A stretch of DNA of 64,000 nt, taken from positions 98,126-162,125 of the forward strand of contig CALOBL010000006.1 in NCBI GenBank assembly GCA_942491655.1. The letters run 5' to 3'. Positions 1-64,000 of this stretch are shown one piece after another; positions within the stretch are counted from its first letter, which is position 1, and each line of letters starts with the position of its first letter. The notes beneath the pieces were generated by a model, which did not search any database, had not been told where the DNA came from, and saw only the letters and a program-made list of their open reading frames with translations. The stretch comes from Candidatus Cloacimonadaceae bacterium. Lineage in GTDB: Bacteria > Cloacimonadota > Cloacimonadia > Cloacimonadales > TCS61. Position numbers and translations under genes: made by a program.

Positions 1-1321
1 CAATGGGCAATGTAACAATAAATGCATCGATCTCGCGTAATGATACTTTCCGCAATCCCTCTACAATGTTTTTTACCGGCACAATATTTATTTGAGGATG
101 ATCGTGACTGAAGAATTCATACCATACATAACCTGAAACAATACCGACATCTTTACCATAGAGTTTTCTGGTATTATTTAGTTCATGATTTTCTTTTGTG
201 GTAATTATAACTCCGGGAAAAACCAGATGAGGTTCCGAAAAAAGCATATATTCTGCTCGACCTGGAGTCTGGGCAGCAGCAGGTAACAGATCAATTTCCC
301 TGTTTTCAGCTTTCTTAAGAACTTCATCCCAGTTCTGGCATTGAACAACTTCAAAATTCACATTTAAGGCTTTTTCTATGAGCTCCATGAATTCTGCAGT
401 AATACCAAGGTATTGACCATCTTCATCAAACCATTCGATGGGTGGGAATTGGGGATCAGGTGCGATTCGGATAACCTTATGTTCAGCTAACCAGGCAGCT
501 TCTTCTGCGGTCAGCTGAGTTCGGGTCCATGACTGAAAATCATTAGCTGTAAAACCATACCATTTATTATAAAGAGCGAGTTTTTCCTCTTCACTAATTG
601 AAGCGAGGGCTTTATTCAGTATCACTACCAATTCCGGCCAATCTTTTCGAATGGAATAGAGAAGATCCATTTTGTATTGTTCATCATTAAAAATATGAGC
701 AATTGTTATGTTTTCATGGAACAACTTGCGATATTCGGAGAACATACCAAGCGTAAGGAAGGAAGCATCCGCTTTTTTCCCCCTAACAAGATTGAATGCT
801 TCAATCTCGGTACCTGTTCTTATGATCTGAACATTTTCCAGAGACGCCAGAAGTTTATCAAGCCAGGCATTGCCTTTGATGCTGGCTATTTTTTTTCCAT
901 GGAGATCTTCTTCAGACCTTATTTTATCGGCCTGGTCGGGAGTTGTGACCAGAGCGTAGTATTCAATTAAATAGGGTTCAGTGAAACGGAAGAACTCCCG
1001 TCTTTCATCATTTGCCGCAGATTCGGCTAATCCATCTAATTCGTGGTTTTTAGCCATTTCAACAATTTCATTCCACTTGCCCGGAACGATCTCAATTTTT
1101 GTTCCCGCGATTTCATTGATCATTGTGATAAGATCAATATCATAGCCCTTATGTTGGCCGTTTTCTGCGGGAAAAATGAAAGGAGCCCAAGACTCACCAA
1201 TGCCAAGCCGGATCACCGGATGCTGTTCCAGCCAGGAGATCTCGTCCGGTGTAAGTTCAAACGCCATGAGCGCACTGCAAATTAGCAGTAAAGCAATTAG
1301 CATAAATCTGCGTAATTGCAT
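1..1321 (-). CDS. Sensor protein, N-terminal fragment: signal peptide plus two tandem periplasmic solute-binding (SBP family 3 / Venus-flytrap) domains, BvgS-like input; the rest lies beyond the window start
   Basis: Absent from the ORF track because it runs off the edge. Manual minus-strand translation from ATG 1321-1319 gives MQLRRFMLIALLLICSALMAFELTPDEISWLEQHPVIRLGIGESWAPFIF... The frame stays open to nt 2 (...VEGLRKVSLREIDAFIVTLPI). A second SBP-like repeat starts near LTAEEAAWLAEHKVIRIAPDPQFPPIEW. Confidence 0.7.
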   Translation of the reverse strand, partial: MQLRRFMLIALLLICSALMAFELTPDEISWLEQHPVIRLGIGESWAPFIFPAENGQHKGYDIDLITMINEIAGTKIEIVPGKWNEIVEMAKNHELDGLAESAANDERREFFRFTEPYLIEYYALVTTPDQADKIRSEEDLHGKKIASIKGNAWLDKLLASLENVQIIRTGTEIEAFNLVRGKKADASFLTLGMFSEYRKLFHENITIAHIFNDEQYKMDLLYSIRKDWPELVVILNKALASISEEEKLALYNKWYGFTANDFQSWTRTQLTAEEAAWLAEHKVIRIAPDPQFPPIEWFDEDGQYLGITAEFMELIEKALNVNFEVVQCQNWDEVLKKAENREIDLLPAAAQTPGRAEYMLFSEPHLVFPGVIITTKENHELNNTRKLYGKDVGIVSGYVWYEFFSHDHPQINIVPVKNIVEGLRKVSLREIDAFIVTLPI

Positions 1322-1373
1322 GAAGCAACATTTTTTTCCATTCCTTAACATAGGTTACGCCCCTTTCATCAAA

Positions 1374-3443
1374 TTACAATATAGGCAGGGTTATAGTAAA
1401 AACTGTTCCCGTTGGATTATTATCTGAAATTGTTATCCTGCCATTATAACGTTCAATGGTTTTTTTCACTATATACAATCCCAACCCGGTGTTGCCTGTT
1501 TTTCCCAGGGTGAACTCTTTCTGGAAAACCTTGGTTTTCATTTCATCTGGAATACCCTTCCCATTGTCTATAATACTGATGGAGCAGTAATCATCTGAAC
1601 CATCTAGTCTTATTATGATCTTTGTTGCTTCAGCATGACGAATTGCATTACTGATAAGGTTGTCCATAACAGACAAGAAAGCGCTGTCTGCTTTTATCTG
1701 GCAGGAACCCACAATTTCAATGGGGAAGTTATAGTTAGATATAATTGAATCAGCTATTTTTTTCACATCAGTTTCTACCAGTTCTTTTTCGCTGACGATA
1801 GTTTTAAAAAGTTCACGCATGCGTCTAATAAGATCAGTTGCTTTTGTGACATGATTTTCTAATTCGTTTACAAATTCCATGTTTCCCGATTTGCGGAATA
1901 ATCTAATGGCACTGCTAACGACACTGAGACTGTTTAAAACATCGTGCCAAAGTATACTGTTAATCACGTTTAATTGTTCTTCTTTTTCGCTCAGGATCTG
2001 TTCAATGTTCTTTCTTTCGGAAATATCTTTGATGAAACCTTCCAGGGCAACAATTTTGTCGTGCCTTCCCTTAACGGCTTCACCTTTTTCCCAGACCCAT
2101 TTAACGGTTTTATCTTTAGAGATTATTCGATATTCAAGTTCATAAAAAGTTTGCTTGTCTAAGGCTTCCTGAACAGTATTTTTTACCATCTGTCGATCAT
2201 CGGGGTGAACTAACTGAAAATAAGAGATTTTATTATTGTCGATCAGTTCTTCTGCGGTATAGCCACTAATTTTTTTTATTCCGTTACTAAGATATTTCAT
2301 GTTCCACTTATCATCATTATCACATCGATAAGCAGCCCCCGGGAGATTATGCATAAGGGTTGAGACCTTTCTTTCGCTTTCTTTAAGGTTATTATAGCTG
2401 CCGATAAGTTGCTTTCTCTGATCCTGAACAACTTGATAATTTCTGGCATTGCTAATAATCAGACCGCAAATATCGATAAGGAATAAACTGAGATTAAGGT
2501 AGTGCTGTTTGTATTCTGGAAATGCCAGATCCTCAATTTTTACTGCCCCCAGAACATTCCCTTTGGTTTTAATCTGTAAGAGAAAGCCCTGCCCGGAATC
2601 CGACCATTTGTAAGGATTGTTTAGATTTGAGAGCTCAGACAACACTTTCTTATCTTTTGATTCTTTGCCGGATTTGGAAACCAGCTGGAAAGGAATACCA
2701 TCTTTAAAGTTAAGATAATATAATGTTTGCGGGGCAAAAAGCATATCCATTATGAGGATTATATTATTAATGATCTCATTTTCACTAAGACTGTGTGATA
2801 GTTTACCGATCATGTCCAGAGCCATGGCATATTCCGAAAGTTGCTGGTTTTTCTTTTGTAGTTCAGTGTTTTTTTGAATTCTGTCTTGCTGGAAAAGGTA
2901 ACTTTCCAGGTTCAATTTTAAAACATCTAAGCCGACAGGAACAGATCTTACTTCCTTCTGCAGAAACTTACCTAATTCTTTAAGTTTTAGATCTGCCGAA
3001 GGGTAAACCTCAGTGTCAAGGAGCAGTAAATGATTGCATGATTCTTGGAAAAAATCTTTGGCTGTTGATTGGTTGAATCCCCATGTTTTCAGGTTTTGTT
3101 CCCAACTTTCCAGCCAACCGGGAGTAATTAGATAGGCTCCGGATAAGATGAAATGATCGATAATAGTTTTATTAAGCAGCAATTCAAAACAATTTTCCTG
3201 GCGGAAAAGTATTACATTATCGTCGAAATCTTTAAGCTTATCAAGGCAAACACCTCCAATAATAACATGAGTAATATCAGGTTCGCCATTACTATCCAGA
3301 TCCAGGTTTTGGGTGGTAAGCGGGGGTTTGCCGCAATAGGAAGGAAAGGTTCTTACTTCTATGTCTGCCAGTTTTGAAGTCTCAACCACGCTACGAACTT
3401 CAGCTTCCATATTTTTGCAAACATGAAGAGTAATCTTATTCAT
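1374..3443 (-). CDS. Soluble sensor histidine kinase: DUF1638-like N-terminal domain, GAF-like region, PAS, dimerisation/H-box, HATPase_c
   Basis: 689-aa ORF. HATPase_c boxes are present (N-box DNLISNAIRHA, G1 IIDNGKGIP, G2 GNTGLGLYIVKKTIE). Candidate H-box SILWHDVLNSL. One PAS ends in IKDISERKN. The N-terminal ~190 aa (MNKITLHVCKN...YLITPGWLESWEQNL...) are recognised by eye as DUF1638-like. No TM helix seen. Confidence 0.85.
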   Translation of the reverse strand: MNKITLHVCKNMEAEVRSVVETSKLADIEVRTFPSYCGKPPLTTQNLDLDSNGEPDITHVIIGGVCLDKLKDFDDNVILFRQENCFELLLNKTIIDHFILSGAYLITPGWLESWEQNLKTWGFNQSTAKDFFQESCNHLLLLDTEVYPSADLKLKELGKFLQKEVRSVPVGLDVLKLNLESYLFQQDRIQKNTELQKKNQQLSEYAMALDMIGKLSHSLSENEIINNIILIMDMLFAPQTLYYLNFKDGIPFQLVSKSGKESKDKKVLSELSNLNNPYKWSDSGQGFLLQIKTKGNVLGAVKIEDLAFPEYKQHYLNLSLFLIDICGLIISNARNYQVVQDQRKQLIGSYNNLKESERKVSTLMHNLPGAAYRCDNDDKWNMKYLSNGIKKISGYTAEELIDNNKISYFQLVHPDDRQMVKNTVQEALDKQTFYELEYRIISKDKTVKWVWEKGEAVKGRHDKIVALEGFIKDISERKNIEQILSEKEEQLNVINSILWHDVLNSLSVVSSAIRLFRKSGNMEFVNELENHVTKATDLIRRMRELFKTIVSEKELVETDVKKIADSIISNYNFPIEIVGSCQIKADSAFLSVMDNLISNAIRHAEATKIIIRLDGSDDYCSISIIDNGKGIPDEMKTKVFQKEFTLGKTGNTGLGLYIVKKTIERYNGRITISDNNPTGTVFTITLPIL

Positions 3444-3444
3444 T

Positions 3445-4488
3445 TCAGATCCTTATGGGATAATAACCGAATTCATGTACTGTTTTGGAAATTGTCAGCA
3501 AGGTTTCATCACTAACCTGCCAGGGTATTTCACCGTGATTGTCGGACAGGATGAATCCTCCTCCGGGAGCACCTTTTTTAATAGCACTAAGGACATTATC
3601 CCTGGTCTCCTCTTCGGACCAACGCCGCATCTCAATTCCATTCAGGTTACCGATAATGGTAAGTTTATGATGGAAGGCTTTTTTCAGGTCCAGGATGTCT
3701 TCAGTTGAACTGACACCAATAATTGCCGTACCCGTAGTTGAGAGTTCTTCAGCAATAGGAAGACTGATGCCGGAAGCAAGATGGGTAGCGGTTGGACCTT
3801 TGATCTGACTGATCGTGTTTTTGGCGATCTGGTAGCCGGTTTTCAGGTAAAGTTCTTTGGGAATAATGGTGGAAGAAGAGACGGGGTCGAAGTAACAGAT
3901 AGCCGTGGCGCCAGCTTCAAGCTGAGCATTGGCCCATTCTATACAGAAGCGGGTATTTATTTCCATTAATTTTCGGAAATATGGTTCGTTTTCATAGATC
4001 AGGTTAAGGTATTTATCGAAACCCATCTGCATTACAGGAAGTGAGAAGGGTGACATGACAACCCCGATGATAGGGACAGAATCCTTAACCTCCTTGAACA
4101 ACAACTCAGTCGTCTTCAATACTCTGTTAAGGACAACAGATTCACGAACTGAGGGGAAATGCATTTTATCTATATCAGACAATTTTGAAATGACCGGGTC
4201 ACCTGAATTAGGGGGTCCTTCATTATTATAAATCACATCTCCGCCCATCACTTCGATTTCAACAGGGGCGTAATAGAATGTGTAATAACAATCGTGTTTA
4301 TATCTTTCTCGCATTTCCAACTGAGCTTCTGCAACAGCTTCCGGGTAGCGGAAGTATTCCTTTATAGACATATTTTTGAATTTAGCGCCATGCAGGCTGA
4401 GCAGCAGAAAGAAAGGTACTCTGTCTGCCTCATTGAATCCCAGAGTTGTGAGAACTCTTTGCATTGAATTCATTATTTCTTTACTCAT
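3445..4488 (-). CDS. URO-D family (MtaA/MtbA/CmuA-like) corrinoid-dependent methyltransferase
   Basis: 347-aa ORF with overall URO-D/methylcobamide methyltransferase resemblance (RVPFFLL, GATAICYFDP, GGGFILSDNHGEIP). The start overlaps the upstream stop (ATGA at 4485-4488). The stop lies 1 nt from the kinase start. Confidence 0.8.
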   Translation of the reverse strand: MSKEIMNSMQRVLTTLGFNEADRVPFFLLLSLHGAKFKNMSIKEYFRYPEAVAEAQLEMRERYKHDCYYTFYYAPVEIEVMGGDVIYNNEGPPNSGDPVISKLSDIDKMHFPSVRESVVLNRVLKTTELLFKEVKDSVPIIGVVMSPFSLPVMQMGFDKYLNLIYENEPYFRKLMEINTRFCIEWANAQLEAGATAICYFDPVSSSTIIPKELYLKTGYQIAKNTISQIKGPTATHLASGISLPIAEELSTTGTAIIGVSSTEDILDLKKAFHHKLTIIGNLNGIEMRRWSEEETRDNVLSAIKKGAPGGGFILSDNHGEIPWQVSDETLLTISKTVHEFGYYPIRI

Positions 4489-5111
4489 TCGGTCACCTCC
4501 ATAAGAGAATTGATCAAGGTGAGGGTTGCTTTGGCATCTGCCGCGGTAGCATCCGCCCCAACTTCTTCTGCCAGAAGCTTATCGAAGCGGAAGGGTGCTC
4601 CGCCAACGATAATTTTCACAGGATTACCTGACTGTTTTAATTTTTCAGTCAGTTTTTTTATCTGGAGGGCTGAAGGCAACATGAGAGTTGATATCAAAAT
4701 TATTTTAATAGATTCAGAATTTATCCTTTCTAACAGTTCATCAACAGTTACCCTGCCGAAATCGAGTAGAGAGTAGCCGCTTGCTCTAAGGAGAGAATAG
4801 ACAATCCTTTTTCCCAGCAGATGGAAATCATCCAGTACCGCAATAGCCATTCTGGGTTGATTAATCCGCCTGGGGTCTGAATATGGCAGGATCTCCTCAA
4901 CGATTTCTTCCACTATTCTTCCGCTCATATAGACCTGAGATAAAGCAACGGTACCTTTTTCCCAGTCTTCTCCGATCTTCTCTAAGGCGGGAACAATAAT
5001 ACTTTCTATTACAGCGAAGGGATCATTTTCATTCAGGTTGGATCTGGCTATTTCCCGGGCGGCGAGTCTGTCGGTTTCCAGCAATGCTGTAATGAAATTA
5101 TTTACTTTCAT
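4485..5111 (-). CDS. Cobalamin-binding corrinoid protein (B12-binding_2 cap plus B12-binding Rossmann domain, MtaC/MtbC-like)
   Basis: His-on B12 signature is present: DxHxxG (DDFHLLG), SxL (STL), GG (IIVGGAPF). The longest ORF starts at 5195. A GGAGG 5 nt upstream of the ATG at 5111 (MKVNNFITALL...) makes 5111 the more likely start. Confidence 0.85.
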   Translation of the reverse strand: MKVNNFITALLETDRLAAREIARSNLNENDPFAVIESIIVPALEKIGEDWEKGTVALSQVYMSGRIVEEIVEEILPYSDPRRINQPRMAIAVLDDFHLLGKRIVYSLLRASGYSLLDFGRVTVDELLERINSESIKIILISTLMLPSALQIKKLTEKLKQSGNPVKIIVGGAPFRFDKLLAEEVGADATAADAKATLTLINSLMEVTE

Positions 5112-5187
5112 TTGACCCTCCATTCTATATTTTCTGCATTCTGAAGTCCATCCGGCAGCTGCCGGATGAACTCCAGTCTGCTTAACA

Positions 5188-7284
5188 TTAATCATGATCT
5201 TTTAATTTTGCTTCCAGTTCAGCCAATTTATTTCTCAATTCTTTAATGCGGAATTCTCTTCCGGCAAAAAGTTTATTATATTTCTTCAGATCCATATTTT
5301 TCTTCTCCAGTTCCGAGGTTCTTTCTTTAACAAGTTCTTCCAAATGATCCCTGTACTGGATAAGTTCGAGCTGTGCTTTTTTCTTTTGTGTGATGTCGTT
5401 TGTAAGTATTACAACCCGATCAACCTGATTATTTTCATTCATAATAGCATAGAAATATTGAGATATCCATTCTGCTTTAAATTTATGAATCTCTTTAAGT
5501 TTTAATTCGGGGATTTCGTAACTTCCACCCTGAGTGTAAACTCGTTTGATTTCATTTATACTTGAGCCCAGGTACTCATCTTTCTGATTGAACAGCAGCT
5601 TTTCTCTTGGTTTCTTATAAGCGGCAATTTCAGCATTGGTGAGTCCCCAGAGTTTCTGCCAGGCTTTGTTGCAGAGCAATAAGGTGCCAGTTGTGTCTCG
5701 CACAGAAATGCCGATGGGTGAGCCTTCGATAACAGTTCTATTCAGCAATTCACTTCTTTTAATCATTTTTTCTGTTATTTTCTGATCGGTAATATCTCTG
5801 AAGCTCCATACTCTGCCAACCGGAACACCATCTAAGGATTGAGGTTTTGAATATCTTTCAATAATGCGTCCGTCTTTAAAATGTAGTATATCAAAACTTT
5901 CTGCATTCGGATTATGATATAGTTCTTGAACTTTGGCGATAAAACCGGCGGGATTGACCAATTGCCCTATAATATGTTTGATGGCAAATCCCATATTTTC
6001 CGGAGAAACCAGATCTTTTTTCTTACCCTCAGGAAGAATATCACTGGAAATTCCCCAAAGCTCGATAAATTTATCATTATAATCAACGATTCTACCTTCA
6101 AGATCAACAACTAAAATACTGTCTGCAGTAGCTTCAAGAGTGGCTTGCAATCGAGACATGGTACTGATGAGATTTTGTTCAGCTTTCTTGCTTTCATCAA
6201 TATCCATATGAATACCTACAGCACGAAGCGGATGTCCATTCTCGTCTCTTTCAACTATCTGTCCCCAGCTAAGTATCCATTTATAGGAACCATCCTTACA
6301 CTTGAGTCTTTGTTCGCTCTGGAAATATTTATCTTTTTGATTTTTCCCTAGACCGCGCAGGTATAATATTGTATTCTTATCTTCAGGATGTATAAGATTC
6401 AGCCAGGCTTTGTTTGTATCTGGAATTTCTCCCGGTTTGTAACCTAACATAGTCGACCAGCGTTCTGAACGATATACAATACCCGTTATGAAATCAATAT
6501 CCCAAAGACCAAGCTTAGCTCCATTCATTGCCATTTCCAGTCTTTGTCTGCTCTCTGAAAGTGCGGTTCGGGCTTTTTCTTTTTCAGTAATATCGCGCCA
6601 GACAGTATAGATAATGTCTTTTCCTTTTACCTTGATATGAGTTAGGGAAACATCTACCCAGAGCTCATTTCCTTCAGCGTTAAGGTGCAGCCATTCAAAA
6701 CGGGCATAGCTTTTTTTAGTGGCTTTTTTTAATACCGTTTTTGCTTTTTCGATGGAAAGTGTGCCATCTGATTGATATTCTGGAGAAATCTCCCAGGGGA
6801 ATTTTCCGATAATGTCATCTTTGGACTTGTAGTTCATGAATTTAAGGGTGGCAGCATTGCAGTCGATGAATTTCATGTTTTCTATAAGAAGGTTCGGATC
6901 GGTTGATTTTTCGAACAAACCTCTATACCGATTCTCACTTTCTTCCAGCTGCATTCTGCTGATCTTGGTTTCTGTAACATCTCTAACAACAGCCAGAACA
7001 AAACTTCTATCTTCCAGATCTATACGATTTAACAGCACGGTTGCATAGAAGTTTTCACCATCGCTCCTTTGATGTATCCATTCAAAGAAGTTTGAGCCTT
7101 TTTCAAGTGCGGTATTCATCATTTCCCTGGCTTTTTCTTCTGAATTTCTACCATCTGGTTGTCTGGGAGGAGAAAGTTTCCAGGGTGCCATTTTCAGGAA
7201 TTCTTCTCTATTAACAAGTTGGAAAAGTTCAATTACAGCCTTATTTGCTGTAGCAAATTTCCAATCTGGTCCCTCCAGTGTCAT
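5188..7284 (-). CDS. PAS-only sensor protein (5 PAS domains) with conserved C-terminal coiled-coil tail, no recognisable output domain
   Basis: 698 aa. Five PAS repeats end in VRDVTETK, WRDITEKEK, HMDIDESKK, FRDITDQK and TNDITQKKK. They are followed by RDHLEELVKERTSELEKKNMDLKKYNKLFAGREFRIKELRNKLAELEAKL. No HATPase, GGDEF, HD or HTH segment seen. Confidence 0.8.
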   Translation of the reverse strand: MTLEGPDWKFATANKAVIELFQLVNREEFLKMAPWKLSPPRQPDGRNSEEKAREMMNTALEKGSNFFEWIHQRSDGENFYATVLLNRIDLEDRSFVLAVVRDVTETKISRMQLEESENRYRGLFEKSTDPNLLIENMKFIDCNAATLKFMNYKSKDDIIGKFPWEISPEYQSDGTLSIEKAKTVLKKATKKSYARFEWLHLNAEGNELWVDVSLTHIKVKGKDIIYTVWRDITEKEKARTALSESRQRLEMAMNGAKLGLWDIDFITGIVYRSERWSTMLGYKPGEIPDTNKAWLNLIHPEDKNTILYLRGLGKNQKDKYFQSEQRLKCKDGSYKWILSWGQIVERDENGHPLRAVGIHMDIDESKKAEQNLISTMSRLQATLEATADSILVVDLEGRIVDYNDKFIELWGISSDILPEGKKKDLVSPENMGFAIKHIIGQLVNPAGFIAKVQELYHNPNAESFDILHFKDGRIIERYSKPQSLDGVPVGRVWSFRDITDQKITEKMIKRSELLNRTVIEGSPIGISVRDTTGTLLLCNKAWQKLWGLTNAEIAAYKKPREKLLFNQKDEYLGSSINEIKRVYTQGGSYEIPELKLKEIHKFKAEWISQYFYAIMNENNQVDRVVILTNDITQKKKAQLELIQYRDHLEELVKERTSELEKKNMDLKKYNKLFAGREFRIKELRNKLAELEAKLKDHD

Positions 7285-7335
7285 GTAACCATCCTTGGAA
7301 GATTCGAAGATTTCACGATACAGGATCTCGCTATC

Positions 7336-10300
7336 TCATAATTCATGTTCGATCATTTTTTGAGCCGTGATATCTTCAAAGACAGTAGCGAAGTAACCTC
7401 TGGCAGGCGAATAAGCGCTTACAGAGAACCATTTATTCAGATTTTTTCTATAACTTTCAAAGTGAACCGATTCACCGGTTAAAGCAACATTCCCATAAAC
7501 TCCGATCCAGTCTGCGGGATCTTTTTCAATTCCCTGGAAAACTGAAGTAACTTTTTTCCCAACAGCTCTGTCAGCTCTGATTCCAGCCATCTCTTCAAAG
7601 GCTTTATTGATTTCCAGGAACTCATAATCGACCGGTTTCCCGGAATCATCCAGAATGATTTTATGGTAGGCAAAACCACTGGACATGTTATCGAACAGGC
7701 TTTGCAGCTTATCTTTATTTTCAATTAATTCCTGCTGCACTTTTTTGCTTTTAGTAATATCTCTGAAGATACAGTGCGTTCTTGTGAAGTTATCATTTTC
7801 ATCTCTACCAATTTTGGCGGTATAATCAGCAATAATATAAGATCCTGATTTTTGCCGTAAGTGAAATTCAATGTTTCTGATAATTTCTCTGGATTGAATA
7901 TTCTGGGGGAATAATTTTCTGAAGATCTCTTTTTGATTGGGATGCAGGAAATCTCCGAACCATTTACCCAACACTTCTTCTCGTTTATATCCAAGAATAT
8001 TTAACCAGGCTTCATTTATATCTAGAAAACAACCGTTAATGTCAAGAGACTGATAACCAACAGGGGCATGTTCAAAATAGAGCTTATATTTGGCTTCACT
8101 TGCTATGAGAGCATTTTCTGCTCGTTTTCTTTCAGTAATATCCCTGGCTATACCATAATAATAAATTTTATCTGCTATCTTATATTTGCTGGAACTTATC
8201 TCGATGGGAATTAAAGTTTTATCTTTTCTCTGGTGTGTAGTCTCAAAAATTAATTGTTTTTTAAAGGGGACATCGCTCCAGAATTTATTAAACTCGGAAA
8301 TAGGATAATTGGGGTCGACTTTGTCAATGGGTGCACCGATAATCTCTTCTTTTGAATAGCCTAATAGTTGGCAGGCAGATTTGTTCGTGTCAATTATAAA
8401 TCCTGTTTCATCCATCAAATAAATTGGATCAGAAGCTGAGTCTACAAGGTTGCGATATCTTGCTTCGCTACTTATTAAGGTTCTTTCAATTTTCTTTCTT
8501 TCACTTATGTCAATATGGGTACCCACTAATCTTATGGCAGTTCCTGATTTGTCAAAATAAGCATTTGCCCGGGAAAGTATATCTACCCAGTGACCATCCT
8601 TGTGTTTCATTTTGAATTCAATTTCAAAGTTATCTCTTTGTTTATTTGTTAATTCCTTCAACATTTTCAAGGCTAGTTTAACATCTTCCGGAGCAGTAAG
8701 CTTTTCCCAGACAGAAAATTCATTGGGCAGTTCATCGTATTTGTAGCCCAGCATGCTTTTCCAGCCGGGGGAATAGTAGATCTCGCTGGTTATAAGGTTC
8801 CAGTCGAAAATGCCGTCACTGGTGGACTTCATGGCCAGTTCAAAGCGCTCTTTGCTATCTTCAAGATCTTTCTGAATGGATTTTATCTCAGTTACATCTG
8901 TTCCTGAACTAAGTATGGCAATAATCTGACCAGCTTCATTTCTGATGGAAGTATTATGCCATGAAATAGTTTTCACCTTGCCGGTTTTTGTTATGATCTC
9001 CGCTTCATAATGGTCTACAATATTCAATTGACCCGATAATGCCTTATGAAATGCTTCTTTTCTTTCATCGATCAGATTCAGGGGAATAGATGTTTCAAAC
9101 CAGTTTTTACCGATCAGTTCATCTTTATCGTCATATCCCAGAAGTTCAAGTCCGGCTTGATTTATCAGAATGATCTCACCATTTGTATTAATCGATAGAA
9201 TGATGTTTCCTGCCAATTCAAGATATTGCTCAGCAGTTTCTTTAGCTCTGATAATTTCTGCTTCCGCTTTTTTCATTTCTGTAATATCCTGTGAGGTACC
9301 GAAAAGTTGGTTGATCTCACCATTTTTTTCAATTACAGGAAAGCCCTGAGTTTGAATATAGTGATATGAATTATCATTTTCATGCCAAATACGAGTTATA
9401 ATATTATAAGGAGTTCCAGCAATACAATCTTTAACCGCTTTGTCGAAAATTTCCCAATCATCCGGATGCCAGGGTTTTTTATGTCCTTCATAGGTTGGCG
9501 CACCATTTTCCTTTTTGAAACCTGTGATCTCAAACATATGGTCAGACCACTTCGGTTGTTGAGCCTCTATATCATAACGCCAATAACCTAGCTTTGCCAT
9601 CTTTTGGGCTGCCTCTAAAGTGAAGTTCAGTTTTTCAAGTTCTGATTGATTCTCTTTCATTTCTGTGATATCTGTTGAAATTATTTGAACTCCAATAAGT
9701 TCATCTTTTTCATTGAAGATCTTGTTATATTTAGAGTTGAACCATTTTGTGCCAGCAGGCAGTTCAACCTTGTCCTCAAAATCGAGAAAATCATCTGCTT
9801 TAGCTGTAGCTTTAATGCGATTATGGTAGAGTTTCCCAAATTCATTACCATAAAGGTCGTAGATCGATTTCCCGATAAAATCTTCTGGTTTGCCGTTCAT
9901 TAGATCAGCGGCCATTTTATTGAAGAGGATAACAGTTCCCTCCAGGTCATAATAGCCGATCCCCGCTACCACGTTTTCCAGAAGGGTTCTGTAGCACTGT
10001 TCCTTGGCAGCAAGTTCATTTTCAGTTTTTATCCGGTCTGTTACATCATTCATGGCAACAGCGAACTGACCCTGGCAGGGGCAATAGGCTTTCACACCCC
10101 AGTATTTATCTAAATATTCAGAATGATCGACAAAACTGATAGATTCACCTGTGAGGGCTACTTTGCCGTATACATCTATCCATTTCTGTTCCAGGTTGGG
10201 AATAATCTCCAATCCACGTTTACCGATGACATCTTCTCTGTTCAATCCGGTTTGCAACTCCCAGGTGGGACTTACATCCAGGAAGGTAAAATCGACAGGT

Positions 10301-11556
10301 TTTCCACTATCATCCAAAATAATTTCATGCAAAGCTATACCGGAGTTGATATTGTTAAAGAGAGATCTATATTTCTTTTCACTTTCTTTAATTTTCAGAT
10401 GAGAATTTACTCTTTCAGAAATATCTCTAATCACGCCTATGGTTCCATGCTGGTCTCCCTGAAAGTATAGTTTGCCAGACACTTCTCCGTGAAAAGTAGT
10501 TCCATCTTTATGTCTCATGAGAAGTTCCAGATTTTTGGATGTCTGTCCAGATGAGATTGCTGACTTGAATTTCTGCATTGCTTTCGAAATATTCTCTTCT
10601 GCTAGAAATTCAACAAAGGATCGGCCTTCCATCTCTTCAGGCTTATAGCCAAATATGTTCTCTGATGCTGGAGAAATGTAGGTAATAATTCCTTTTTCAT
10701 CGGTAAGATAAATCATGTTGCTCATTTGCTCTGTAATTGAGCGGAATTTATTCTCGCTTTCAATTAATGCAGACTCGTAATGTTTTGCCTCAGTGATATC
10801 TCTGCCTATAATACTTACTCCGGTTACTTCGGTATTTTCATTAAATATCGGGTTGTAGCGAAATTCGAAATAAAAATCCCGATCTCTCTGGAAAGAGGTT
10901 TTAATGGTTTCAATGAATTTATTCCCCGCTAATGCCTTATCATAGAATTTTTTCCATTTGCGGTATAATTCTTCAGGGATCAGATCTTTACTGATCACTA
11001 AATCACCGGGTTTAATTATTCGATTAAAAACAGGTTTCATAAAATTGAGAAAATTGGAATTGGCTGTTAATAGTTTGTAATCTTCATCAATAGACCAGAT
11101 GAGGTCGCTGGAATTTTCGATAAGGGAGATAAGGTTGTAATGCTGCTGAAGGATCTCCTTTTCTGCCAGTTTATTTTCTGTAATATCATCAAATATTACA
11201 CAGAATCTTTCCTGATAGTCCCAGGGGCGGTAAACGATGCAATGGTATAATTTTTTAGTGGGATCATGATAATTATCGAATTCAAGAGTTTCTCCGGTAA
11301 TTGCGACATGACCGTATTTATCTACCCAGCTTTGTTCTGTGCCAGGCCAGACCTCGTGCACGGTTTTGCCCTTAACGTCTTCATTCTTTACTCCGGTTAT
11401 TTTCTCGTAGGCATCGTTGATAAAGACAAAACGATAACTGACGAATTTCCCGCTTTCATCGAATACAGAATCGAATAGAACGAATGCGTTGAACATTGTT
11501 TTAAGGAGCCAGTTTGTTTCATCGATATGCAGCAGATGATCTTCTTCTTTTTTCAT
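7336..11556 (-). CDS. Giant PAS-only sensor protein (~11 PAS domains), no output domain
   Basis: 1406 aa. Eleven PAS boundary motifs: DDITENK, GRDITEAK, IRDISER, MNDVTDR, STDITEMK, SQDITEMKK, GTDVTEIK, HIDISERKK, ARDITERKR, FRDITKSKK, FEDITAQK. Three repeats share the W(I/V)DxYGxVAxTGE subtype. Confidence 0.8.
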   Translation of the reverse strand: MKKEEDHLLHIDETNWLLKTMFNAFVLFDSVFDESGKFVSYRFVFINDAYEKITGVKNEDVKGKTVHEVWPGTEQSWVDKYGHVAITGETLEFDNYHDPTKKLYHCIVYRPWDYQERFCVIFDDITENKLAEKEILQQHYNLISLIENSSDLIWSIDEDYKLLTANSNFLNFMKPVFNRIIKPGDLVISKDLIPEELYRKWKKFYDKALAGNKFIETIKTSFQRDRDFYFEFRYNPIFNENTEVTGVSIIGRDITEAKHYESALIESENKFRSITEQMSNMIYLTDEKGIITYISPASENIFGYKPEEMEGRSFVEFLAEENISKAMQKFKSAISSGQTSKNLELLMRHKDGTTFHGEVSGKLYFQGDQHGTIGVIRDISERVNSHLKIKESEKKYRSLFNNINSGIALHEIILDDSGKPVDFTFLDVSPTWELQTGLNREDVIGKRGLEIIPNLEQKWIDVYGKVALTGESISFVDHSEYLDKYWGVKAYCPCQGQFAVAMNDVTDRIKTENELAAKEQCYRTLLENVVAGIGYYDLEGTVILFNKMAADLMNGKPEDFIGKSIYDLYGNEFGKLYHNRIKATAKADDFLDFEDKVELPAGTKWFNSKYNKIFNEKDELIGVQIISTDITEMKENQSELEKLNFTLEAAQKMAKLGYWRYDIEAQQPKWSDHMFEITGFKKENGAPTYEGHKKPWHPDDWEIFDKAVKDCIAGTPYNIITRIWHENDNSYHYIQTQGFPVIEKNGEINQLFGTSQDITEMKKAEAEIIRAKETAEQYLELAGNIILSINTNGEIILINQAGLELLGYDDKDELIGKNWFETSIPLNLIDERKEAFHKALSGQLNIVDHYEAEIITKTGKVKTISWHNTSIRNEAGQIIAILSSGTDVTEIKSIQKDLEDSKERFELAMKSTSDGIFDWNLITSEIYYSPGWKSMLGYKYDELPNEFSVWEKLTAPEDVKLALKMLKELTNKQRDNFEIEFKMKHKDGHWVDILSRANAYFDKSGTAIRLVGTHIDISERKKIERTLISSEARYRNLVDSASDPIYLMDETGFIIDTNKSACQLLGYSKEEIIGAPIDKVDPNYPISEFNKFWSDVPFKKQLIFETTHQRKDKTLIPIEISSSKYKIADKIYYYGIARDITERKRAENALIASEAKYKLYFEHAPVGYQSLDINGCFLDINEAWLNILGYKREEVLGKWFGDFLHPNQKEIFRKLFPQNIQSREIIRNIEFHLRQKSGSYIIADYTAKIGRDENDNFTRTHCIFRDITKSKKVQQELIENKDKLQSLFDNMSSGFAYHKIILDDSGKPVDYEFLEINKAFEEMAGIRADRAVGKKVTSVFQGIEKDPADWIGVYGNVALTGESVHFESYRKNLNKWFSVSAYSPARGYFATVFEDITAQKMIEHEL

Positions 11557-11787
11557 AGATCCTTCTTTAAAAAATTATATTCAAATAACTTTAATAAATA
11601 CTCCAGTTTTTATTACGATTTACAATTTTTCAAAACTCCAGCTCAGAAGATCCGACCGTATCGGAGAGGCTGGACTTGAGCCGAGAGATTTACAAATTTC
11701 GCATCTTAACCCCAGCCTTCAGCTGAGGTTTTAACCTGTGAAATACGAAGTGAATTTCACTGGGTCCGGTCTGATAAACTTTTTTCT

Positions 11788-11878
11788 GTCCCCGCTCCAC
11801 ACTCACTTTTTGCCCATTGGGGGCAAACGGTCGCTGCAGAGCAGGTCCAGCCAGCTTAACCTCGATCTCAATCTCAAA
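11788..11878 (-). repeat. Repeat family A, copy 3 (inverted orientation)
   Basis: The reverse complement gagattgagatcgaggttaagctggctggacctgctctgcagcgaccgtttgcccccaatgggcaaaaagtgagtgtggagcgggg aligns with copies at 36465 and 51461. The central hairpin tttgccc/gggcaaa is conserved. Confidence 0.7.
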
Positions 11879-11988
11879 CATTTTGTATTCTGAACCCCAG
11901 CCTTCAGCTGAGGTACAGTCTGCCCATTTGGAACCATTCGCAAGGTTTTTTACTCTATCTGTTTCCTAGTTTCTTTGCGTCCTGGTGG

Positions 11989-13713
11989 CTAGCTTCCGTC
12001 TTCATCATTTGCTTCTTCACCCAGCTTTATCTTCAGCTCTTTAATTTTATCTTTTAGTTCTTTAATACGGAATTCCCGACCGATAAAAAGTTTGTTATAG
12101 TGTTCCAGCTCGGCATTTTTTTCTTCCAGTTCCCGGGTTCTTTCTTTAACCAGTTTTTCCAGATGATCACGGTGTTTTTTTAATTCTCTTTCGGCTTCTT
12201 TCTGGGCAGTTACATCCATAACGGTAGAGACCATTACATTTTGCCTTAATAAGGGAATATTGACAGCATTGATGTATTTATGGGTTCCATCTTTATGAAT
12301 TATTTCCAGATTTTCCCAATGCATTCTGTTGGGATCACCGCTCATGATATCTGCCAGAACCTTTTTCTGAAGTTTTTCACGATAATCCTGATCGGGATAG
12401 ACTTTTTTAAAGAACTCACTTATGTTTTTCAATTCTTCTGCTGGCCAGCCATAGATCTCTTCAAATTTACGGTTAATATAGGTGGCTTCACCTTTATCTA
12501 TTTCATTGAGAGCCAAGCCAATAGGCAGGCTATCCATAACTGTTTGAATGAATTCATTTTTATTTTTGATCTCTTCCAGATATTTTTTTTGTGATGTAAC
12601 ATCAATTCCAGAACTTAAGAGATGTTTGATTACCCCATCATCATCTCGCATATAGGAATTATACCAGGAGATGGTTTTTAACTGACCAGATTTAGTAACT
12701 ACATCATTATCAAAGTGTTCAACACCATCCATTTCCCCGGTTATAACCTTGTTGAATACATCTTTGACCTGAGGAACGACCTCTTTCGGGATGCAAGTAT
12801 CAAACCAGTTTTTACCAACCAGTTCTTCACGGGTATAGCCAAGGACATCCTCAGCTTTTTTATTAGTCAGAAGAACTTCACCATTTTGATTAAGAGATAC
12901 AAAAATACTTCCTGCCATCTGCAGATAAAGTTCTGCGATCTCGCGTGCAGCTTCGACCTTTTTTTCGGCGATTATCTGATCTGTGAAATCTCGAGCAATT
13001 GCGTAAGTTTCTCCTCGTTCAACAATGGGCCGGGAAACCCAATTCAGGTACCTGTATGAGCCATTTTTACAACGGTAGCGGTTTGTAAAATTTATTACAT
13101 AAATATCTTTTTTTAATTTATTTTCAATAACATCAATGGTAGGCTGAACATCATCGGGGTGTACAAATTCAAGGAAAGGTTTACCTAAAAGTTCTGCTTC
13201 AGTATATCCTAATGTTTTAGTAAAGGAAGGGCTTATCTTCAAGAAAGTGGCTGTATTGATGTCGGCAACACAGAGAAGGTCGGGAGAGACATTCCAGATT
13301 GTCTCAATTTCCTCCTGAGCTTCTTTCCTTTCGGTAACATCTCTTATGGTACAAATTATCCCATTAAATTTTCCAACCTGGATCTGGGGAATAAGCCAGC
13401 CATTCTGCCAGGTATTACGCCCGGCAGGGGTTTTTACGGCAACTTCATACCAGACGGTCTTGAGTGTTTTTTTTGCCTGAAGATAGGATTTACCGAACTG
13501 CCCAATTGTTTCTTTGGGGAAGTCTTTAAGGACATTATTTCCAATGATCAAGTTCCTGGGTACACCGGCGATCAACTCCATGGTTCTATTACAGAAAAAT
13601 ATCACGTCATCTTTATCGGTTACCCAGATACCGTCCTGAACCCCTTCAATGATATTTTCATATAAATTTTTAACATCAAATTGCAGACTATCATTATCAT
13701 TTTTTTTGCTCAT
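11989..13713 (-). CDS. PAS-only sensor protein (4 PAS domains) with the same C-terminal coiled-coil tail as 5188..7284
   Basis: 574 aa. PAS boundaries are IRDVTERKE, ARDFTDQ, GIDVTSQKK and VMDVTAQKE. Tail: RDHLEKLVKERTRELEEKNAELEHYNKLFIGREFRIKELKDKIKELKIKL. Confidence 0.8.
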   Translation of the reverse strand: MSKKNDNDSLQFDVKNLYENIIEGVQDGIWVTDKDDVIFFCNRTMELIAGVPRNLIIGNNVLKDFPKETIGQFGKSYLQAKKTLKTVWYEVAVKTPAGRNTWQNGWLIPQIQVGKFNGIICTIRDVTERKEAQEEIETIWNVSPDLLCVADINTATFLKISPSFTKTLGYTEAELLGKPFLEFVHPDDVQPTIDVIENKLKKDIYVINFTNRYRCKNGSYRYLNWVSRPIVERGETYAIARDFTDQIIAEKKVEAAREIAELYLQMAGSIFVSLNQNGEVLLTNKKAEDVLGYTREELVGKNWFDTCIPKEVVPQVKDVFNKVITGEMDGVEHFDNDVVTKSGQLKTISWYNSYMRDDDGVIKHLLSSGIDVTSQKKYLEEIKNKNEFIQTVMDSLPIGLALNEIDKGEATYINRKFEEIYGWPAEELKNISEFFKKVYPDQDYREKLQKKVLADIMSGDPNRMHWENLEIIHKDGTHKYINAVNIPLLRQNVMVSTVMDVTAQKEAERELKKHRDHLEKLVKERTRELEEKNAELEHYNKLFIGREFRIKELKDKIKELKIKLGEEANDEDGS

Positions 13714-13767
13714 GAAAAAACTCCCTCAAAATTTAAAGTTTCAGAGTTTAGTAGCATACGTAACAAA

Positions 13768-15303
13768 TTATCTCTCAGCCAGTTCTTCAAAATTTATGAT
13801 GATTTTTTCCAGATCATTTTTTTCGTCGAATATCGGTGTGGCATTAACTTTAATCCAGTTGAGACAATCTTTGTCCGGGTGTTGAACGCCAAGGATGAGA
13901 TTTTCAATGGGGTTCAGATTTTTTATAACCTGATTAACCGGGTATTTTTCCGGAGGCATAGTTGTACCATCGGGATTAACAAAGTTCCAGGATTGATTTA
14001 TCGCCTTTTTTCCGGCCATTTGTGCTGCCGTAAGTCCAAGGATTTCTGAGGCTCTGGGATTACTGAGGATGATGGAGGTATCAGCAGCATGAACAACGAC
14101 ACCAATAAGCATATTATCTAATGTAGCTTTGTAGTTTTCTTCGCTTTTTTGCAGCCTTCTTTCAAAATTTTTCCGTTCGGTAATATCTTCCGCGACCTTA
14201 AGATAATTTAATATTTTCCCATTGTTATCTTTAATGGAAGTTATAGAGGCATCTTCCCAGAAGAGTTCACCATTTTTCTTTTTGTTCAGGAATTCTCCGC
14301 GCCATTCTCTACCGGAAGTTATCACTTCCCAGAGTTCCTCAAATAATTCTTGAGGCAGCAGGCGGGAATTAAGAATTCTGGGATTTTTACCTTTTACTTC
14401 ATCAAAACCATAACCAGTGAGTTCAGAGAATTTTTTATTGGCATATTCTATATTGCCTTCAATATCCGTAATTACGATAGAAGAAGGACTTTGTTCTACA
14501 GCAGCAGACAGCTTTCTGATATTTTCAAGATTAATTCTTTTTTCGGTTATATCGGTTAACAACAGCATATGTGTGTTGGGTAGAAAATGTGCAGAACCTA
14601 CCACACGCACTATTTTGAGTTTCCCCTTTTTATCTTTAATTTTAAACACTTCGTCCATCTTACCTTCACTGGTGAAATCAAACCAGAGCTGCAAGCAATC
14701 GTCAGTAGAAAGGTCGGAAACGATATCAGGGAGAGAAAGAGTGAGGATTTCTTCCCGGGATATCTCCAGCAGTTTAAGGGCAGCCAGATTGGCTTCGGTA
14801 AAGTTGGCTGTACGGTCGGCGATAAGAATTGCTTCACCGGAATTTTCAAACATGGATTCAAACATCAATTCAGTTTTGGATAGATCAGTTCTTAATTTCT
14901 TAAGTTGATCCAAATTAGTAATGGTTACCAGTAGTAAGTCGGAATTATTTTTATTGTCAAAGATCAGTTCAGTTATTCTGGATGCTTGAAGCCGCACATT
15001 TATGTTTCTATTATTTTTGCCAAGAAGCCTTAATTCAATAAATTCTCCATCAGGGTTATTAAAAAAGTCTTGATAGCGTTCCAGGAAAAATTCCCGATCG
15101 CTGATGTGTATGAACTCATTTATATTTTTATCCATGAAATCGATCGGATCGTTTTTTAAAAGTGAAGAAAAAGGCTTATTTACCTTGATTATGTTGCCAG
15201 ACTCATTTAGAATTATTAAAGAAACAGAAATCTTGTCAAAGAGAGTAAAAAAAATATTCTCTAAACTAATCTGATTGTTAGAATTATTTTTCCTGGCCGG
15301 CAT
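13768..15303 (-). CDS. PAS-only sensor protein (~4 PAS domains)
   Basis: 511 aa. PAS boundaries include LLTDITEKR and AEDITERKN. A GGAG RBS lies upstream (ctcaaGGAGatgttATG on the minus strand). Confidence 0.75.
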   Translation of the reverse strand: MPARKNNSNNQISLENIFFTLFDKISVSLIILNESGNIIKVNKPFSSLLKNDPIDFMDKNINEFIHISDREFFLERYQDFFNNPDGEFIELRLLGKNNRNINVRLQASRITELIFDNKNNSDLLLVTITNLDQLKKLRTDLSKTELMFESMFENSGEAILIADRTANFTEANLAALKLLEISREEILTLSLPDIVSDLSTDDCLQLWFDFTSEGKMDEVFKIKDKKGKLKIVRVVGSAHFLPNTHMLLLTDITEKRINLENIRKLSAAVEQSPSSIVITDIEGNIEYANKKFSELTGYGFDEVKGKNPRILNSRLLPQELFEELWEVITSGREWRGEFLNKKKNGELFWEDASITSIKDNNGKILNYLKVAEDITERKNFERRLQKSEENYKATLDNMLIGVVVHAADTSIILSNPRASEILGLTAAQMAGKKAINQSWNFVNPDGTTMPPEKYPVNQVIKNLNPIENLILGVQHPDKDCLNWIKVNATPIFDEKNDLEKIIINFEELAER

Positions 15304-16071
15304 AACATCTCCTTGAGATGATTTTAATGGGGGATAATGGTACGTAAAGCTAATTGTATTTTAATATTCCAAATTCCCCAAAATCTGATAAATGCTGATA
15401 GTTAGGTAGAGGTAAATATTTTGAATTAATAACTGGTTACTTACATATAATTCCCCTTACCAATTTTAAAACCAGCACTTAAGAAATGATTAATAGAATT
15501 TACGGCTATGCACGAAAGTGGGAATTGAGAGTAACAAATATGATCTCTGATAACGGGGCACTCCTGAAAATAAAAAAATTCTATACTCTCAAAATTTCAT
15601 ACCTGAAAAAAATGGAATGTAAAAATGAAAGGTCAAGCAAAATGTTTAGTAGGATTAGACATACATAATATTTTCTTTATTAGAGTGAAAGTTAAGAAGC
15701 AAAGAGCCTGTTAGAGGTAGAGGGTAGACGGTAGAAAAAAGATAAAAGAAAGAAGAAAAATAAGGTTTCATTGGGAAAAATCTATCCTGATCGCTTTCAT
15801 CCTGAGGCGTAGTCACTGAAAAGGAAAGGAGAAAAGAGGGAGAGCAAAAGTTTTGCTCGTCCCAAACTCGAATGTAGGGGGTAAAAGCGGAGGTGTCTAA
15901 GGTGTCCTACAAAGGAAAAAGCATAAAGATTATTCAACGGGAGGCTAAGGCTGTTTTAAAAGTTTAATGAAAAGGTTAGAGTTTGTTGGTAAAAATTCAT
16001 GGCTGAATCTATTTACCCTGGCGATCCTGATATGATCCTGGAAATAAGCCAGGCTTATAAATCCTGATTCT

Positions 16072-16116
16072 GAAAAGAAAAAACCTTCGGAAGGTGTGAA
16101 ACCGTTCCTAAGGTAG
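16072..16116 (-). repeat. Repeat family D, partial copy 3 (inverted)
   Basis: The plus strand gaaaagaaaaaaaccttcggaaggtgtgaaaccgttcctaaggtag matches the reverse complement of the D core (gaaaaccttcggaaggttcgtaaccgttcggaaggg). It lies downstream of the minus-strand RND gene. Confidence 0.55.
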
Positions 16117-16126
16117 TATTATAAAG

Positions 16127-16174
16127 CCTTGAAAAGGTCAACAGCCAGGAGTTCTGGAAGAGACCTTTTCAAGG
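16127..16174 (-). terminator. Long hairpin just downstream of the RND gene (possible terminator, weak U-tract)
   Basis: ccttgaaaaggtc ... gaccttttcaagg is a 13-bp perfect stem with a 22-nt loop. It starts 11 nt after the stop. On the minus strand it is followed only by cuuuauaau. Confidence 0.35.
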
Positions 16175-16184
16175 TTATATTTTT

Positions 16185-19100
16185 TTATTCACAGTCCACA
16201 CAGTCGTCATATTTCTCATGTTGTTTGAATCGGGTCAGGCCAAGTTTTCCAAACAGTGAATCGACCAGAGAATAGATCACCGGAATCACGAACAGAGTTA
16301 ATATGGTGGCAAAGGCCAGTCCGAAAGCGATACTTACAGCCATGGGTTTATAGTCGGAAGTTGTACTGGAATTTGATATAATGATCGGCATGAATCCGGC
16401 AATTGTTGTAACAGTTGTCATGATGATAGGACGCAATCTGACAGCGCCGGCATTGATCAGTGAATTCCAGCGGTCAGTTCCGGCGGCTCTTTCCCGATTT
16501 ACGAAATCGACCAGCACCAGTGCATCGTTAACTACAACACCCGCCAGAGCCACAACTGAGATCATGGTCATCATGGAGAATGGCAGGCCGGTTACAAGCA
16601 GCCCGAAGACAACTCCGATAAAAGCAAAGGGAATGGTAACCATAACAATAATGGGCTGTACAACAGATTTGAACTGAGTTGCCAGGATAGTAAAGACAAG
16701 CAGAAGCGCTACACCAAAGGCAAAGTACAGGGATTTATTTGTTTCTCTCTGCTGCTCAGCCTGTCCACCTGTTTCCAGCTGATATCCGGGAAATCTTTCA
16801 GAAAAGTCGGATAGAATTCCCCTGGTACCGGTAAGAGAATTACCCATCAGGATTTCATTAACTTCATCGGAAGATCGCTCTAATGTACGACCATTTTCCT
16901 GATAATTAGTAACTGAACCTGTAACAGAGATTATTCTTTTTCTATCGCGATGCTGGATCTGGGCATACCCGGAGCCGATTTCAAGGTCGGCGACTTCTTT
17001 TAAGGCGATAACGTCTCCATTAATTGTTCGGATGGGAATATTCTCGAGGTCATAGATATCTTCTATCTGATCATCCTGAACTCTGAGGACAATATCGTAC
17101 TCATCCATTCCTGACCCACGGAATTTGGAAATATATGCGCCATAGGAGGCGTAGTTTACCAGAGATGAAATGGATTGAACCGTTAAACCATAATACATCA
17201 TTTTCTCGTATTTAGGAATAATTCTAATTTCTTTCTTTCCTTCGGAAAAGCTGGTCTCCAGATCGGTAGTTCCAGGTATTTTCTCGATTTCAGAAATGAC
17301 ATACTGACCAATTTCCTCAAGTCGTGTAAGATCATCTCCTTTTATCCTTAATTCAATATCATTTCCGGTAGGAGCACCTCCCCGCTGACCTGTTAAAAAG
17401 CGGTAGTTATAAAGACCTGAAACAGTTTCCAGATATTTTCTGATCCTGTTCTTGATCTGGTCGTGAGAGAACTGCATATTGTCCAGTTCCACCAGGTCTA
17501 TTTTTATAGAGGCATTACGTGTCTCCACTTGATCCCGGAAATTTTCTCGATATTGTCCAACCGTGCTTACAATAGCTTCTATGTCTTCCTTTTCTGGAAT
17601 TTCCATAATAAAATTTTCGATCTGAGTTACTACTTCATCAGTTTTCTCCAGGCTGGTTCCGGTAGGAGTCTGAAGATTGAGAACAATAGTTTGAGGAGTG
17701 CCTCTGGAGAAGAACTGGAATTTTACCAATCCCGAGAATAAGGCAAATACTGAAAGGATGAGTGCAATAATGAGGGCCAGAATGGAGAGCAACCGGTGTT
17801 TCAAGACCCGTTTCACCGACTTACGGTAATTTTTCACCAGCCAGTCGTGGAGTTTATGTCCCTTTTCTTTTCTGTTGATGGATTTTTTACCGCTTAGTTC
17901 GGCGACGTGAGAAGGCAGTATTACCAGACTTTCAAAGAGAGATGCCAGTAAGGCCATAGAAACAACAATAGGGAAAACGCTCATAAATTTCCCCAGGGTT
18001 CCTTCCATAAGCAGAAGCGGCATAAAGGCAGCGATCGTAGTTGCAACTGCTGCGATAACCGGCCACATAATTTCTTGAGTGCCTTTTATGGCTGCTTCAC
18101 GGGGGCTCATCCCCATTTCCCGATAACGGTGAATATTCTCCAGCACAATGATGGCATCATCTACTATCATTCCTAGAACCAGGATCAGTCCGAAGAGGCT
18201 GAGGTTATTAAGAGTGACATCCAATTGATTGATAAGAATAAAGGCCAGCAGGAAGCTGAAGGGAATACCCCAGGCAGCGAACAATGAGTTCTTCCAGCCG
18301 ATGAAGATCCAGAGAACTATAAAAACCAGCAGGATACCCATGAGGGCATTACCGCCAAGGGTATTCAGGCTGTTGCGCACTCTTATAGAGCCATCGTTAC
18401 GGACTTCTACGGATAGTCCGTCCAGACGTGTTTCAAACTCTGCTGCTTTTTCCCTGACCTCTTTCATAACGCTAATTATGTTGCCGCTGGCTTTTTTGAA
18501 AATATCCAGCGTTACAGCTTTTTCGCTGTTCAGCTTACTGATGGTATTAGATTCTTCCAGGGTATCAATAACTGTTGCCACGTTTTTAATTTTAACAGTG
18601 CTGCCACTGGCGTCCATTTTTACAACCAGATCACCGATCTGTTCAATATTATCAAATTCTCCCATTGTTCTAATCAGGAATTCGGCATATCCTACCTTAA
18701 TTGAACCGCCGGGAGCATTCCGGTTTCTCATGTTAATGGCATTCGCCAGATCGGTAAGTGAGATATTATATTTTTCAAGTTTATCGATATTGCTGTTTAT
18801 CCAGATCTGTCTGTCCCTTGTTCCAGCAATTTCTACTTTAGAAATATAATCCAATCCCAGGATTTCATCTTTAAAATCATCTGCCAGTTCGCGAAGTGCA
18901 TTGTCTGAAAGGTCTCCTCCCAGTGCAACTGTGCAGATCTCGTTAACTTCTCTCATCTTAAGTTGGAGCAGATAAGGATCATCGGCATCAGCAGGCAGGT
19001 CATTCACCTTATCCATTTCTGTATTAAGATCATTCCAGGCTTTATCGATATCTGCTTTGGGATCCATTTGTATATAGATCACAGCTCGACCCTCGGATGC

Positions 19101-19376
19101 GGTAGAGGTCATGTAATCCACATCTTCCAAATCGGTTAACTGATCTTCAATTTTTTTTACAACGAGTTTTTCAATCTCTGCAGGAGATACTCCCCGGTAA
19201 CTTACCATTATGTAAAATGCTCCGAAATCAACAGCCGGGGCTTCTTCTTTCGGTATATTTATCAAGGTGTATATCCCGAATATGAAGACGATTATCATGA
19301 TCATATTTATTAATACACCATTATCTACTGAAAATTTTGCCAATGACATGTTTTCTCCCTTCTTAATTAAGCTCAA
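16185..19376 (-). CDS. RND efflux transporter permease (AcrB/HAE family)
   Basis: 1063 aa with 12-TM RND layout. Hallmark GMIVDDAIIVLENIHRY and the second-half equivalent VVNDALVLVDFVN are present. Confidence 0.9.
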   Translation of the reverse strand: MSLIKKGENMSLAKFSVDNGVLINMIMIIVFIFGIYTLINIPKEEAPAVDFGAFYIMVSYRGVSPAEIEKLVVKKIEDQLTDLEDVDYMTSTASEGRAVIYIQMDPKADIDKAWNDLNTEMDKVNDLPADADDPYLLQLKMREVNEICTVALGGDLSDNALRELADDFKDEILGLDYISKVEIAGTRDRQIWINSNIDKLEKYNISLTDLANAINMRNRNAPGGSIKVGYAEFLIRTMGEFDNIEQIGDLVVKMDASGSTVKIKNVATVIDTLEESNTISKLNSEKAVTLDIFKKASGNIISVMKEVREKAAEFETRLDGLSVEVRNDGSIRVRNSLNTLGGNALMGILLVFIVLWIFIGWKNSLFAAWGIPFSFLLAFILINQLDVTLNNLSLFGLILVLGMIVDDAIIVLENIHRYREMGMSPREAAIKGTQEIMWPVIAAVATTIAAFMPLLLMEGTLGKFMSVFPIVVSMALLASLFESLVILPSHVAELSGKKSINRKEKGHKLHDWLVKNYRKSVKRVLKHRLLSILALIIALILSVFALFSGLVKFQFFSRGTPQTIVLNLQTPTGTSLEKTDEVVTQIENFIMEIPEKEDIEAIVSTVGQYRENFRDQVETRNASIKIDLVELDNMQFSHDQIKNRIRKYLETVSGLYNYRFLTGQRGGAPTGNDIELRIKGDDLTRLEEIGQYVISEIEKIPGTTDLETSFSEGKKEIRIIPKYEKMMYYGLTVQSISSLVNYASYGAYISKFRGSGMDEYDIVLRVQDDQIEDIYDLENIPIRTINGDVIALKEVADLEIGSGYAQIQHRDRKRIISVTGSVTNYQENGRTLERSSDEVNEILMGNSLTGTRGILSDFSERFPGYQLETGGQAEQQRETNKSLYFAFGVALLLVFTILATQFKSVVQPIIVMVTIPFAFIGVVFGLLVTGLPFSMMTMISVVALAGVVVNDALVLVDFVNRERAAGTDRWNSLINAGAVRLRPIIMTTVTTIAGFMPIIISNSSTTSDYKPMAVSIAFGLAFATILTLFVIPVIYSLVDSLFGKLGLTRFKQHEKYDDCVDCE

Positions 19377-20457
19377 ATCCGGTTTTAACTTCCACCAGGG
19401 ATCCGTTTGAAATACTATCTATGCCATCTATAACCAGTTTGTCGCCGGGATTTAAGCCTGAAGTAATAATGACATTATTGGCGATTTTCTCACCAATTTC
19501 AATTATTCTTAATTCTGCCCGGTTTTCGGAATTGACAACATAGACAAAATCCTGGTCGTATTTTTCCCGTAAATTTTCTATGGAAGTATATATCACATCC
19601 CGGTAGGTACCTGTATGAATGTTACCCGTCACGATCATGCCGGGCAGGAGCTTCATATCGGTATTCTCAAATTCGATCTCAACAGGATAATTATTACCGC
19701 CAGTAACCGGTTTGATACCAATGCCGACAACGTAAGCCAGGTATTCATGATCATTGTACATTATTGATACATCGTTTCCTTTTTTTACAAAAGATATATC
19801 GGATTCACCAACACCTGATTTAATAATTAACCGTTTGTTGTTAACAATATTGGCAACAACCTTACCCATGGAAATATACTCACCGTTCTTCAGATTCAAT
19901 TCAGAAATATAGCCGGAAACTGGAGCTGTGAATTGTGAGTTCTGCATAGCTTTTCTGGAACTTTCAACGGCTGCAGATGAACCTTTTAACATTGCTTCGG
20001 CAGATTTAAAGGAACTTTTAGCCTGAAGAAACTCGGTTTCCGAGATCTTCCTGTTGTTGTAGAGAGATTCTGATACCTGCATTTGAATTGTCGCTGTTTC
20101 AAAGGCCGATTCGGCTGCCAGAAAATTAGCTTCAGCCTGATGGAATTGATTCAGATAATCAGAATTATCAATGCGCCCGAGCGATTCTCCGGCATTGATC
20201 CAATCACCCAGTTTTTTATTAATAGAGACAATTTTGCCTGAAGTTTCACTGATCACAGTGACATCCGTAATGCCTTCCAGCTTTCCGGTAATTCTAATGT
20301 ATTTTTCCAGATCGCCGGGTACGATTTCCTGAATGAGAACAGTTATGGCTTTTTCCTGTACCTCATCTTTTTGAAAAGGTTTACCACCATTTCCATTAGA
20401 ACAGGAAGTAACCAATAGAATGATCAAGATTGCTATTATTAAATTAATATTTTTCAT
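19363..20457 (-). CDS. RND efflux periplasmic adaptor (membrane fusion protein), lipoprotein
   Basis: 364 aa. Lipobox LLVTSC. Coiled-coil hairpin plus beta-barrel pattern typical of the HlyD/MFP family. Overlaps the RND start. Confidence 0.85.
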   Translation of the reverse strand: MKNINLIIAILIILLVTSCSNGNGGKPFQKDEVQEKAITVLIQEIVPGDLEKYIRITGKLEGITDVTVISETSGKIVSINKKLGDWINAGESLGRIDNSDYLNQFHQAEANFLAAESAFETATIQMQVSESLYNNRKISETEFLQAKSSFKSAEAMLKGSSAAVESSRKAMQNSQFTAPVSGYISELNLKNGEYISMGKVVANIVNNKRLIIKSGVGESDISFVKKGNDVSIMYNDHEYLAYVVGIGIKPVTGGNNYPVEIEFENTDMKLLPGMIVTGNIHTGTYRDVIYTSIENLREKYDQDFVYVVNSENRAELRIIEIGEKIANNVIITSGLNPGDKLVIDGIDSISNGSLVEVKTGFELN

Positions 20458-20470
20458 TTTATACCTCTCG

Positions 20471-21790
20471 CTATTTTATATAATCTTCTAGAATATTATC
20501 AGCTTCAATTCCGGTCTGTAATCTAAGCTCAGATCTGGCTCTAAGGAAATCATAAATACTGGTTACATTCTGATTTTGAGCAGAAGTATACATGATCTCG
20601 GCAGAAAGTAGATCGTTGGAAGAGATGAGTCCGGAAGAGAATCTTTCCTGCATTTGCAGATAGGTTTCTTCGGCGTAATTCAGAGCCAGCTGGGAAGAAT
20701 TTACGGTTTTTGCGGCAGTGATAAGATTAAGGACAGTACTTTTAAGTCCCAGTTTAATGTTGTCTTCAGCGGATGTGAAGTCGTAGCGGGATCTTTTTAG
20801 CTGATAATTTGCCTGAGCCACTTCTAGACCGTTATCAATAATCGGAAAGATAGGCACAGAAAGGTAAATTCCCAGTTGCCCGGAATCATTGTATTCATCT
20901 TCAAAATCATATTTGATCCAGTTTTTAGAATACTGCAGGTTCAGGGAAGGGAGGAATTTTCCGGCCGCCATTAGAAGGCTTTTCTGTGAGCTTTTAACAG
21001 CCAGTTCAGAGATCTTCAGAGCCGGGCTTCCTTCTAAACCGGTATTTAGAATGGAATTTAATAATCTTTCTAATTGATCAGGATCGCTTTCCTGCAGGTA
21101 GGCAAGAACAAATTGATGTTCTGTCAGATCAATTTCTTCCAGAGCATCAATTTCCGGTAGCTGCAGGAAGTTTGCCAGGCTTAGAAGACTGATACTGTAG
21201 AGATTTTCCATTTGCAGAAGGCTGATTTCTTTTGCTGCCTGTTCGGATTGCAGGTTTAGGAGATCTGCCCGTGAAAGATTGCCGTTATCGTATTTGATCT
21301 GAGCTATTTCCAGATTGGTTGCGGCACTTTCCAAACTTTTCCGGGAAATTTCCAGAAGAGCTTTATTTTGTAGCACAGAAAAGTATTTTGATTCGACTTC
21401 GGAAAGGGTTGAAAGTCTGGTACTTTTAAGCGTTTCCTGTGATATTTTGTAGGCGTCGTGGCTTAGCCTGCTTCCCAGCCAGATACTGCCGCCGTTGAAA
21501 ATGGGCTGACTAATGGTGATACCGTAAGTTTTGTATTCTTCTACTGCGTTCATACCAATCTGGGTCGCTTCATCATAAATTGTGTAACCTCCGCTGAGAT
21601 CAGCTGACGGAATAAGCCCAAGCAGGGACTGCCAGTAACTGGCCTTGGAGCTTTTTGTAGTATTTTCCTGGGCTAACAATTTCGGGTTATTCTGCAGGGC
21701 CAATTCTCTTGCTTCAGATAAACTAAGGGAATAGCTTAGGCTGGGCAGAAGAATTAGTGATAGAAGTATTATTGCTGCTGTTCTTTTCAT
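20471..21790 (-). CDS. TolC-like outer-membrane efflux protein
   Basis: 439 aa with a signal peptide and two OEP-type repeats. Sits first in the structural part of the efflux operon. Confidence 0.85.
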   Translation of the reverse strand: MKRTAAIILLSLILLPSLSYSLSLSEARELALQNNPKLLAQENTTKSSKASYWQSLLGLIPSADLSGGYTIYDEATQIGMNAVEEYKTYGITISQPIFNGGSIWLGSRLSHDAYKISQETLKSTRLSTLSEVESKYFSVLQNKALLEISRKSLESAATNLEIAQIKYDNGNLSRADLLNLQSEQAAKEISLLQMENLYSISLLSLANFLQLPEIDALEEIDLTEHQFVLAYLQESDPDQLERLLNSILNTGLEGSPALKISELAVKSSQKSLLMAAGKFLPSLNLQYSKNWIKYDFEDEYNDSGQLGIYLSVPIFPIIDNGLEVAQANYQLKRSRYDFTSAEDNIKLGLKSTVLNLITAAKTVNSSQLALNYAEETYLQMQERFSSGLISSNDLLSAEIMYTSAQNQNVTSIYDFLRARSELRLQTGIEADNILEDYIK

Positions 21791-22365
21791 TTTTCATCCT
21801 CTTGTCTAAAAAATTTCCTGTTTTCAGGTTTTATTGCCTCGATTAGCATTTGATCCATGGCCTTGTTATCGGTATCATGTATATTCTGTCCCATTTCCAT
21901 TAATATCCTCATAAAAAAAGGAATATCCTGCCAGTCTTTATGTTTTTTTAATTGATCATGTTTTCTGGCTTGATATTCTTTATGCTCTTCAAGGCATTTC
22001 TTTCTTTTATTTATTATATTGATAAATTCATCTCTGCTAAAACCGCCATCCATAAATGAAATGGACAGCCAGAAATCTTTGGGATCAATCTCGGCGCTGG
22101 CATAATGGTGAATTAGATCAATAAAATAATTATTACCTTTATCTGTAAGGTGATAAACGATCTTGGGCGGATTATTGCCTTCCACCTTCTTCTCTCCTTC
22201 AATATGACCGGAATTTTCCAGGCGTTGCAAAGCTTTATAAATTGAGGGCATCTTAATTTCAGCCCAGCTGTCCAGATGGTGTTCTTTCAACCACTGGATA
22301 ATTTCGTAGCCATACATTGGTTTTTTCCTGAGAAAGCCAAGTACGACCAGGTCTGATTTATTCAT
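21787..22365 (-). CDS. PadR-family transcriptional regulator
   Basis: 192 aa. The N-terminal winged-helix region LVVLGFLRKKPMYGYEIIQWLKE...SIYKALQRLENSGHI is typical PadR. The stop overlaps the tolC-like start (ATGA). Confidence 0.85.
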   Translation of the reverse strand: MNKSDLVVLGFLRKKPMYGYEIIQWLKEHHLDSWAEIKMPSIYKALQRLENSGHIEGEKKVEGNNPPKIVYHLTDKGNNYFIDLIHHYASAEIDPKDFWLSISFMDGGFSRDEFINIINKRKKCLEEHKEYQARKHDQLKKHKDWQDIPFFMRILMEMGQNIHDTDNKAMDQMLIEAIKPENRKFFRQEDEK

Positions 22366-22460
22366 TATTACCTCTCCACAAAATCAGGACATTGATTATC
22401 TCATATGCCATTATTTAATTTTCTAATATCATAAAATTAATTATTGGAAATTAGAATAAT

Positions 22461-22488
22461 ATATTAATCGGGAATAGTATATTGTCAA
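22461..22488 (-). promoter_or_regulatory. Sigma-70-like promoter candidate for the padR-efflux operon
   Basis: The minus strand reads TTGACA-(16 nt)-TAATAT, about 95 nt upstream of the padR ATG. This is a sequence match only. The promoter consensus of this organism is unknown. Confidence 0.3.
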
Positions 22489-22532
22489 ATATTATAACTT
22501 ACAATAACAAAAAAAGATGATTACTGGCTTGA

Positions 22533-23279
22533 TCAGACAGTAAATTTTCTGATAAAATCGATACTTTGCTTTGCGATTATGTCTTTGTCATAATCCAGGG
22601 TTGCTACATGAAAGGAGTTCTCCAACCAGACAATTTCTTTCTGGGGGGAAGAGATCATTTCATGAGTATAGGTTGTGCTTCGTTTAGGAACCAAATGATC
22701 TTGTCTGGATTTGAACATCAATACCGGCTGGGTTATTTTAGACAGATCCTTTCTAACTTCTTTATGTAAAAGCATCATCTGGTGTACACCTTCAGTAGAA
22801 GTTAGCTTATAACAAATTTCTTTGGAATTCGGATCTTTAATATCAGAACCAATTGCGGGAGTATATTTTACTATCCGTTTTATTAAAGGAACAAACCAGA
22901 ATTTTGGATGAGTAAATATACAAGTATGATTTATTAATATAATTCCCGAAATGTCAGAATGGAGTTGTGTGAGCCTTAATGCTAGCGCACCCCCTAATGA
23001 AAGACCACACAGGTATACTTTATCTACTCGTGATCTTAATTGCGAAAGCGCTAATTCCAGATGATCCAGCCAATCCTGGTAAACAGTATGATTAAGATCC
23101 TGCCATTTAGTACCATGTCCCGGCAAGCTTGGAAGTTCTACATGTAATTCTGCCTCAGAAAATTTGTCTGCAATATACTGCATACTGGAAGTGGTAGAGG
23201 TGAATCCATGAATGACTAATACGCCAATATTACTGGTGCCAATATTGGAAAAGGGTTGACTATGCTTTGTTAAGTCCAT
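22533..23279 (-). CDS. Alpha/beta hydrolase (carboxylesterase / monoacylglycerol-lipase-like)
   Basis: 248 aa. HGFTST oxyanion region, nucleophile elbow GLSLGG, C-terminal His (NSFHVATLD). Confidence 0.75.
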   Translation of the reverse strand: MDLTKHSQPFSNIGTSNIGVLVIHGFTSTTSSMQYIADKFSEAELHVELPSLPGHGTKWQDLNHTVYQDWLDHLELALSQLRSRVDKVYLCGLSLGGALALRLTQLHSDISGIILINHTCIFTHPKFWFVPLIKRIVKYTPAIGSDIKDPNSKEICYKLTSTEGVHQMMLLHKEVRKDLSKITQPVLMFKSRQDHLVPKRSTTYTHEMISSPQKEIVWLENSFHVATLDYDKDIIAKQSIDFIRKFTV

Positions 23280-23284
23280 ATTAC

Positions 23285-23395
23285 TCCTTTGTCTGAATCA
23301 TGATTTCCCGGCTTATTAGATTTCCAGGATAACCACATTTATGCAAGAAGTAATCCTGTTCATCATTAAAATCCTGTCTATCCTGCTTCCTGCCA
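23285..23395 (+). repeat. Repeat family G, copy 1 (~110 bp direct repeat)
   Basis: tcctttgtctgaatcatgatttcccggcttattagatttccaggataaccacatttatgcaagaagtaatcctgttcatcattaaaatcctgtctatcctgcttcctg. Confidence 0.8.
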
Positions 23396-23526
23396 TTTGT
23401 CTGAATCATGCATCCTATTCAGTATAAGTTAGCTGGTCGTCACTGTTGTCTCCTTTGTTGTCTTTAATTCCCGAATCCGATTTCCAGATTATTTGTTCAG
23501 TAATCATTAAAATCCTGTCTATCCTC

Positions 23527-23633
23527 TCCTTTGTCTGAATCATGATTTCCTGGATTATTTGATTTCCAGGATAACCACATTTATGCAAGAAGTAATCCTG
23601 TTCATCATTAAAATCCTGTTTATCCTGTTCCTG
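23527..23633 (+). repeat. Repeat family G, copy 2
   Basis: tcctttgtctgaatcatgatttcctggattatttgatttccaggataaccacatttatgcaagaagtaatcctgttcatcattaaaatcctgtttatcctgttcctg. It is about 95% identical to G1. A degenerate partial copy lies at 23450-23526. Confidence 0.8.
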
Positions 23634-23647
23634 ACGTTATTAAATTA

Positions 23648-25163
23648 TCAATCAATCCAATCCTTTGCTCGAGCTACTGCTTTTTTCCAGTTTCTGTATT
23701 CCCGGGAGCGGTCATTTTCATTCATTCTTGGTGTCCAGCGTTGATCTGCTTTCCAGATAGATTTAAGCGAAGCAACATCTTTCCAGAATCCAACTGCCAG
23801 TCCTGCTGCAAAGGCAGCTCCCAGAGCAGTTGTCTCGGTTATAACCGGTTTAATTACATCTACATTAAGAATATCAGCCTGAAACTGCATTAAAAGGTTG
23901 TTCGCAGTCATCCCGCCGTCCACTTTCAGGCTATTCAAAGGTAACCCGGAATCTTTATTAATTGCCTCAAAAACTTCCCGGGTCTGAAAAGCTGTAGCCT
24001 CAAGGACAGCCCTGGAAAGATGTTTCTTATTGATATAATGAGTTAAACCAATAATTGTTCCACGGGCACTACTATTCCAATGAGGTGCAAATAAACCGGA
24101 AAAGGCCGGTACAAAATAGACACCGCCATTGTCTTTGACTGAAGCGGCAAGTGCCTCGATCTCTTCTGAGCTTTTTATAATGTCAAAATTATCCCGCAGC
24201 CACTGCACCAGTGATCCGGCAATCGCAATTGAACCCTCCAGGGCATAACAGGCAGGTTCTTCGCCAATTTTGTAACCAACAGTTGTAAGTAATCCATTTT
24301 GGGATGTTATGGTTTTATTCCCGGTGTTCATTAACAGGAAACAACCTGTACCATAGGTGTTTTTGGCATCACCTGCATGGAAGCAGTTCTGCCCGAAAAG
24401 AGCTGCCTGCTGATCACCCAGGTCACCGCAAACCGGGATCTCCAATTTCAGAAAATCATCTTTTCTGGTAACACCATAGGTTTTGCTGTCTGAAGATGCT
24501 CTGATCTCTGGTAAAATCTCTGCAGGAATATGCATGATTTTCAACAGTTCAGGATCCCAGCTTAAAGATTGAATGTCCATCAGCAGGGTTCGGCTGGCAT
24601 TGGTTACATCGGTAATATGGGATCCACCTTTTCTGCCGCCTGTAAGATTCCAGATAAGCCAGCTGTCAATTGTTCCGAAAAGCAGTTCACCATTTGCGGC
24701 GGCCTTGTATAATTCAGGGTTATTATCCAGGATCCATTTGATCTTTGGTCCGGAAAAATAGGTGGCTGGTGGTAGGCCGGTTTTCTTCTGAAAGAACATT
24801 CTGTCGAACTTATTCTCAAGATCCTTGCAGATATCTGTGGTCCTGGTGTCCTGCCAGACAATGGCATTTTGATAAGGAATGACCTGTTTTGGGATTCCAC
24901 AGAACAGTAGTTTCTCTTTGATTTGTTATCCCCAAAGCGGCAATTTCTTTGCCGGGAATATGGTTCTCTTCCAGGACAGCTACAATTAAATTCCGGGTAT
25001 TATTCCAGATCTCCAGGGGATCGTGTTCAACATAACCGGGCTGGGGATAGACCTGTTTGTGTTCGACCTGGTTTGATGCTTTGATCCTGCCTTCCCGATC
25101 AAAGAGAATAAATCTGCTGCTGGTTGTTCCCTGATCGATAGCACCGACGTATTTTTCAGGCAT
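23648..25163 (-). pseudogene. glpK: Glycerol kinase, interrupted by one +1 frameshift (or sequencing indel)
   Basis: ORFs 24816..25163 (MPEKYVGAIDQGTTSSRFILF...[16 protein letters not shown]) and 23648..24799 together give a full GlpK. The missing segment [35 protein letters not shown] reads in a third frame. Removing one nt near 24881 restores [12 protein letters not shown]. Confidence 0.85.
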
Positions 25164-25181
25164 ATTATAGCTAAGACCAGC

Positions 25182-25481
25182 TTATTTAAGTTTTCCTGAA
25201 ATTACCGGATTATCTGGATTTACTCTGAATAACAGAGCTGTTTTTCCTATAATGTTGACGATTAGTGAATCTGTTGCTTCTGCCAGTTCCGAGATACATT
25301 CCTTGCGATAAGCTCTGTCCGGATTCTGGATGGATACCTTAACGAGTTCTCTGGCTTCCAGTGCTTCATTCAAACTGACTATCACGTTGTCTGTAACACC
25401 TTTATCACCTACTCGAACGATGACGTCAAAATTCTGTCCGACTGACTTTAGTTTTGCCTTCTGTTTTCCTTTAAGTTCCAT
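25182..25481 (-). CDS. yhbY: YhbY-like CRM-domain RNA-binding protein
   Basis: 99 aa. [44 protein letters not shown]...IGKTALLFR aligns by eye with E. coli YhbY. Confidence 0.8.
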
Positions 25482-25991
25482 AATAATTCCTTAATATTTC
25501 TTGATAAACCTTAAAAATCTCATCATTAAAACAAGAGAAAACCACCTGTTGAATCATATTTGTCTTGTCCAGAAAATCTACCGTCTCCCTTACAGCGATA
25601 ACAGCTGCTCTTTCCAGTGGAAACCTATAAACACCACAGCTTATAGCAGGAAAGGCAATTGATCGGATACTGTTTTTTTGAGCCAGTTGCAGGCTGTTGT
25701 GGTAACAGGATGCCAGCAGTTCATCTTCATTATTATTACCTCCCTTCCAGATGGGACCAACTGTATGGATAACATATCTGGCGGGGAGTTTGTAACCGCG
25801 AGTGATCTTTGCTTCTCCGGTGAGGACATCCGTTAAGGGTAATGCACTCGGCCAACAGTTCGGGTCCGGCGGCCTTATGTATGGCTCCATCTACACCACC
25901 GCCTCCCAGAAGAGAATTATTGGCGGCATTTACTATAGCATCTACCTTGATTTTGGGTAATGTCTGCCTGCACAATTTTAATCTTGTTCAA
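25471..25991 (-). pseudogene. Macro-domain protein (YmdB/O-acetyl-ADP-ribose deacetylase-like) with two frameshifts (or indel errors)
   Basis: Three frames carry consecutive parts. (TTG)[12 protein letters not shown] is followed by [39 protein letters not shown], then [25 protein letters not shown]...[13 protein letters not shown]. The shifts lie at about 25949-25957 (A-run) and about 25819-25825. Confidence 0.75.
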
Positions 25992-25992
25992 A

Positions 25993-27606
25993 TTATCTAT
26001 TTTCCTTGTAAAAATTTATCAAGCCGTTGGTTGAAGAGTCATGAGTTTCAATTGTATTATCATCCTCCAGTTCAGGCAGGATCTTTTGGGCGAGCTTTTT
26101 ACCCAATTCTACGCCCCACTGATCGAAGCTGTAGATATTCCAGATCACACCCTGCACAAAGATCTTATGTTCATACATTGCGATTAAACTGCCTAATGTT
26201 TTAGGAGTAAGCTTTTTAAATAAAATGGAATTAGTGGGTTTATTGCCAGAAAAGATCTTAAAGGGAATGATCTTCTCATCCTCAACTTCTTTCCTAACCT
26301 CAGCCTCAGTTCTGCCGTTCATTAAAGCTTCAGTCTGAGCAAAGAAGTTGGAAAGCAGTTTCTGATGATGATCACCGATAGGATTATGGCTTTGCGCTGG
26401 AGCCAGGAAGTCACATGGAATTAGTTTCGTACCTTGATGGATCAACTGGTAGAAAGCATGTTGTCCATTGGTTCCGGGTTCTCCCCAGATCACGGGTCCG
26501 GACTGATAATTTACGGGAATTCCATTGCGATCTACAGATTTGCCGTTACTTTCCATATTACCCTGTTGGAAATAGGCCGGGAAGCGATGCATGTATTGGT
26601 CATAGGGTAGAATTGCTTCTGTTTCCGCACCAAAGAAATTATTATACCAGATTCCTAGTAGAGCTAAAATCACGGGTATGTTTTCTTTAAAGGAAGCTTT
26701 ACGGAAATGCTCATCCATTTCAAAAGCACCCTGCAGCAGTTCTTCAAAATTTTTATAGCCGATAGTACAGGCAATGGAGAGACCGATAGCTGACCAGAGG
26801 GAATAGCGTCCACCCACCCAGTCCCAGAAGCGGAACATATTGGCAGGATCTATACCAAATTCTTCTACTTTTTCTGTATTTGTTGAGATAGCTACAAAGT
26901 GTTTTTTGATATATACTTCATCTTTTGCTGATTTAAGAAACCAGTCTCTGGCAGTATGCGCATTGGTCATGGTCTCCTGGGTAGTGAAGGTTTTTGACGC
27001 GATCATGAAAAGGGTCGTTTCCGGATCGAGTTTTTTTAGTGTTTCTACGATATGTGTACCATCTACATTGGAAACAAAATGCACATTAATATGATCTTTT
27101 TTGTATGGTTTAAGCGCTTCAGTGACCATTACCGGACCAAGATCTGATCCTCCAATTCCGATATTAACGATGTCTGATATCGGTTTACATGTGAATCCTT
27201 TCCATTTACCAGAAATCACAGAATCTGAGAACTTCTTCATCTGTTGCAGGACAGCTTTTACCTCCGGCATTACATCTTTGCCATCCACAAAAACAGGTTC
27301 ATTGGAACGATTGCGCAGAGCCGTATGCAGCACAGCCCGGTTTTCAGTGTGGTTGATCTTTTTCCCTGTGAACATGTCTTCAATCTCATCTTTCAAATGC
27401 TGTTCATCCGCCAGCTGCAACAGCAGATCCAGGGTGTCAGTTGTTATCAGGTTCTTGGAAAAATCTACCAGGATGTCATTAAAACTGAGTGAGAATTTAT
27501 TGAATCTTTGCGAATCGTTTTTGAAAGCTGCTTTCAAATTGAAATTCTGTATGTCCTGAAAATGTTGTTCAAGTTTTTTCCAGGTATCATTTTTGAGAAG
27601 TCTCAT
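25993..27606 (-). CDS. pgi: Glucose-6-phosphate isomerase
   Basis: 537 aa with full-length PGI similarity ([40 protein letters not shown]). Confidence 0.95.
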
Positions 27607-27621
27607 ATAAAATTCCTTAAT

Positions 27622-30600
27622 TTATTTCAACAGGATCATCTTCTTTGATGAAGAGTGGCTTTCTGATTCCAGATGATATAGATATATTCCACTGCTCATC
27701 TGTTTACCAGCAATATTTTTTCCATCCCAGAGGTATTCATGTAAACCAGAAGTATGCTGTGCTTCGATAATAGTGTTTACAAAATTTCCCTTAATGTCGT
27801 AAATTTTTAAACTGACAAACTCTTCTTTTTCCAGGTTGAAGCTGATCTCAGTATCCGGATTGAAAGGATTGGGATGGTTCTGCAGTAAGCCATATTCAAC
27901 AGGTATATCAGGAATATTCGGGTCTTCGTTATCTTGTGGAATCTCAAGCGAGATAGAACCATAATTATATACTTCACCGGTGAGATCAACACTTTCCAGT
28001 GAATACCAGTATTTGAACCCGGGAACTATTGAACCACTTCCATCTGCAAACTGATAATCAACAGGTTGTGAAGATGTACCGGCACCAGGGATCATTTCTG
28101 CATTCAATAGTTGAGATTGCCCCATATTCTGGGAAGGTGATCTATAAAGATTCCAGCCCAGATTATTGATCTCACTCTGGGTAGTCCAGAAGATGGAAGA
28201 ACCGCCATCTTCGTATTGAGCGAAAAAAGAGGAAAGTGTAACAGGGAGGGGATTATCTCTACCCAGGATTATCTCGGTAGTACCATCTCTTGTTACTGGT
28301 AGCGTAATATTACAGGAAACTGTGCTGGAAACGTAATTCCAGCTTATTCCACCAGGTATTTCCCAATTGCTTCCATTCAGCCAGTGAATATAAGCCAGAT
28401 CTTCCAGGCCGTTGAATGATAATGTGACTTCAAGCGGAAGATCATTTGTATTACCAATTACTTCAATCAGATAAGAGATTATTACATTATTTACATTAGG
28501 TACAGGATACGAACTCTGTAAAGCGTCGGTTACCGTAACATTTACAATAATACCTGTATCACCGCTGGGATCTATTGTAACATCTGGATTAACTGAAAAA
28601 CCATCGATATTGGTATCGGGCATGTTTACCAATGCCGGCCCAGAACCGGTTCCATTACTGCCAGTGCCATGGGAAATATTATCTACAACTGTTAATACTA
28701 CTGGCAGGAGTACACTTCCCTCATCGGGATCGTTCGAGATAATTTCAATATCAGCGTTATATACTCCTGCCGAAAGTCCAGCAGCATTGTATGTTAAAGT
28801 AACGTTATCTGATGATCCCTGACCTATGCTACCGTTATCTTGATCTGAAGTAAGCCAGGAAACGGTCTCATAAATTCTGAAGTTTGCATTGGAAACATCA
28901 TTAATACCAGCATCCGCAGGATCACTTATTCTAACCAGACATTGTTCGGATGCTGTTCCATCTACAGTCCATTCGTAAGTTCCATCATTTGGTGTAGAAG
29001 CTGTAATTTCAGAATAGCCAGCCCCATTATTGGTGGAGACTTCTAATTTTACATCTGTAAGTGGAGCTCCGAAATGAGACCAGGTTATATTCCGGGAACT
29101 TCCATTCGCCCAGTTTTCGCTGCCATTGGGGGATGTCAGAGTTAAATCAGGTGGGTTTTCATCAATAATCATTTCAATACACCAGTTTTTGTTACTTGTA
29201 GAAATTTGACTCCATGAACCAGAATTATATTGGACTAATCCACCTTTGTCAGCGATCATCAGACCATCATCTGCTCCAAATAGAAAACCTGTTCCTGCAT
29301 ATGTTAAAGAATAACCTACCCAATATTCATTACTAGAAATCAAAGTTATAGGAGAAGTTAATTCATGTGTCGTCCATCCCCCCTCGTTTACAGTTACACT
29401 CTGGGAATAAATTAGATTTCCTGAATTTCCTAATGATCCACCTTCCCAAACTTTAACTATACAATTAGTATAATCTGAAGTAAGCAACACAAAATTGACT
29501 TGAGTAATTTGATAATCGGTATAGTATAATGATAATTCACTAGAAGTAAATCTTGCTGCACAGTTAAATTCTCCGGGAGAATTTGTAAAACTGATACCAT
29601 ACGCTAATCCATCATGATAAGCAATAGTTGTTTCACGGAATTCGTGATCACCGTTAAAATCGTCAGGTAATATTATTGCTCTTTCATTTGGAATAGGCAT
29701 CTTTGGATCTATCTTTCCCTTATTTGTTTTTGATCCAATTCTACTTCCGGAAGCTGTAATAAAAACTTCATAATTAAGTGTCGAACTTGCTTCACCATTA
29801 TTTGAGATCGATAATGTACTTTGATCGGATCCATTTAAGCCAAGGGTTTGGTTAAATGAGGTTGGATTTACTGAAACGTCGGGAACTGGTGAGCCAATTC
29901 CACTTATTATCAAACCGAATTGTTGTGAAGCTGGACTGCCGGTGTCATCTACTAAAGTTCCTTTATGGGTTACGGTAATGGTATATATATCAACAGTGGG
30001 ATTTTCTATATACACCTGTTCAACATTATCTACAGAATTATCCCCGCTATTTGTGGCTCCGTCTCCTGGATTCAATCTGTCCAATTTCCAGGGGTAATAT
30101 GTACTGGCATCTTTTGTGATCCTGAGATCAAGATCATTTATCAACATAGGATCTGAGGGATCCAAACTGAGTGTTACCGGTGTTCCTTCAGGATCAGTCC
30201 AACATAAAGTAGCTTTAAAAGGTTCGGAACCTAATGCAGGCAAGGAGATCTGGTATGAACCACTGTTGGTCAGTGTTGTTTCCAGAATTCTTATGTCGGT
30301 TCCGTTATCTGATATATATTGTGCCATTCTTTCAGTATTCATCAATCCCCAACCGAATTCATAGTCGGGTCCATCATTAGAGCCAGCTTCATCAGCACAA
30401 TGTATAGTTAATGCTTTCAGGGTGGACGAACGCAGATATACTCCGTTCACTTCTTCATTATGCTCCTGGATAAGCGCCAGTGAACCGGTAACAGAAGGTG
30501 CGGCCATAGAAGTGCCTGAAAGTGTAGTGTAATCAGTATTAGAATCATCATCAGTAGAATATAGAGCAACCCCATTTGCAGAAATATCAGGTTTGATCCG

Positions 30601-31560
30601 GCCATCATCGCAGGGACCCCAGCTACTGAAGGTTGACATTACAACATCACTGGGTTGAGAATATGTGCTGGTTAGATCTTCCACTGCAGCTACTGTTAGT
30701 ACGTTCTTACTGGCTGCCATATCAGCAAGACAATCGTAGGGCCCGTCATCTGCATGAGTCGGGTCATCTCCGGGTCCGTCACCGCGATCATTTCCGGCAG
30801 ATTCCACAATAAGATAATAGGGAGCATCATAAGCGATTAGATCAAAGTCCTGAGAATTAGAATTATAGTGTCCAAAGTTCCAATCTTCGCCAGGTGAAGA
30901 TTGTCCATACCACGCCCAGGTTGAACCTGTCCAAACCCAACCTCTTCCAAGCCCATAAGAATGATTTGAAAGCAACATGCCGGCAGTGGCTTCTGTCGCC
31001 ATTTCCGAGGTGTCACTATCCCAGTCAAACGCCCTTAAGCTTGCACCATAAGCCATTCCTTTTGCATTAGCTACTACACCGGATGCCATAATGGTGCCAG
31101 CTACATGAGTAGAGTGATAATGCGAAGTGATGGGACCATCTACCTGAACAATCCGGGAACCAAATTCTTGATGGGTAAGTCGAACTCCACCACCATCCCA
31201 TTCGCGGACAACAATTCCGCTTCCGGTAAGGCTTAAGCCAGCAATTCCTCCAGGGTAAACATGGTCCGTGGAAATAGTAATAGCTGCATTGGAATTATGA
31301 ATGATATGATAGATCGGAAGATCAAGGTCATCAAAATAAGAAAGTTCCATATAGACACCTTCATCATCTATAATGACCGGAATATCCCTTTGTTCAGCCT
31401 TTAATAAGGCTTCATCATGCTTCTGTTTCCACTCATTATAAAATCTGACAGATAGTGCATTAAGCTCAGAAATATTGGTTTGATCTATGACCCTATCAAG
31501 ATCTGCATATATTAATAGAAATAACGATATAAATAAAACGAGAAAAATAGCTTTTTTCAC
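27622..31560 (-). CDS. Secreted subtilisin-like S8 serine protease with Ig-like/lectin-like repeats and T9SS C-terminal sorting domain
   Basis: 1312 aa with a signal peptide. S8 triad contexts: VVREWDGGGV (Asp), HSTHVAGTIMA (His), LSGTSMAAPSVTG (Ser). The C-terminus NHPNPFNPDTEISFNL...SGIYLYHLES...KMILLK is a T9SS type A / FlgD-Ig-like tail. Confidence 0.85.
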   Translation of the reverse strand: MKKAIFLVLFISLFLLIYADLDRVIDQTNISELNALSVRFYNEWKQKHDEALLKAEQRDIPVIIDDEGVYMELSYFDDLDLPIYHIIHNSNAAITISTDHVYPGGIAGLSLTGSGIVVREWDGGGVRLTHQEFGSRIVQVDGPITSHYHSTHVAGTIMASGVVANAKGMAYGASLRAFDWDSDTSEMATEATAGMLLSNHSYGLGRGWVWTGSTWAWYGQSSPGEDWNFGHYNSNSQDFDLIAYDAPYYLIVESAGNDRGDGPGDDPTHADDGPYDCLADMAASKNVLTVAAVEDLTSTYSQPSDVVMSTFSSWGPCDDGRIKPDISANGVALYSTDDDSNTDYTTLSGTSMAAPSVTGSLALIQEHNEEVNGVYLRSSTLKALTIHCADEAGSNDGPDYEFGWGLMNTERMAQYISDNGTDIRILETTLTNSGSYQISLPALGSEPFKATLCWTDPEGTPVTLSLDPSDPMLINDLDLRITKDASTYYPWKLDRLNPGDGATNSGDNSVDNVEQVYIENPTVDIYTITVTHKGTLVDDTGSPASQQFGLIISGIGSPVPDVSVNPTSFNQTLGLNGSDQSTLSISNNGEASSTLNYEVFITASGSRIGSKTNKGKIDPKMPIPNERAIILPDDFNGDHEFRETTIAYHDGLAYGISFTNSPGEFNCAARFTSSELSLYYTDYQITQVNFVLLTSDYTNCIVKVWEGGSLGNSGNLIYSQSVTVNEGGWTTHELTSPITLISSNEYWVGYSLTYAGTGFLFGADDGLMIADKGGLVQYNSGSWSQISTSNKNWCIEMIIDENPPDLTLTSPNGSENWANGSSRNITWSHFGAPLTDVKLEVSTNNGAGYSEITASTPNDGTYEWTVDGTASEQCLVRISDPADAGINDVSNANFRIYETVSWLTSDQDNGSIGQGSSDNVTLTYNAAGLSAGVYNADIEIISNDPDEGSVLLPVVLTVVDNISHGTGSNGTGSGPALVNMPDTNIDGFSVNPDVTIDPSGDTGIIVNVTVTDALQSSYPVPNVNNVIISYLIEVIGNTNDLPLEVTLSFNGLEDLAYIHWLNGSNWEIPGGISWNYVSSTVSCNITLPVTRDGTTEIILGRDNPLPVTLSSFFAQYEDGGSSIFWTTQSEINNLGWNLYRSPSQNMGQSQLLNAEMIPGAGTSSQPVDYQFADGSGSIVPGFKYWYSLESVDLTGEVYNYGSISLEIPQDNEDPNIPDIPVEYGLLQNHPNPFNPDTEISFNLEKEEFVSLKIYDIKGNFVNTIIEAQHTSGLHEYLWDGKNIAGKQMSSGIYLYHLESESHSSSKKMILLK

Positions 31561-31617
31561 TTCTACCTCTTCCTGTAAATTTTGGCCAAAACGAGAAAAT
31601 AAAATCTTTAGTCAACA

Positions 31618-32960
31618 CTAATGTACATTAATTTCACTACCACCAATAAATTCTCTCAGAACAGAGTCGCCGGGAACGACAGTATCGTCTGCCCAGGGTT
31701 CGACCTGTTTTAAAATTTCGTTAATCCGCAGAGCACGGGTATAGGCGTCAAGTTTAAGAGGGTCATTTTCGTATTTTTTCACCCAGTCGCTGAAATTTTT
31801 ACCAAGTTTATGGGCGTAAAGAGCGATCTCGTAAGGCATGGCGCTGTTAATCACATAATCGGTAGTATTAATGTAGGGAATGATATTTCTTAATTCGCTG
31901 GCTCGAACGTAGTGCCAGTGCTCCAGGGTCTGGGTGGGGTTGTAGGCGCGGAAAGCAGAATCGCGCAGCATACGTCTGATCAGCCTGATATCCGTCCAGC
32001 GAATATATCTGCCGTCGGAAGCCTTAAGCTGCATCAGCGGCTCCAGGTAGAGCTTGAATTTATTATCATCAGGAATACTGGAGGTCATGTCCGGATATAG
32101 ACCGTGCAGACTGTCCAGCAGGATGATCTCATCTTCATGTATCTGCATGGGAGTATGATCCAGCTTCCTGGTACCGGTTTTAAAATCGTAATAAGGTATT
32201 AGCACTTCTTCCCCTGCCACCAGTCTTTTCAGGTGTTCGTTTATTAAAGCCAGATCCAGCGCCTGGGGTGTTTCAAAATCGTAATCGCCAAATTCATCTT
32301 TAGGATGCATGGAGAGGTCGAAGAAATAGTGATCGACATTAAGAGCGGCAAATTTAAAACCTTTTTTATTGAGGGAAGATTCAATTTATGGGTAGTTGTA
32401 GTTTTACCGGAAGAGGATGGCCCTGTGACGATAACCAGTTTAGTCTCTTGTGCTCTGTCTATAAGTATCTCGGCAGCATGAGCAACATCACGGTTGTAGG
32501 CGGATTCAGATTCCGCGATCACCTCCGTGATATTTCCTCCTCGGATCTTTTCATTGAGTAGATCAATGGTGTTAAGCTGGTGAGTTGCAGCCCAGTCCAG
32601 CACCTGCCAGCATTTAGCCCAGGGAATATTTTCATTCAGCCGGTTGTCCTGTTTTGAATCCTTTTCCCGTTTCCTGACATTTTCCGCCCGATAGAGGATA
32701 TAAGCTTTAGCAACTTTGGCATGTCCGTTCTTGATCAAGATGTATTCAACCGTGTCCTGTATCTCTTCTATGTGAGGTATATTTTCCGGGCTGAAATCTT
32801 CATTAAGTTTTTCCACTATTTGATCCGTCAATTTATGGGCCAGATCCCTGTCCCGGCCTCCTACGGCTATGGCAGCTCTGTAAAGGGCGTTTACAATTCT
32901 ATTCTTGTTAAAAGGAACTTTATCACCGTTGCGTTTTATAACATATTCTACGTTAGCCAA
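31618..32960 (-). pseudogene. ATP-cone domain fused to a P-loop uridine-kinase/PRK-like nucleoside kinase; one frameshift (or indel error)
   Basis: The N-terminal ORF has an ATP-cone (VIKRNGDKVPFNKNRIVNALYRA...) and Walker A GPSSSGKTTTT. The continuation IESSLNKKGFKFAALNVDHYFFDLSMHPKDEFGDYDFETP reads in the frame of ORF 31618..32310. The shift is at about 32378-32390 (cataaattgaa on the minus strand). Confidence 0.7.
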
Positions 32961-32984
32961 AATAACCTCCCGATCATTCAGATC

Positions 32985-34259
32985 TTATTTGGTGGAAACA
33001 CTTACCCCGTTAAACAATATGGCAGGGAATTCACCGCCCCAGGTAGGATGCAGTTTATTCTCGATGGCGGCAACATGTTTAAGTGTTTCATAAATATTTC
33101 CAGCCACCATGGCATCTTTTACCCGACCGATTATTCTGCCTTTTTCAACATAAATTCCAGGGGAAACTCCTACCGAAAAATCTCCGTTGGGAATATTCCC
33201 GCTGTGAGCACCCATTACTCCTTTCAGAATAATTCCTCTTTCCATGGAAGCGATCATTTCCTGCAGCGAAAGTGAGCCGGGTTCTATGCGAAGGTGTGAA
33301 AGAGCTGGAGCCGGCTTGATCTTAGTGGGGTCACCGCCCCACATTGCCGATTTATAGCCATGCCCGGTTGAAGCTGTTTTAAGCTTTTCAGCATATTCCA
33401 GATCAAAGTAAAAATTCTTTAAAACACCATTCTGTACGATCTCCAGTTTTGCGGTAGGGACTCCCTCATCGTCAAAAGCTCTGGCGCCTGGAAGAGAATC
33501 ATCCAGGGCATTATCGGTTATGGTAAGTTTTTCACTGAAGATCTGTTCACCGATCCTGTTCAGAAGAGGTGAAGTTTTCTTGAAAATACTCTGCCCATTG
33601 GCAGCAGACCTGAGTCTCCACAATAAGGCGTACATGGCTCCAGGTGTGAAGAGAACCTGCATTTTACCACCCTCGGGTGTCACTGGTTTCTCGGAAAGAT
33701 TATATAATTCTGCCAGTGCATCAATCTTTTCGTCCGGCATGGACTGGAAATTGAAATCATAATGGCTTGCCGAGAGACCGGCTGCTCCTCCCGGATAACA
33801 GAGGTTCATCCAGATGCTGAAATCACTATGTTTTTGTTCCAGATAAGTGCCGGTGGAATTGGCAATGCGGAGGGATTCGATGTTAATTGAGGAGCCTAAT
33901 TCAATTTCCGCTGCCGTTTTCCTGGAAAGAATACCGCATATTCTGTCACACTCTTCAACAGCTCTTGCGGCAGTTATTTTTTCAATTTCCGGGTCAAATG
34001 TCTTTAGTTGAGGTATTTTTTTTGTTTCAGGAAAAGTGTATTCTGCTTTTACCTTACCATCCAAAGAGCTGATCGCGTTATCGATCAGTCCCTGCGGATC
34101 TAGCAGGTTCTTGGTGTAGGAGAAGCCCAGCATTTTATCTTTTATGATCCTTAATGTGTAGCCGGATTGAATGGAACTTTCTATATCATGCAGTTTACCG
34201 TCACTGAATTCAACACTGGATCTCGGTGGAATCGGTATTATACAGTTCAGCCTGGTCAC
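32985..34259 (-). CDS. pmbA: PmbA/TldE-family protein (partner of the TldD metalloprotease)
   Basis: 424 aa. Shows TldD/PmbA family resemblance but lacks the HExxxH motif. Sits immediately downstream of tldD. Confidence 0.8.
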   Translation of the reverse strand: MTRLNCIIPIPPRSSVEFSDGKLHDIESSIQSGYTLRIIKDKMLGFSYTKNLLDPQGLIDNAISSLDGKVKAEYTFPETKKIPQLKTFDPEIEKITAARAVEECDRICGILSRKTAAEIELGSSINIESLRIANSTGTYLEQKHSDFSIWMNLCYPGGAAGLSASHYDFNFQSMPDEKIDALAELYNLSEKPVTPEGGKMQVLFTPGAMYALLWRLRSAANGQSIFKKTSPLLNRIGEQIFSEKLTITDNALDDSLPGARAFDDEGVPTAKLEIVQNGVLKNFYFDLEYAEKLKTASTGHGYKSAMWGGDPTKIKPAPALSHLRIEPGSLSLQEMIASMERGIILKGVMGAHSGNIPNGDFSVGVSPGIYVEKGRIIGRVKDAMVAGNIYETLKHVAAIENKLHPTWGGEFPAILFNGVSVSTK

Positions 34260-34292
34260 AATTTTTAAGTGCTTTTTTAATAAGCTCCTGCA

Positions 34293-35657
34293 TTATACAC
34301 CTCCTATAACAACATTCTTCACAAGTATGTGCGGTCCGCCGTGGCAGGATCTGATATTGGTCTGTCCCTTTCCGCAACCTCCTGTTTTAGAAAGGGTGAG
34401 ATCATTTCCGATAGCGGTAATATCCTTCATGGTTTTATACAGGTTTCCAGACATATTGATATCCCGGATCATTCCTGCTTTTTTACCGTTTTTCACTTTG
34501 AAGCCGTATTGAGCTCCGAAAGTAAAGTTCTCGCCGGAAGTCTGACCGCCCTTGGCATCATTTATCAGGAGACCTTCACCAAGCTGTTGCATGAGATCAT
34601 CCAGGCTGTTCTTTCCGGATTCGATGAAAATGGTACCCATGCGGATGATCGGGGCATATTTGTAATCTTCAGCTACGCAATGACCGGAAATCGGTTCGCC
34701 GAATTCAGCAGCGGTTCTTCTGGAATGAAGACGACCGGTAAGGACACCATTCTTCATCAGCTCAACTTTTCTTACAGGGACTCCCTCATCGTCGTATTTA
34801 TAAAATCCCAGCTGGTTAGGAAGGGTAGCGTTATCTGTAATACTGAGCACTTCATTACCCAGAGGTGCTCCCATCTCCATTTTTTTCCTCATGGCGGGAA
34901 GTGTTTCGATGATATCAGCTTCCGAAAAATGTCCAAAAGCTTCATGAGCAAATACTCCAGAAAGGCTTTGATTCAAGATACAATTATAAACACCGCCCGA
35001 AACTGGTTCTGCTTTCAGAAGATCGATCACGATCCCTGATCTTTTTTCAAAGATATCTTCCAATCCCCTTACATTCTGGAAGCCGTTGCTGCCTCCGGCT
35101 GAAATCCTGAGATTCTGTGTAAGGCTGCCATCCTTACTGGTAACCATGCCACCGATCCTGGTAGTAAGCAATTCTTCATAGATTTCGGAACCTTCAGAAC
35201 TGAGGTAGAATTTCTCTCTAAGGGTATCTGAATAACCCATGTTGGTCATAACGATCTTTTTATGGGAAAGGGGGATACGGTTATATCTTTCGAGCAGAGA
35301 ACGTTTTTCTTCTATGGATATATTGCGGGGGTCTTCCTGGAGATCGAGATATACTTTTTCTTTTACAACTGGAACCGGTGCCAGCTTGATCGGCTTGCTG
35401 AGACTATGGGAAAGCAGGACAGCATTTTGAGTCGCTATCTTAACAGCTTTTACGGCATCTTCCGGCCGCGTGAATGAGATGCTGGATAGACCGCCGTTTT
35501 TCATGACTCTTACCACATAGCCGTCGGTTGTGTTGGTGCCAATCCGGGAAAGATCGTAGCCCATGTATGTTAGGAAGGTTTCGGTCATTACTTCATAACG
35601 GATATCAATATAATCAGCATCCGTTTGAGAAATGATCTTTCTGAGTTTTTCAAACAT
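34293..35657 (-). CDS. tldD: TldD metalloprotease
   Basis: 454 aa. Contains the TldD motif AHEAFGHFSEAD (HExxxH) and the conserved C-terminal GGCGKGQ region. Confidence 0.85.
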   Translation of the reverse strand: MFEKLRKIISQTDADYIDIRYEVMTETFLTYMGYDLSRIGTNTTDGYVVRVMKNGGLSSISFTRPEDAVKAVKIATQNAVLLSHSLSKPIKLAPVPVVKEKVYLDLQEDPRNISIEEKRSLLERYNRIPLSHKKIVMTNMGYSDTLREKFYLSSEGSEIYEELLTTRIGGMVTSKDGSLTQNLRISAGGSNGFQNVRGLEDIFEKRSGIVIDLLKAEPVSGGVYNCILNQSLSGVFAHEAFGHFSEADIIETLPAMRKKMEMGAPLGNEVLSITDNATLPNQLGFYKYDDEGVPVRKVELMKNGVLTGRLHSRRTAAEFGEPISGHCVAEDYKYAPIIRMGTIFIESGKNSLDDLMQQLGEGLLINDAKGGQTSGENFTFGAQYGFKVKNGKKAGMIRDINMSGNLYKTMKDITAIGNDLTLSKTGGCGKGQTNIRSCHGGPHILVKNVVIGGV

Positions 35658-35678
35658 TATAATTCTCCTTTTAAGGAA

Positions 35679-36287
35679 CTATTTGCCTTTTCTTCCGCTT
35701 TTAAATAAGAATTTATTATGGGGCATTTTAAAAATATCAGTCCCTTCCCAGCCGGGATACATACCTTTACTGGCCAGCCTCATATCCGTGATCGTGTAAA
35801 TAGCATTAGGGTTGAAAACTTTGATCATTTGTATGGCTGTTTTAAGATCCCGGCGGCGTAAATTAAAGTAAACAACATCAACAGCACCGCTGTTGGAAGT
35901 TGCTTTGATGTCAGTAACATGATATCCTTCTGCCCTGAAGAACTGGATAAGCTCTTTGGCTTTTTTCTGGGTAATGATCCTGAGCAGGATAACGCCAATG
36001 GCCAGTTTCCCTTCCAGATAAATACCTACAAAATTACCCATCGCAAAACCGGCAGCATAAGCTATATAATTGATGGGAGAATCCATGTTTTTCATTACAT
36101 TGCTGATCACGATCAACCAGATAAGGACCTCAAAGAATCCGGCAATAGGGGCAAGATACTTCATGCCACGGTTTACAAAAATTATCCGTAGGGTTCCCAG
36201 TGAGACATCGAAAATCCGTGACAAAAAGATTAAGATAGGCAATATATATGGCATCGCAGATGAAGATATAATTTCTGAAAATTCCAT
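35679..36287 (-). CDS. UPF0316/DUF2179-family small membrane protein
   Basis: 202 aa with three N-terminal TM helices and a C-terminal DUF2179-like soluble domain (EGYHVTDIKATSNSGAVDVVYFNLRRRD). Confidence 0.6.
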   Translation of the reverse strand: MEFSEIISSSAMPYILPILIFLSRIFDVSLGTLRIIFVNRGMKYLAPIAGFFEVLIWLIVISNVMKNMDSPINYIAYAAGFAMGNFVGIYLEGKLAIGVILLRIITQKKAKELIQFFRAEGYHVTDIKATSNSGAVDVVYFNLRRRDLKTAIQMIKVFNPNAIYTITDMRLASKGMYPGWEGTDIFKMPHNKFLFKSGRKGK

Positions 36288-36377
36288 AAAAAACTCCTGA
36301 GTATGATTTTGGTTATGTTTTTTAATTATTTAATTGTGTCAAAGAATTATTGAATCAGAAGATTGAGACGAGGAAGA

Positions 36378-36460
36378 GTTCAGCTGCGAGGAAGTAAGGC
36401 AGCGTACCACATACAATCCTGTTTTGGAAATGTCTCCAGGTATTAATATTCTTGTTAAAG
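36378..36460 (+). repeat. Repeat family B, copy 1 (degenerate)
   Basis: gttcagctgcgaggaagtaaggcagcgtaccacatacaatcctgttttggaaatgtctcc... aligns with B2 and B3. Confidence 0.6.
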
Positions 36461-36464
36461 GGGA

Positions 36465-36549
36465 AGATTGAGATTGAGGAAAAGTCTTGGACTTGATTCG
36501 CTGTGAGTGTTTGCCCCGAAAGGGCAAAAAGCGAATGTGAATCGAGGAG
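36465..36549 (+). repeat. Repeat family A, copy 1
   Basis: agattgagattgaggaaaagtcttggacttgattcgctgtgagtgtttgccccgaaagggcaaaaagcgaatgtgaatcgagga. Nested stems are gattc/gaatc, ttcgc/gcgaa and tttgccc/gggcaaa. Confidence 0.75.
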
Positions 36550-36564
36550 TAATGGAACAAAATT

Positions 36565-36660
36565 CTAGCTGGGAGAAATTAAAGTAGCGTACCTCAAACA
36601 ATCCTGTTTGAGGAAAGGTCTCCTCGTGCAAATTATCTACTTCACAAAGTAAGATCGAGC
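36565..36660 (+). repeat. Repeat family B, copy 2
   Basis: ctagctgggagaaattaaagtagcgtacctcaaacaatcctgtttgaggaaaggtctcctcgtgcaaattatctacttcacaaagtaagat. Hairpin cctcaaaca-atcc-tgtttgagg. Confidence 0.75.
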
Positions 36661-36857
36661 TTAACTATTCAATTTGTTTGCACAAATTGAATTTGCGAAA
36701 ACTGCAGGAACTTGTGAAATACTTAACGCTTTCATGCTGAGCTGCCTGCCTTGGCGAAGCTTTAGCGAAGACAGGTCGAAGTATGACGAATGATAATGAT
36801 AAGCAGTTTTTCAGAAAACTGTATTGCATCATGAAATAAGTTTTGATGTCATAATGT

Positions 36858-36955
36858 GGTTCAGCTGCAATGAATTAAAGCAGAGTACCTCAAACAGTCT
36901 TGTTTGAGGAAGGGTCCATTTTGCAAATTTTCTACTTCAAAAGAAAGATTTTAGT
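36858..36955 (+). repeat. Repeat family B, copy 3
   Basis: ggttcagctgcaatgaattaaagcagagtacctcaaacagtcttgtttgaggaagggtccattttgcaaattttctacttcaaaagaaagat. It has the same hairpin as copy 2. Confidence 0.75.
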
Positions 36956-37216
36956 CTGGCTCCTAAGTTTTATCTGCCTTTAGCTGATTCTCTTTGGAAC
37001 CCCCTGAAACTTCCAAATGGAATAAATAAAATGGAGTTCCTGAGAGATCCTGATACTGAATTATGAATATCAGGAACATTTATTGCATAATTTTATAGAT
37101 TAATATACAGGAGTGATATAATATGATGGTAAATCAAATTTTATATTTTGACAATTTAAAACAGGTCAACAGTTTAGCGAAAATTTTAAAATTAATAAAA
37201 AATACGGGGGTTTAAA

Positions 37217-40200
37217 ATGAAGAAAACTTATTACCTATTGATTTTTTTAACAGTTTTTTTTCTGGCTCAGAGCTTAACGGCGGATGTAATTTCTGCCTTC
37301 TACACATTTAATGAGCCGGAGATAGTCAATGATGTCGAGTATTCCTATTTCGTATTCGAGAATTGTGTTAATCTGGGAAATGAAGGTGAACCTATCCTGC
37401 CTTATCTGGGAGTGAATTTGTTGTTGCCTCAGGGGCAGGAGTTGGACAGGATAGAGATCGTGTCTGAAAATTCTTATCCCCTGGCCCAGGAAATGGTGAT
37501 CAAGCCGGCATCCAGACCTTTTCCTATTTCACAGCCTGCGGATCCTTTTTACCGGGTTATTCCAAAAGCTGAAATATACAATTCCAGCAACATCTTCCCG
37601 GCAGAGAAAATAAGCGGTGCAACTACTAATTTTATGAATGGTCATTCCATTCTCTCCTTTTCCATCTGCCCGGTCAGCTTCCTGCCTGCCAGTGAGAAAG
37701 TTGAACTGCTGAAGGAAATAGAACTTAAAGTTTACACCAGCGCTTCCAATAAAGCGGAGAATGCTGAAAGCTTCCTTAAAATAAACCACGAAATTGAACA
37801 GCGCATAAACAGGATTGTTGACAACCCCGAAATGTTGTATTCCTACTCATATCAGAACCGCAACCGGGACATGGAATATGATATTCTTCTGATCTCCAAC
37901 ACAGAATTATTGCCTCAATTCGATTCCTATGTAAATTTCAAGCGATCAACTGGTTATTCCGTTGCCACCATAACTACAGAAGATATCTACACTACTTATA
38001 CCGGTGTGGACCAGGCAGAACTGGTAAGGAACTGCATTATTGATTATTATGATACATACAATATCAGTTATGTGATTCTGGGCGGCGACACAGATGCTGA
38101 GAATATAAATGATATGATTGTACCGCATCGTGGATTCCACGTGGATGATGACCCATCCCTGCCTTCTGATATGTATTTTTCCAACCTGGATGGTAACTGG
38201 AATACGGACGGCGACGGAAGCTGGGGCGAAGGAAATGAGATGGACCTTTATGCAGAAGTTGGAATAGGCAGGATCTGTGTTGATTCAGTTGATGAACTCA
38301 TCAATGCCACCAATAAATTGTATATGTACCAGGATGCACCCGTTGTTGCCGATATAGAGAAAGCACTGATGATAGGCGAAGAACTTAATGATAATCCCTG
38401 GACATTTGGTGGTGATTATAAAGATGAGATCGCTTATGGCAGTACAGCTAACGGATATGTTACTGAAGGTTTAGCGGATAATTTCGTACTCTCAACCCTA
38501 TATGAAAGAGATAGTAACTGGAGTTCGGCTCAATTATTCGCACAATTCAATGATAATGGAATCAACCTGCTGAACCACCTGGGACACTCCAATCCAACCT
38601 ATAATATGAAAATAACCAATGACGATCTGACAACTGCTAATTTTACAAACAATGGCGTTGATCGTGGTTTCGTGATTGGATATTCACAGGGCTGCTATAA
38701 TGGCTCATTTGATAATTGGCATTTCGGTGGTGAATATGTGGAAGACTGTTTCGCTGAAAAATTTGGGGCTCTGGAAACAGGCGAAGTCGCCAGTATATCC
38801 AATTCCCGTTACGGCTGGTACCAGCCGGGTGGAACCAACAGTTCTTCCCAGTATTACGACAGAATGTTCTTCGATGCTATTTTCGGAGAAGGTTACACCT
38901 TGATCGGTGACGCCAACCGGATGTCCAAGGAAACTAACGTTTCCATAATGCAGAATAATTCTAATTATCGCTGGGTCGCCTATGAGACAAATCTGTTCGG
39001 AGATCCTACCATGGATATCTGGACCGAACAGCCGGAAGAGATGTTCATCAGTTTCCCGGCCAGTGTTCCGATCGGATCGGATCAGATTACAGTTATTGCA
39101 GACGTCTCTTATGCCAGAGCAGGATTAATGCAGAATGGTGAGTTGATCGGACGCGGTGTGGGTGACATAGCCGGAAATATTTACATTACCACTTTCCAGC
39201 CAATCGTTACAGCAGATCCTATTACACTTACTGTAATTGCGCATAACAAAGAAAAATATGAAGCTACGCTTTATGTGGTTTCTGACCAACCCTTCGTGAT
39301 CTTCGGTGGTTATGGAATCGATGATGAGGCTGGAAATGGAAATAACCTGGCCGATTTTGATGAAGAGATAGCACTCAATATGACCTTCAATAATGTGGGA
39401 AATCAACCTGCCGTAAATGTTACTTCCACTTTGCTCTGTGATGACGAATACATAACTCTAATAGATTACACGGAAGCAGTTGGTGATATCGATGCCAATG
39501 CGATCGTGGACATGGAAGGTGCATTCTCCTTTGAAATAGCACCCTTTATTGAAGATCAGCATACCGTAAGCTTCACACTGGAAAATATAGGTGATGATAA
39601 CGTAACCTGGACCTCATATTTCACCATAATATTAAACGCACCTGTGCTGGAAATCAATGAAATGGAACTGGATGATGACGGTGATAATGACGGTTTCCTC
39701 GATCCGGGTGAAAACGCTTTAATAACAATACCGATCTATAATATCGGCCATGCTGCCATGCAGGATGTTACTGCATCTCTTACCTGCACAAACGAAGAAA
39801 TTTCCATAATGGATGTAAATGTTCAGTTCGATCAGATCGAAGCTGATTCTTACGGGGCAGCAGTATTTACTGTGGGAGCTTCGGAAGATATTTCAGTAGG
39901 AACCCCGATAATTCTCAGCTTTATGGCAGAATGCAGCGGTTATCCGGAGTACAATGCCGGAAATAATTTTGTTGAGACTGTCGGTTTGGTCTCCGAAAGC
40001 TTTGAAACTGCAGATTTCTCCGGTTTCGGCTGGCAGTTTGAAGGTGACAGCAACTGGACAATAGATACTGAAGCTTATGATGGATCTTTTTCAGCCAGAT
40101 CAGGTTCTATTGGAAGCAATAGCGAAACAGCTCTTGTCCTTCCGCTGGAAATTCTTGTAACCAGCGAGATCAGGTTCTGGAAAAAAGTATCTTCGGAAGA

Positions 40201-41635
40201 TGGATACGATTTCTTTACATTTTATATTGATGATATTGCCCAGGATAACTGGGCTGGAGAAGTTGACTGGAGTGAGGCGTCTTATGAAGTTCCTTCCGGT
40301 CACCATGTCCTGAAATGGGAATTTGCCAAGGATGGTTATGTGGATGACGGGCAGGATTGTGCCTGGCTGGATTTTGTGGTAATGCCGGTGATCAATGGAC
40401 TCGATCCGGCTGCCCTGGTTTTAGATCAGACAGCAGTCAATTTCGAACTGGATCCGGGACAAACGGCCTCCAGTATTCTGGAAATTTCCAATTACGGCGA
40501 AGCTGATCTCTTTTACGACATCATGATCAGCTATCCTATGATGCGCGATTATGGCGGACCGGACAGCTATGGCTATTTCTGGTTCGACAGTAATAATCCT
40601 GATGGACCGGAATACGATTGGGTTGATATTTATACGGAAGGAACGATCCTGAGCTTTACAGATAATGACACCGGTTGTGAACCACTTCCGATCGGCTTCA
40701 CTTTTGAATTTTACGGCGTGGAATATGATGAATTTATCGTAAATCCTAATGGCTGGATCGGATTTGGTAATGATAATGATGAGTGGCTTAATGCACACTT
40801 GCCAAGTCCTTCAGCTCCGGCTCCTGCGATCTGCGGTTTCTGGGATGATCTGCGTCCCTGGGACGGTGCGAACGGAGCTGGAAATGTTTATTATCACAGC
40901 AACGAAGAGCGCCTGGTGGTCTGGTTCGATAATGTTGAGCATTATGGTGGTGATAACGTAGGGCTCTATGATTTTGAAATGATCATTTATCCGGATGGCA
41001 ATATTCTGCTGCAATATAGGAATATGGTTGGAAATGTTGATGCAGCAACTGTCGGAATGCAGAATGAGAATGGTTCGATCGGGCTGGAGATAGTTTATAA
41101 TGAAGAATACATTACCAATGAGCTTGCTATAGAGATGAGATATATCGATACCTGGCTGACGCTCGATCAGATGTCAGGTTGTATCAGTTCAGGAATTACA
41201 GATCAGATAGCCCTGTCGGTAGATACTGCAGACATGGAACCTGGAACTTACAATTGCGATCTGGTTATTACAAGCAACGATCCGGAACACCTGTCAGAAA
41301 CCCTGCCGGTTATACTTATTATAACTGATACAGAGGGTGAGGATAACTTGATCCCGGCGGTTACGAAACTGGTCGGAAATTATCCGAATCCTTTCAATCC
41401 GGAAACAAGTGTAAAATTCAATACTGCAGAAGATAGTAATGTAAAGATCACGATCTTCAACATTAAAGGCCAGAAGGTTACAACTCTGGTTAATGAGGTT
41501 ATGCCGGCTGGAATCCATTCTGTGAGCTGGAATGGAAATGACGATAATGGCAGATCGGTTACATCAGGAGTTTATTTCTATACTATGGAAACCGGAAAAT
41601 ACCACACAACCAAGAAGATGATGCTTTTAAAATAG
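37217..41635 (+). CDS. Secreted C25 (gingipain-like) cysteine protease with multiple beta-rich domains and T9SS C-terminal sorting domain
   Basis: 1472 aa with a signal peptide. C25-type core: YDILLISNTELLPQFDSYVNFKRSTGYSV, YVILGGDTD, LLNHLGHSNP (His), GYSQGCYNGSF (Cys). Tail: GNYPNPFNPETSVKFN...SGVYFYTMETGKYHTTKKMMLLK. Confidence 0.8.
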   Translation: MKKTYYLLIFLTVFFLAQSLTADVISAFYTFNEPEIVNDVEYSYFVFENCVNLGNEGEPILPYLGVNLLLPQGQELDRIEIVSENSYPLAQEMVIKPASRPFPISQPADPFYRVIPKAEIYNSSNIFPAEKISGATTNFMNGHSILSFSICPVSFLPASEKVELLKEIELKVYTSASNKAENAESFLKINHEIEQRINRIVDNPEMLYSYSYQNRNRDMEYDILLISNTELLPQFDSYVNFKRSTGYSVATITTEDIYTTYTGVDQAELVRNCIIDYYDTYNISYVILGGDTDAENINDMIVPHRGFHVDDDPSLPSDMYFSNLDGNWNTDGDGSWGEGNEMDLYAEVGIGRICVDSVDELINATNKLYMYQDAPVVADIEKALMIGEELNDNPWTFGGDYKDEIAYGSTANGYVTEGLADNFVLSTLYERDSNWSSAQLFAQFNDNGINLLNHLGHSNPTYNMKITNDDLTTANFTNNGVDRGFVIGYSQGCYNGSFDNWHFGGEYVEDCFAEKFGALETGEVASISNSRYGWYQPGGTNSSSQYYDRMFFDAIFGEGYTLIGDANRMSKETNVSIMQNNSNYRWVAYETNLFGDPTMDIWTEQPEEMFISFPASVPIGSDQITVIADVSYARAGLMQNGELIGRGVGDIAGNIYITTFQPIVTADPITLTVIAHNKEKYEATLYVVSDQPFVIFGGYGIDDEAGNGNNLADFDEEIALNMTFNNVGNQPAVNVTSTLLCDDEYITLIDYTEAVGDIDANAIVDMEGAFSFEIAPFIEDQHTVSFTLENIGDDNVTWTSYFTIILNAPVLEINEMELDDDGDNDGFLDPGENALITIPIYNIGHAAMQDVTASLTCTNEEISIMDVNVQFDQIEADSYGAAVFTVGASEDISVGTPIILSFMAECSGYPEYNAGNNFVETVGLVSESFETADFSGFGWQFEGDSNWTIDTEAYDGSFSARSGSIGSNSETALVLPLEILVTSEIRFWKKVSSEDGYDFFTFYIDDIAQDNWAGEVDWSEASYEVPSGHHVLKWEFAKDGYVDDGQDCAWLDFVVMPVINGLDPAALVLDQTAVNFELDPGQTASSILEISNYGEADLFYDIMISYPMMRDYGGPDSYGYFWFDSNNPDGPEYDWVDIYTEGTILSFTDNDTGCEPLPIGFTFEFYGVEYDEFIVNPNGWIGFGNDNDEWLNAHLPSPSAPAPAICGFWDDLRPWDGANGAGNVYYHSNEERLVVWFDNVEHYGGDNVGLYDFEMIIYPDGNILLQYRNMVGNVDAATVGMQNENGSIGLEIVYNEEYITNELAIEMRYIDTWLTLDQMSGCISSGITDQIALSVDTADMEPGTYNCDLVITSNDPEHLSETLPVILIITDTEGEDNLIPAVTKLVGNYPNPFNPETSVKFNTAEDSNVKITIFNIKGQKVTTLVNEVMPAGIHSVSWNGNDDNGRSVTSGVYFYTMETGKYHTTKKMMLLK

Positions 41636-41660
41636 TATCATATGACCATTATAACAGATA

Positions 41661-41695
41661 TCCTGGCAGGTTTTCAACAACCTGCCAGGTTTTCT
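41661..41695 (+). terminator. Rho-independent terminator candidate after the C25 protease gene
   Basis: cctggcaggtt-ttcaac-aacctgccagg is an 11-bp perfect stem followed by ttttct. It starts 26 nt after the stop. Confidence 0.7.
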
Positions 41696-41757
41696 ATCCC
41701 TTCGGAACGGTTTCGAACCTTCCGAAGGTTTTCACCTCAAACAAATAAATCATTCTG
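41680..41757 (+). repeat. Repeat family D, copy 1
   Basis: cctgccaggttttctatcccttcggaacggtttcgaaccttccgaaggttttcacctcaaacaaataaatcatt, directly after the C25 gene. Confidence 0.75.
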
Positions 41758-41836
41758 GAGCAAACATAACCTTTCAAAAGGTTCAAACCTGCCAAGGCCA
41801 GGTAAACCTTTGAAAGGGGAATCCTCATTACGAAGT

Positions 41837-41882
41837 CCTGCCGTGGTGAATACTATGGTTCCACTTCGTAATGCAAGAATGG
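41837..41882 (+). repeat. Repeat family C hairpin, copy 1
   Basis: attacgaagt-cctgccgtggtgaatactatggttcc-acttcgtaat. A 10-bp perfect outer stem plus an inner stem ccgtgg/ctatgg with G-U pairs. Confidence 0.75.
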
Positions 41883-41900
41883 AAAAAGCTAAAGTAAAAA

Positions 41901-41990
41901 ACCTGAATAACCAATCATGAATATTCAACTCCGAATGTCCAAGTTTCTAAAAAATACTTCATAATTCGATATTGAAAACATTATCAGAAA
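41901..41990 (+). repeat. Repeat family E, copy 1
   Basis: aaagtaaaaaacctgaataaccaatcatgaatattcaactccgaatgtccaagtttctaaaaaatacttcataattcgatattgaaaaca. Confidence 0.7.
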
Positions 41991-42196
41991 TAATTATGCC
42001 AGTATGGGATACGGCATTTTCTGACGTAATTCAGTTTCAAAAATTATTTCCAATACAATAGATAATGTTTAAAATATTTTAAATTTTAGGCATTTATTTC
42101 CCTTCAGGAATTTTTGAGTTGACAGAATAATTTGAAACAATTTTTAGTCAAACATCTAACATTATAAAAAACAAAGAGATATGATTAGGAGGCCAC

Positions 42197-43658
42197 ATGA
42201 AGATTATAGGTTTAATATTTTTTATTTTAATTTTACCGGTGTTATTATTATCACTTGGAAACACCTGCTTGGAATTTACACGCAGCGACGCAGATTATGT
42301 AATTGTCGGGACTCAGCAGACTTTTAATTTCATTGGCGATGCAGACTTTACTGTGGAAGCCTGGGTCTACCCTTATACAGAAACAGATGATATGCAGATC
42401 ATATCAAAAGGGAATGATGGAACATATACCCAATGGGAGTTGAAAACCACTGATATTGAACCCAATGGTGATGGGTTAAGAATTAGTTTTAGAAGCTGGA
42501 GTGATTTAGGTGTGGAAAGCATTAGCTATATTCCACTCAATACTTGGACTCATTTAGCAGGGGTTTTTTACGCTAATCCAGATCCTCAAATTTATGGCGG
42601 TGATAATTGGTATATTTATATTGATGGTGTATTAGATAATACTGACCTTCATAGTGGCCCACTGACATCAGAAGAACAAACCTGGATTGGAGGAGTTAGT
42701 AGACCTTCTGGTGCAAATGACGGACAATACTACCAGTGTTGGAATGGTAAAATTGACGATGTCAGGATCTGGAATGTAGCACGAACTCAACCAGAGATTG
42801 AACAAAACATGTATACAGTTTTTACTCCAAGCATTCCAAATGATAGAGCTATACCAACTAATTTAATAGGATACTGGACCTTTGAAGCAGGTTCTCCTTT
42901 TGATATTGTGTATGATATTAGCGGTCATAACGTTACTGGACAATTAGGAAGCGCACCAGATGATTATGTGGTTTCTGGTAACAATGGCCCCAATAATCCT
43001 CGCTGGGATGGTGATCCTCCCTGATCCTCCTCTTCCAGTTGTACTCTCTACCTTTACAGTCACCTTTGCTGATACTTCACCCCTGCTGCTCTGGACAACT
43101 ATGTCTGAAACTGCCAATCTGGGCTGGAACATCTATCGTTCCGAAACTCCTTACATTGGAAATTCAGTCGTTCTCAATTATGAACTTATCGAAGGTGCCG
43201 GTACTACCAGTAATCCAACCGATTACAGTTATTATGATGAAAATCCTACCGAAAGTGGTATTACTTACTGGTACTGGCTGGAAACAGTTAATTATACCGG
43301 TGAAACTGAACTGCACGGCTCAGTTACTTTAACAGTTCCAGGAGACGAAGAGGAACAAGAAACACCTGCGACACCAGAAACCTATGGTCTTTACAGTAAT
43401 TATCCTAATCCCTTCAATCCTAATACAGATATCAGTTTTGCCCTGCCAGTAGCTACAACAGGCGAACTGGTTATTTATAATATGAAGGGACAGAAGATCA
43501 AAACCCTCTTCACCGGTGAAATTGAAGCAGAAAAAATCTATAATTTCACCTGGGATGGTTCAGACGACAATGGTCAGGATGTAACTTCAGGTATCTATTT
43601 CTATCAACTGAAGTCTGGTGCGGAATCTCATATCAATAAAATGATAATGATGAAATAG
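42197..43658 (+). pseudogene. LamG/concanavalin-A-like lectin domain protein with T9SS C-terminal sorting domain, split by one frameshift (or indel error)
   Basis: ORF 42197..43024 has a signal peptide and a LamG_3-like domain (FTVEAWVYP...GKIDDVRIWNVARTQPEIEQNM). ORF 42960..43658 supplies DPPLPVVLSTFTV...NYPNPFNPNTDISFAL...SGIYFYQLK..KMIMMK. The shift lies in the direct repeat gatcctcc-ct-gatcctcc at 43012-43030. Confidence 0.7.
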
Positions 43659-43690
43659 AAACAAAGATAAATAGTTTATTTATAATAATT

Positions 43691-43722
43691 TGGACTCCTC
43701 GTTTCGAGGAGTCCATTTTTTA
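43691..43722 (+). terminator. Rho-independent terminator after the LamG/T9SS gene
   Basis: tggactcctcg-ttt-cgaggagtcca is an 11-bp perfect GC-containing stem followed by tttttt. Confidence 0.85.
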
Positions 43723-43747
43723 TAACTAAAACTACCAACAAAGATAT

Positions 43748-43823
43748 CCTGCCAGGTTTTCTATCCCTTCCGAACGGTTACGAACCTTCCGAAGGTTTTC
43801 TCCTCAAACTTATAAAATCATTG
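43748..43823 (+). repeat. Repeat family D, copy 2
   Basis: cctgccaggttttctatcccttccgaacggttacgaaccttccgaaggttttctcctcaaacttataaaatcatt, about 90% identical to D1. It lies after the LamG gene terminator. Confidence 0.75.
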
Positions 43824-43965
43824 TAATTGTCACCCTGAGTTTATCGAAGGGCGACATTGACTCATGACAATTCATTCTCATTTTTTATACTTCGACCTGT
43901 CTTCTCTGAACCACTCGAGAGTGGTTAAGAGAAGACTGGTGGTTAATAAAAGAGGTGGTTCCCAA

Positions 43966-44105
43966 GTAAAAAACGAATATGCAATCATGAATATCCAACT
44001 CCCAATGTCCAAATTTGCAGAGAACTTCATAATTGGAAATTGATGATTCGATATTGGATATTGAAAAAAGTAAAAAATCTGAATAACCAATCATGAATAA
44101 TTCAC
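43966..44105 (+). repeat. Repeat family E, copy 2 (with internal partial re-duplication)
   Basis: gtaaaaaacgaatatgcaatcatgaatatccaactcccaatgtccaaatttgcagagaacttcataatt...gattcgatattggatattgaaaaaagtaaaaaatctgaataaccaatcatgaataattcac. Confidence 0.7.
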
Positions 44106-44117
44106 TTTTCAGCATTC

Positions 44118-44186
44118 CTAAACAGGAACTGTTATCCAGCCCTGTTATCCAACAGGGTAAACAGTTTAAAAGTTTAGGAACGAGCA
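44118..44186 (+). repeat. Repeat family F, copy 1
   Basis: ctaaacaggaactgttatccagccctgttatccaacagggtaaacagtttaaaagtttaggaacgagc. Confidence 0.7.
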
Positions 44187-44499
44187 ATAGTCTTCGAATG
44201 TTCATGTTTTGCACCTTCGGAAGGGATTTTAATAAAGTGAAGTAGGTGTGATCCATTATAATGTTTTTTGCAAAAGTTATTACTCGTAGGCATAAATATT
44301 CCAGTTAAGAATAAACCCGAATTATTTTGCACCTTTTTTGAATTGACAATTAAACTTCTAAATACAATAAAAAATTATATTTTAATCTTTTTCAATATTG
44401 ACTGACTCATTATAAATATTTTTAAAATAATGTTTTATATAGAATTTAAGGATAACTTAATCTATCTGTGACGTTGTTAAAATTGATAAAGGAGGAGGG

Positions 44500-45564
44500 A
44501 TGGCTAGACTTGTTAAAAAAAGAAAACATGAAATTGGGTTAGCTCCAGATGAATTATTATTCCGTGGAGATAGAAAAACTGATAATGTATTATTGAGAGT
44601 AATTGATTTTGATTCAGAAAACAAAGAAGAAAATATAATAGAGACGGTGAGTGAAGTGTTAAAATATCAAAACAAAAAAACGGTAACCTGGTTTAATGTA
44701 GATGGCTTACACGATGAAAAAGTAATGAATGAGATCTCAAAAGGATTCCAGCTGGATAAACTTATCCTGGCAGATGTAATGAACACAAATGCCAGACCGA
44801 AAATCCAAGAATATTCCAATTGTATATTTCTATCAATTAAAATGTTACAGCAGGATGAAATATCTGGATTTATTTCAGTTGAGAATTTGAGCTTAATTTT
44901 AACTCCATCTGTATTAATTTCCTTTCAAGAAAAAAAAGGAGATGTGTTCGAACCTGTTAGGGAGAGAATTAGAAACCAAAAGAGGAGGATTAGAAGTTCT
45001 GGTATTGATTATTTAACTTTTGCTCTACTTGATGTAGTAGTAGATAATTATATATACATTATAAGTTTATTCGGGGATAAGATAGAAGATCTGGAAGAAA
45101 ATCTTCTTAAAGAACCGAAGCAAAGCGTGATTGACAAAATATATAATTACAAACAGGAACTGAATGTCTTACGAAAAAACATTAATCCCGCAAAAGAAAT
45201 GTTTCTCAATCTTTCCAAGATGGAGTCAGAGTTCATAAATGAAAACACTTTAGTTCATTTCAAAGAACTTCTGGAAAATATTAAGTTTGCAACAGAATCT
45301 TCAGATAGTTATAGAGAAATACTGTCAGATCAGTTGAATATTTACCATACTACTATTAGCAGTAAGCTAAATGATATAATGAAATTTCTAACTGTTTTTT
45401 CAGTAATTTTTATTCCACTTACATTTATTGCAGGGATCTACGGGACCAACTTCGATATATTACCAGAGCTTCATTATAAGTATAGTTACTTCATTATGGT
45501 GGGAGTAATGCTGGTGTTGGCTCTGGGAATGATAGTCTATTTCAAAAAGAAGAAATGGCTTTAA
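44500..45564 (+). CDS. corA: CorA-family divalent cation channel with a variant GTN (not GMN) signature
   Basis: 354 aa with the CorA fold pattern and two C-terminal TM helices. The loop motif FIAGIYGTNFDILPE has ggg-acc-aac at 45442-45450. A strong RBS aaaGGAGGAGGg is present. Confidence 0.85.
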   Translation: MARLVKKRKHEIGLAPDELLFRGDRKTDNVLLRVIDFDSENKEENIIETVSEVLKYQNKKTVTWFNVDGLHDEKVMNEISKGFQLDKLILADVMNTNARPKIQEYSNCIFLSIKMLQQDEISGFISVENLSLILTPSVLISFQEKKGDVFEPVRERIRNQKRRIRSSGIDYLTFALLDVVVDNYIYIISLFGDKIEDLEENLLKEPKQSVIDKIYNYKQELNVLRKNINPAKEMFLNLSKMESEFINENTLVHFKELLENIKFATESSDSYREILSDQLNIYHTTISSKLNDIMKFLTVFSVIFIPLTFIAGIYGTNFDILPELHYKYSYFIMVGVMLVLALGMIVYFKKKKWL

Positions 45565-45618
45565 ATTTGAAATGAAATATTATGTCCAAACAGAATTATT
45601 AGTGAGTGAGATATAAAA

Positions 45619-46686
45619 ATGATTAATAATCTATTAGATGGCGTTAAATCTGCAGAGATCAAGATCTTAAAAGAAGTACAGAAATTAAGCGATTCCGTGA
45701 AAGACAAGAGTCTGACAATGGTAGATAGAATTGAATCTTTTGAGGACATCATCAGCATGGAAATTGGTGATACATCACTGAATAGAGCACGTAATCTGGA
45801 AAGGGAATTTGATATCCGCCAGTTATATATTAAATATGAAGGTGAAAATCCGTCTGGAACTCAAAAAGACAGGATCGCCTTTGCCCAGGTCCATGATGCT
45901 TTCCGGAGAAGTTATGATGTAATTTCACTGGCAACTTGTGGTAACTATGGTGTGGCTGTAGCTTATGCCAGCTTTCTGGCCGGGATCAAGTGTAAGATAT
46001 TTATTCCGGAAGCTTATCATACAGAGCGCATAAAGGAAATGGAAAGCTTCGATGCTGAGATCATCAGACTGCCGGGATCTTACGAGGATGCTGTGACTGA
46101 ATCCAGCCAAATTGCTCAAGCTAAAGAATATTACGATGCAAATCCGGGAGGGCTGAACACCTCATTACAAATTTCAGCCTATGCCCAGATAGCAAATGAG
46201 ATATACGATCAATTACGGGATGCTCCTAAATATATTGCTGCCCCGGTTTCGAACGGAACATTGCTGGCAGGTGTTTTCCGCGGTTTTGTAAGTCTTAACA
46301 AACGGGGAAAGACCTCCAGGATACCTATTTTCGTTGCCGGTTCAGCAGCATTTAAGAATCCCATCATCACCTCTTTTAAAGCCGGATTAGATTATTGCCG
46401 GGATATTGATCCGAAAAAAGTAAAGGAGACGGCAATAAATGAACCCCTTATCAACTGGCACAGTTTTGATGGTGATGAAGCCTTATATGCAATTAGACAA
46501 TCGAACGGAGATGCAAGACATATAAGTGATAAAAAAATGCGTGAAATGAGTAGTTTCATTCACAAGAAAGAAGGATACAGAATTCTGCCTGCCTCTACTT
46601 CGGGACTTATAGCCCTGCTTGAAATGCATGAGCAGATGAATTTTGTTAATGACAGATATGTGGCAATTTTAACAGGAAGATATTAA
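45619..46686 (+). CDS. PLP-dependent enzyme of the tryptophan-synthase-beta/threonine-synthase-like (PALP) family
   Basis: 355 aa. PLP-lysine context ENPSGTQKDRIAF and a glycine-rich loop. The start codon is uncertain, because internal Met codons at MVDRIE and MEIGD are possible. Confidence 0.7.
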   Translation: MINNLLDGVKSAEIKILKEVQKLSDSVKDKSLTMVDRIESFEDIISMEIGDTSLNRARNLEREFDIRQLYIKYEGENPSGTQKDRIAFAQVHDAFRRSYDVISLATCGNYGVAVAYASFLAGIKCKIFIPEAYHTERIKEMESFDAEIIRLPGSYEDAVTESSQIAQAKEYYDANPGGLNTSLQISAYAQIANEIYDQLRDAPKYIAAPVSNGTLLAGVFRGFVSLNKRGKTSRIPIFVAGSAAFKNPIITSFKAGLDYCRDIDPKKVKETAINEPLINWHSFDGDEALYAIRQSNGDARHISDKKMREMSSFIHKKEGYRILPASTSGLIALLEMHEQMNFVNDRYVAILTGRY

Positions 46687-46688
46687 TT

Positions 46689-47756
46689 ATGAAAAAAACG
46701 ATTGATGGAAATGCCCTGGTCTTTGCAGATGGGGCATTTAACACCCCGAACGGGAAAACAGCTCACGGGCTGGTAAGATTTACGGAAAGATATAATATTG
46801 TTGGTGTGATCGATCACAATTATGCCGGGCAAGATGCCGGAATTGTTCTGGATAACAGGTATTCAGGTATCCCGATTTTTAATGATCTAACGGAAGCATT
46901 TCAGAAGCTGGCTCCGGAAAATAAACCTGCCACGCTGGTTATCGGTTTGGCTCCGGATGGCGGAAGACTTCCTGCCCAGGCGAGAAAGAGTATAAAAGCT
47001 GCCCTGGAAAGGGGCCTTAACGTTGATAACGGGTTACATGATTTCCTTTCTAAAGATGAAGAACTAATGGCTATCGCGGCAAAGAATAACTGCCGGGTGC
47101 GAGATATCAGAAAAACACCTGATCGGGATGAACTGCATTTCTTTACCGGTAAGATCGAAAAGGTTGATTGTCTTAAAATTGCAGTTCTTGGAACTGATTC
47201 CGCTATCGGTAAAAGAACCACTGCCTGGATTATTGTTCAGGCTTTTAGAAAAGCCGGATTGAAAGCTGAGATGGTCGGAACAGGGCAGACAGCTTGGACC
47301 CAGGGTGCAAAATATTCAATGATCATGGATAGCTGCATAAACGACTTTGTTTCGGGAGAAATTGAACATGCAGTTTATGAAGCCTGGAAAAATGAGTCTC
47401 CAGATATAATTATTATTGAAGGACAGGGAAGCCTGATGAACCCAGCCTATCCGGGAGGCTTTGAGATTCTGGCCGCCGGGAGACCGGATTATGTGATTAT
47501 TCAACATGCACCCAGAAGGAAAGAATACGATGGATTCCCGGGATATAGACTGCATTCACTTCCTGAACAGATCAATGCTATTGAAACTATTTCAGGAAGA
47601 AAAGTAATTGCCGTTACCGTTAATCATGAATTGATGAAGCAGGAAGAGATATTAAGTGAGTGTAAAAAAATTACCGAAGAAACAGGTCTGCCTGCTTATG
47701 ATGTACTTGAATACGGTTCCGAGCAACTGGTTGAATTGTTAAGGTCATATTTATAA
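46689..47756 (+). CDS. DUF1611-family protein (DgcN-like putative N-acetyltransferase)
   Basis: 355 aa. NGKTAHGLVRFTERY and the P-loop-like GTDSAIGKRTTA are typical of DUF1611. Only a 2-nt gap to the upstream gene, and the stop overlaps the epimerase start. Confidence 0.7.
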   Translation: MKKTIDGNALVFADGAFNTPNGKTAHGLVRFTERYNIVGVIDHNYAGQDAGIVLDNRYSGIPIFNDLTEAFQKLAPENKPATLVIGLAPDGGRLPAQARKSIKAALERGLNVDNGLHDFLSKDEELMAIAAKNNCRVRDIRKTPDRDELHFFTGKIEKVDCLKIAVLGTDSAIGKRTTAWIIVQAFRKAGLKAEMVGTGQTAWTQGAKYSMIMDSCINDFVSGEIEHAVYEAWKNESPDIIIIEGQGSLMNPAYPGGFEILAAGRPDYVIIQHAPRRKEYDGFPGYRLHSLPEQINAIETISGRKVIAVTVNHELMKQEEILSECKKITEETGLPAYDVLEYGSEQLVELLRSYL

Positions 47757-48820
47757 TGAAGATCACTGCAATTGAGTATTTCAGGCTTGATATGCCATTA
47801 AAATTTCCTTACACTATAGCCTACGAGGAAGTTAAGAAAACAACAAACATTATTTTAAAACTGATAACAGATAATGGCTTAACAGGATGGGGCTGTGCGG
47901 CACCCGACCTGGAAGTAACCGGTGAAACTCCGGAAAATGTTATCAATAACATTGAAACCGTAGTTACTGAACTGCTGAAAAACCAATATCCTTTTCAAAT
48001 AGAAAAAATACAAAGTATACTGAAAAGCCGTTTACCGGGTGCTCCCTCAACAAAAGCTATGGTAGATATAGCATTATACGATCTGTTGGCCAGAAAAGCA
48101 AAACTTCCGCTTTATCAGCTGCTGGGAGGATACCGGCATTCAATTGCGACGAGTATTACTATTGGAATTCTACCCCTGGAAGAAACTCTGGAGCAGGCTG
48201 AGAAATTCATTAAAGATGGTTTTTCAATCCTCAAACTTAAGGGTGGGCATAGTACGGCTGAAGATATAGAAAAAGTCATGAAGCTTCGGGAAAAACTAGG
48301 AAACGATTTTGCCCTGAGGTTTGACGCTAATCAAGGCTATTCTTTAGCAGAGTCACTACATTTCATTAATGAAACCGAAAAAGCAAATATTGAGATATTT
48401 GAGCAGCCCACCTGCCGGAAGAAAGATGAAAGAATGGGAGAGGTAACTCAGAATATAGATATTCCCGTAATGGCAGATGAAAGCATTAAAACACTTAAAG
48501 ATGCGTTCAGGCTGGCGAGTAACGACAGAATAGATATGGTAAACATTAAGCTTATGAAAATGGGCGGTATTCTTGAATCTCAACATATTAATTCCGTAGC
48601 TAAAGCAGCAGGAATGGAAGTGATGGTCGGTTGCCTGGACGAGTGTTCCCTGGGTATATCGGCAGGATTGCATTTTGCCCTTAGTCGCCCCAATATTGAA
48701 TTTGCAGACCTGGATGGTCATTTGGACTTGATGAATGATCCCTTTACTGAGCTGTTTCATCTTAAGAAAGGTATTCTCTATCCTTCTGATTCTAACGGGC
48801 TTGGTAATGTAAGACTTTAA
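47756..48820 (+). CDS. Enolase-superfamily dipeptide epimerase (L-Ala-D/L-Glu epimerase / DgcA-like)
   Basis: 354 aa. MR/MLE catalytic pattern: KxK (ILKLKGG), RFDANQGY, FEQP, MADES, NIKLMKMGG, ADLDG. Confidence 0.85.
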   Translation: MKITAIEYFRLDMPLKFPYTIAYEEVKKTTNIILKLITDNGLTGWGCAAPDLEVTGETPENVINNIETVVTELLKNQYPFQIEKIQSILKSRLPGAPSTKAMVDIALYDLLARKAKLPLYQLLGGYRHSIATSITIGILPLEETLEQAEKFIKDGFSILKLKGGHSTAEDIEKVMKLREKLGNDFALRFDANQGYSLAESLHFINETEKANIEIFEQPTCRKKDERMGEVTQNIDIPVMADESIKTLKDAFRLASNDRIDMVNIKLMKMGGILESQHINSVAKAAGMEVMVGCLDECSLGISAGLHFALSRPNIEFADLDGHLDLMNDPFTELFHLKKGILYPSDSNGLGNVRL

Positions 48821-48879
48821 ATCATAGATTTTAAAAGTTAAGATGAGATTACTGAAATTATTCTGGTCCCGGGAAAAAC

Positions 48880-49299
48880 ATGATAATTCGCCCCTATAAT
48901 TCTAAGGATGAAGGGAAAGTTTTAAGCCTCTGGCAACGCAGCGGTCTGCTTGTTCCCTGGAACGATCCACGTAAAGACATCCAACGCAAGCTGCAGGTCA
49001 ACCCGGAGTGGTTCCTGATAGGAGAACTGGAAGGAAAGCTCATGGCCACCTGCATGGCTGGCTACGATGGTCATCGCGGCTGGATCTACTATCTGATGGT
49101 GGATCCCGATCTGCAGGGTAGAGGCTACGGCAGGCAGATCATGCAGAAAGCAGAAGAACTTTTGCTGGAAGCAGGCTGTCCAAAAATAAATCTGCAGATT
49201 AGAACCAACAATGTTGATGTTCTCAAATTCTATCACAGCATCGGTTACGAGATAGATGAAGTTATAAGTATGGGAAAAAGATTGAGGGAAGATAAGTGA
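48880..49299 (+). CDS. ypeA: GNAT acetyltransferase, YpeA-like
   Basis: 139 aa. LWQRSGLLVPWNDPRKDIQRK...GYDGHRGWIYYLMVDPDLQGRGYG...GCPKINLQI...GYEIDEVISMGKRLRED aligns closely by eye with E. coli YpeA. Confidence 0.75.
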   Translation: MIIRPYNSKDEGKVLSLWQRSGLLVPWNDPRKDIQRKLQVNPEWFLIGELEGKLMATCMAGYDGHRGWIYYLMVDPDLQGRGYGRQIMQKAEELLLEAGCPKINLQIRTNNVDVLKFYHSIGYEIDEVISMGKRLREDK

Positions 49300-49946
49300 A
49301 AAATTATCACATTACAAACCATGACAGATTTGCTGAGAATTACGATACCCAGGTTAAGGAATACAACAGCTACGGTCACGATGTGCTGTTTGGAATGAGT
49401 TTTGAATATGTTAAGGCCGGTGATTCTCTGCTGGACCTGGGGATCGGAACAGGTTTAAGTTCAGTCCATTTTGCCAAAATCAATCTGGAGGTTACTGGAA
49501 TTGATGGCTCGGAGAAAATGCTGGAACAGTGTCAGGATAAGGATTTTGCCAGAGAACTAATAAAACATGATCTTACAGAATTACCCTTTCCCTGGGCAGA
49601 CGGATCCTTTAATCATGTTATCTGTTGTGGAGTATTCCATTTTTTTGGCGAGCTTAATTCTCTTTTCAAGGAAGTTGACCGCCTTATGAAACCTGACGGA
49701 ATATTTGCCTTTACCATTGCGGGATTAACAAAATCTGAAGCAGGCTCAGGCAAGTATAATGATATCGATTTTCTGGAAACACCCACAGCCTGGGGCGTAC
49801 CTATTTACCGTCACACCAATCAGTATATCAGAAAATTGGCATCATTATTTGGTTATGATATCCTGAAAGAACAGAAAGTGCTGAGTGACAGTGGAGACCC
49901 ACAGGCAGATGATCTTCTTTTTAAAGTAATTGTATGCAGGAAATGA
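49296..49946 (+). CDS. Class I SAM-dependent methyltransferase
   Basis: 216 aa. Motif I LLDLGIGTGLSS and post-I ITGIDGSEKML. The start overlaps the GNAT stop. Confidence 0.7.
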   Translation: MKNYHITNHDRFAENYDTQVKEYNSYGHDVLFGMSFEYVKAGDSLLDLGIGTGLSSVHFAKINLEVTGIDGSEKMLEQCQDKDFARELIKHDLTELPFPWADGSFNHVICCGVFHFFGELNSLFKEVDRLMKPDGIFAFTIAGLTKSEAGSGKYNDIDFLETPTAWGVPIYRHTNQYIRKLASLFGYDILKEQKVLSDSGDPQADDLLFKVIVCRK

Positions 49947-50518
49947 AAATCGAAGTAGTTGATTACAATCGCGTCTGGGCTAATGAGTTCCTGCAGATTA
50001 AGGAAGTTCTTCTTAGCAGAATCACTTTTCCATTAAAAGGAATAGAACATGTTGGCAGCACTTCCGTACCGGGTCTGGCCGCTAAGCCGATTCTTGATAT
50101 AGACATAATCATTGCAGATGATACTACCCTGCAGCAACGGGTGATAAATGAACTGGCCGAACTTGGCTACATCTATGTCGGAGACCTGGGTATTTCCGGT
50201 CGGGAAGCATTTAAAAGGAAGGATGAAGAAGTACCATATTCAGCCGGCAAGAGAACCTGGATGAAGCACAATCTTTACCTTTGCCGCGAAGGTTCTCTTG
50301 GTTTGCGTAACCATCTGGCTTTCCGGGACTTCCTGCGGAAAAATCCGGACAAGTGCCAGTCTTATGGCGAAATTAAGAAAAAACTGGCCGTCAGCTTCCC
50401 TGAGGATATAGATTCCTATATAGATGGCAAAACGGATTTTATTGTGAGTATTCTAAAGCAGAACGGCTTTGCAGAACAGGACAGGAAAAAGATCTCAACA
50501 GAAAATAAACTGAAATGA
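49934..50518 (+). CDS. GrpB (UPF0157) family protein
   Basis: 194 aa. IEVVDYNRVWANEF...IEHVGSTSVPGLAAKPILDIDIII is the GrpB signature. Confidence 0.65.
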   Translation: MQEMKIEVVDYNRVWANEFLQIKEVLLSRITFPLKGIEHVGSTSVPGLAAKPILDIDIIIADDTTLQQRVINELAELGYIYVGDLGISGREAFKRKDEEVPYSAGKRTWMKHNLYLCREGSLGLRNHLAFRDFLRKNPDKCQSYGEIKKKLAVSFPEDIDSYIDGKTDFIVSILKQNGFAEQDRKKISTENKLK

Positions 50519-50543
50519 ATTAAAATAGGGAGAAAATAAATTT

Positions 50544-50960
50544 ATGGATCGGATCCAGAGTAAAATCACCAGATATTTTGTGAACGGAGATTACAACTGC
50601 GCGGCTTCAACTTTGCTGATACTGTCTGAAGAATTTGATCTGCCCCTTTCCCCCCAGGTAATTGATGCTGCAACCGGTATGAACGGTGCCGGTAAATTCC
50701 AGGCTCAATGCGGCCTGGTGGAAGGAACTTTGATGTTCCTGGGTATACTGGGCAAAAACAAAGAATTGACTACAGATGAGATTGTGAAGAGCTGCTATAA
50801 TTATAGCATTGAGTTTACCGGAAAATTCGGCAGCATAACCTGTAAAGAGCTGCGTCCGGAAGGTTTTAAACCGGGGAATCCACCCAATTTGTGCGAAAAA
50901 CTGGCAGTAAAAACAGTAAATTTCGGGATTGATTTTATTAGAAAACACCATTTTGTATAA
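50544..50960 (+). CDS. C_GCAxxG_C_C family protein
   Basis: 138 aa. Spaced Cys pattern DYNCAAST...QCGLVEG...ITCKEL...NLCEKL resembles the C-GCAxxG-C-C family. Confidence 0.55.
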   Translation: MDRIQSKITRYFVNGDYNCAASTLLILSEEFDLPLSPQVIDAATGMNGAGKFQAQCGLVEGTLMFLGILGKNKELTTDEIVKSCYNYSIEFTGKFGSITCKELRPEGFKPGNPPNLCEKLAVKTVNFGIDFIRKHHFV

Positions 50961-50991
50961 TGTAACAAGGGAGTTTCATGCGGAGATTTAA

Positions 50992-51429
50992 ATGAAAATA
51001 GAATTGAAACCGATCGGGGTCATTCACTCACCATGGAAATCCAGCCAGGAAGCCCCTCCTCAGTCTAATGAAATTACAGGAGTTAAAGCAGAGATCGAAA
51101 TATTTGAGTCATATGCACCAGGCCTGAAGGACTTGGAAGGTTTCACACACATAATTCTCATATATTATCTGCATCAGAACAGCTCTTATAAAATGCAGAT
51201 CTTTCCCCGTGATCATGATCAATTGCGCGGCCTTTTCGCTACCCGTTCCCCGCACCGCCCCAATCCGATCGGGATGTCAATTGTCAGATTACTAAAAATA
51301 GAAAACAACATACTTCATATCAGCAATATAGACGCCGTTGACGGTACTCCTCTGCTGGATATTAAGCCCTATATCCCTGATCTGGATTTTCGAAAGGAAG
51401 TTAAAACCGGCTGGAGCAGGGAAAGATGA
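50992..51429 (+). CDS. trmO: TsaA/YaeB-like tRNA methyltransferase (TrmO family)
   Basis: 145 aa. GVIHSPW...APPQ..., FATRSPHRPNPIGMSIVRL, VDGTPLLDIKPYIP. Confidence 0.8.
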   Translation: MKIELKPIGVIHSPWKSSQEAPPQSNEITGVKAEIEIFESYAPGLKDLEGFTHIILIYYLHQNSSYKMQIFPRDHDQLRGLFATRSPHRPNPIGMSIVRLLKIENNILHISNIDAVDGTPLLDIKPYIPDLDFRKEVKTGWSRER

Positions 51430-51460
51430 AGCATCTTAGTATCGATATTACGGACTATGA

Positions 51461-51541
51461 CAATCGAGAAAGGAAATACAGGACTTGATTCGCAGCGAGT
51501 GTTTGCCCCAAATGGGCAAAATGCGAGCGTGAATCGAGGAT
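51461..51541 (+). repeat. Repeat family A, copy 2
   Basis: caatcgagaaaggaaatacaggacttgattcgcagcgagtgtttgccccaaatgggcaaaatgcgagcgtgaatcgagga. The core is roughly 85% identical to copy 1. Confidence 0.75.
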
Positions 51542-51576
51542 AAAACAGATATCTATCCCGCCTACTCTATTCACTC

Positions 51577-51622
51577 CTTCCGAAGTCCTGCCGTGGTGAA
51601 TACCATGGTTCTACTTCGGAAG
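51577..51622 (+). repeat. Repeat family C hairpin, copy 2
   Basis: cttccgaagt-cctgccgtggtgaataccatggttct-acttcggaag. A 10-bp perfect outer stem. Two stem positions differ from copy 1 on both arms in a compensatory way. Confidence 0.75.
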
Positions 51623-51901
51623 TCCAACAATGAATCAATATCTGTGGAACCGTTTCAAAGCAGAAGCTTCGTAACGAGGGCAATTAAAGAAGCTGATTTA
51701 AAAGGTTCGTTACCGGTTCGTAAAAGTTCGTTGCTAAAAAGTAAAAAACCGATGGATGTATGTAATGACAGCGTAAATCCGAGTTAATTCTATTCAGAAA
51801 ATCCCTTAAATTCCTGATGATTATGCTTCAGAAAAACTAAATATTCTTATTGACTGAAAACAACTTTAGAAAAAAGTTATTGTGTTTTTAGGGGAGGTTC
51901 A

Positions 51902-53452
51902 ATGTCTATCAGGAACAAAATTGCTGAACTTAGAGAAAACCGCGAAAAAGCACTTCAAGGCGGTGGTGAAAAAAGGATCGAAGCCCAGCATAAAAAAGGT
52001 AAACTCACCGCCAGAGAACGAATAGAATTATTGATCGATAAAGACAGCTTTGAAGAATTCGACATGTTTGTAAAACACCAGTGTAAAGATTTCGGCATGG
52101 AAAAACTCAGTTTTCCGGGGGATGGTGTGGTAACCGGTTGCGGGACGATTGACGGCAGGATGGTCTATCTCTACGCTCAGGATTTCACAGTGATCGGCGG
52201 CTCCTTGTCGAAAACACATGCTGCTAAAATCTGCAAAGTAATGGAAATGTCTGTTAAAATGGGTGCTCCCTGTATTGGACTGAACGATTCCGGTGGAGCC
52301 AGAGTACAGGAAGGTGTTGATGCACTGGCCGGCTATGCCGATATTTTCCTGCGCAATGTAATGGCTTCGGGAGTTGTTCCTCAGATCTCTGCCATTATGG
52401 GACCCTGCGCCGGAGGAGCTGTTTATTCTCCAGCAATCACGGATTTTGTGATCATGAACCAGGAAACCAGCTACATGTTCGTTACCGGCCCCAAGGTTGT
52501 GAAGACAGTTTTGAATGAAACCATTTCCACCGAAGATCTGGGCGGAGCACTTATCCACGCCTCAAAAAGCGGTGTCGCTCATTTTCTTACTACTAACGAA
52601 GAAGAGACCATTCTACTAATTCGTAACCTGGTAAGCTATTTACCTTCCAATAATCTGGAACAACCTCCTTATCGTCCCACAAAAGATACGATCGACCGCA
52701 GATGTGAAGAACTCAATGACCTGATTCCCGATAACGCTAATAAACCATATGATATCCTGGATGTTATCTCCAGTATTGTTGATGATGGGGAATTTCTGGA
52801 AGTTGCCAGGAATTTCGCGCAGAATATAGTTGTTGGCTTCGCCAGGATGCACGGACAGAGCATCGGGATAGTGGCCAATCAACCTAAGTTTATGGCCGGT
52901 GTGCTGGATATAAATGCTTCGATTAAAGCAGCCCGATTTGTTCGTTTCTGTGATGCCTTCAACATACCGCTGGTTGTATTGGAAGATGTACCTGGCTTCA
53001 TGCCTGGCTCCAACCAGGAACACAACGGAATTATCAGGAATGGAGCTAAACTGCTCTACGCTTTCGCTGAAGCAACCGTTCCCAAAATAACCGTTATTCT
53101 GCGAAAAGCTTACGGCGGAGCTTATTGTGTAATGAACAGCCGTCACATGAGAGCCGATATCGTTTACGGCTGGCCTACAGCTGAAATTGCTGTTATGGGA
53201 CCCAAGGGAGCAGTAGAGATAGTCTTCTATAAAGATACAAAAAATGCCGAGGATCCAGAACAACTTCTGCAGGAAAAAGAACAGGAATACCGGGATAAAT
53301 TTGCCAATCCTTACCGGGCTGCTGAAAAAGGCTATATAGACGATATTATTGAACCGGCTGCCACCAGGTTCAGGATAATTCGATCCCTGGAAATGCTGGC
53401 TACCAAAAAAGATTCCAACCCGCCTAAAAAACACGGAAATATTCCTCTTTAA
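51902..53452 (+). CDS. mmdA: Methylmalonyl-CoA decarboxylase alpha subunit (acyl-CoA carboxyltransferase, PccB/12S type), intact
   Basis: 516 aa with full-length carboxyltransferase similarity ([56 protein letters not shown]). RBS aGGGGAGG. Confidence 0.9.
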
Positions 53453-53462
53453 GGGTGGTGGC

Positions 53463-54059
53463 ATGAGAAAATTTATTTTTCTTATACTGATCTTTCTTCC
53501 CTTACTGCTTTCAGCTGAAAATAATGAGGTGGATAAACTGGACTCAGTTTTTCCTCAGATCAGTCTGGCCGAAACCGCCTTCCAATTAGAGATCCCCGTA
53601 AAACAATTGAAGATCTATCTGCAGCTTGATCCAGCTACCGATTCTGCCCTTACTCTGGAAGAATTACACATCAGTAAAAAAGCTGTCAGTAAGGCCCTGT
53701 CAGAATACAATGGATCAAAACACTCTTTTTATTTTGGCATAATCGTTGTTGGAATGCTCATAGTTTTTGCCAGCCTTATCATTGTAGGGCTTATCATAAA
53801 TCGAATGCAGAGCCTGAAACACCTCGACAGAAAGCCTGGATCTGCAGACAAAAAAACTAACGTTACTGCTATAAATGGGGAAAAACCCAGTCAGAACGAT
53901 ATCATCGCTGCCATTACAACCGTTTATCTGCATGAACTGGAAGCAGAAGAACAAAGCAGACTCCTGCTTACATGGAAACGTGCTTCACTAAGTTTATGGA
54001 GTGCATCAGGAAAATTCAATATGCCCAACCGGGTCTTCTTTAAAGAATTGAGGAGATAA
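53463..54059 (+). CDS. OadG-like membrane subunit of the Na+-decarboxylase (delta/gamma-type), extended N-terminus
   Basis: 198 aa. Signal/anchor, then the TM helix FGIIVVGMLIVFASLIIVGLII, then IIAAITTVYLHELEAEE...LTWKRASLSLWSASGKF. This resembles the OadG-family tails I recall from Bacteroidota-type operons. Operon position also supports the call. Confidence 0.55.
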   Translation: MRKFIFLILIFLPLLLSAENNEVDKLDSVFPQISLAETAFQLEIPVKQLKIYLQLDPATDSALTLEELHISKKAVSKALSEYNGSKHSFYFGIIVVGMLIVFASLIIVGLIINRMQSLKHLDRKPGSADKKTNVTAINGEKPSQNDIIAAITTVYLHELEAEEQSRLLLTWKRASLSLWSASGKFNMPNRVFFKELRR

Positions 54060-54060
54060 C

Positions 54061-54486
54061 ATGAAAACTTATAAATTTATTATCAACGATCAAAAATACA
54101 AGACCAGGATCCTGGAATATAAAGGGGACAACATCAGAGTAGAGGTCAATGGCATTGAATATAAAGTTGAAGTGGAGTCGGAAAGCACATCTGCAATGCC
54201 CAGACTTGTCCGGTCTGAAAAGCCCCAAGCTAATCTGTCTAACTCTATAAAGATCGATCACAATTCCGGAGCAAATGGAATTAAGGCACCTATCCCCGGG
54301 CTTGTTCATACTCTGCTGGTGAAGGAAGGAGATAAGATAGAAAAAGGGCAACCCCTGCTGATCCTGGAAGCAATGAAAATGGAATCCGAGATCTCTGCAA
54401 ATTCTTCCGGAACGGTCAGCAAGATCCTGGTTAAAGAAGGTGATACAATTCAGGAAGGACAGATCCTGATCGAGATCGGAGCATAA
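54061..54486 (+). CDS. mmdC: Biotin carboxyl carrier subunit
   Basis: 141 aa. The C-terminal biotinyl domain has LEAMKMESEI (biotinylated Lys in the AMKM motif). Confidence 0.85.
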   Translation: MKTYKFIINDQKYKTRILEYKGDNIRVEVNGIEYKVEVESESTSAMPRLVRSEKPQANLSNSIKIDHNSGANGIKAPIPGLVHTLLVKEGDKIEKGQPLLILEAMKMESEISANSSGTVSKILVKEGDTIQEGQILIEIGA

Positions 54487-54487
54487 C

Positions 54488-55603
54488 ATGAACGAAATGC
54501 TCAATTTCTTCTCTACTACAGGAATTGCCCAGCTGAACCTGTCTTATCTCGCTATGCTGCTCATCGGTTTCTTCTTTATTTATCTGGGAATTTCCAAAAA
54601 TTATGAACCCCTCCTGCTGGTTCCGATCGGATTCGGCATTGTGCTGGGTAATCTGCCGGGAACCTACGGTGTCTATTTTCAGAATTCTGTGATGAACCTG
54701 CTCTATTTCGGAGTGACCTCCGGCATCTATCCGCCTCTTATCTTTCTGGGCCTTGGTGCAATGACCGATTTTTCCACTCTTATTGCTAATCCTAAATTGA
54801 TCTTGCTGGGCGCTGCTGCCCAGTTCGGGATATTTGCAACTTTTATAGGTTCCCTGCAACTGGGGTTTAATGTTCTGGAAGCCGGAGCCATCGGGATTAT
54901 TGGTGGTGCCGATGGACCTACCTCTATCTTCCTCTCATCTCAACTGGCTCCTCACCTGGTCGGCCCCATTGCTATTGCAGCCTATTCCTATATGGCTCTC
55001 GTACCGGTGATACAACCTCCGATCATAAAACTTCTTACAACTAATAAAGAAAGACGCATCAGAATGAAAACCCCGCGCCTGGTTACCAAACGGGAAAAAA
55101 TTCTCTTCCCGATCATCGCTGCAGTTGTAACAATCCTTATCGCCCCGGGTGCCTCCGCTTTGCTGGGCATGCTCTTTTTCGGTAATCTGCTTAAAGAAAG
55201 CGGTGTCACAGAAAGACTGGCCAAATCAGCCCGTAACGCTCTTATCGATATCGTAACTATTGTGCTGGGCCTGACCGTTGGTGCCAGTACTCAGGCTGAT
55301 GTTTTCCTGCGGGTAGATTCGGTTAAAATATTCGGGTTAGGTGCTTTTTCATTCTGCATTGCCACGGCAACCGGCTTGCTTTTCGCTAAACTGATGAACC
55401 TCTTCCTGAAAGAAAAGATCAACCCCATGATCGGTGCATCAGGTGTGTCGGCTGTGCCGGACAGTGCCAGAGTTGTCCACCATGTGGGTCAACAATACGA
55501 TAAAGATAATTACCTGCTGATGCATGCCATGGCTCCCAATGTGGCCGGTGTGATCGGTTCTGCCGTAGCTGCCGGTGTACTTCTGGGAATATTGGGGAAT
55601 TAA
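54488..55603 (+). CDS. mmdB: Na+-translocating decarboxylase beta subunit (OadB/MmdB/GcdB family)
   Basis: 371 aa polytopic membrane protein. Conserved IGIIGGADGPTSIF and SGVSAVPDSARV regions. Confidence 0.9.
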   Translation: MNEMLNFFSTTGIAQLNLSYLAMLLIGFFFIYLGISKNYEPLLLVPIGFGIVLGNLPGTYGVYFQNSVMNLLYFGVTSGIYPPLIFLGLGAMTDFSTLIANPKLILLGAAAQFGIFATFIGSLQLGFNVLEAGAIGIIGGADGPTSIFLSSQLAPHLVGPIAIAAYSYMALVPVIQPPIIKLLTTNKERRIRMKTPRLVTKREKILFPIIAAVVTILIAPGASALLGMLFFGNLLKESGVTERLAKSARNALIDIVTIVLGLTVGASTQADVFLRVDSVKIFGLGAFSFCIATATGLLFAKLMNLFLKEKINPMIGASGVSAVPDSARVVHHVGQQYDKDNYLLMHAMAPNVAGVIGSAVAAGVLLGILGN

Positions 55604-55679
55604 TTATTCACGGGTTTTTATAATTTAGAATATTAACAAAGCTCAATTGGAATTCAATCTGTATTGTTATTTTTTCTCT

Positions 55680-56480
55680 TCTGCCCCTTGATCCTTGATC
55701 TTTGGTCCAACCATGTTCTATCTTCCACCTTCTATCTTCCATCTACTCTCTACTGTCTACGACCTTCTATCTTCTGCCTTCCCTCTACTGTCTTACAACT
55801 CTTTGATGTTCCAGTAAAGATTCGAATGAACAGGTAAAGGAATATTGAGAGATTTCCTTCAGTCTAATTCCAGACTTCAATACGATACTAAATCTGTCGG
55901 AGTTAACAGATAATCTTCTTCTTCTTTAAGGTCCAAAATTCCGCAAATATCTTCTAATGTCTTCCGTCTTCAATGCTTTCAGCATTCTAGCAGTCTACTG
56001 TCAGTCAACTGTACATACAGACCTTCTATGCTTCTGCCTGATCCCTCTACTGTCTTCAAACTGTAACCTTTGCGAAGGTCTCTTACATTGAAACGATTCG
56101 TCGCAGTAGCCGGACATAGTCCGCAAGTTTCTGATATACTTCCGTCTTTCGTCTACTCTCTAAACCCTCGAATCTTTTTCTGAAGGTTGGATCTTCGATG
56201 CCTATAAATTCATCAAGATACTATTCCGAAGGTTAGAAATCTTTAGTAATTATAGATAATTATATGCTGATCCCTTCGTACCTCTCGACAAAAAAGCTCC
56301 TGCCTCCGTTCGAGTATTTATACTGAAAATACCGTCAAGTAAGACAGGATGCACAGAAATTCAAGGACAGATTTTATCGATAAAAATTTCATATTTTTCT
56401 TCATGTTCTTTTATATTTTTTCTTCCGTCTACACTCTACCCTCTACCTTCCATCTTCCTCCTACCCCCTACCGTTTAGCC
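55680..56480 (+). repeat. Pyrimidine-rich (C/T) tract array with recurrent TCTAC-containing motif (family H)
   Basis: Motif instances include gtctactctc, tctactgtct, gtctacgacc, ctctactgtct (x2), gtctactgtca, gtctactctct and gtctacactctaccctctacc. A ~40-nt unit gaccttctat(g)cttctgcct..ccctctactgtctt.aaact occurs at about 55762-55800 and about 56020-56062. A reverse-complement relative lies at 15708-15745. Confidence 0.65.
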
Positions 56481-56580
56481 TGGTAAAAATGGTTCGCATT
56501 TTCAAAATTTCATAAAGATGCTTTACACATTTTAGAAAAAATAGATCAAGTAACCTCAAAATAAATTTAAAGAAAATATT

Positions 56581-57480
56581 ATGAATGAATTCTTCCAGAA
56601 GATCATACCAGTCATCCTCATCTTCTTTTTGGGGATTTTACTCAAAAAGATCAAAGTGCTTAGGAACAGTGATAGCGATCTGCTGCTCAAACTGGTTTTC
56701 TATGTCTGCCTGCCATCTCTCACTATTGTTTCTACCCAGAAAGTGATCCTGGTCTGGCAACACCTTTACATCCCAGCCATACCTATTGTAATTGTTATCT
56801 TTACTTATTTCCTTTCTTACATCATCAGTAGCTGCCTCAAGATCAGCCGTCAGACTAAAGGTACCTTCATGGTCGGTTCCATGATCATGAATACTGCCTT
56901 CGTTTTCCCCTTCGTTCTATCAGCTTATGGCGAGAAAGGCTTTGCCTTTGCCACGATCTTTCAGTTCGGTACCGGACTCTCCATTTTTACCTTCATTTAT
57001 TACATCGCCATGCGTCACTCTCCTCAGGCCGGGAAAGGGATCAAACTAAAGAAATTTTTACTGCTGCCCCCCATCTGGGCCCTTGTCAGCGGTATAATTC
57101 TCAATCTCAGTGGAGCAGGACTTCCCGCTCTTCTGGAAAATTTCTTCCAACTGCTGGGGCTCCCCACCATTCCACTGGTCATGCTCTCTCTCGGGGTATA
57201 TTTCAAACCCAGAGCTAAAAACATCAATCGCATCCTGCTGGTCTTTATGATCCGCATCCTGGGCGGTTTTCTTGTCAGCATGTTCCTCACTTCGTTGCTG
57301 CAGATCGAAGGTATGATCCGAACTGTAATCGTCCTATGTGCCTCGGCTCCGGTTGGCTATAACACCCTCGTTTTTTCTACCCTGGAGAACCTGGATAAGG
57401 AGTTTGCCGCCAATCTTGTCTCCATTTCCCTCATTCTGGGTATGGTCTATATTCCATTGCTGGTTTTTCTTTTAGGTTAA
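56581..57480 (+). CDS. AEC (auxin-efflux-carrier / Mem_trans) family transporter
   Basis: 299 aa with about 10 TM helices and the typical AEC N-terminus (IIPVILIFFLGILLKK). Confidence 0.8.
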   Translation: MNEFFQKIIPVILIFFLGILLKKIKVLRNSDSDLLLKLVFYVCLPSLTIVSTQKVILVWQHLYIPAIPIVIVIFTYFLSYIISSCLKISRQTKGTFMVGSMIMNTAFVFPFVLSAYGEKGFAFATIFQFGTGLSIFTFIYYIAMRHSPQAGKGIKLKKFLLLPPIWALVSGIILNLSGAGLPALLENFFQLLGLPTIPLVMLSLGVYFKPRAKNINRILLVFMIRILGGFLVSMFLTSLLQIEGMIRTVIVLCASAPVGYNTLVFSTLENLDKEFAANLVSISLILGMVYIPLLVFLLG

Positions 57481-57515
57481 AGTCTTTCAGGCAGGAAGCC
57501 CCTACGGGAGGTTAA

Positions 57516-58788
57516 GTGAAAATTAATCTGGCTTACGGAAAAGAAACACAAAATGTTAAGGTGAATCCTGACACTACCGCTGTGATCTCGCTGCCCGGTG
57601 CTAAACAAGCTGCCCCATTGTCAGAAATAACCGCCGCTGCGTTAAATAATCCTACTGGATCAGCATCAATAAAAGATTTTCTGCAAAATTGCCGCACCTT
57701 GCTGGTAATTGTTAATGACAGTACAAGGGGCATACCTTCAGCTCAATTGCTGGAACATCTTTACCCCCACTGGCAGCATCTGGAAGTAAAATACATTGTT
57801 GCGACAGGAGCCCATCGTCACTCCACAGAATTAGAACTTGAAAAAATATTCGGCTCGATCTATCACACATCCAGAAAAAACATCTACATACATGACGCAG
57901 AAAATGATGAAATGACAGAATTCGGTGTAACCAGCTTCGGTACTCCTGTAAAATTTAACCGTATCATCACAAAAGTGGATAAGATCATTAACCTTAATTC
58001 AGTTGAACCACACTATTTTGCCGGCTATACCGGCGGCCGTAAAAGTTTTCAACCCGGTATTGCTGCTTATCAGACAATCGAAATCAATCACTCTCTGGCT
58101 ATGCAGCCGGGATCTTCCCTGCTTGAACTGCAGGGCAACCCTGTTCACGATGATATGATGGAAGCGGTTGAAATGATAGAGAAGGAGATTTTCTCGATCA
58201 ATACGGTTTTGAACAGTAAAAATGAAATAATTGCTGCTGTTGCCGGCAACTGGAAAAATTCCTTTTATGAAACAGTTAAAATTGCTGAAAAGATTTTTCT
58301 CCAACCTTGTTCAATCAGGCAGACATAGTCATTGCGGTCGTCCGACCTCCTTTGGATGAAGATCTTTATCAGGCTCAGAAAGGCATTGAGAATTGTCGGA
58401 AAATCCTGAAAAAAAATGGTATCCTGATCCTGGTAGCTGCCTGTCCGGGCAGGGATCGGGAAAGACAAGTTCTATCAGCTGTTCAGCTCCTGTCAGTACG
58501 CCTCAGGAAGTATTCAAACAGCATTGCGGAATCCTATAAGCTGGGTTACCATAAAGCTGCCAGGCTGGCAGAATTCACTATCGATCACCAGCTCTGGATG
58601 GTTACAGATATTCCGCGAACTCTGTTGGATAAAATCAACATAAGTAAATTTACTTCAGTTCATACAGGCTCTGGATGATGCGTTCTCACTCAAAGGGAAA
58701 AAGCCGGATTATTATCAATCAGGATGCCGGTATGCTGGTTCCTGTAAGCCTGGAAGGGCTTGAAAAAATAATTTCTGCCCCATTATAA
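57516..58788 (+). pseudogene. LarA-like (DUF2088, nickel-pincer 2-hydroxyacid racemase family) gene with ~6 frameshifts
   Basis: GTG start after GGAGG. The N-terminal ORF has LarA motifs (VNDSTRGIPS, ATGAHRHST, GYTGGRKS). The C-terminal half can only be read by hopping frames. Reconstructed pieces: ADIVIAVVRPPLDEDLYQAQKG..LVAACPG / AGIGKDKFYQLFSS / TPQEVFKQ / IAESYKLGYHKAARLAEF...KFTSV / QALDDAFSLKGKKPDYY / INQDAGMLVPVSLEGLEKIISAPL*. Confidence 0.7.
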
Positions 58789-58951
58789 TTGCACTATAAG
58801 CTAAACTAAACCTATAGGGGCATGTCTGGTGTTACAGCGTGCCTCATGAGGAGTAAAGACAGTTTTTTGCTTTACACATTTACTAACCCAGAAAATTGTT
58901 ACCCCATATTAAAGATTGAAGTTAAATTGTATTAAAAAACAGGAGTTAATA

Positions 58952-60516
58952 ATGAAAATTTCTGAGAAAATAGAGGCTTTAGCAAAAAAAGAAGCTAAAA
59001 TTAAAGAAATGGGCGGCGAAACCAGAATTACTAAACAGCACGATAAAGGTAAACTGACCGCCAGAGAAAGACTGGATCTGCTTTTTGATGCAGGATCATT
59101 CCGCGAGATCGACATGCTGGTAAAACATAGATCAACCAATTTTAATATGCCGGAAACAGAGATACCTTCGGATGGAGTTGTTACAGGGCACGGTTTGGTT
59201 AACGGGAAACCGGTATTCGCTTATGCCCAGGATTTTACCTCCCGCGGTGGCTCACTGGGAGAAAAACATGCCGGTAAGATAGTCAAAATTATGGATCTGG
59301 CTATGAAAGCCGGTGTTCCCATCATCGGAATGAATGATTCCGGTGGAGCCAGAGTCGAGGAAGGAATTGATTCACTGAAAGGTTATGGAGATATTTTCTT
59401 CCGCAATTCCAGAGCTTCCGGTGTAATTCCCCAGATCTCAGTAATTATGGGACCTTGTGCCGGTGGCGCAGTTTATTCTCCTGCTATGACAGATTTTATT
59501 CTGATGGTGGAAAAAACAGCTCACATGTTCATCACCGGACCTTCCGTAATTAAAACAGTTACCGGTGAGGAAACCGATTTCGAAGAGCTGGGCGGTGCCA
59601 TGACTAATAACGCCAGAAGCGGTAATGCTCATTTTGCCTGTGAAAGCGATGAAGCAGCTATCGAACAGGTTAAACTGATCCTCAGCTATCTTCCAGATAA
59701 TAATCTGGAAGATCCTCCTTTCCAACATTCCTGGTAACAGATGATCCAGCCAGATTGTGTCCTGAACTTGGATACGATTATCCCTGATAATCCTAAAGCT
59801 GGTTATGATATGAAAAATGTAATCCAGTCAGTTTTTGATAATGGTGAATTCTTTGAAATTCATGAATATTATGCTCAGAATGCAGTCATTGGTTTGGCCG
59901 GTTGAATGGCAGACCGGTAGGAATTATTGCCAATCAACCGATGGTTTTGGCTGGCTGTCTGGATATTAATGCTTCCGATAAAATCTCACGTTTTATCCGT
60001 TTCTGTGATGCCTTTAATATTCCATTATTGGTTCTAGAGGACGTACCAGGCTTTTTACCTGGTACGGATCAGGAATGGAATGGTATTATACGACATGGAG
60101 CAAAATTGTTCTGGAGTTATTCGGAAGCCACTGTTCCTAAATTGAATGTTACTACCCGAAAAAGTTATGGTGGTGCCTACATCGCCATGAGTTCTCAACA
60201 CCTGGGAAATGATATGGCTTTTGCCTGGCCCTCAGCTGAAATTGCTGTAATGGGTGCTCAGGGAGCTGTGAATATAGTTTCCAGTTATAAACGGAACGCA
60301 ATTAAAGAAGCCAAAGATCCGGAAGCAAAACGACAGGAACTGATCAAAGAATACGAAGCTAAATTCAATACACCTTATATTGCAGCAGAAAGAGGCTATA
60401 TAGATGCAGTGATCAAGCCGGCTGAGACAAGATTGAGGCTTATCGACGCCCTTGAGATCATGTATACCAAGAAAGATATTCTGCCAGCAAAAAAACACGG
60501 AAATATTCCACTTTAA
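58952..60516 (+). pseudogene. Second acyl-CoA carboxyltransferase (12S/PccB type), paralog of mmdA, with at least 3 frameshifts
   Basis: AGGAG RBS then ATG 58952 (MKISEKIEAL...). The paralog aligns throughout with 51902..53452. The segment TDDPARLCPEL / [43 protein letters not shown] / [14 protein letters not shown] needs shifts near 59725-59745, 59768-59775 and 59895-59905. Confidence 0.8.
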
Positions 60517-60524
60517 GAGATAAT

Positions 60525-60716
60525 ATGAAAGACAAAACAAAAAAACTTAAAGCTGCCATGATGGGAGTGATTTATTTCCTGCAGCAGGAAGAAGAGCAAA
60601 GAGATGATTCCGCGATAACACCTGGTCCCGCTCCAGCATGGGGACATTATGCAGATAAAGAATATGCGTACACAAGATGCTTTGGTCAACGACTGGCAGA
60701 GAAAATAATTAATTAA
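60525..60716 (+). CDS. Small hypothetical protein resembling the soluble tail of OadG-like subunits
   Basis: 63 aa between the 12S-like and 5S-like genes. LKAAMMGVIYFLQQEEEQ...ITPGPAPAW resembles IIAAITTVYLHELEAEE...LTW of 53463..54059. This is weak, by-eye evidence only. Confidence 0.3.
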   Translation: MKDKTKKLKAAMMGVIYFLQQEEEQRDDSAITPGPAPAWGHYADKEYAYTRCFGQRLAEKIIN

Positions 60717-60731
60717 AGACGGAGGAAATAA

Positions 60732-62338
60732 ATGACTTTTGATAAACACGGCGTTTTGGAAATGACCAAAATGAATTACGATCCAAATCGACCCAAAGCA
60801 AAAAATCCCATTAAGATTCAAGACTTAAGTTTCAGAGACGGACATCAATCACTTTTTGCAACTCGTGGCAGAACTGAAGATATGCTGCCTGTAGCAGAAA
60901 TGATGGATGATATCGGTTTTTATTCCTTGGAAATGTGGGGTGGAGCTACATTTGACACGATGCATCGCTATTTGAACGAAGATCCCTGGGAAAGAATTAG
61001 AACCTTAAAAAAACACATAAGAAAACACCTTTTTCTATGCTGCTGCGTGGACAGAATGTTGTAGGCTACCGAAATTATGCTGATGATGTTGTGGAAGCTT
61101 TCGTACAGAGCAAGTGATAATGGCATCGATATTTTCCGTGTTTTTGATGCTCTCAACGATTTCCGTAATTTCCAAACTGTTGTAAAAGTGATCAAAAGGA
61201 ACAACAAACATTTCCAGGGAACGATCTGCTATTCTCTCACAGAACCCCGCATGGGTGGAGAAACTTATAACCTGGATTATTATTTGAAGAAAGCCAAACA
61301 GTTGGAAGAACTTGGTGCTGATACGATCTGCATTAAGGATATGGCAGGGCTCATGGTGCTCCTTATGATGCCTATAATCTAGTTAAGGCTCTAAAAGAAC
61401 TTACTGATATTCCAATCCATCTTCATACACACTTCACTTCCGGGATGGGAGATCTTACACTTTTCAAAGCAATTGAAGCAGGTGTGGACATCATTGATAC
61501 ATGCATGGCACCTTATGCCTACAGAACTTCTCATCCTGCTGTGGAGCCTCTTGTTATCTCACTTCTGGGAACAAACCGCGACACTGGATTAGATATCAAA
61601 AAGCTGGCTGAGATTGGCAAAGAAATGGAGAAGATCATTCCAAAATACAAACATTTTGCCAATAATACAAAATTCAGCATCATCGATACAAATGTGATCC
61701 TGCACCAAACTCCGGGAGGTATGCTCTCCAACCTGGTTAATCAACTGAAACAGATGGATGCTCTTGATAAATTAGATGAAGTTTTCGAAACATTACCAAA
61801 AGTTAGAAAAGAACTCGGTCAGGTTCCATTAGTTACACCCACAAGTCAGATCGTTGGTATTCAAACGGTTAATAATGTTTTGTTCGATAAAGATGAAGCA
61901 TATTCCAATATTACGGAACAGGTGAAAGACCTTTGTTTTGGATTGTATGGCAAGACAACACTTCCCATTGATGAAAAGGTACGTAAGAAAGCTTTAAAGG
62001 GATATCCACGTGGTGAGACTCCCATAACTAAACGACCTGGAGATCTACTCGAACCTGAACTTCCAAAAGTAAAGAAGGAATTTAAGGGTCTGGCTAAAAA
62101 CATAGATGATGAAATACTTTGTGCATTATATCCTGTTACAGGAAGAAAATTCTTAAGCTACAAATATGGTCTGGAAGAAGTTCCAGATGATGTGAAACCA
62201 AAAACTCTGGAACAAGTGGAAGCAGAAGATGAACTAGTTCGTAAAGCACTTTCCGGGGAACTGACTGTCAAAAAAGATAAACCAGCTAATACTAGAGCCT
62301 TTGACGTTTATGTGGATGGCCAGGAGTTCAGAAAATAA
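60732..62338 (+). pseudogene. Oxaloacetate decarboxylase alpha / transcarboxylase 5S-type carboxyltransferase (HMGL-like TIM barrel, no biotinyl domain) with at least 3 frameshifts
   Basis: [19 protein letters not shown]...WGGATFD in frame 1. [30 protein letters not shown] in frame 2. [17 protein letters not shown]...ICIKDMAGL in frame 3. APYDAYNLVKALKELTDIPIHLHTHFTSGMG... runs to the stop in a further frame. Shifts lie near 61010-61035, 61100-61115 and 61345-61365. Confidence 0.8.
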
Positions 62339-62545
62339 ATAAAAAAGAAATATAAAATAGCCACCTTTTTCATTCCTGTCATTCACTCATTGGTGGTAAA
62401 AAAACTGTTTTGTTTATTCCAGAGGATAAACGGGACAAGCAGTTCGAGGTACTATTGATGGCTAATTTAAGGTTTCCAGTAGTTGATGGTATACATCAAG
62501 GTATAAATGATCCGGTAATTATATTAGTAGAAACATTATGGGTTC

Positions 62546-62652
62546 CAAAACAGGAACTGTTATGCAACAGTTTAAAAGTTTAGGAACCAGCGGATCCTGT
62601 TATTCAGCCCTGTTATCCAAAAGGGTAAACAGGTTAAAAGTTTAGGAACCAG
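62546..62652 (+). repeat. Repeat family F, copy 2 (internally duplicated)
   Basis: aaaacaggaactgttatgcaacagtttaaaagtttaggaaccag + cggatcctgttattcagccctgttatccaaaagggtaaacaggttaaaagtttaggaaccag. Confidence 0.7.
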
Positions 62653-62739
62653 TATCAACAGGGAGTATGGGAATCAGCATCGAAAGTTATGCAGTCTGTG
62701 AAATTCTCTGTGCTTCTTTGGGTCATTGCTTCTGAGGTC

Positions 62740-63528
62740 TTACTCTACTATTTTATCCAGCCAGTAGCTGTTGATGAATTTATAATTCTTTTTCAGTTTA
62801 CTGCCCACCAAGTCTGCTTCCGCCTTACTGTAAGGGTCTACAAGTCTTAACCTATAATAAGTGGTTCCATCCTTATTAAATTCAATGACCTTCAGCTTAT
62901 ATCCTTCCGATTCCAGAAATTGTTTGGTAGTCTCAATTTTTTCCAGTTCAGTATTTGCCATGATCTGGATCTCATATCTGATGACATCGGGTCGGACAGG
63001 AGGTGTTAATGGTTTTTCCTCAACATCTTTGCTTATTTCAGGTTCTGTAGTTTCTTCAGCTAGAAATTCTTCGGATATTTCTTCTGATTTGCCATCTGAG
63101 ATTTTTTCGATCCAGTATGAATGAATTTCGTCGTATTTATCTTTGATCTCTTCACCCAGCAGAATTGCATCTTCCCGGGTCAGCTGTTTGTCTATGATTA
63201 AAGAATAAATTAGTTTGTTTGCTCTTTTTGATTCTTTTATCTTAACTGGAAAACCATTCAAACTCATTAATTCCTTGTTGTTAAGAACAATATTCTTGTC
63301 GGTCGAGATCATTACGCAGGTTTCATAAAGTTCAGCAGCGGAAGCAGTCGTTGAATCTGCAGCCAACTGTCCTGCTCCAGCTTCTACTGAGAGAGAATCT
63401 GACTTTTTAGCTTCAGCTCTTTTATTCGAAAGCTGATAGGTGATATTGGCAAACATTAAAGCTAAAACTATTGAAGCTACCCCAATCAGTAGAATCAGTA
63501 TGTTTCTTGTATACTTATTGTCTTCCAT
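62740..63528 (-). CDS. Membrane-anchored SPOR-domain protein
   Basis: 262 aa. N-terminal TM anchor (ILILLIGVASIVLALMF). The C-terminal segment IRYEIQIMANTELEKIETTKQFLESEGYKLKVIEFNKDGTTYYRLRLVDPY is SPOR-like. An earlier, weaker SPOR-like repeat is also present. Confidence 0.7.
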   Translation of the reverse strand: MEDNKYTRNILILLIGVASIVLALMFANITYQLSNKRAEAKKSDSLSVEAGAGQLAADSTTASAAELYETCVMISTDKNIVLNNKELMSLNGFPVKIKESKRANKLIYSLIIDKQLTREDAILLGEEIKDKYDEIHSYWIEKISDGKSEEISEEFLAEETTEPEISKDVEEKPLTPPVRPDVIRYEIQIMANTELEKIETTKQFLESEGYKLKVIEFNKDGTTYYRLRLVDPYSKAEADLVGSKLKKNYKFINSYWLDKIVE

Positions 63529-63656
63529 TTGAACTCCTCAGGTAAAACACAAAATATTCAGCCGGATATTTTTAGCAATAAAAAATTTTCTTTTACAAAA
63601 TTTTCATTTTTTTATATAAGCCTTTAGATGTGTTGAACCTTAAATAAGGAGATATT

Positions 63657-64000
63657 ATGGCTGATAAACTATTTCTGATCGATGGAACTGCAATAATTTA
63701 CCGGGCATTTTTTGCTTTTATCAGGAATCCTTTGATCAACAGTAAAGGACAGAACACCGGTGCGATCTTCGGCCTGGTTAATACCATGCTGAAAATGATC
63801 GAGAAATATAATATAAGAAATATTCTAGTCTCTTTCGATCAAAAGGAAAAGACCTTCCGGCATAAAATGGACGAAGCTTATAAAGCCAACCGCCCGCCTG
63901 CTCCGGACGACCTGGTTGCCCAGATCGAACCGATTAGGGAATTTTTCCGGGCAATCAATATACACGAGGTCTCAATTTCCGGATTTGAAGCAGATGATGT
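63657..64000 (+). CDS. polA: DNA polymerase I, 5' end (5'-3' exonuclease domain); continues beyond the window
   Basis: Not in the ORF track (no stop in window). GGAG RBS then ATG 63657. MADKLFLIDGTAIIYRAFFAFIRNPLINSKGQNTGAIFGLVNTMLKMIEKY...AYKANRPPAPDDL is the PolI N-terminus. Confidence 0.9.
   Translation, partial: MADKLFLIDGTAIIYRAFFAFIRNPLINSKGQNTGAIFGLVNTMLKMIEKYNIRNILVSFDQKEKTFRHKMDEAYKANRPPAPDDLVAQIEPIREFFRAINIHEVSISGFEADD

Follow-up and report, generated by a model that had tools for sequence, protein, structure and literature searches.

How do sensor proteins that carry many PAS domains and no enzyme hand on what they sense? This question is raised by positions 1 to 15303 of the window, the 64,000-nt stretch of Candidatus Cloacimonadaceae DNA that we analysed. 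An earlier note had correctly placed eight ORFs on the minus strand here, and had proposed that four PAS-only proteins act as accessory inputs or scaffolds for the one kinase among them or for partners encoded elsewhere. Co-orientation is weak operon evidence in a stretch where all credible genes between 1 and 36287 lie on the minus strand. The sensor part of the region reads as follows:

13768 to 15303, minus strand: 511-aa protein with four PAS domains (residues 15-129, 145-254, 262-376 and 388-507)
11989 to 13713, minus strand: 574-aa protein, four PAS domains and then a conserved C-terminal tail
11992 to 12204, minus strand: tail belonging to the 574-aa protein, residues 504-574, in which NKLFIGREFRIKELK comes after an "ERT" signalling helix
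11557 to 11988, no strand: 432 nt of non-coding DNA separating the 574-aa and 16-PAS genes, with stops in the gene frame
5188 to 11556, minus strand: 2,122-codon frame, 16 PAS domains and a tail, with one in-frame TGA (listed earlier as 7336 to 11556 and 5188 to 7284)
7336 to 7338, minus strand: the in-frame TGA, in the linker between PAS11 and PAS12
5191 to 5385, minus strand: tail of the 16-PAS gene (residues 2058-2122), from the tail alignment
1 to 1321, minus strand: start of a periplasmic sensor that runs off the window

To count PAS domains, we used a profile made from the clear copies, which recovered 25 of 25, non-seed copies included, at domain E-values of 3e-8 to 1e-32. This reproduced the earlier counts of 4 (511 aa), 4 (574 aa), 11 (1406 aa), 5 (698 aa) and 1 (the kinase). 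As isolated segments, 20 of the 25 matched Pfam PAS_9 at E<=1e-3, and all four PAS ORFs and the kinase matched PAS families in Pfam. The reported lack of outputs also held for the four PAS ORFs: whole-protein Pfam searches returned PAS only, with no GGDEF, EAL, HD, HTH, STAS or REC. HisKA and HATPase were likewise absent from the PAS ORFs in Pfam, and from the tails at E<=10. Response_reg had no match in the 28 window ORFs scanned (about seven smaller ORFs were left out), so that no cognate response regulator of a two-component system was found among them. In the ORF at 1 to 1321, we confirmed the two periplasmic binding domains, finding a signal-peptide-like start and two SBP_bac_3 stretches.

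The module sharing described earlier was also borne out. The GKNWF modules of the 574-aa and 1406-aa proteins are 45% identical, and any two of the three W(I/V)DxYG modules share 35-46% identity. The idea of local duplication fared less evenly: at 35-46% identity the paralogues within a protein are old, whereas domain gain and loss is apparent against a syntenic relative (L001, which is itself riddled with frameshifts). PAS domains of the PAS11 type have nearer relatives in other genomes, at 60-68% identity. The 574-aa protein, which has an identical entry in the public protein collection (P0157), shares PAS1 and PAS3 with L001 and lacks conservation of PAS2 and PAS4; the 511-aa protein has no orthologue in L001. 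The sharp difference in domain content indicates that the PAS arrays have been remodelled by domain gain and loss. The 432-nt gap yielded nothing in Rfam at the gathering score or at E<=1 and no tRNA, and contains a 26-nt direct repeat (11704-11729 and 11889-11914).

The supposed 11-PAS and 5-PAS proteins turned out to be two parts of one 16-PAS gene, split by a gene-model artefact that one TGA creates. The region consequently holds three multi-PAS sensor genes (4-PAS, 4-PAS with tail, 16-PAS with tail), not four multi-PAS proteins. The 1406-aa and 698-aa ORFs share a frame and are separated by the TGA and 17 sense codons. The junction translates as HEL*DSEILYREIFESSKDGYM (asterisk, stop), which reads as an ordinary PAS linker and N-cap, and the ATG of the 698-aa ORF lies 15 codons into PAS12. 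Sixteen PAS matches, spaced at about 125 aa, run through the joined frame, whose 6.4 kb are intact apart from that single codon. Both L001 and a second homologue, P0281, are uninterrupted across the PAS11-PAS12 junction, with Gln and Arg, respectively, at the position of the TGA; P0281 aligns over the junction for 377 aa at 53% identity with no gap. Between the TGA and the ATG at 7284, the 17 codons differ from L001 at 12 nucleotides, of which 9 are synonymous and 3 conservative, indicating that this segment is under coding constraint. We infer that the TGA probably arose by a recent change from CGA or AGA, or through a base-calling error, and is not a designed gene boundary; the sequence alone fits either origin and cannot show which.

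We also considered whether the TGA is genuine and functional, giving a tail-less 11-PAS protein and a tailed 5-PAS protein through re-initiation at ATG 7284, or a mixture through UGA read-through. The codon is present in the sequence as given, ATG 7284 has an AAGGA 9-13 nt before it, GGAGG-type sites precede genes in this organism, and homology to L001 starts exactly at the junction, with different domains upstream in the two genomes. However, AAGGA merely codes for the conserved residues K-D-G, the constraint on the 17 codons and the unbroken junction in P0281 point to a single frame, and no recoding structure lies downstream. Single-base frameshifts in three other genes of the window are consistent with sequence errors or recent decay. 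On balance we consider a functional TGA rather unlikely, with an appreciable chance of being right. Selenocysteine recoding of the UGA was rejected: no SECIS-like hairpin was found downstream, where the folding energy was no better than that of shuffled sequence (z=+0.79), and the homologues have Arg or Gln at this position.

The joined gene and the 574-aa gene have the same ending. "PAS only" proved false for these two proteins, each of which ends in a non-PAS helix of about 65 aa, with an ERT signalling helix as its first half and a near-invariant LFxGREFRIKEL extension as its second, and a stop about 20 residues later. The earlier note had named a cryptic output domain as evidence against its picture; this tail, a cryptic non-PAS module, answers to that in part. 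We defined the tail family by a C-terminal KHREHLEELVKERTxELEEKNxELxxFNxLFxGREFRIKEL helix about 20 residues from the end, with input domains only upstream. The 574-aa protein and the 16-PAS gene belong to it. In the 511-aa protein neither a tail nor a signalling-helix motif turned up in any frame, which leaves it as the sole truly PAS-only protein of the cluster. Among the multi-PAS sensors of this uncultured anaerobic bacterium, with 4 to 16 PAS domains, the others close with a short conserved helix where an enzyme might be expected.

An alignment of tails (A1) has twelve invariant columns, with R26 and T27 invariant and E25 nearly so. AlphaFold predicts the tail of the 574-aa protein as a single continuous helix (pLDDT 90.6). 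It is also the best-conserved part of that gene against L001, at 86% nucleotide identity compared with 75% for the PAS parts. The whole tail matched nothing in Pfam, NCBIfam or PDB. Its first half matches the pre-DHp helix of TorS; when the tail profile was compared with H-box regions, only the PAS linker aligned. Within the 64 kb, the signalling-helix motif is confined to the two tails.

The S-helix of sensor kinases, cyclases and related proteins lies almost always between two signalling domains (Anantharaman, Balaji and Aravind 2006, PMC1592074). The tail resembles it in its first half, a heptad coiled coil of about 40 residues directly after PAS with the ERT signature in the central heptad. 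It differs in what follows: only the conserved extension of 25-30 residues and then a stop codon, where an S-helix would lead into a second signalling domain.

We then searched for the tail in other bacteria. The profile matched 17,397 representatives at E<=1e-3; at E<=1e-10 there were 2,480, so that the tail closes at least 2,480 protein clusters (50% identity). Of 131 matches examined, 118 had the strict motif, always 18-32 residues from the C-terminus; the other 13 comprised 8 close variants, also terminal, and 5 that match the signalling-helix half alone. In the genomic occurrences, a stop lay 15-46 codons beyond REFRIKEL in 109 of 109 cases, as it does in both window genes, and the second half of the tail was near-invariant across phyla. 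Among 107 tail proteins, we found PAS in 91, REC in 15, GAF in 10, HAMP in 4 and SBP in 3; kinase, GGDEF, EAL and HTH domains were absent from their 25 commonest families. Behind input modules of the PAS, GAF, REC, HAMP and periplasmic types, the tail stands in the position of an output domain.

This constancy bears on the possibility that the PAS genes are decaying remnants of multi-PAS histidine kinases, now functionless. One PAS gene has a nonsense codon, other genes of the window are broken, and domain content is unstable between relatives. However, the 16-PAS frame is otherwise intact, its five C-terminal PAS domains and tail are 63-75% identical to L001 in protein sequence, and the distance from tail to stop is fixed in all the genomic cases and across thousands of clusters. 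We regard decay as extremely unlikely.

To look for possible partners, we examined the genes around tail genes, calling neighbours by a simple ORF rule. Tail genes are arranged in tandem arrays: of 91 downstream neighbours, 72 share the strand of the tail gene, many with an overlap, and 26 encode a tail themselves. Where a same-strand non-tail gene ends the array, it encodes a histidine kinase in 18-19 of 45 cases, against 7-8 of 36 upstream neighbours; the downstream excess is modest (17/45 vs 8/36, p=0.15). The consensus AExELxKHREHLEELVKERTxEL occurs in 15 of 17 downstream kinases and in 2 of 64 unrelated PAS kinases (p=2e-12), and the signalling helix of the tail in 13 of 15 directly downstream kinases compared with 9 of 32 other kinases of the same loci (p=3e-4). 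Helix identity between sensor and kinase was 59% within a locus and 57% between loci (permutation p=0.08), giving no sign of pair-specific co-evolution.

Based on these results, we propose that tail proteins may be sensor subunits that lack a kinase of their own and use the tail to act on kinases whose signalling helix matches, a reading that we hold with as much doubt as belief. The PAS array would bind ligands or sense redox state, and a conformational change would travel down a parallel coiled coil. The tail would then associate with a histidine kinase bearing the same signalling helix (KHREHLEELVKERT) and alter its activity. The partner kinase would usually be encoded directly downstream of the tail gene, and several sensors could thereby feed one kinase. 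The docking step is suggested by gene adjacency and the shared helix, which could alternatively reflect common descent, via duplication of the sensor half of a kinase. The 511-aa protein, having no tail, counts against docking through the tail.

No kinase with the matching helix is visible within the window; it probably lies just beyond coordinate 1. The sensor at that edge (1 to 1321) is syntenic with L001 at 65% nucleotide identity, where its 742-aa orthologue has the order SBP-SBP-TM-PAS-tail and shares 4 nt with the start of a 4HB_MCP-PAS-HisKA-HATPase gene.

A different possibility is that the tail is itself an effector on a non-kinase target, such as a transcription factor, polymerase or other coiled-coil protein, and that tail proteins are terminal outputs. 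In 15 of the 107 tail proteins the receiver domain comes first, the usual layout of response regulators, which fits a role downstream of kinases equally well as one upstream. A second half that is near-invariant across phyla would be expected of a surface binding a conserved partner, and stand-alone receiver genes are frequent neighbours (5/45 downstream, 6/36 upstream). Yet neither neighbour set contains a conserved non-signalling gene, the tail has no similarity to DNA-binding or other families in Pfam, NCBIfam or PDB, and the helix half common specifically to the directly downstream kinase is left unexplained. We therefore judge an effector tail unlikely.

We next asked whether the one kinase of the cluster is the partner, as the earlier note had suggested. 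It belongs to a group of three genes, in which a B12-binding corrinoid protein, a URO-D/MtaA-like protein and an N-terminal DUF1638 domain of the kinase (Pfam) had been left undescribed:

4485 to 5111, minus strand: corrinoid (B12-binding) protein with Pfam B12-binding and B12-binding_2 and the DxHxxG motif as DFHLLG
3445 to 4488, minus strand: URO-D superfamily protein (Pfam URO-D, E=1e-55), nearest to MtaA/CmuA methylcobamide methyltransferases
1374 to 3443, minus strand: 689-aa histidine kinase, described from Pfam, homologue alignment, AlphaFold and Foldseek
5149 to 5168, no strand: 20-nt perfect palindrome, CATCCGGCAGCTGCCGGATG, in the spacer from the 16-PAS gene to the probable corrinoid-gene start

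The corrinoid gene probably starts at ATG 5111, after a GGAGG; the mechanical ORF extends to 5195, and homologues of 205-215 aa align from M29 onward. Its protein has the cap and Rossmann domains of methyltransferase-type corrinoid proteins with DxHxxG. The nearest NCBIfam model, methyltransferase cognate corrinoid protein (TIGR02370), reaches 86 bits against a cut-off of 215, too little to assign the subfamily. The URO-D protein also falls below curated cut-offs (TIGR01463, 92 bits vs 235; PRK06252, 113 vs 244); membership of the MtaA/CmuA family is thus not supported, and it is placed at the superfamily level alone. In the kinase, the order is DUF1638 (about 1-190), a long helix, a GAF-like domain, PAS (357-476), DHp with WHDVLN, and CA. 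With HATPase_c (E=2e-24) and a DHp helix with its His, it is a histidine kinase, HisKA and HisKA_2 matching weakly around WHDVLN (E about 0.03-0.05). AlphaFold (pLDDT 77) gives a DHp hairpin and a CA domain, and Foldseek matches PAS-kinase structures. The DUF1638 module has three invariant Cys in alignment with DUF1638-kinase and DUF1638-GGDEF homologues.

This kinase is on the same strand as the PAS genes and close to them: about 76 nt separate the end of the 16-PAS gene from the probable corrinoid start that opens the kinase operon. However, the triad of corrinoid protein, MtaA-like enzyme and DUF1638 sensor, with the DUF1638 kinase as its last gene here, is found in 6 of 6 loci (five homologue loci and the window), and none of the five others has a multi-PAS gene upstream; in one, a GGDEF output replaces the kinase. 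Conversely, L001 keeps the PAS genes and lacks the triad. The 689-aa kinase has no ERT signalling helix, and the strong palindrome stands between the two units. Taken together, these results make the window's single kinase a very unlikely partner. The accessory-input idea keeps its general form through the tail family, the tandem arrays and the downstream kinases that carry the tail's helix.

The triad itself is a self-contained three-gene module unrelated to the adjoining PAS genes. A DUF1638 protein is required with a RamA-like protein for B12-dependent methionine synthase, and MtaA/MtaC and MtgC are known from corrinoid methyltransferase systems (PMC5764234, PMC12478193). The genes at 1374 to 5111 resemble such systems in their DxHxxG corrinoid protein, MtaA-like URO-D enzyme and DUF1638 domain. 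They differ in that DUF1638 is fused to a kinase here and to GGDEF in relatives, and that neither an MT1-type substrate methyltransferase nor a RamA gene adjoins the triad. The module looks sensory rather than metabolic, and its DUF1638 kinase is more likely to signal the state of the corrinoid protein from the same triad. It is a second candidate system, one that may couple cobalamin chemistry to signalling.

Known PAS proteins offer partial parallels to the tail proteins. MopJ of Caulobacter crescentus, a PAS protein with a single domain, acts on kinase signalling in the cell cycle (PMC4432633). Like the tail proteins, it has neither an enzymatic nor a DNA-binding output and exerts its effect through other signalling proteins; unlike them, it has one PAS domain and no ERT/REFRIKEL tail, and the comparison is of architecture, not of sequence. 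Among multi-PAS histidine kinases, PAS domains average two per protein and reach 19 in one cyanobacterial kinase (PMC10468136). The 16 domains found here make a very long tandem array near that maximum, which ends in the tail where those proteins end in a kinase core. Short LOV proteins are PAS-type sensors whose sole C-terminal element is the J-alpha helix, a dimeric coiled coil, and whose partners are unknown or trans-acting. They have one flavin-binding PAS domain, a far shorter helix and no ERT or REFRIKEL motifs.

Output-less sensors are common in genome annotations and mostly go without an explanation. In a large class, comprising at least 2,480 clusters, one terminal helix is shared, and genomic context and sequence tie this helix to a subclass of histidine kinases. 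With the tail, annotators gain a motif that is missing from current domain libraries, and the 11-PAS protein without output is a caution that an in-frame stop can create "record" architectures. More tentatively, and with somewhat less than even confidence, we suggest that the ERT-plus-REFRIKEL tail may be a transmitter module not described before, through which kinase-less sensors would form mixed coiled-coil assemblies with kinases sharing the signalling helix. If so, PAS arrays, periplasmic receptors and even receiver proteins, each encoded separately, could be exchanged as inputs to one kinase, a modular "split" form of two-component sensing that would be common among Cloacimonadota, Bacteroidales and other anaerobes of sediments. 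The tail thus offers a testable route to the signalling of output-less sensors.

All credible genes from position 1 to 36287 lie on the minus strand, so the common orientation of the eight ORFs in the sensory cluster is no evidence for an operon. The positions that the earlier note had given for these ORFs were borne out. To count PAS domains, we made a profile from clearly delimited copies in the window, which recovered non-seed copies too (domain E-values 3e-8 to 1e-32).

PAS domains found by profile search
13768..15303, minus strand: 511-aa protein, 4 PAS domains
11989..13713, minus strand: 574-aa protein, 4 PAS domains
5188..11556, minus strand: merged frame of the 1406-aa ORF (7336..11556) and the 698-aa ORF (5188..7284), 16 PAS domains
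1374..3443, minus strand: kinase, 1 PAS domain

The previous count of 4 + 4 + 11 + 5 + 1 was therefore right. As single segments, 20 of the 25 domains matched Pfam PAS_9, and whole-protein scans of the four PAS ORFs found no known output domain. PAS3 of the 511-aa protein (14176-14520) is LOV-like, reading GKNPRILNS where LOV domains read GxNCRFLQ, so that the photoactive Cys is replaced by Pro.

The window has a G+C content of ~40%, and its genes include those for type-IX-secretion cargo proteins, a C25 peptidase and an RND efflux pump. For several window proteins, the nearest relatives come from metagenome-assembled genomes (MAGs) of Cloacimonadota, and an uncultured anaerobe of this group is the most likely source. 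The G+C minimum (0.32) lies around 44-46 kb. A run of four successive plus-strand ORFs, all 354-355 aa long, occupies 44500-48820; the first encodes a CorA-type Mg2+ transporter, and the near-equal lengths suggest four tandem paralogues.

The 1406-aa and 698-aa ORFs lie in one frame, separated by a single TGA (7336-7338) and 17 sense codons, and PAS12 begins 15 codons upstream of the ATG of the 698-aa ORF. The junction translates as ...DITAQKMIEHEL*DSEILYREIFESSKDGYMTLEG..., which is what a normal PAS linker with its N-terminal cap looks like. In L001, a syntenic contig of a related organism with ~73% nucleotide identity to the window, the frame is open across the PAS11-PAS12 junction. Over the 17 codons after the TGA, the window and L001 differ at 12 nucleotides, 9 synonymous and 3 conservative, and therefore this stretch has been translated in this frame. 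Further, the homologous protein P0281 aligns without gaps across the junction over 377 residues (53% identity), and has Arg at the position of the TGA (KLRESELKYR); one base change, CGA or AGA to TGA, would be enough to give the stop. Judged from these alignments, the 11-PAS and 5-PAS ORFs are a single gene, and the "11-PAS protein without output" of the earlier note was a gene-model artefact, since the frame continues past one TGA and homologues are uninterrupted. Two competing explanations take the TGA at face value, as a functional split of the array or as a sign of gene decay. For the single gene, the TGA is either a recent nonsense mutation or a sequence error. Selenocysteine insertion or other recoding was rejected: no SECIS-like hairpin was found at the TGA, homologues have Arg or Gln there, and other window genes end normally in TGA.

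Single-base frameshifts split three other genes of the window.

Frameshifted genes
23648-25163, minus strand: glycerol kinase (glpK), frameshift near 24880
25471-25975, minus strand: macro-domain protein, frameshift near 25840
42197-43658: LamG-domain protein with T9SS sorting tail, frameshift near 43020

No long homopolymer was found at the three sites, and these genes reflect either residual sequence errors or a genome accumulating pseudogenes. L001 (ENA ERZ25039514 contig_75756) has many frameshifts itself, which break AcrB, for instance, into four pieces; gene calls on this contig cannot be relied upon, and it was used at the level of local translation only.

The label "PAS-only" proved wrong for the 574-aa protein and the 16-PAS gene, both of which end in a common tail of ~65 residues, [HY]RDHLEELVKERTxELEKKNxxLxxYNKLFxGREFRIKEL.... 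The public protein collection contains an identical copy of the 574-aa protein. The first half of the tail bears the ERT signature of a signalling helix. Signalling helices reportedly almost always lie between two signalling domains (PMC1592074); unlike these, the helix of the tail is followed only by a conserved extension and then the stop. No Pfam or NCBIfam family matched the tail, solved structures gave only chance coiled-coil matches (E>=0.2), and a literature search on the tail motif strings returned nothing relevant. The AlphaFold model is a single continuous straight helix (pLDDT 90.6), and a helical hairpin was rejected on this ground. We also considered, and rejected, that the second half might be a degenerate H-box (His to Phe): profile comparison aligned PAS-linker residues only; against Pfam, the tail gave no HisKA-type match at E<=10. 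As for GRELRMxELK-type segments, a location inside kinases was not borne out, since the variant found in P0183 and P0156 is C-terminal too.

We searched a profile of 15 tails against 1.84 billion representatives, and obtained 17,397 matches at E<=1e-3 and 2,480 at E<=1e-10. Among 131 matches examined, the motif lay 18-32 residues from the C-terminus in all 118 carriers of the strict pattern; eight close variants were also terminal, and the remaining five matched the signalling-helix half only. Species-representative genomes contain the nonapeptide REFRIKEL[KR] 396 times, and most of these genomes are MAGs of Cloacimonadota, Bacteroidales and Prolixibacteraceae, Neomarinimicrobiota, Desulfobacterota and Spirochaetota. 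Across 80 loci that we retrieved, the motif was followed by a stop 15-46 codons later in 109/109 occurrences. The domains of 107 family members were PAS (91), REC (15), GAF (10), HAMP (4) and SBP_bac_3 (3), and their 25 commonest families included no kinase, cyclase, phosphodiesterase or DNA-binding family. The L001 orthologue of the periplasmic sensor (1..1321) is a transmembrane receptor with the order SBP-SBP-TM-PAS-tail, whose cytoplasmic parts are one PAS and the tail only. Given the terminal position and input-only domains of these members, the tail takes the place that is usual for an output domain.

Tail genes occur in tandem arrays: 26 of 91 downstream neighbours were further tail genes, and 72 of the 91 lay on the strand of the tail gene, often overlapping. 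Among the same-strand non-tail genes ending such arrays (n=45), 18 encoded HisKA plus HATPase_c and one more encoded HisKA_2, while kinases made up 7-8 of 36 upstream neighbours. The downstream kinases have the helix of the tails, AExELxKHREHLEELVKERTxEL, and then diverge, with SQxALxYLLEDVNESR... leading into the H-box. This helix signature was present in 15/17 downstream kinases versus 2/64 unrelated PAS kinases (p=2e-12), and in a same-locus control in 13/15 versus 9/32 others (p=3e-4). Sensor and kinase helices from the same locus were no more alike to a significant degree than those from different loci (59% versus 57% identity, p=0.08), on which ground pair-specific co-evolution was rejected, and the helix marks the family as a whole and does not encode individual pairs. 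Kinases just downstream of tail genes in the 80 loci (e.g., L018, L020, L023, L028 and L030) have a common stalk, ...KHREHLEELVKERTxEL..SQxALxYLLEDVNESRxEL..ANKELExFSYS, whose length differs in seven-residue steps, keeping the heptad register. Within the window, the helix signature occurs in the two tails only. In L001, the last 4 nt of the tail-bearing receptor gene are shared with a kinase gene. By synteny, the SBP sensor of the window is predicted to end in the tail, and a matching kinase is predicted just beyond coordinate 1, with a KHREHLEELVKERT-type helix like that of its L001 counterpart.

The kinase within the cluster is encoded with two other proteins, here called the triad.

The triad and the adjoining spacer
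4485..5111, minus strand: DxHxxG corrinoid protein
3445..4488, minus strand: URO-D/MtaA-like protein
1374..3443, minus strand: kinase, domain order DUF1638, GAF-like, PAS, DHp, CA
5149-5168: perfect palindrome of 20 nt, CATCCGGCAGCTGCCGGATG, extending imperfectly to ~36 nt

The triad kept its order, tightly joined or abutting, in 5/5 homologue loci examined and in this window, six loci in all, with a kinase, hybrid kinase or GGDEF domain as output. The earlier note had suggested the single kinase of the cluster, which is the DUF1638 kinase, as one possible partner of the PAS proteins, a competing model against which two observations speak: no multi-PAS gene lies upstream of the triad in the five homologue loci, and L001 retains the PAS genes without the triad, a 220-aa PAS-tail gene standing in its place. 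The kinase belongs to the triad, which is independent of the PAS genes. Genetic evidence connects DUF1638 with B12-dependent methyl transfer (PMC5764234, PMC12478193), and the module here has three invariant cysteines (C9, C37, C85). A fold search with the kinase model returned kinase and PAS structures only, and nothing on DUF1638. We infer that the DUF1638 kinase monitors its own corrinoid protein, and the triad looks like an undescribed corrinoid-linked sensory system. The palindrome lies in the ~76-nt spacer that separates the triad from the 16-PAS gene, after the stop of the latter and ahead of the point where the corrinoid-protein gene probably starts, and could be a hairpin or operator.

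Compared with L001, PAS2, 3, 5 and 12-16 of the 16-PAS gene are conserved in order (47-75% identity), and nothing in L001 corresponds to PAS1, 4 and 6-11. An L001 orthologue is lacking for the 511-aa protein, and the 574-aa protein has only PAS1 and PAS3 in common with its own. The repeated modules from which the earlier note had deduced local shuffling and duplication are 35-46% identical, and domains of the PAS11 type are more closely related to some from other genomes (60-68%). These identities and the L001 differences show that the arrays change as entire domains from old PAS subfamilies are gained and lost, not by recent local duplication. Its 16 domains bring the merged gene near the reported maximum of 19, the mean being two (PMC10468136). 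The gap at 11557-11988 (432 nt) holds no gene, no tRNA and no Rfam match at gathering score or E<=1; the equivalent L001 gap is only ~140 nt. Two copies of a 26-nt direct repeat lie within it, at 11704-11729 and 11889-11914, 185 nt apart and with one mismatch.

Taken together, the tail proteins may be sensor subunits without a kinase, in which the state of the PAS array would pass to the tail through a parallel coiled coil, and the tail would associate with a kinase having the same signalling helix and modulate it; we give these steps jointly an even chance. Alternatively, the tail may act on a non-kinase target, which fits the existence of receiver-tail proteins. The observation of the earlier note is thus confirmed in part and its interpretation supported in part: under the kinase-modulating reading, the proposal of accessory sensors tied to kinases is kept, but not the DUF1638 kinase as their partner. 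No description of the recurrent sensor-array-plus-kinase arrangement or of the terminal module was found in the literature. The cluster exposes a widespread, unannotated terminal module and a recurring layout of sensor array plus kinase.

Follow-up and report, generated by a model that had tools for sequence, protein, structure and literature searches.

The window, a 64-kb stretch of DNA from an uncultured Cloacimonadota bacterium, contains a damaged gene cluster predicted to encode a transcarboxylase-type module, which adjoins an operon whose genes predict an enzyme of the Na+-translocating methylmalonyl-CoA decarboxylase type (Table 1). In relatives, the cluster is opened by the AEC transporter gene, followed by the LarA homologue, the 12S-type gene, a small open reading frame (ORF), and a 5S-type gene fused to a biotin carrier. 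This cluster is unbroken in all of the relatives examined (L001, L082-84, L165, and L166, and also L081 except for a frameshift in 5S), and its database homologues, many of them labelled Cloacimonadota, indicate wide conservation. The 5S gene of L081 likewise carries a frameshift; the name of the L081 record, "contig_89952", suggests a long-read assembler.

Table 1. Features of the window, with positions counted from its first nucleotide
Feature	Position	Strand	Remarks
mmdA / OadG-like / mmdC (biotin carrier) / mmdB operon	51902..55603	+	Intact, undamaged control
ORF6N-family gene remnant, decayed	55604..56580	+	Conserved islands; real, old pseudogene
AEC/Mem_trans transporter gene	56581..57480	+	Intact; Pfam PF03547
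LarA-homologue reading frame, nickel-pincer 2-hydroxyacid racemase family	57516..58788	+	6 indels
Indel patch, 3.05 kb	58307..61355		All ~16 frame-breaking indels inside
12S/MmdA-type carboxyltransferase reading frame	58952..60516	+	3 indels
Small conserved ORF between 12S and 5S	60525..60705	+	3-4 single-base indels
5S/PycB/OadA-type carboxyltransferase reading frame	60732..62338	+	3 indels
Non-coding stretch in the place of the biotinyl (BCCP) domain of relatives	62339..62739		blastn
Palindromic intergenic repeat, two adjacent copies	62540..62660		Also at 44100-44200
Downstream gene, function unassigned, conserved, intact	62740..63528	-	Far border of damaged region

Predicted functions and neighboring genes

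The protein families proposed by an earlier sequence-only reading of this DNA were recovered by Pfam and NCBIfam models. The LarA-like fragments match Pfam Lar_N and LarA_C, with malate racemase LarAH6 as the top NCBIfam match (339 bits, below the cut-off of 500). Pfam Carboxyl_trans is covered by the three 12S-like fragments (1-235, 245-289, and 291-493), and the 5S-like protein matches NCBIfam NF006761 (614 bits, above the cut-off of 402) and Pfam PYC_OADA. The small ORF, which is subunit-like and encodes 55 to 61 aa in relatives, belongs to no family: the window ORF had no Pfam match and the L165 orthologue had no NCBIfam match.

The pairing of 12S-type and 5S-type proteins (HMGL-like plus PYC_OADA), in a cluster with neither a biotin carboxylase nor a membrane beta subunit, resembles the methylmalonyl-CoA:pyruvate transcarboxylase of Propionibacterium freudenreichii (12S, 5S, and 1.3S). 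That enzyme has a separate 1.3S carrier, whereas in the Cloacimonadota relatives the carrier is fused to 5S; the window-type cluster adds the transporter, the LarA homologue, and the small ORF, and in the window itself the carrier domain of this predicted enzyme is missing. The Na+-translocating decarboxylases (MmdABCD and OadABG) are also similar, in that the 12S-like protein scores 825 bits against TIGR01117, compared with 839 bits for the neighboring mmdA, and the 5S-like protein matches the oadA and PycB models. Unlike those systems, however, the damaged cluster lacks genes for the beta (Na+ pump) and gamma subunits, which lie in the adjoining operon.

The adjoining operon matches TIGR01117 (mmdA) and TIGR01109 (Na_pump_decarbB). 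It is intact, as the sequence-only reading had stated, its four products sharing 91%, 70%, 75%, and 96% amino acid identity with those of L081 with 0 frameshifts. The transporter gene (82% identity to L081; its product is 100% identical to protein P0121) and the downstream gene (62% identity to its L081 orthologue and syntenic in L081 and L165) also have 0 frameshifts. The same reading had described positions 44.5 to 57.5 kb as free of frameshifts, which does not quite hold, given the badly decayed ORF6N remnant with its one stop and four frameshifts. The remnant aligns with L081 (6711-7632) in parts only, at ~41-42% amino acid identity; its nucleotide identity is 47% overall and ~80% in conserved islands, between which lie non-homologous pyrimidine-rich patches. 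The only stretches of at least 80% pyrimidine in the window are found here (55714-55796 and 56385-56482). The rest of the window holds about four split genes, a number near the earlier estimate of about five frameshifts: those for an FGGY kinase, a Macro-domain protein, and an ATP-cone/PRK kinase carry isolated frameshifts, and that for a Laminin_G/T9SS cargo protein carries a probable one.

Number, kind, and distribution of the indels

Frameshift-tolerant protein-to-DNA alignment, using the orthologues of L001, L081, L165, and L082 as references, gave six frameshifts in the LarA-like frame, three in the 12S-like frame, and three in the 5S-like frame, with the same counts from every reference; the sequence-only reading had put them at about six, at least three, and at least three. 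The comparison with orthologues that it had proposed thus bears out the frameshifts against four intact orthologous loci. Indels were placed by MAFFT nucleotide alignment with three relatives. Those of the LarA-like gene, at 58307 (-1), 58451 (+1), 58497 (+1), 58522 (+1), 58666 (+1), and ~58697 (+1 or -2), all lie within its last third. The 12S-like gene has indels at ~59724-59732 (+5), 59770 (+1), and 59897 (-1), the first of which could equally be a 1-nt deletion next to a natural length difference of two codons, and the 5S-like gene has indels at 61018 (-1), 61107 (-2), and 61355 (+2). A further three to four, at ~60616, 60640, 60658, and 60693, affect the small ORF. The window ORF at this position (60525-60716) stays open for a fortuitous 63 aa; the 61-aa orthologue spans three window frames in a three-frame comparison with L081 and L082, and frameshift alignment against L081 and L165 gave three shifts. 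The dozen or so frameshifts reported earlier are therefore real but slightly undercounted, the total over the four ORFs being about 15 to 16.

Each indel measures 1 to 2 nt, with the sole exception of the 5-nt event, which lies in a length-variable linker. Insertions and deletions are balanced, and the MAFFT alignment showed the genes to be free of medium or large internal deletions and of any longer than 2 nt. Roughly half of the indels are not in homopolymers; at 58497, for instance, a surplus T separates CAG from ACG, and at 58522 a surplus C separates CAG from ATT. This speaks against the homopolymer errors suggested previously.

All of the indels are confined to the patch (range test, P=0.007), leaving 790 nt at the start of LarA and 980 nt at the end of 5S indel-free. 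Within it they form four clumps (58307-58700, 59724-59897, 60616-60693, and 61018-61355) separated by clean coding gaps of 1.0, 0.7, and 0.3 kb, and the clumping is significant both by the variance-to-mean ratio in 100-nt bins (P=0.0004) and by the sum of the three largest gaps (P=0.011). The enrichment is strong: 16 of about 21 events fall in 4.8 of the 64 kb (binomial P = 1.5e-14), a density ~30x the window background and ~50x inside the patch. The concentration in three genes noted from sequence alone thus holds as an enrichment, but the damage is limited to the patch and does not fill the genes. Its distribution disregards gene boundaries, and across the patch the nucleotide identity between the window and its relatives tracks that among the relatives. 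Confinement and clumping fit a physical or technical patch and do not fit gene-wise relaxed selection.

The substitution record of the damaged genes is ordinary. Frameshift-aware alignment with the four references revealed no in-frame stop in the stitched LarA-like, 12S-like, and 5S-like frames, and the stitched proteins are highly conserved, as had been noticed before (12S, 88% identical to the intact P0001). With L082 as the outgroup, unique amino acid changes in the window and L081 numbered 27 and 27 for LarA, 20 and 24 for 12S, and 26 and 69 for 5S, compared with 15 and 16 for mmdA and 9 and 9 for Mem_trans as control genes; no excess of replacements in the window lineage relative to L081 was found for LarA, 12S, or 5S. 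Among codons invariant in three to four relatives, the window differs at 22 of 863, the background rate, and in leave-one-out comparisons each intact relative had as many changes or more. Such changes are not concentrated near indels (2/160) or inside the patch (11/424, versus 9/279 outside). The dN/dS values of the stitched ORFs against L081, a check proposed by the sequence-only reading, are 0.156, 0.062, and 0.078, which lie in or close to the range of the intact neighbors, including the mmd operon (0.01-0.11), and show no relaxation. Because there are neither excess substitutions nor in-frame stops, the damage can be termed indel-only, as it was originally.

The 3' end of the 5S-like gene

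A further difference, absent from the earlier account, concerns the biotin carrier. The 5S-like frame ends "...AFDVYVDGQEFRK*" at about residue 534 to 536 of orthologues of 632 to 639 aa, which leaves it without the fused biotinyl domain; among the 120 closest 5S homologues, 119 carry that domain (PF00364 Biotin_lipoyl) and measure 626 to 658 aa. Homology to L081 and L165 by blastn breaks off at 62319 and returns at 62750-62756, and both flanks of the intervening non-coding stretch are syntenic with relatives. The stretch itself has no homology to relatives, its local alignment score equaling that of shuffles, and encodes no biotinyl domain in any frame. It holds the palindromic repeat, in which 62597-62652 is 93% identical to 44129-44184, 62566-62590 and 62628-62652 form an internal direct repeat, and folding predicts long hairpins (z = -5.3 and -5.1). 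The missing domain probably reflects a real structural difference in this lineage, separate from the frameshifts, and simple base-calling error does not account for it.

Origin of the frameshifts

The indels are likely to represent a locally unpolished or low-coverage patch of consensus sequence. Residual errors over ~3 kb (58.3-61.4 kb), rather than mutations of the organism, would account for the ~16 frameshifts, plausibly because coverage was locally low, strain variants were collapsed, or polishing failed. We infer this technical origin, and likewise the sequencing technology: the single frameshifts scattered over other conserved genes of the window indicate that the assembly is error-prone and probably built from long reads. 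Residual indels and frameshifts are documented in long-read assemblies and metagenome-assembled genomes, where they persist if polishing fails (PMC9262707, PMC8812927, bioRxiv 10.1101/2021.08.23.457338). Like the damage here, such errors are patchy, split genes by 1- to 2-nt indels in highly conserved proteins without substitutions, and occur with isolated frameshifts on the same contig; the absence of substitutions and stops and the intact relatives argue in the same direction. If so, the cell carries intact genes whose products are 80 to 93% identical to those of relatives. Against a consensus-error patch, the residual errors classically left by nanopore sequencing are for the most part deletions in homopolymers (PMC9262707), unlike the balanced and often non-homopolymer indels of the window. 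The damage also lies wholly within one operon with clean flanking genes, as selection would equally produce; the missing biotinyl domain is an independent lesion of the same operon; and the ORF6N pseudogene 1 kb upstream indicates that real decay occurs in the neighborhood.

The sequence-only reading had left an assembly problem and decay of a redundant module unranked; the former is favored here. Genuine, very recent pseudogenization, in which small indels piled up in the operon once it was released from selection, is an unlikely alternative, kept alive by the missing biotinyl domain: loss of the carrier may have disabled the module, or the Na+-pumping decarboxylase, whose intact paralogous operon adjoins with its own biotin carrier, may have made it redundant. 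The repeat-bearing, non-homologous DNA between syntenic flanks, the restriction of every indel to one operon, and the decayed gene just upstream are compatible with such a history, and pseudogenes in neutral decay, such as recent ones of host-restricted pathogens, likewise carry multiple frame-disrupting lesions in non-essential or redundant genes. They differ, however, in their nonsense codons, excess replacements, and raised dN/dS. In mutation-accumulation lines, small indels arise at ~0.18 to 0.22 per substitution, and the indel rate grows exponentially as homopolymers lengthen (PMC8510543). Scaled accordingly, 16 indels would be accompanied by 73 to 90 substitutions, giving under neutral decay 31 to 38 extra invariant-codon changes and 2.6 to 3.2 stops, with a probability of 0.03 to 0.07 of finding no stop. 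Since these replacements and stops are absent and about half of the indels, including many insertions of a kind rare as spontaneous mutations, are outside homopolymers, the spectrum does not match real mutation. Bacterial pseudogenes usually show medium or large deletions, which are lacking inside these genes. Decay is thus disfavored because there is no substitution excess, stop, large indel, or relaxation of dN/dS and because the patch ignores gene boundaries, sparing even the part of 5S closest to the putative primary lesion. The ORF6N remnant, with its stop, frameshifts, and large non-homologous patches, offers a local picture of real decay that the cluster does not resemble.

A real mutational shower, in which error-prone repair, in one event or a few, placed many 1- to 2-nt indels into a few kilobases at once, for example by double-strand-break-associated synthesis linked to the rearrangement behind the loss of the biotinyl domain, would explain what gradual decay cannot, namely, indels without accompanying substitutions in a tight cluster 1 to 4 kb to one side of the ~62.33-kb junction. 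We nevertheless regard it as highly improbable: the 1 kb closest to the junction is clean, unpolished consensus routinely has an identical signature, and the scattered frameshifts in the window call for either an error-prone assembly or a genome that holds them. To our knowledge, no single repair event in a natural bacterial genome has been reported to yield ~16 frameshifts. Functional recoding, by which programmed ribosomal frameshifting or transcriptional slippage would yield full proteins, has a negligible probability. An A7 run does precede the shift at 61018 by 12 nt, but the ~16 shifts are of both signs, span four genes, and mostly do not lie at slippery sequences. No shift is conserved in any relative, all of which have single open frames, and this effectively refutes recoding; moreover, the out-of-frame stretches meet stops, for example at 58328, 59737, 61064, and 61382.

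Gene content of the damaged operon

Between 57.5 and 62.4 kb on the plus strand, the open reading frame map is fragmented, and Pfam places the pieces in Lar_N/LarA_C, Carboxyl_trans, and PYC_OADA. Fragments of the LarA-like gene contain both the Lar_N and LarA_C domains (PF09861, 159 bits; PF21113, 29 bits). When its frames were stitched, that is, joined across the indels, the best NCBIfam match was to malate racemase LarAH6 (NF052593; 339 bits against a cutoff of 500), and no equivalog assignment (lactate racemase, malate racemase, or other) was reached in the NCBIfam profile comparison. The 12S-like gene encodes a full Carboxyl_trans domain, with positions 1 to 493 of PF01039 covered by three consecutive fragments. 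It scored 825 bits against TIGR01117 (mmdA), and the neighboring true mmdA scored 839; both values lie below the cutoff of 999. The 5S-like gene matched PF02436 and, at 614 bits (cutoff, 402), the PycB/OadA-type profile NF006761, of which positions 3 to 465 of 591 were covered; the precomputed Pfam domains of its homologs include PF00682 and PF02436 (HMGL-like and PYC_OADA). The best database homolog of the stitched 5S product shares 93% identity with it.

The organism is a member of the Cloacimonadota; its nearest genomic relatives are Cloacimonadota MAGs, in which the cluster consists of genes for an AEC transporter (Mem_trans), a LarA homolog of 408 to 419 aa, a 12S subunit of 518 aa, an ORF of 55 to 61 aa, and a 5S-biotinyl fusion of 632 to 639 aa, in that order. 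The cluster lies directly downstream of mmdA/OadG/mmdC/mmdB in L081 (the locus of the closest relative), L082 to L084, and L165, and the LarA-12S-5S part is present in L001 and L166. Every cluster gene has a single open frame in L001, L082 to L084, L165, and L166. The exception is L081 (ENA contig_89952), whose 5S gene (11773-13688) is split by a single frameshift at 13201 into the 5S region (488 aa) and the biotinyl domain (131 aa).

Judged by its gene content, the operon would work like a transcarboxylase-type module of 12S, 5S, and biotin carrier, as in the Propionibacterium enzyme, and carboxyl transfer between methylmalonyl-CoA and pyruvate is predicted from the subunit types together with the absence of biotin carboxylase and pump subunits from the cluster. 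In contrast to the Propionibacterium transcarboxylase, the Cloacimonadota cluster has a fused carrier and additional genes for a transporter, a LarA homolog, and a small ORF. In Cloacimonadota, high conservation has been described for methylmalonyl-CoA decarboxylase and for the oxaloacetate-to-pyruvate step, and the methylmalonyl-CoA and oxaloacetate steps, of which the module and the LarA homolog are part, have been discussed for syntrophic propionate metabolism (bioRxiv 10.1101/2025.11.11.687785). All relatives have the small ORF, in conserved form (MKxKTKKLKAA..GV..FLQQE...W.RSSRETIM.NR....R.FG..W.RK), between their 12S and 5S genes. It matched no Pfam or NCBIfam family, and its product may serve the complex as a small subunit.

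Number and distribution of the indels

Frameshift-tolerant protein-to-DNA alignment (our own implementation), with orthologs from four different relatives as references, identified six frameshifts in the LarA-like gene, three in the 12S-like gene, and three in the 5S-like gene. The result was identical with all four references and reproduced exactly the counts of the sequence-only reading, and the stitched frames contained no in-frame stops. That reading had missed the damage to the small ORF, which is seemingly open at 60525-60716, yet its conserved ortholog (ending ...NTWARSSRETIMHNRMAVQSRSFGLRWQRK) spans three frames of the window, with three to four further single-base indels at ~60616-60693. 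The whole tally is ~15 to 16 frameshifts, an enrichment over the remaining window at P = 1.5e-14.

Indels were placed by nucleotide alignment to three relatives, which agreed with one another (see the table). All are 1 to 2 nt in size except for one 5-nt case, none inside the genes exceeds 5 nt, and about half lie outside homopolymers. A shared motif at the indel sites was considered and rejected; judged by eye, GATC or CCWGG occurs near only two of the sites. A "CAG" preceding several insertions was given no weight because it was noticed post hoc and the gaps can be placed in more than one way.

Positions of indels, the small ORF, split genes, and repeat-bearing stretches (window coordinates unless a related locus is named)
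Feature	Position	Strand	Detail
LarA-like indel	58307	+	-1
LarA-like indel	58451	+	+1
LarA-like indel	58497	+	+1, T
LarA-like indel	58522	+	+1, C
LarA-like indel	58666	+	+1
LarA-like indel	~58697	+	+1 in A-run, or -2
12S-like indel	~59724-59732	+	+5, length-variable linker
12S-like indel	59770	+	+1
12S-like indel	59897	+	-1, GGG to GG
5S-like indel	61018	+	-1
5S-like indel	61107	+	-2, AG in CAGAGAG
5S-like indel	61355	+	+2
Small ORF, window	60525-60705	+	
Small ORF, L165	13926-14111		
Small ORF, L081	11566-11751		
Small ORF, L082	11567-11734		
FGGY kinase	23648-25163	-	Split at FGGY_N positions 95/119
Macro-domain gene	25471-25960	-	First ~40 profile positions in other frame, apparently extra A in "caaaatc"
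ATP-cone/PRK kinase	31618-32960	-	Split at PRK position ~60
Laminin_G_3 protein	42197-43658	+	Parted from its T9SS sorting domain
Repeat-bearing stretch	23284-23633		Pair 23526-23633/23284-23392
Repeat-bearing stretch	36382-36949		Pair 51481-51540/36489-36548
Repeat-bearing stretch	41681-41975		Pair 43748-43822/41681-41754
Repeat-bearing stretch	43675-44104		Shares pair with 41681-41975
Repeat-bearing stretch	51481-51632		Shares pair with 36382-36949

The indels are restricted to a patch at 58307-61355, both ends of which lie inside genes; the LarA-like gene is free of them over its first 790 nt, and the 5S-like gene over its last 980 nt. The indels of the patch fall into four clumps, with 1.0, 0.7, and 0.3 kb of clean coding sequence in between. 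Tested against a uniform spread over 57516-62338, the distribution was nonuniform with respect to its range (P = 0.007), the variance-to-mean ratio in 100-nt bins (P = 0.0004), and the sum of the three largest gaps (P = 0.011). The spread of the indels follows a physical stretch of the contig and not gene or selection boundaries. Relaxed selection on the operon would be expected to give a uniform spread across all of its genes, whereas a stretch of poor consensus would give a patch.

Genes on both sides are free of frameshifts relative to L081: mmdA, the OadG-like gene, mmdC, mmdB, the transporter gene (56581-57480), the gene downstream (62740-63528), and the exonuclease gene that closes the window. 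The sequence-only reading had described 44.5-57.5 kb as devoid of frameshifts. This stretch is not entirely clean, because the interval between mmdB and the transporter gene (55604-56580) holds the decayed remnant of an ORF6N-family gene, with a stop, frameshifts, and large nonhomologous pyrimidine-rich patches; the gene is intact at 6711-7632 of L081. This remnant, a case of real decay 1 kb upstream, differs in appearance from the damage in the patch. Elsewhere in the window, frameshift splits occur about once per 15 kb: the FGGY kinase, Macro-domain, and ATP-cone/PRK kinase genes are split within their Pfam domains, and a T9SS cargo gene is probably interrupted too.

Origin of the frameshift cluster

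To count changes unique to the window or to L081, with L082 as the outgroup, the stitched genes were codon-aligned with those of the relatives. Unique amino acid changes (window/L081) numbered 27/27 for LarA, 20/24 for 12S, and 26/69 for 5S, and those in the controls numbered 15/16 for mmdA, 2/5 for mmdB, and 9/9 for the transporter. With its split 5S gene and its excess of lineage-specific replacements in 5S, 69 versus 26 for the window, the L081 assembly may carry errors too. At codons invariant in three to four relatives, the window deviates at 22 of 863, and each intact relative, when left out in turn, deviates at that number or more. Such changes affect 2 of 160 invariant codons within 45 nt of indels, 11 of 424 inside the patch, and 9 of 279 outside it. 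Values of dN/dS between the window and L081 were 0.156, 0.062, and 0.078 for LarA, 12S, and 5S, and 0.01 to 0.11 for intact neighbors; as dS to the nearest relative is saturated (>1), these ratios are a weak test of recent relaxation, and the lineage-specific and invariant-site counts were used instead. The relative-rate and invariant-codon tests revealed no excess of nonsynonymous or invariant-site change, nor were nonsense codons found.

In mutation accumulation experiments, small indels arise at ~0.18 to 0.22 per substitution even without mismatch repair, and their rate grows exponentially with homopolymer length (PMC8510543). At this ratio, 16 indels imply 73 to 90 substitutions, and decay simulated on the stitched genes added 31 to 38 replacements at invariant codons and 2.6 to 3.2 new stops, with a probability of 0.03 to 0.07 that no stop would arise. 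The observed excess of replacements was zero, as was the number of stops. Decay of less than ~0.5% divergence would not show, dS to the closest relative being saturated, and the tests therefore exclude ordinary decay on the scale implied by 16 indels rather than a very recent event. Real bacterial pseudogenes typically contain longer deletions too. The sole large lesion here is the loss of a ~320-nt segment encoding the biotin-carrier (BCCP) domain. The indels do not match the spontaneous-mutation spectrum, with its homopolymer bias and larger deletions, on comparison with the published experiments (PMC8510543).

The frameshift cluster is probably an assembly or consensus artifact, in which the indels would be uncorrected consensus sequence in a poorly polished stretch, and the cluster itself is most likely neither a biological feature nor a discovery. 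We infer this technical origin from an indel-only pattern of 1 to 2 nt, with insertions and deletions mixed in arbitrary contexts and with neither substitutions nor stops accompanying them; from a clumped patch that ignores gene limits; from the isolated frameshifts in other conserved genes of the same contig; and from the perfect conservation of the encoded proteins. It is well documented that long-read assemblies and MAGs contain indel errors and that these survive unsuccessful polishing (PMC9262707, PMC8812927, bioRxiv 10.1101/2021.08.23.457338), and the 282-kb length of the source contig fits long-read data. Arguing the other way, the damage falls within one operon between clean genes, the same operon has lost its biotinyl domain, and the spectrum is unlike the classical one of homopolymer deletions. 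A genuine, very recent pseudogenization would agree with the 15 to 16 frame-disrupting lesions relative to intact orthologs and with the missing biotinyl domain, but it appears unlikely in view of the lack of relaxed constraint and of an indel spectrum like that of spontaneous mutation.

It is very improbable that a real, indel-only mutation shower struck the operon, for example through error-prone synthesis repairing a break that had cost the operon its biotin-carrier domain as well; such a shower would have inactivated an otherwise universally conserved core carboxylase operon in a wild, uncultured Cloacimonadota lineage, too recently for any substitution to have accumulated. Programmed frameshifting or recoding can practically be dismissed, since all relatives have single open frames and the shift sites are heterogeneous instead of conserved slippery motifs.

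A foreign or recombinant patch was rejected: the identity profile of the patch to three relatives tracks the identity among those relatives, which shows that the patch is not foreign DNA. A mix-up with the paralogous mmdA is an unlikely cause because the two genes share only 65 to 67% nucleotide identity. A scan of genome contigs found no same-species genome for direct comparison of the indels, its best match being 82%, and a metagenome scan with the LarA fragment returned, among the matches listed, only relatives at 40 to 49%.

If the indels are artifactual, the contig would falsely show a Cloacimonadota genome lacking a transcarboxylase-type module and a LarA homolog; frameshift-aware checks are needed when pathways are reconstructed or pseudogenes counted from such MAGs, and the cluster merits a note to users of the genome. 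The relative-rate test, the changes at invariant codons, the size and context spectrum of the indels, and the gene-boundary test together form a recipe for telling artifact from decay without reads. If the indels are real, they would show with unusual clarity how gene death begins, or else record a mutational burst confined to indels.

The missing biotin carrier and other features of the window

Homology to L081 and L165 ends at 62319 and restarts at 62750-62756, where the downstream gene ends. The corresponding interval in the relatives holds a linker and the biotinyl domain (~320 nt) followed by a spacer of 55 to 260 nt; in the window, the 5S gene stops at 62338 (ending ...AFDVYVDGQEFRK and the stop codon) and is followed by ~400 nt unrelated to the relatives. 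No biotinyl domain was found in three-frame translations of 62339-62756, and local nucleotide alignments of this interval to the relatives scored at the level of shuffled sequence; a heavily error-laden BCCP was therefore rejected in favor of nonhomologous DNA. The module's biotin carrier, present in the relatives, is absent from the window's 5S gene and from 62339-62739, and mmdC (54061-54486) is the sole carrier gene of the window. Among the 120 closest 5S homologs (80 to 93% identity), 119 are 626 to 658 aa long and contain PF00364; the exception lies on a 2.6-kb contig.

Because a base-calling error cannot create such a structural difference, the absence of the biotinyl domain is regarded as probably real, and it is the one element that probably reflects the biology of this lineage. 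The simplest reading is that the carrier-coding segment was deleted beside a lineage-specific, repeat-bearing spacer. Two adjacent copies of a palindromic intergenic repeat, which also occurs at 44100-44200, occupy 62540-62660, where the biotinyl-domain DNA is missing. The repeat is 93% identical over 56 nt, forms long imperfect hairpins (z scores of -5.3 and -5.1), and has no Rfam match. A scan of 62250-62800 found no terminator-like site and no more promoter-like matches than expected from shuffled sequence.

No tRNA genes and no Rfam families at the gathering threshold were found in the 64-kb window. Four consecutive plus-strand ORFs of 354, 355, 355, and 354 aa at 44500-48820 show no mutual nucleotide similarity in a self-comparison. 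In the ORF6N remnant, islands of ~80% nucleotide identity, a conservation far above what the saturated inter-lineage dS allows for neutral DNA, alternate with colinear nonhomologous "CTCTAC/CTTCC" patches at 55714-55796 and 56385-56482, and CTCTACTGTCT occurs three times in these pyrimidine-rich patches. The only stretch of the window that is at least 80% purine rich (15693-15781) lies within 880 nt without long ORFs, and its reverse complement is 79% identical to the pyrimidine-rich patch at 56392-56448. Several other families of short repeats, dispersed or in tandem, are 40 to 110 nt long and 79 to 95% identical, and all lie in stretches without long ORFs.
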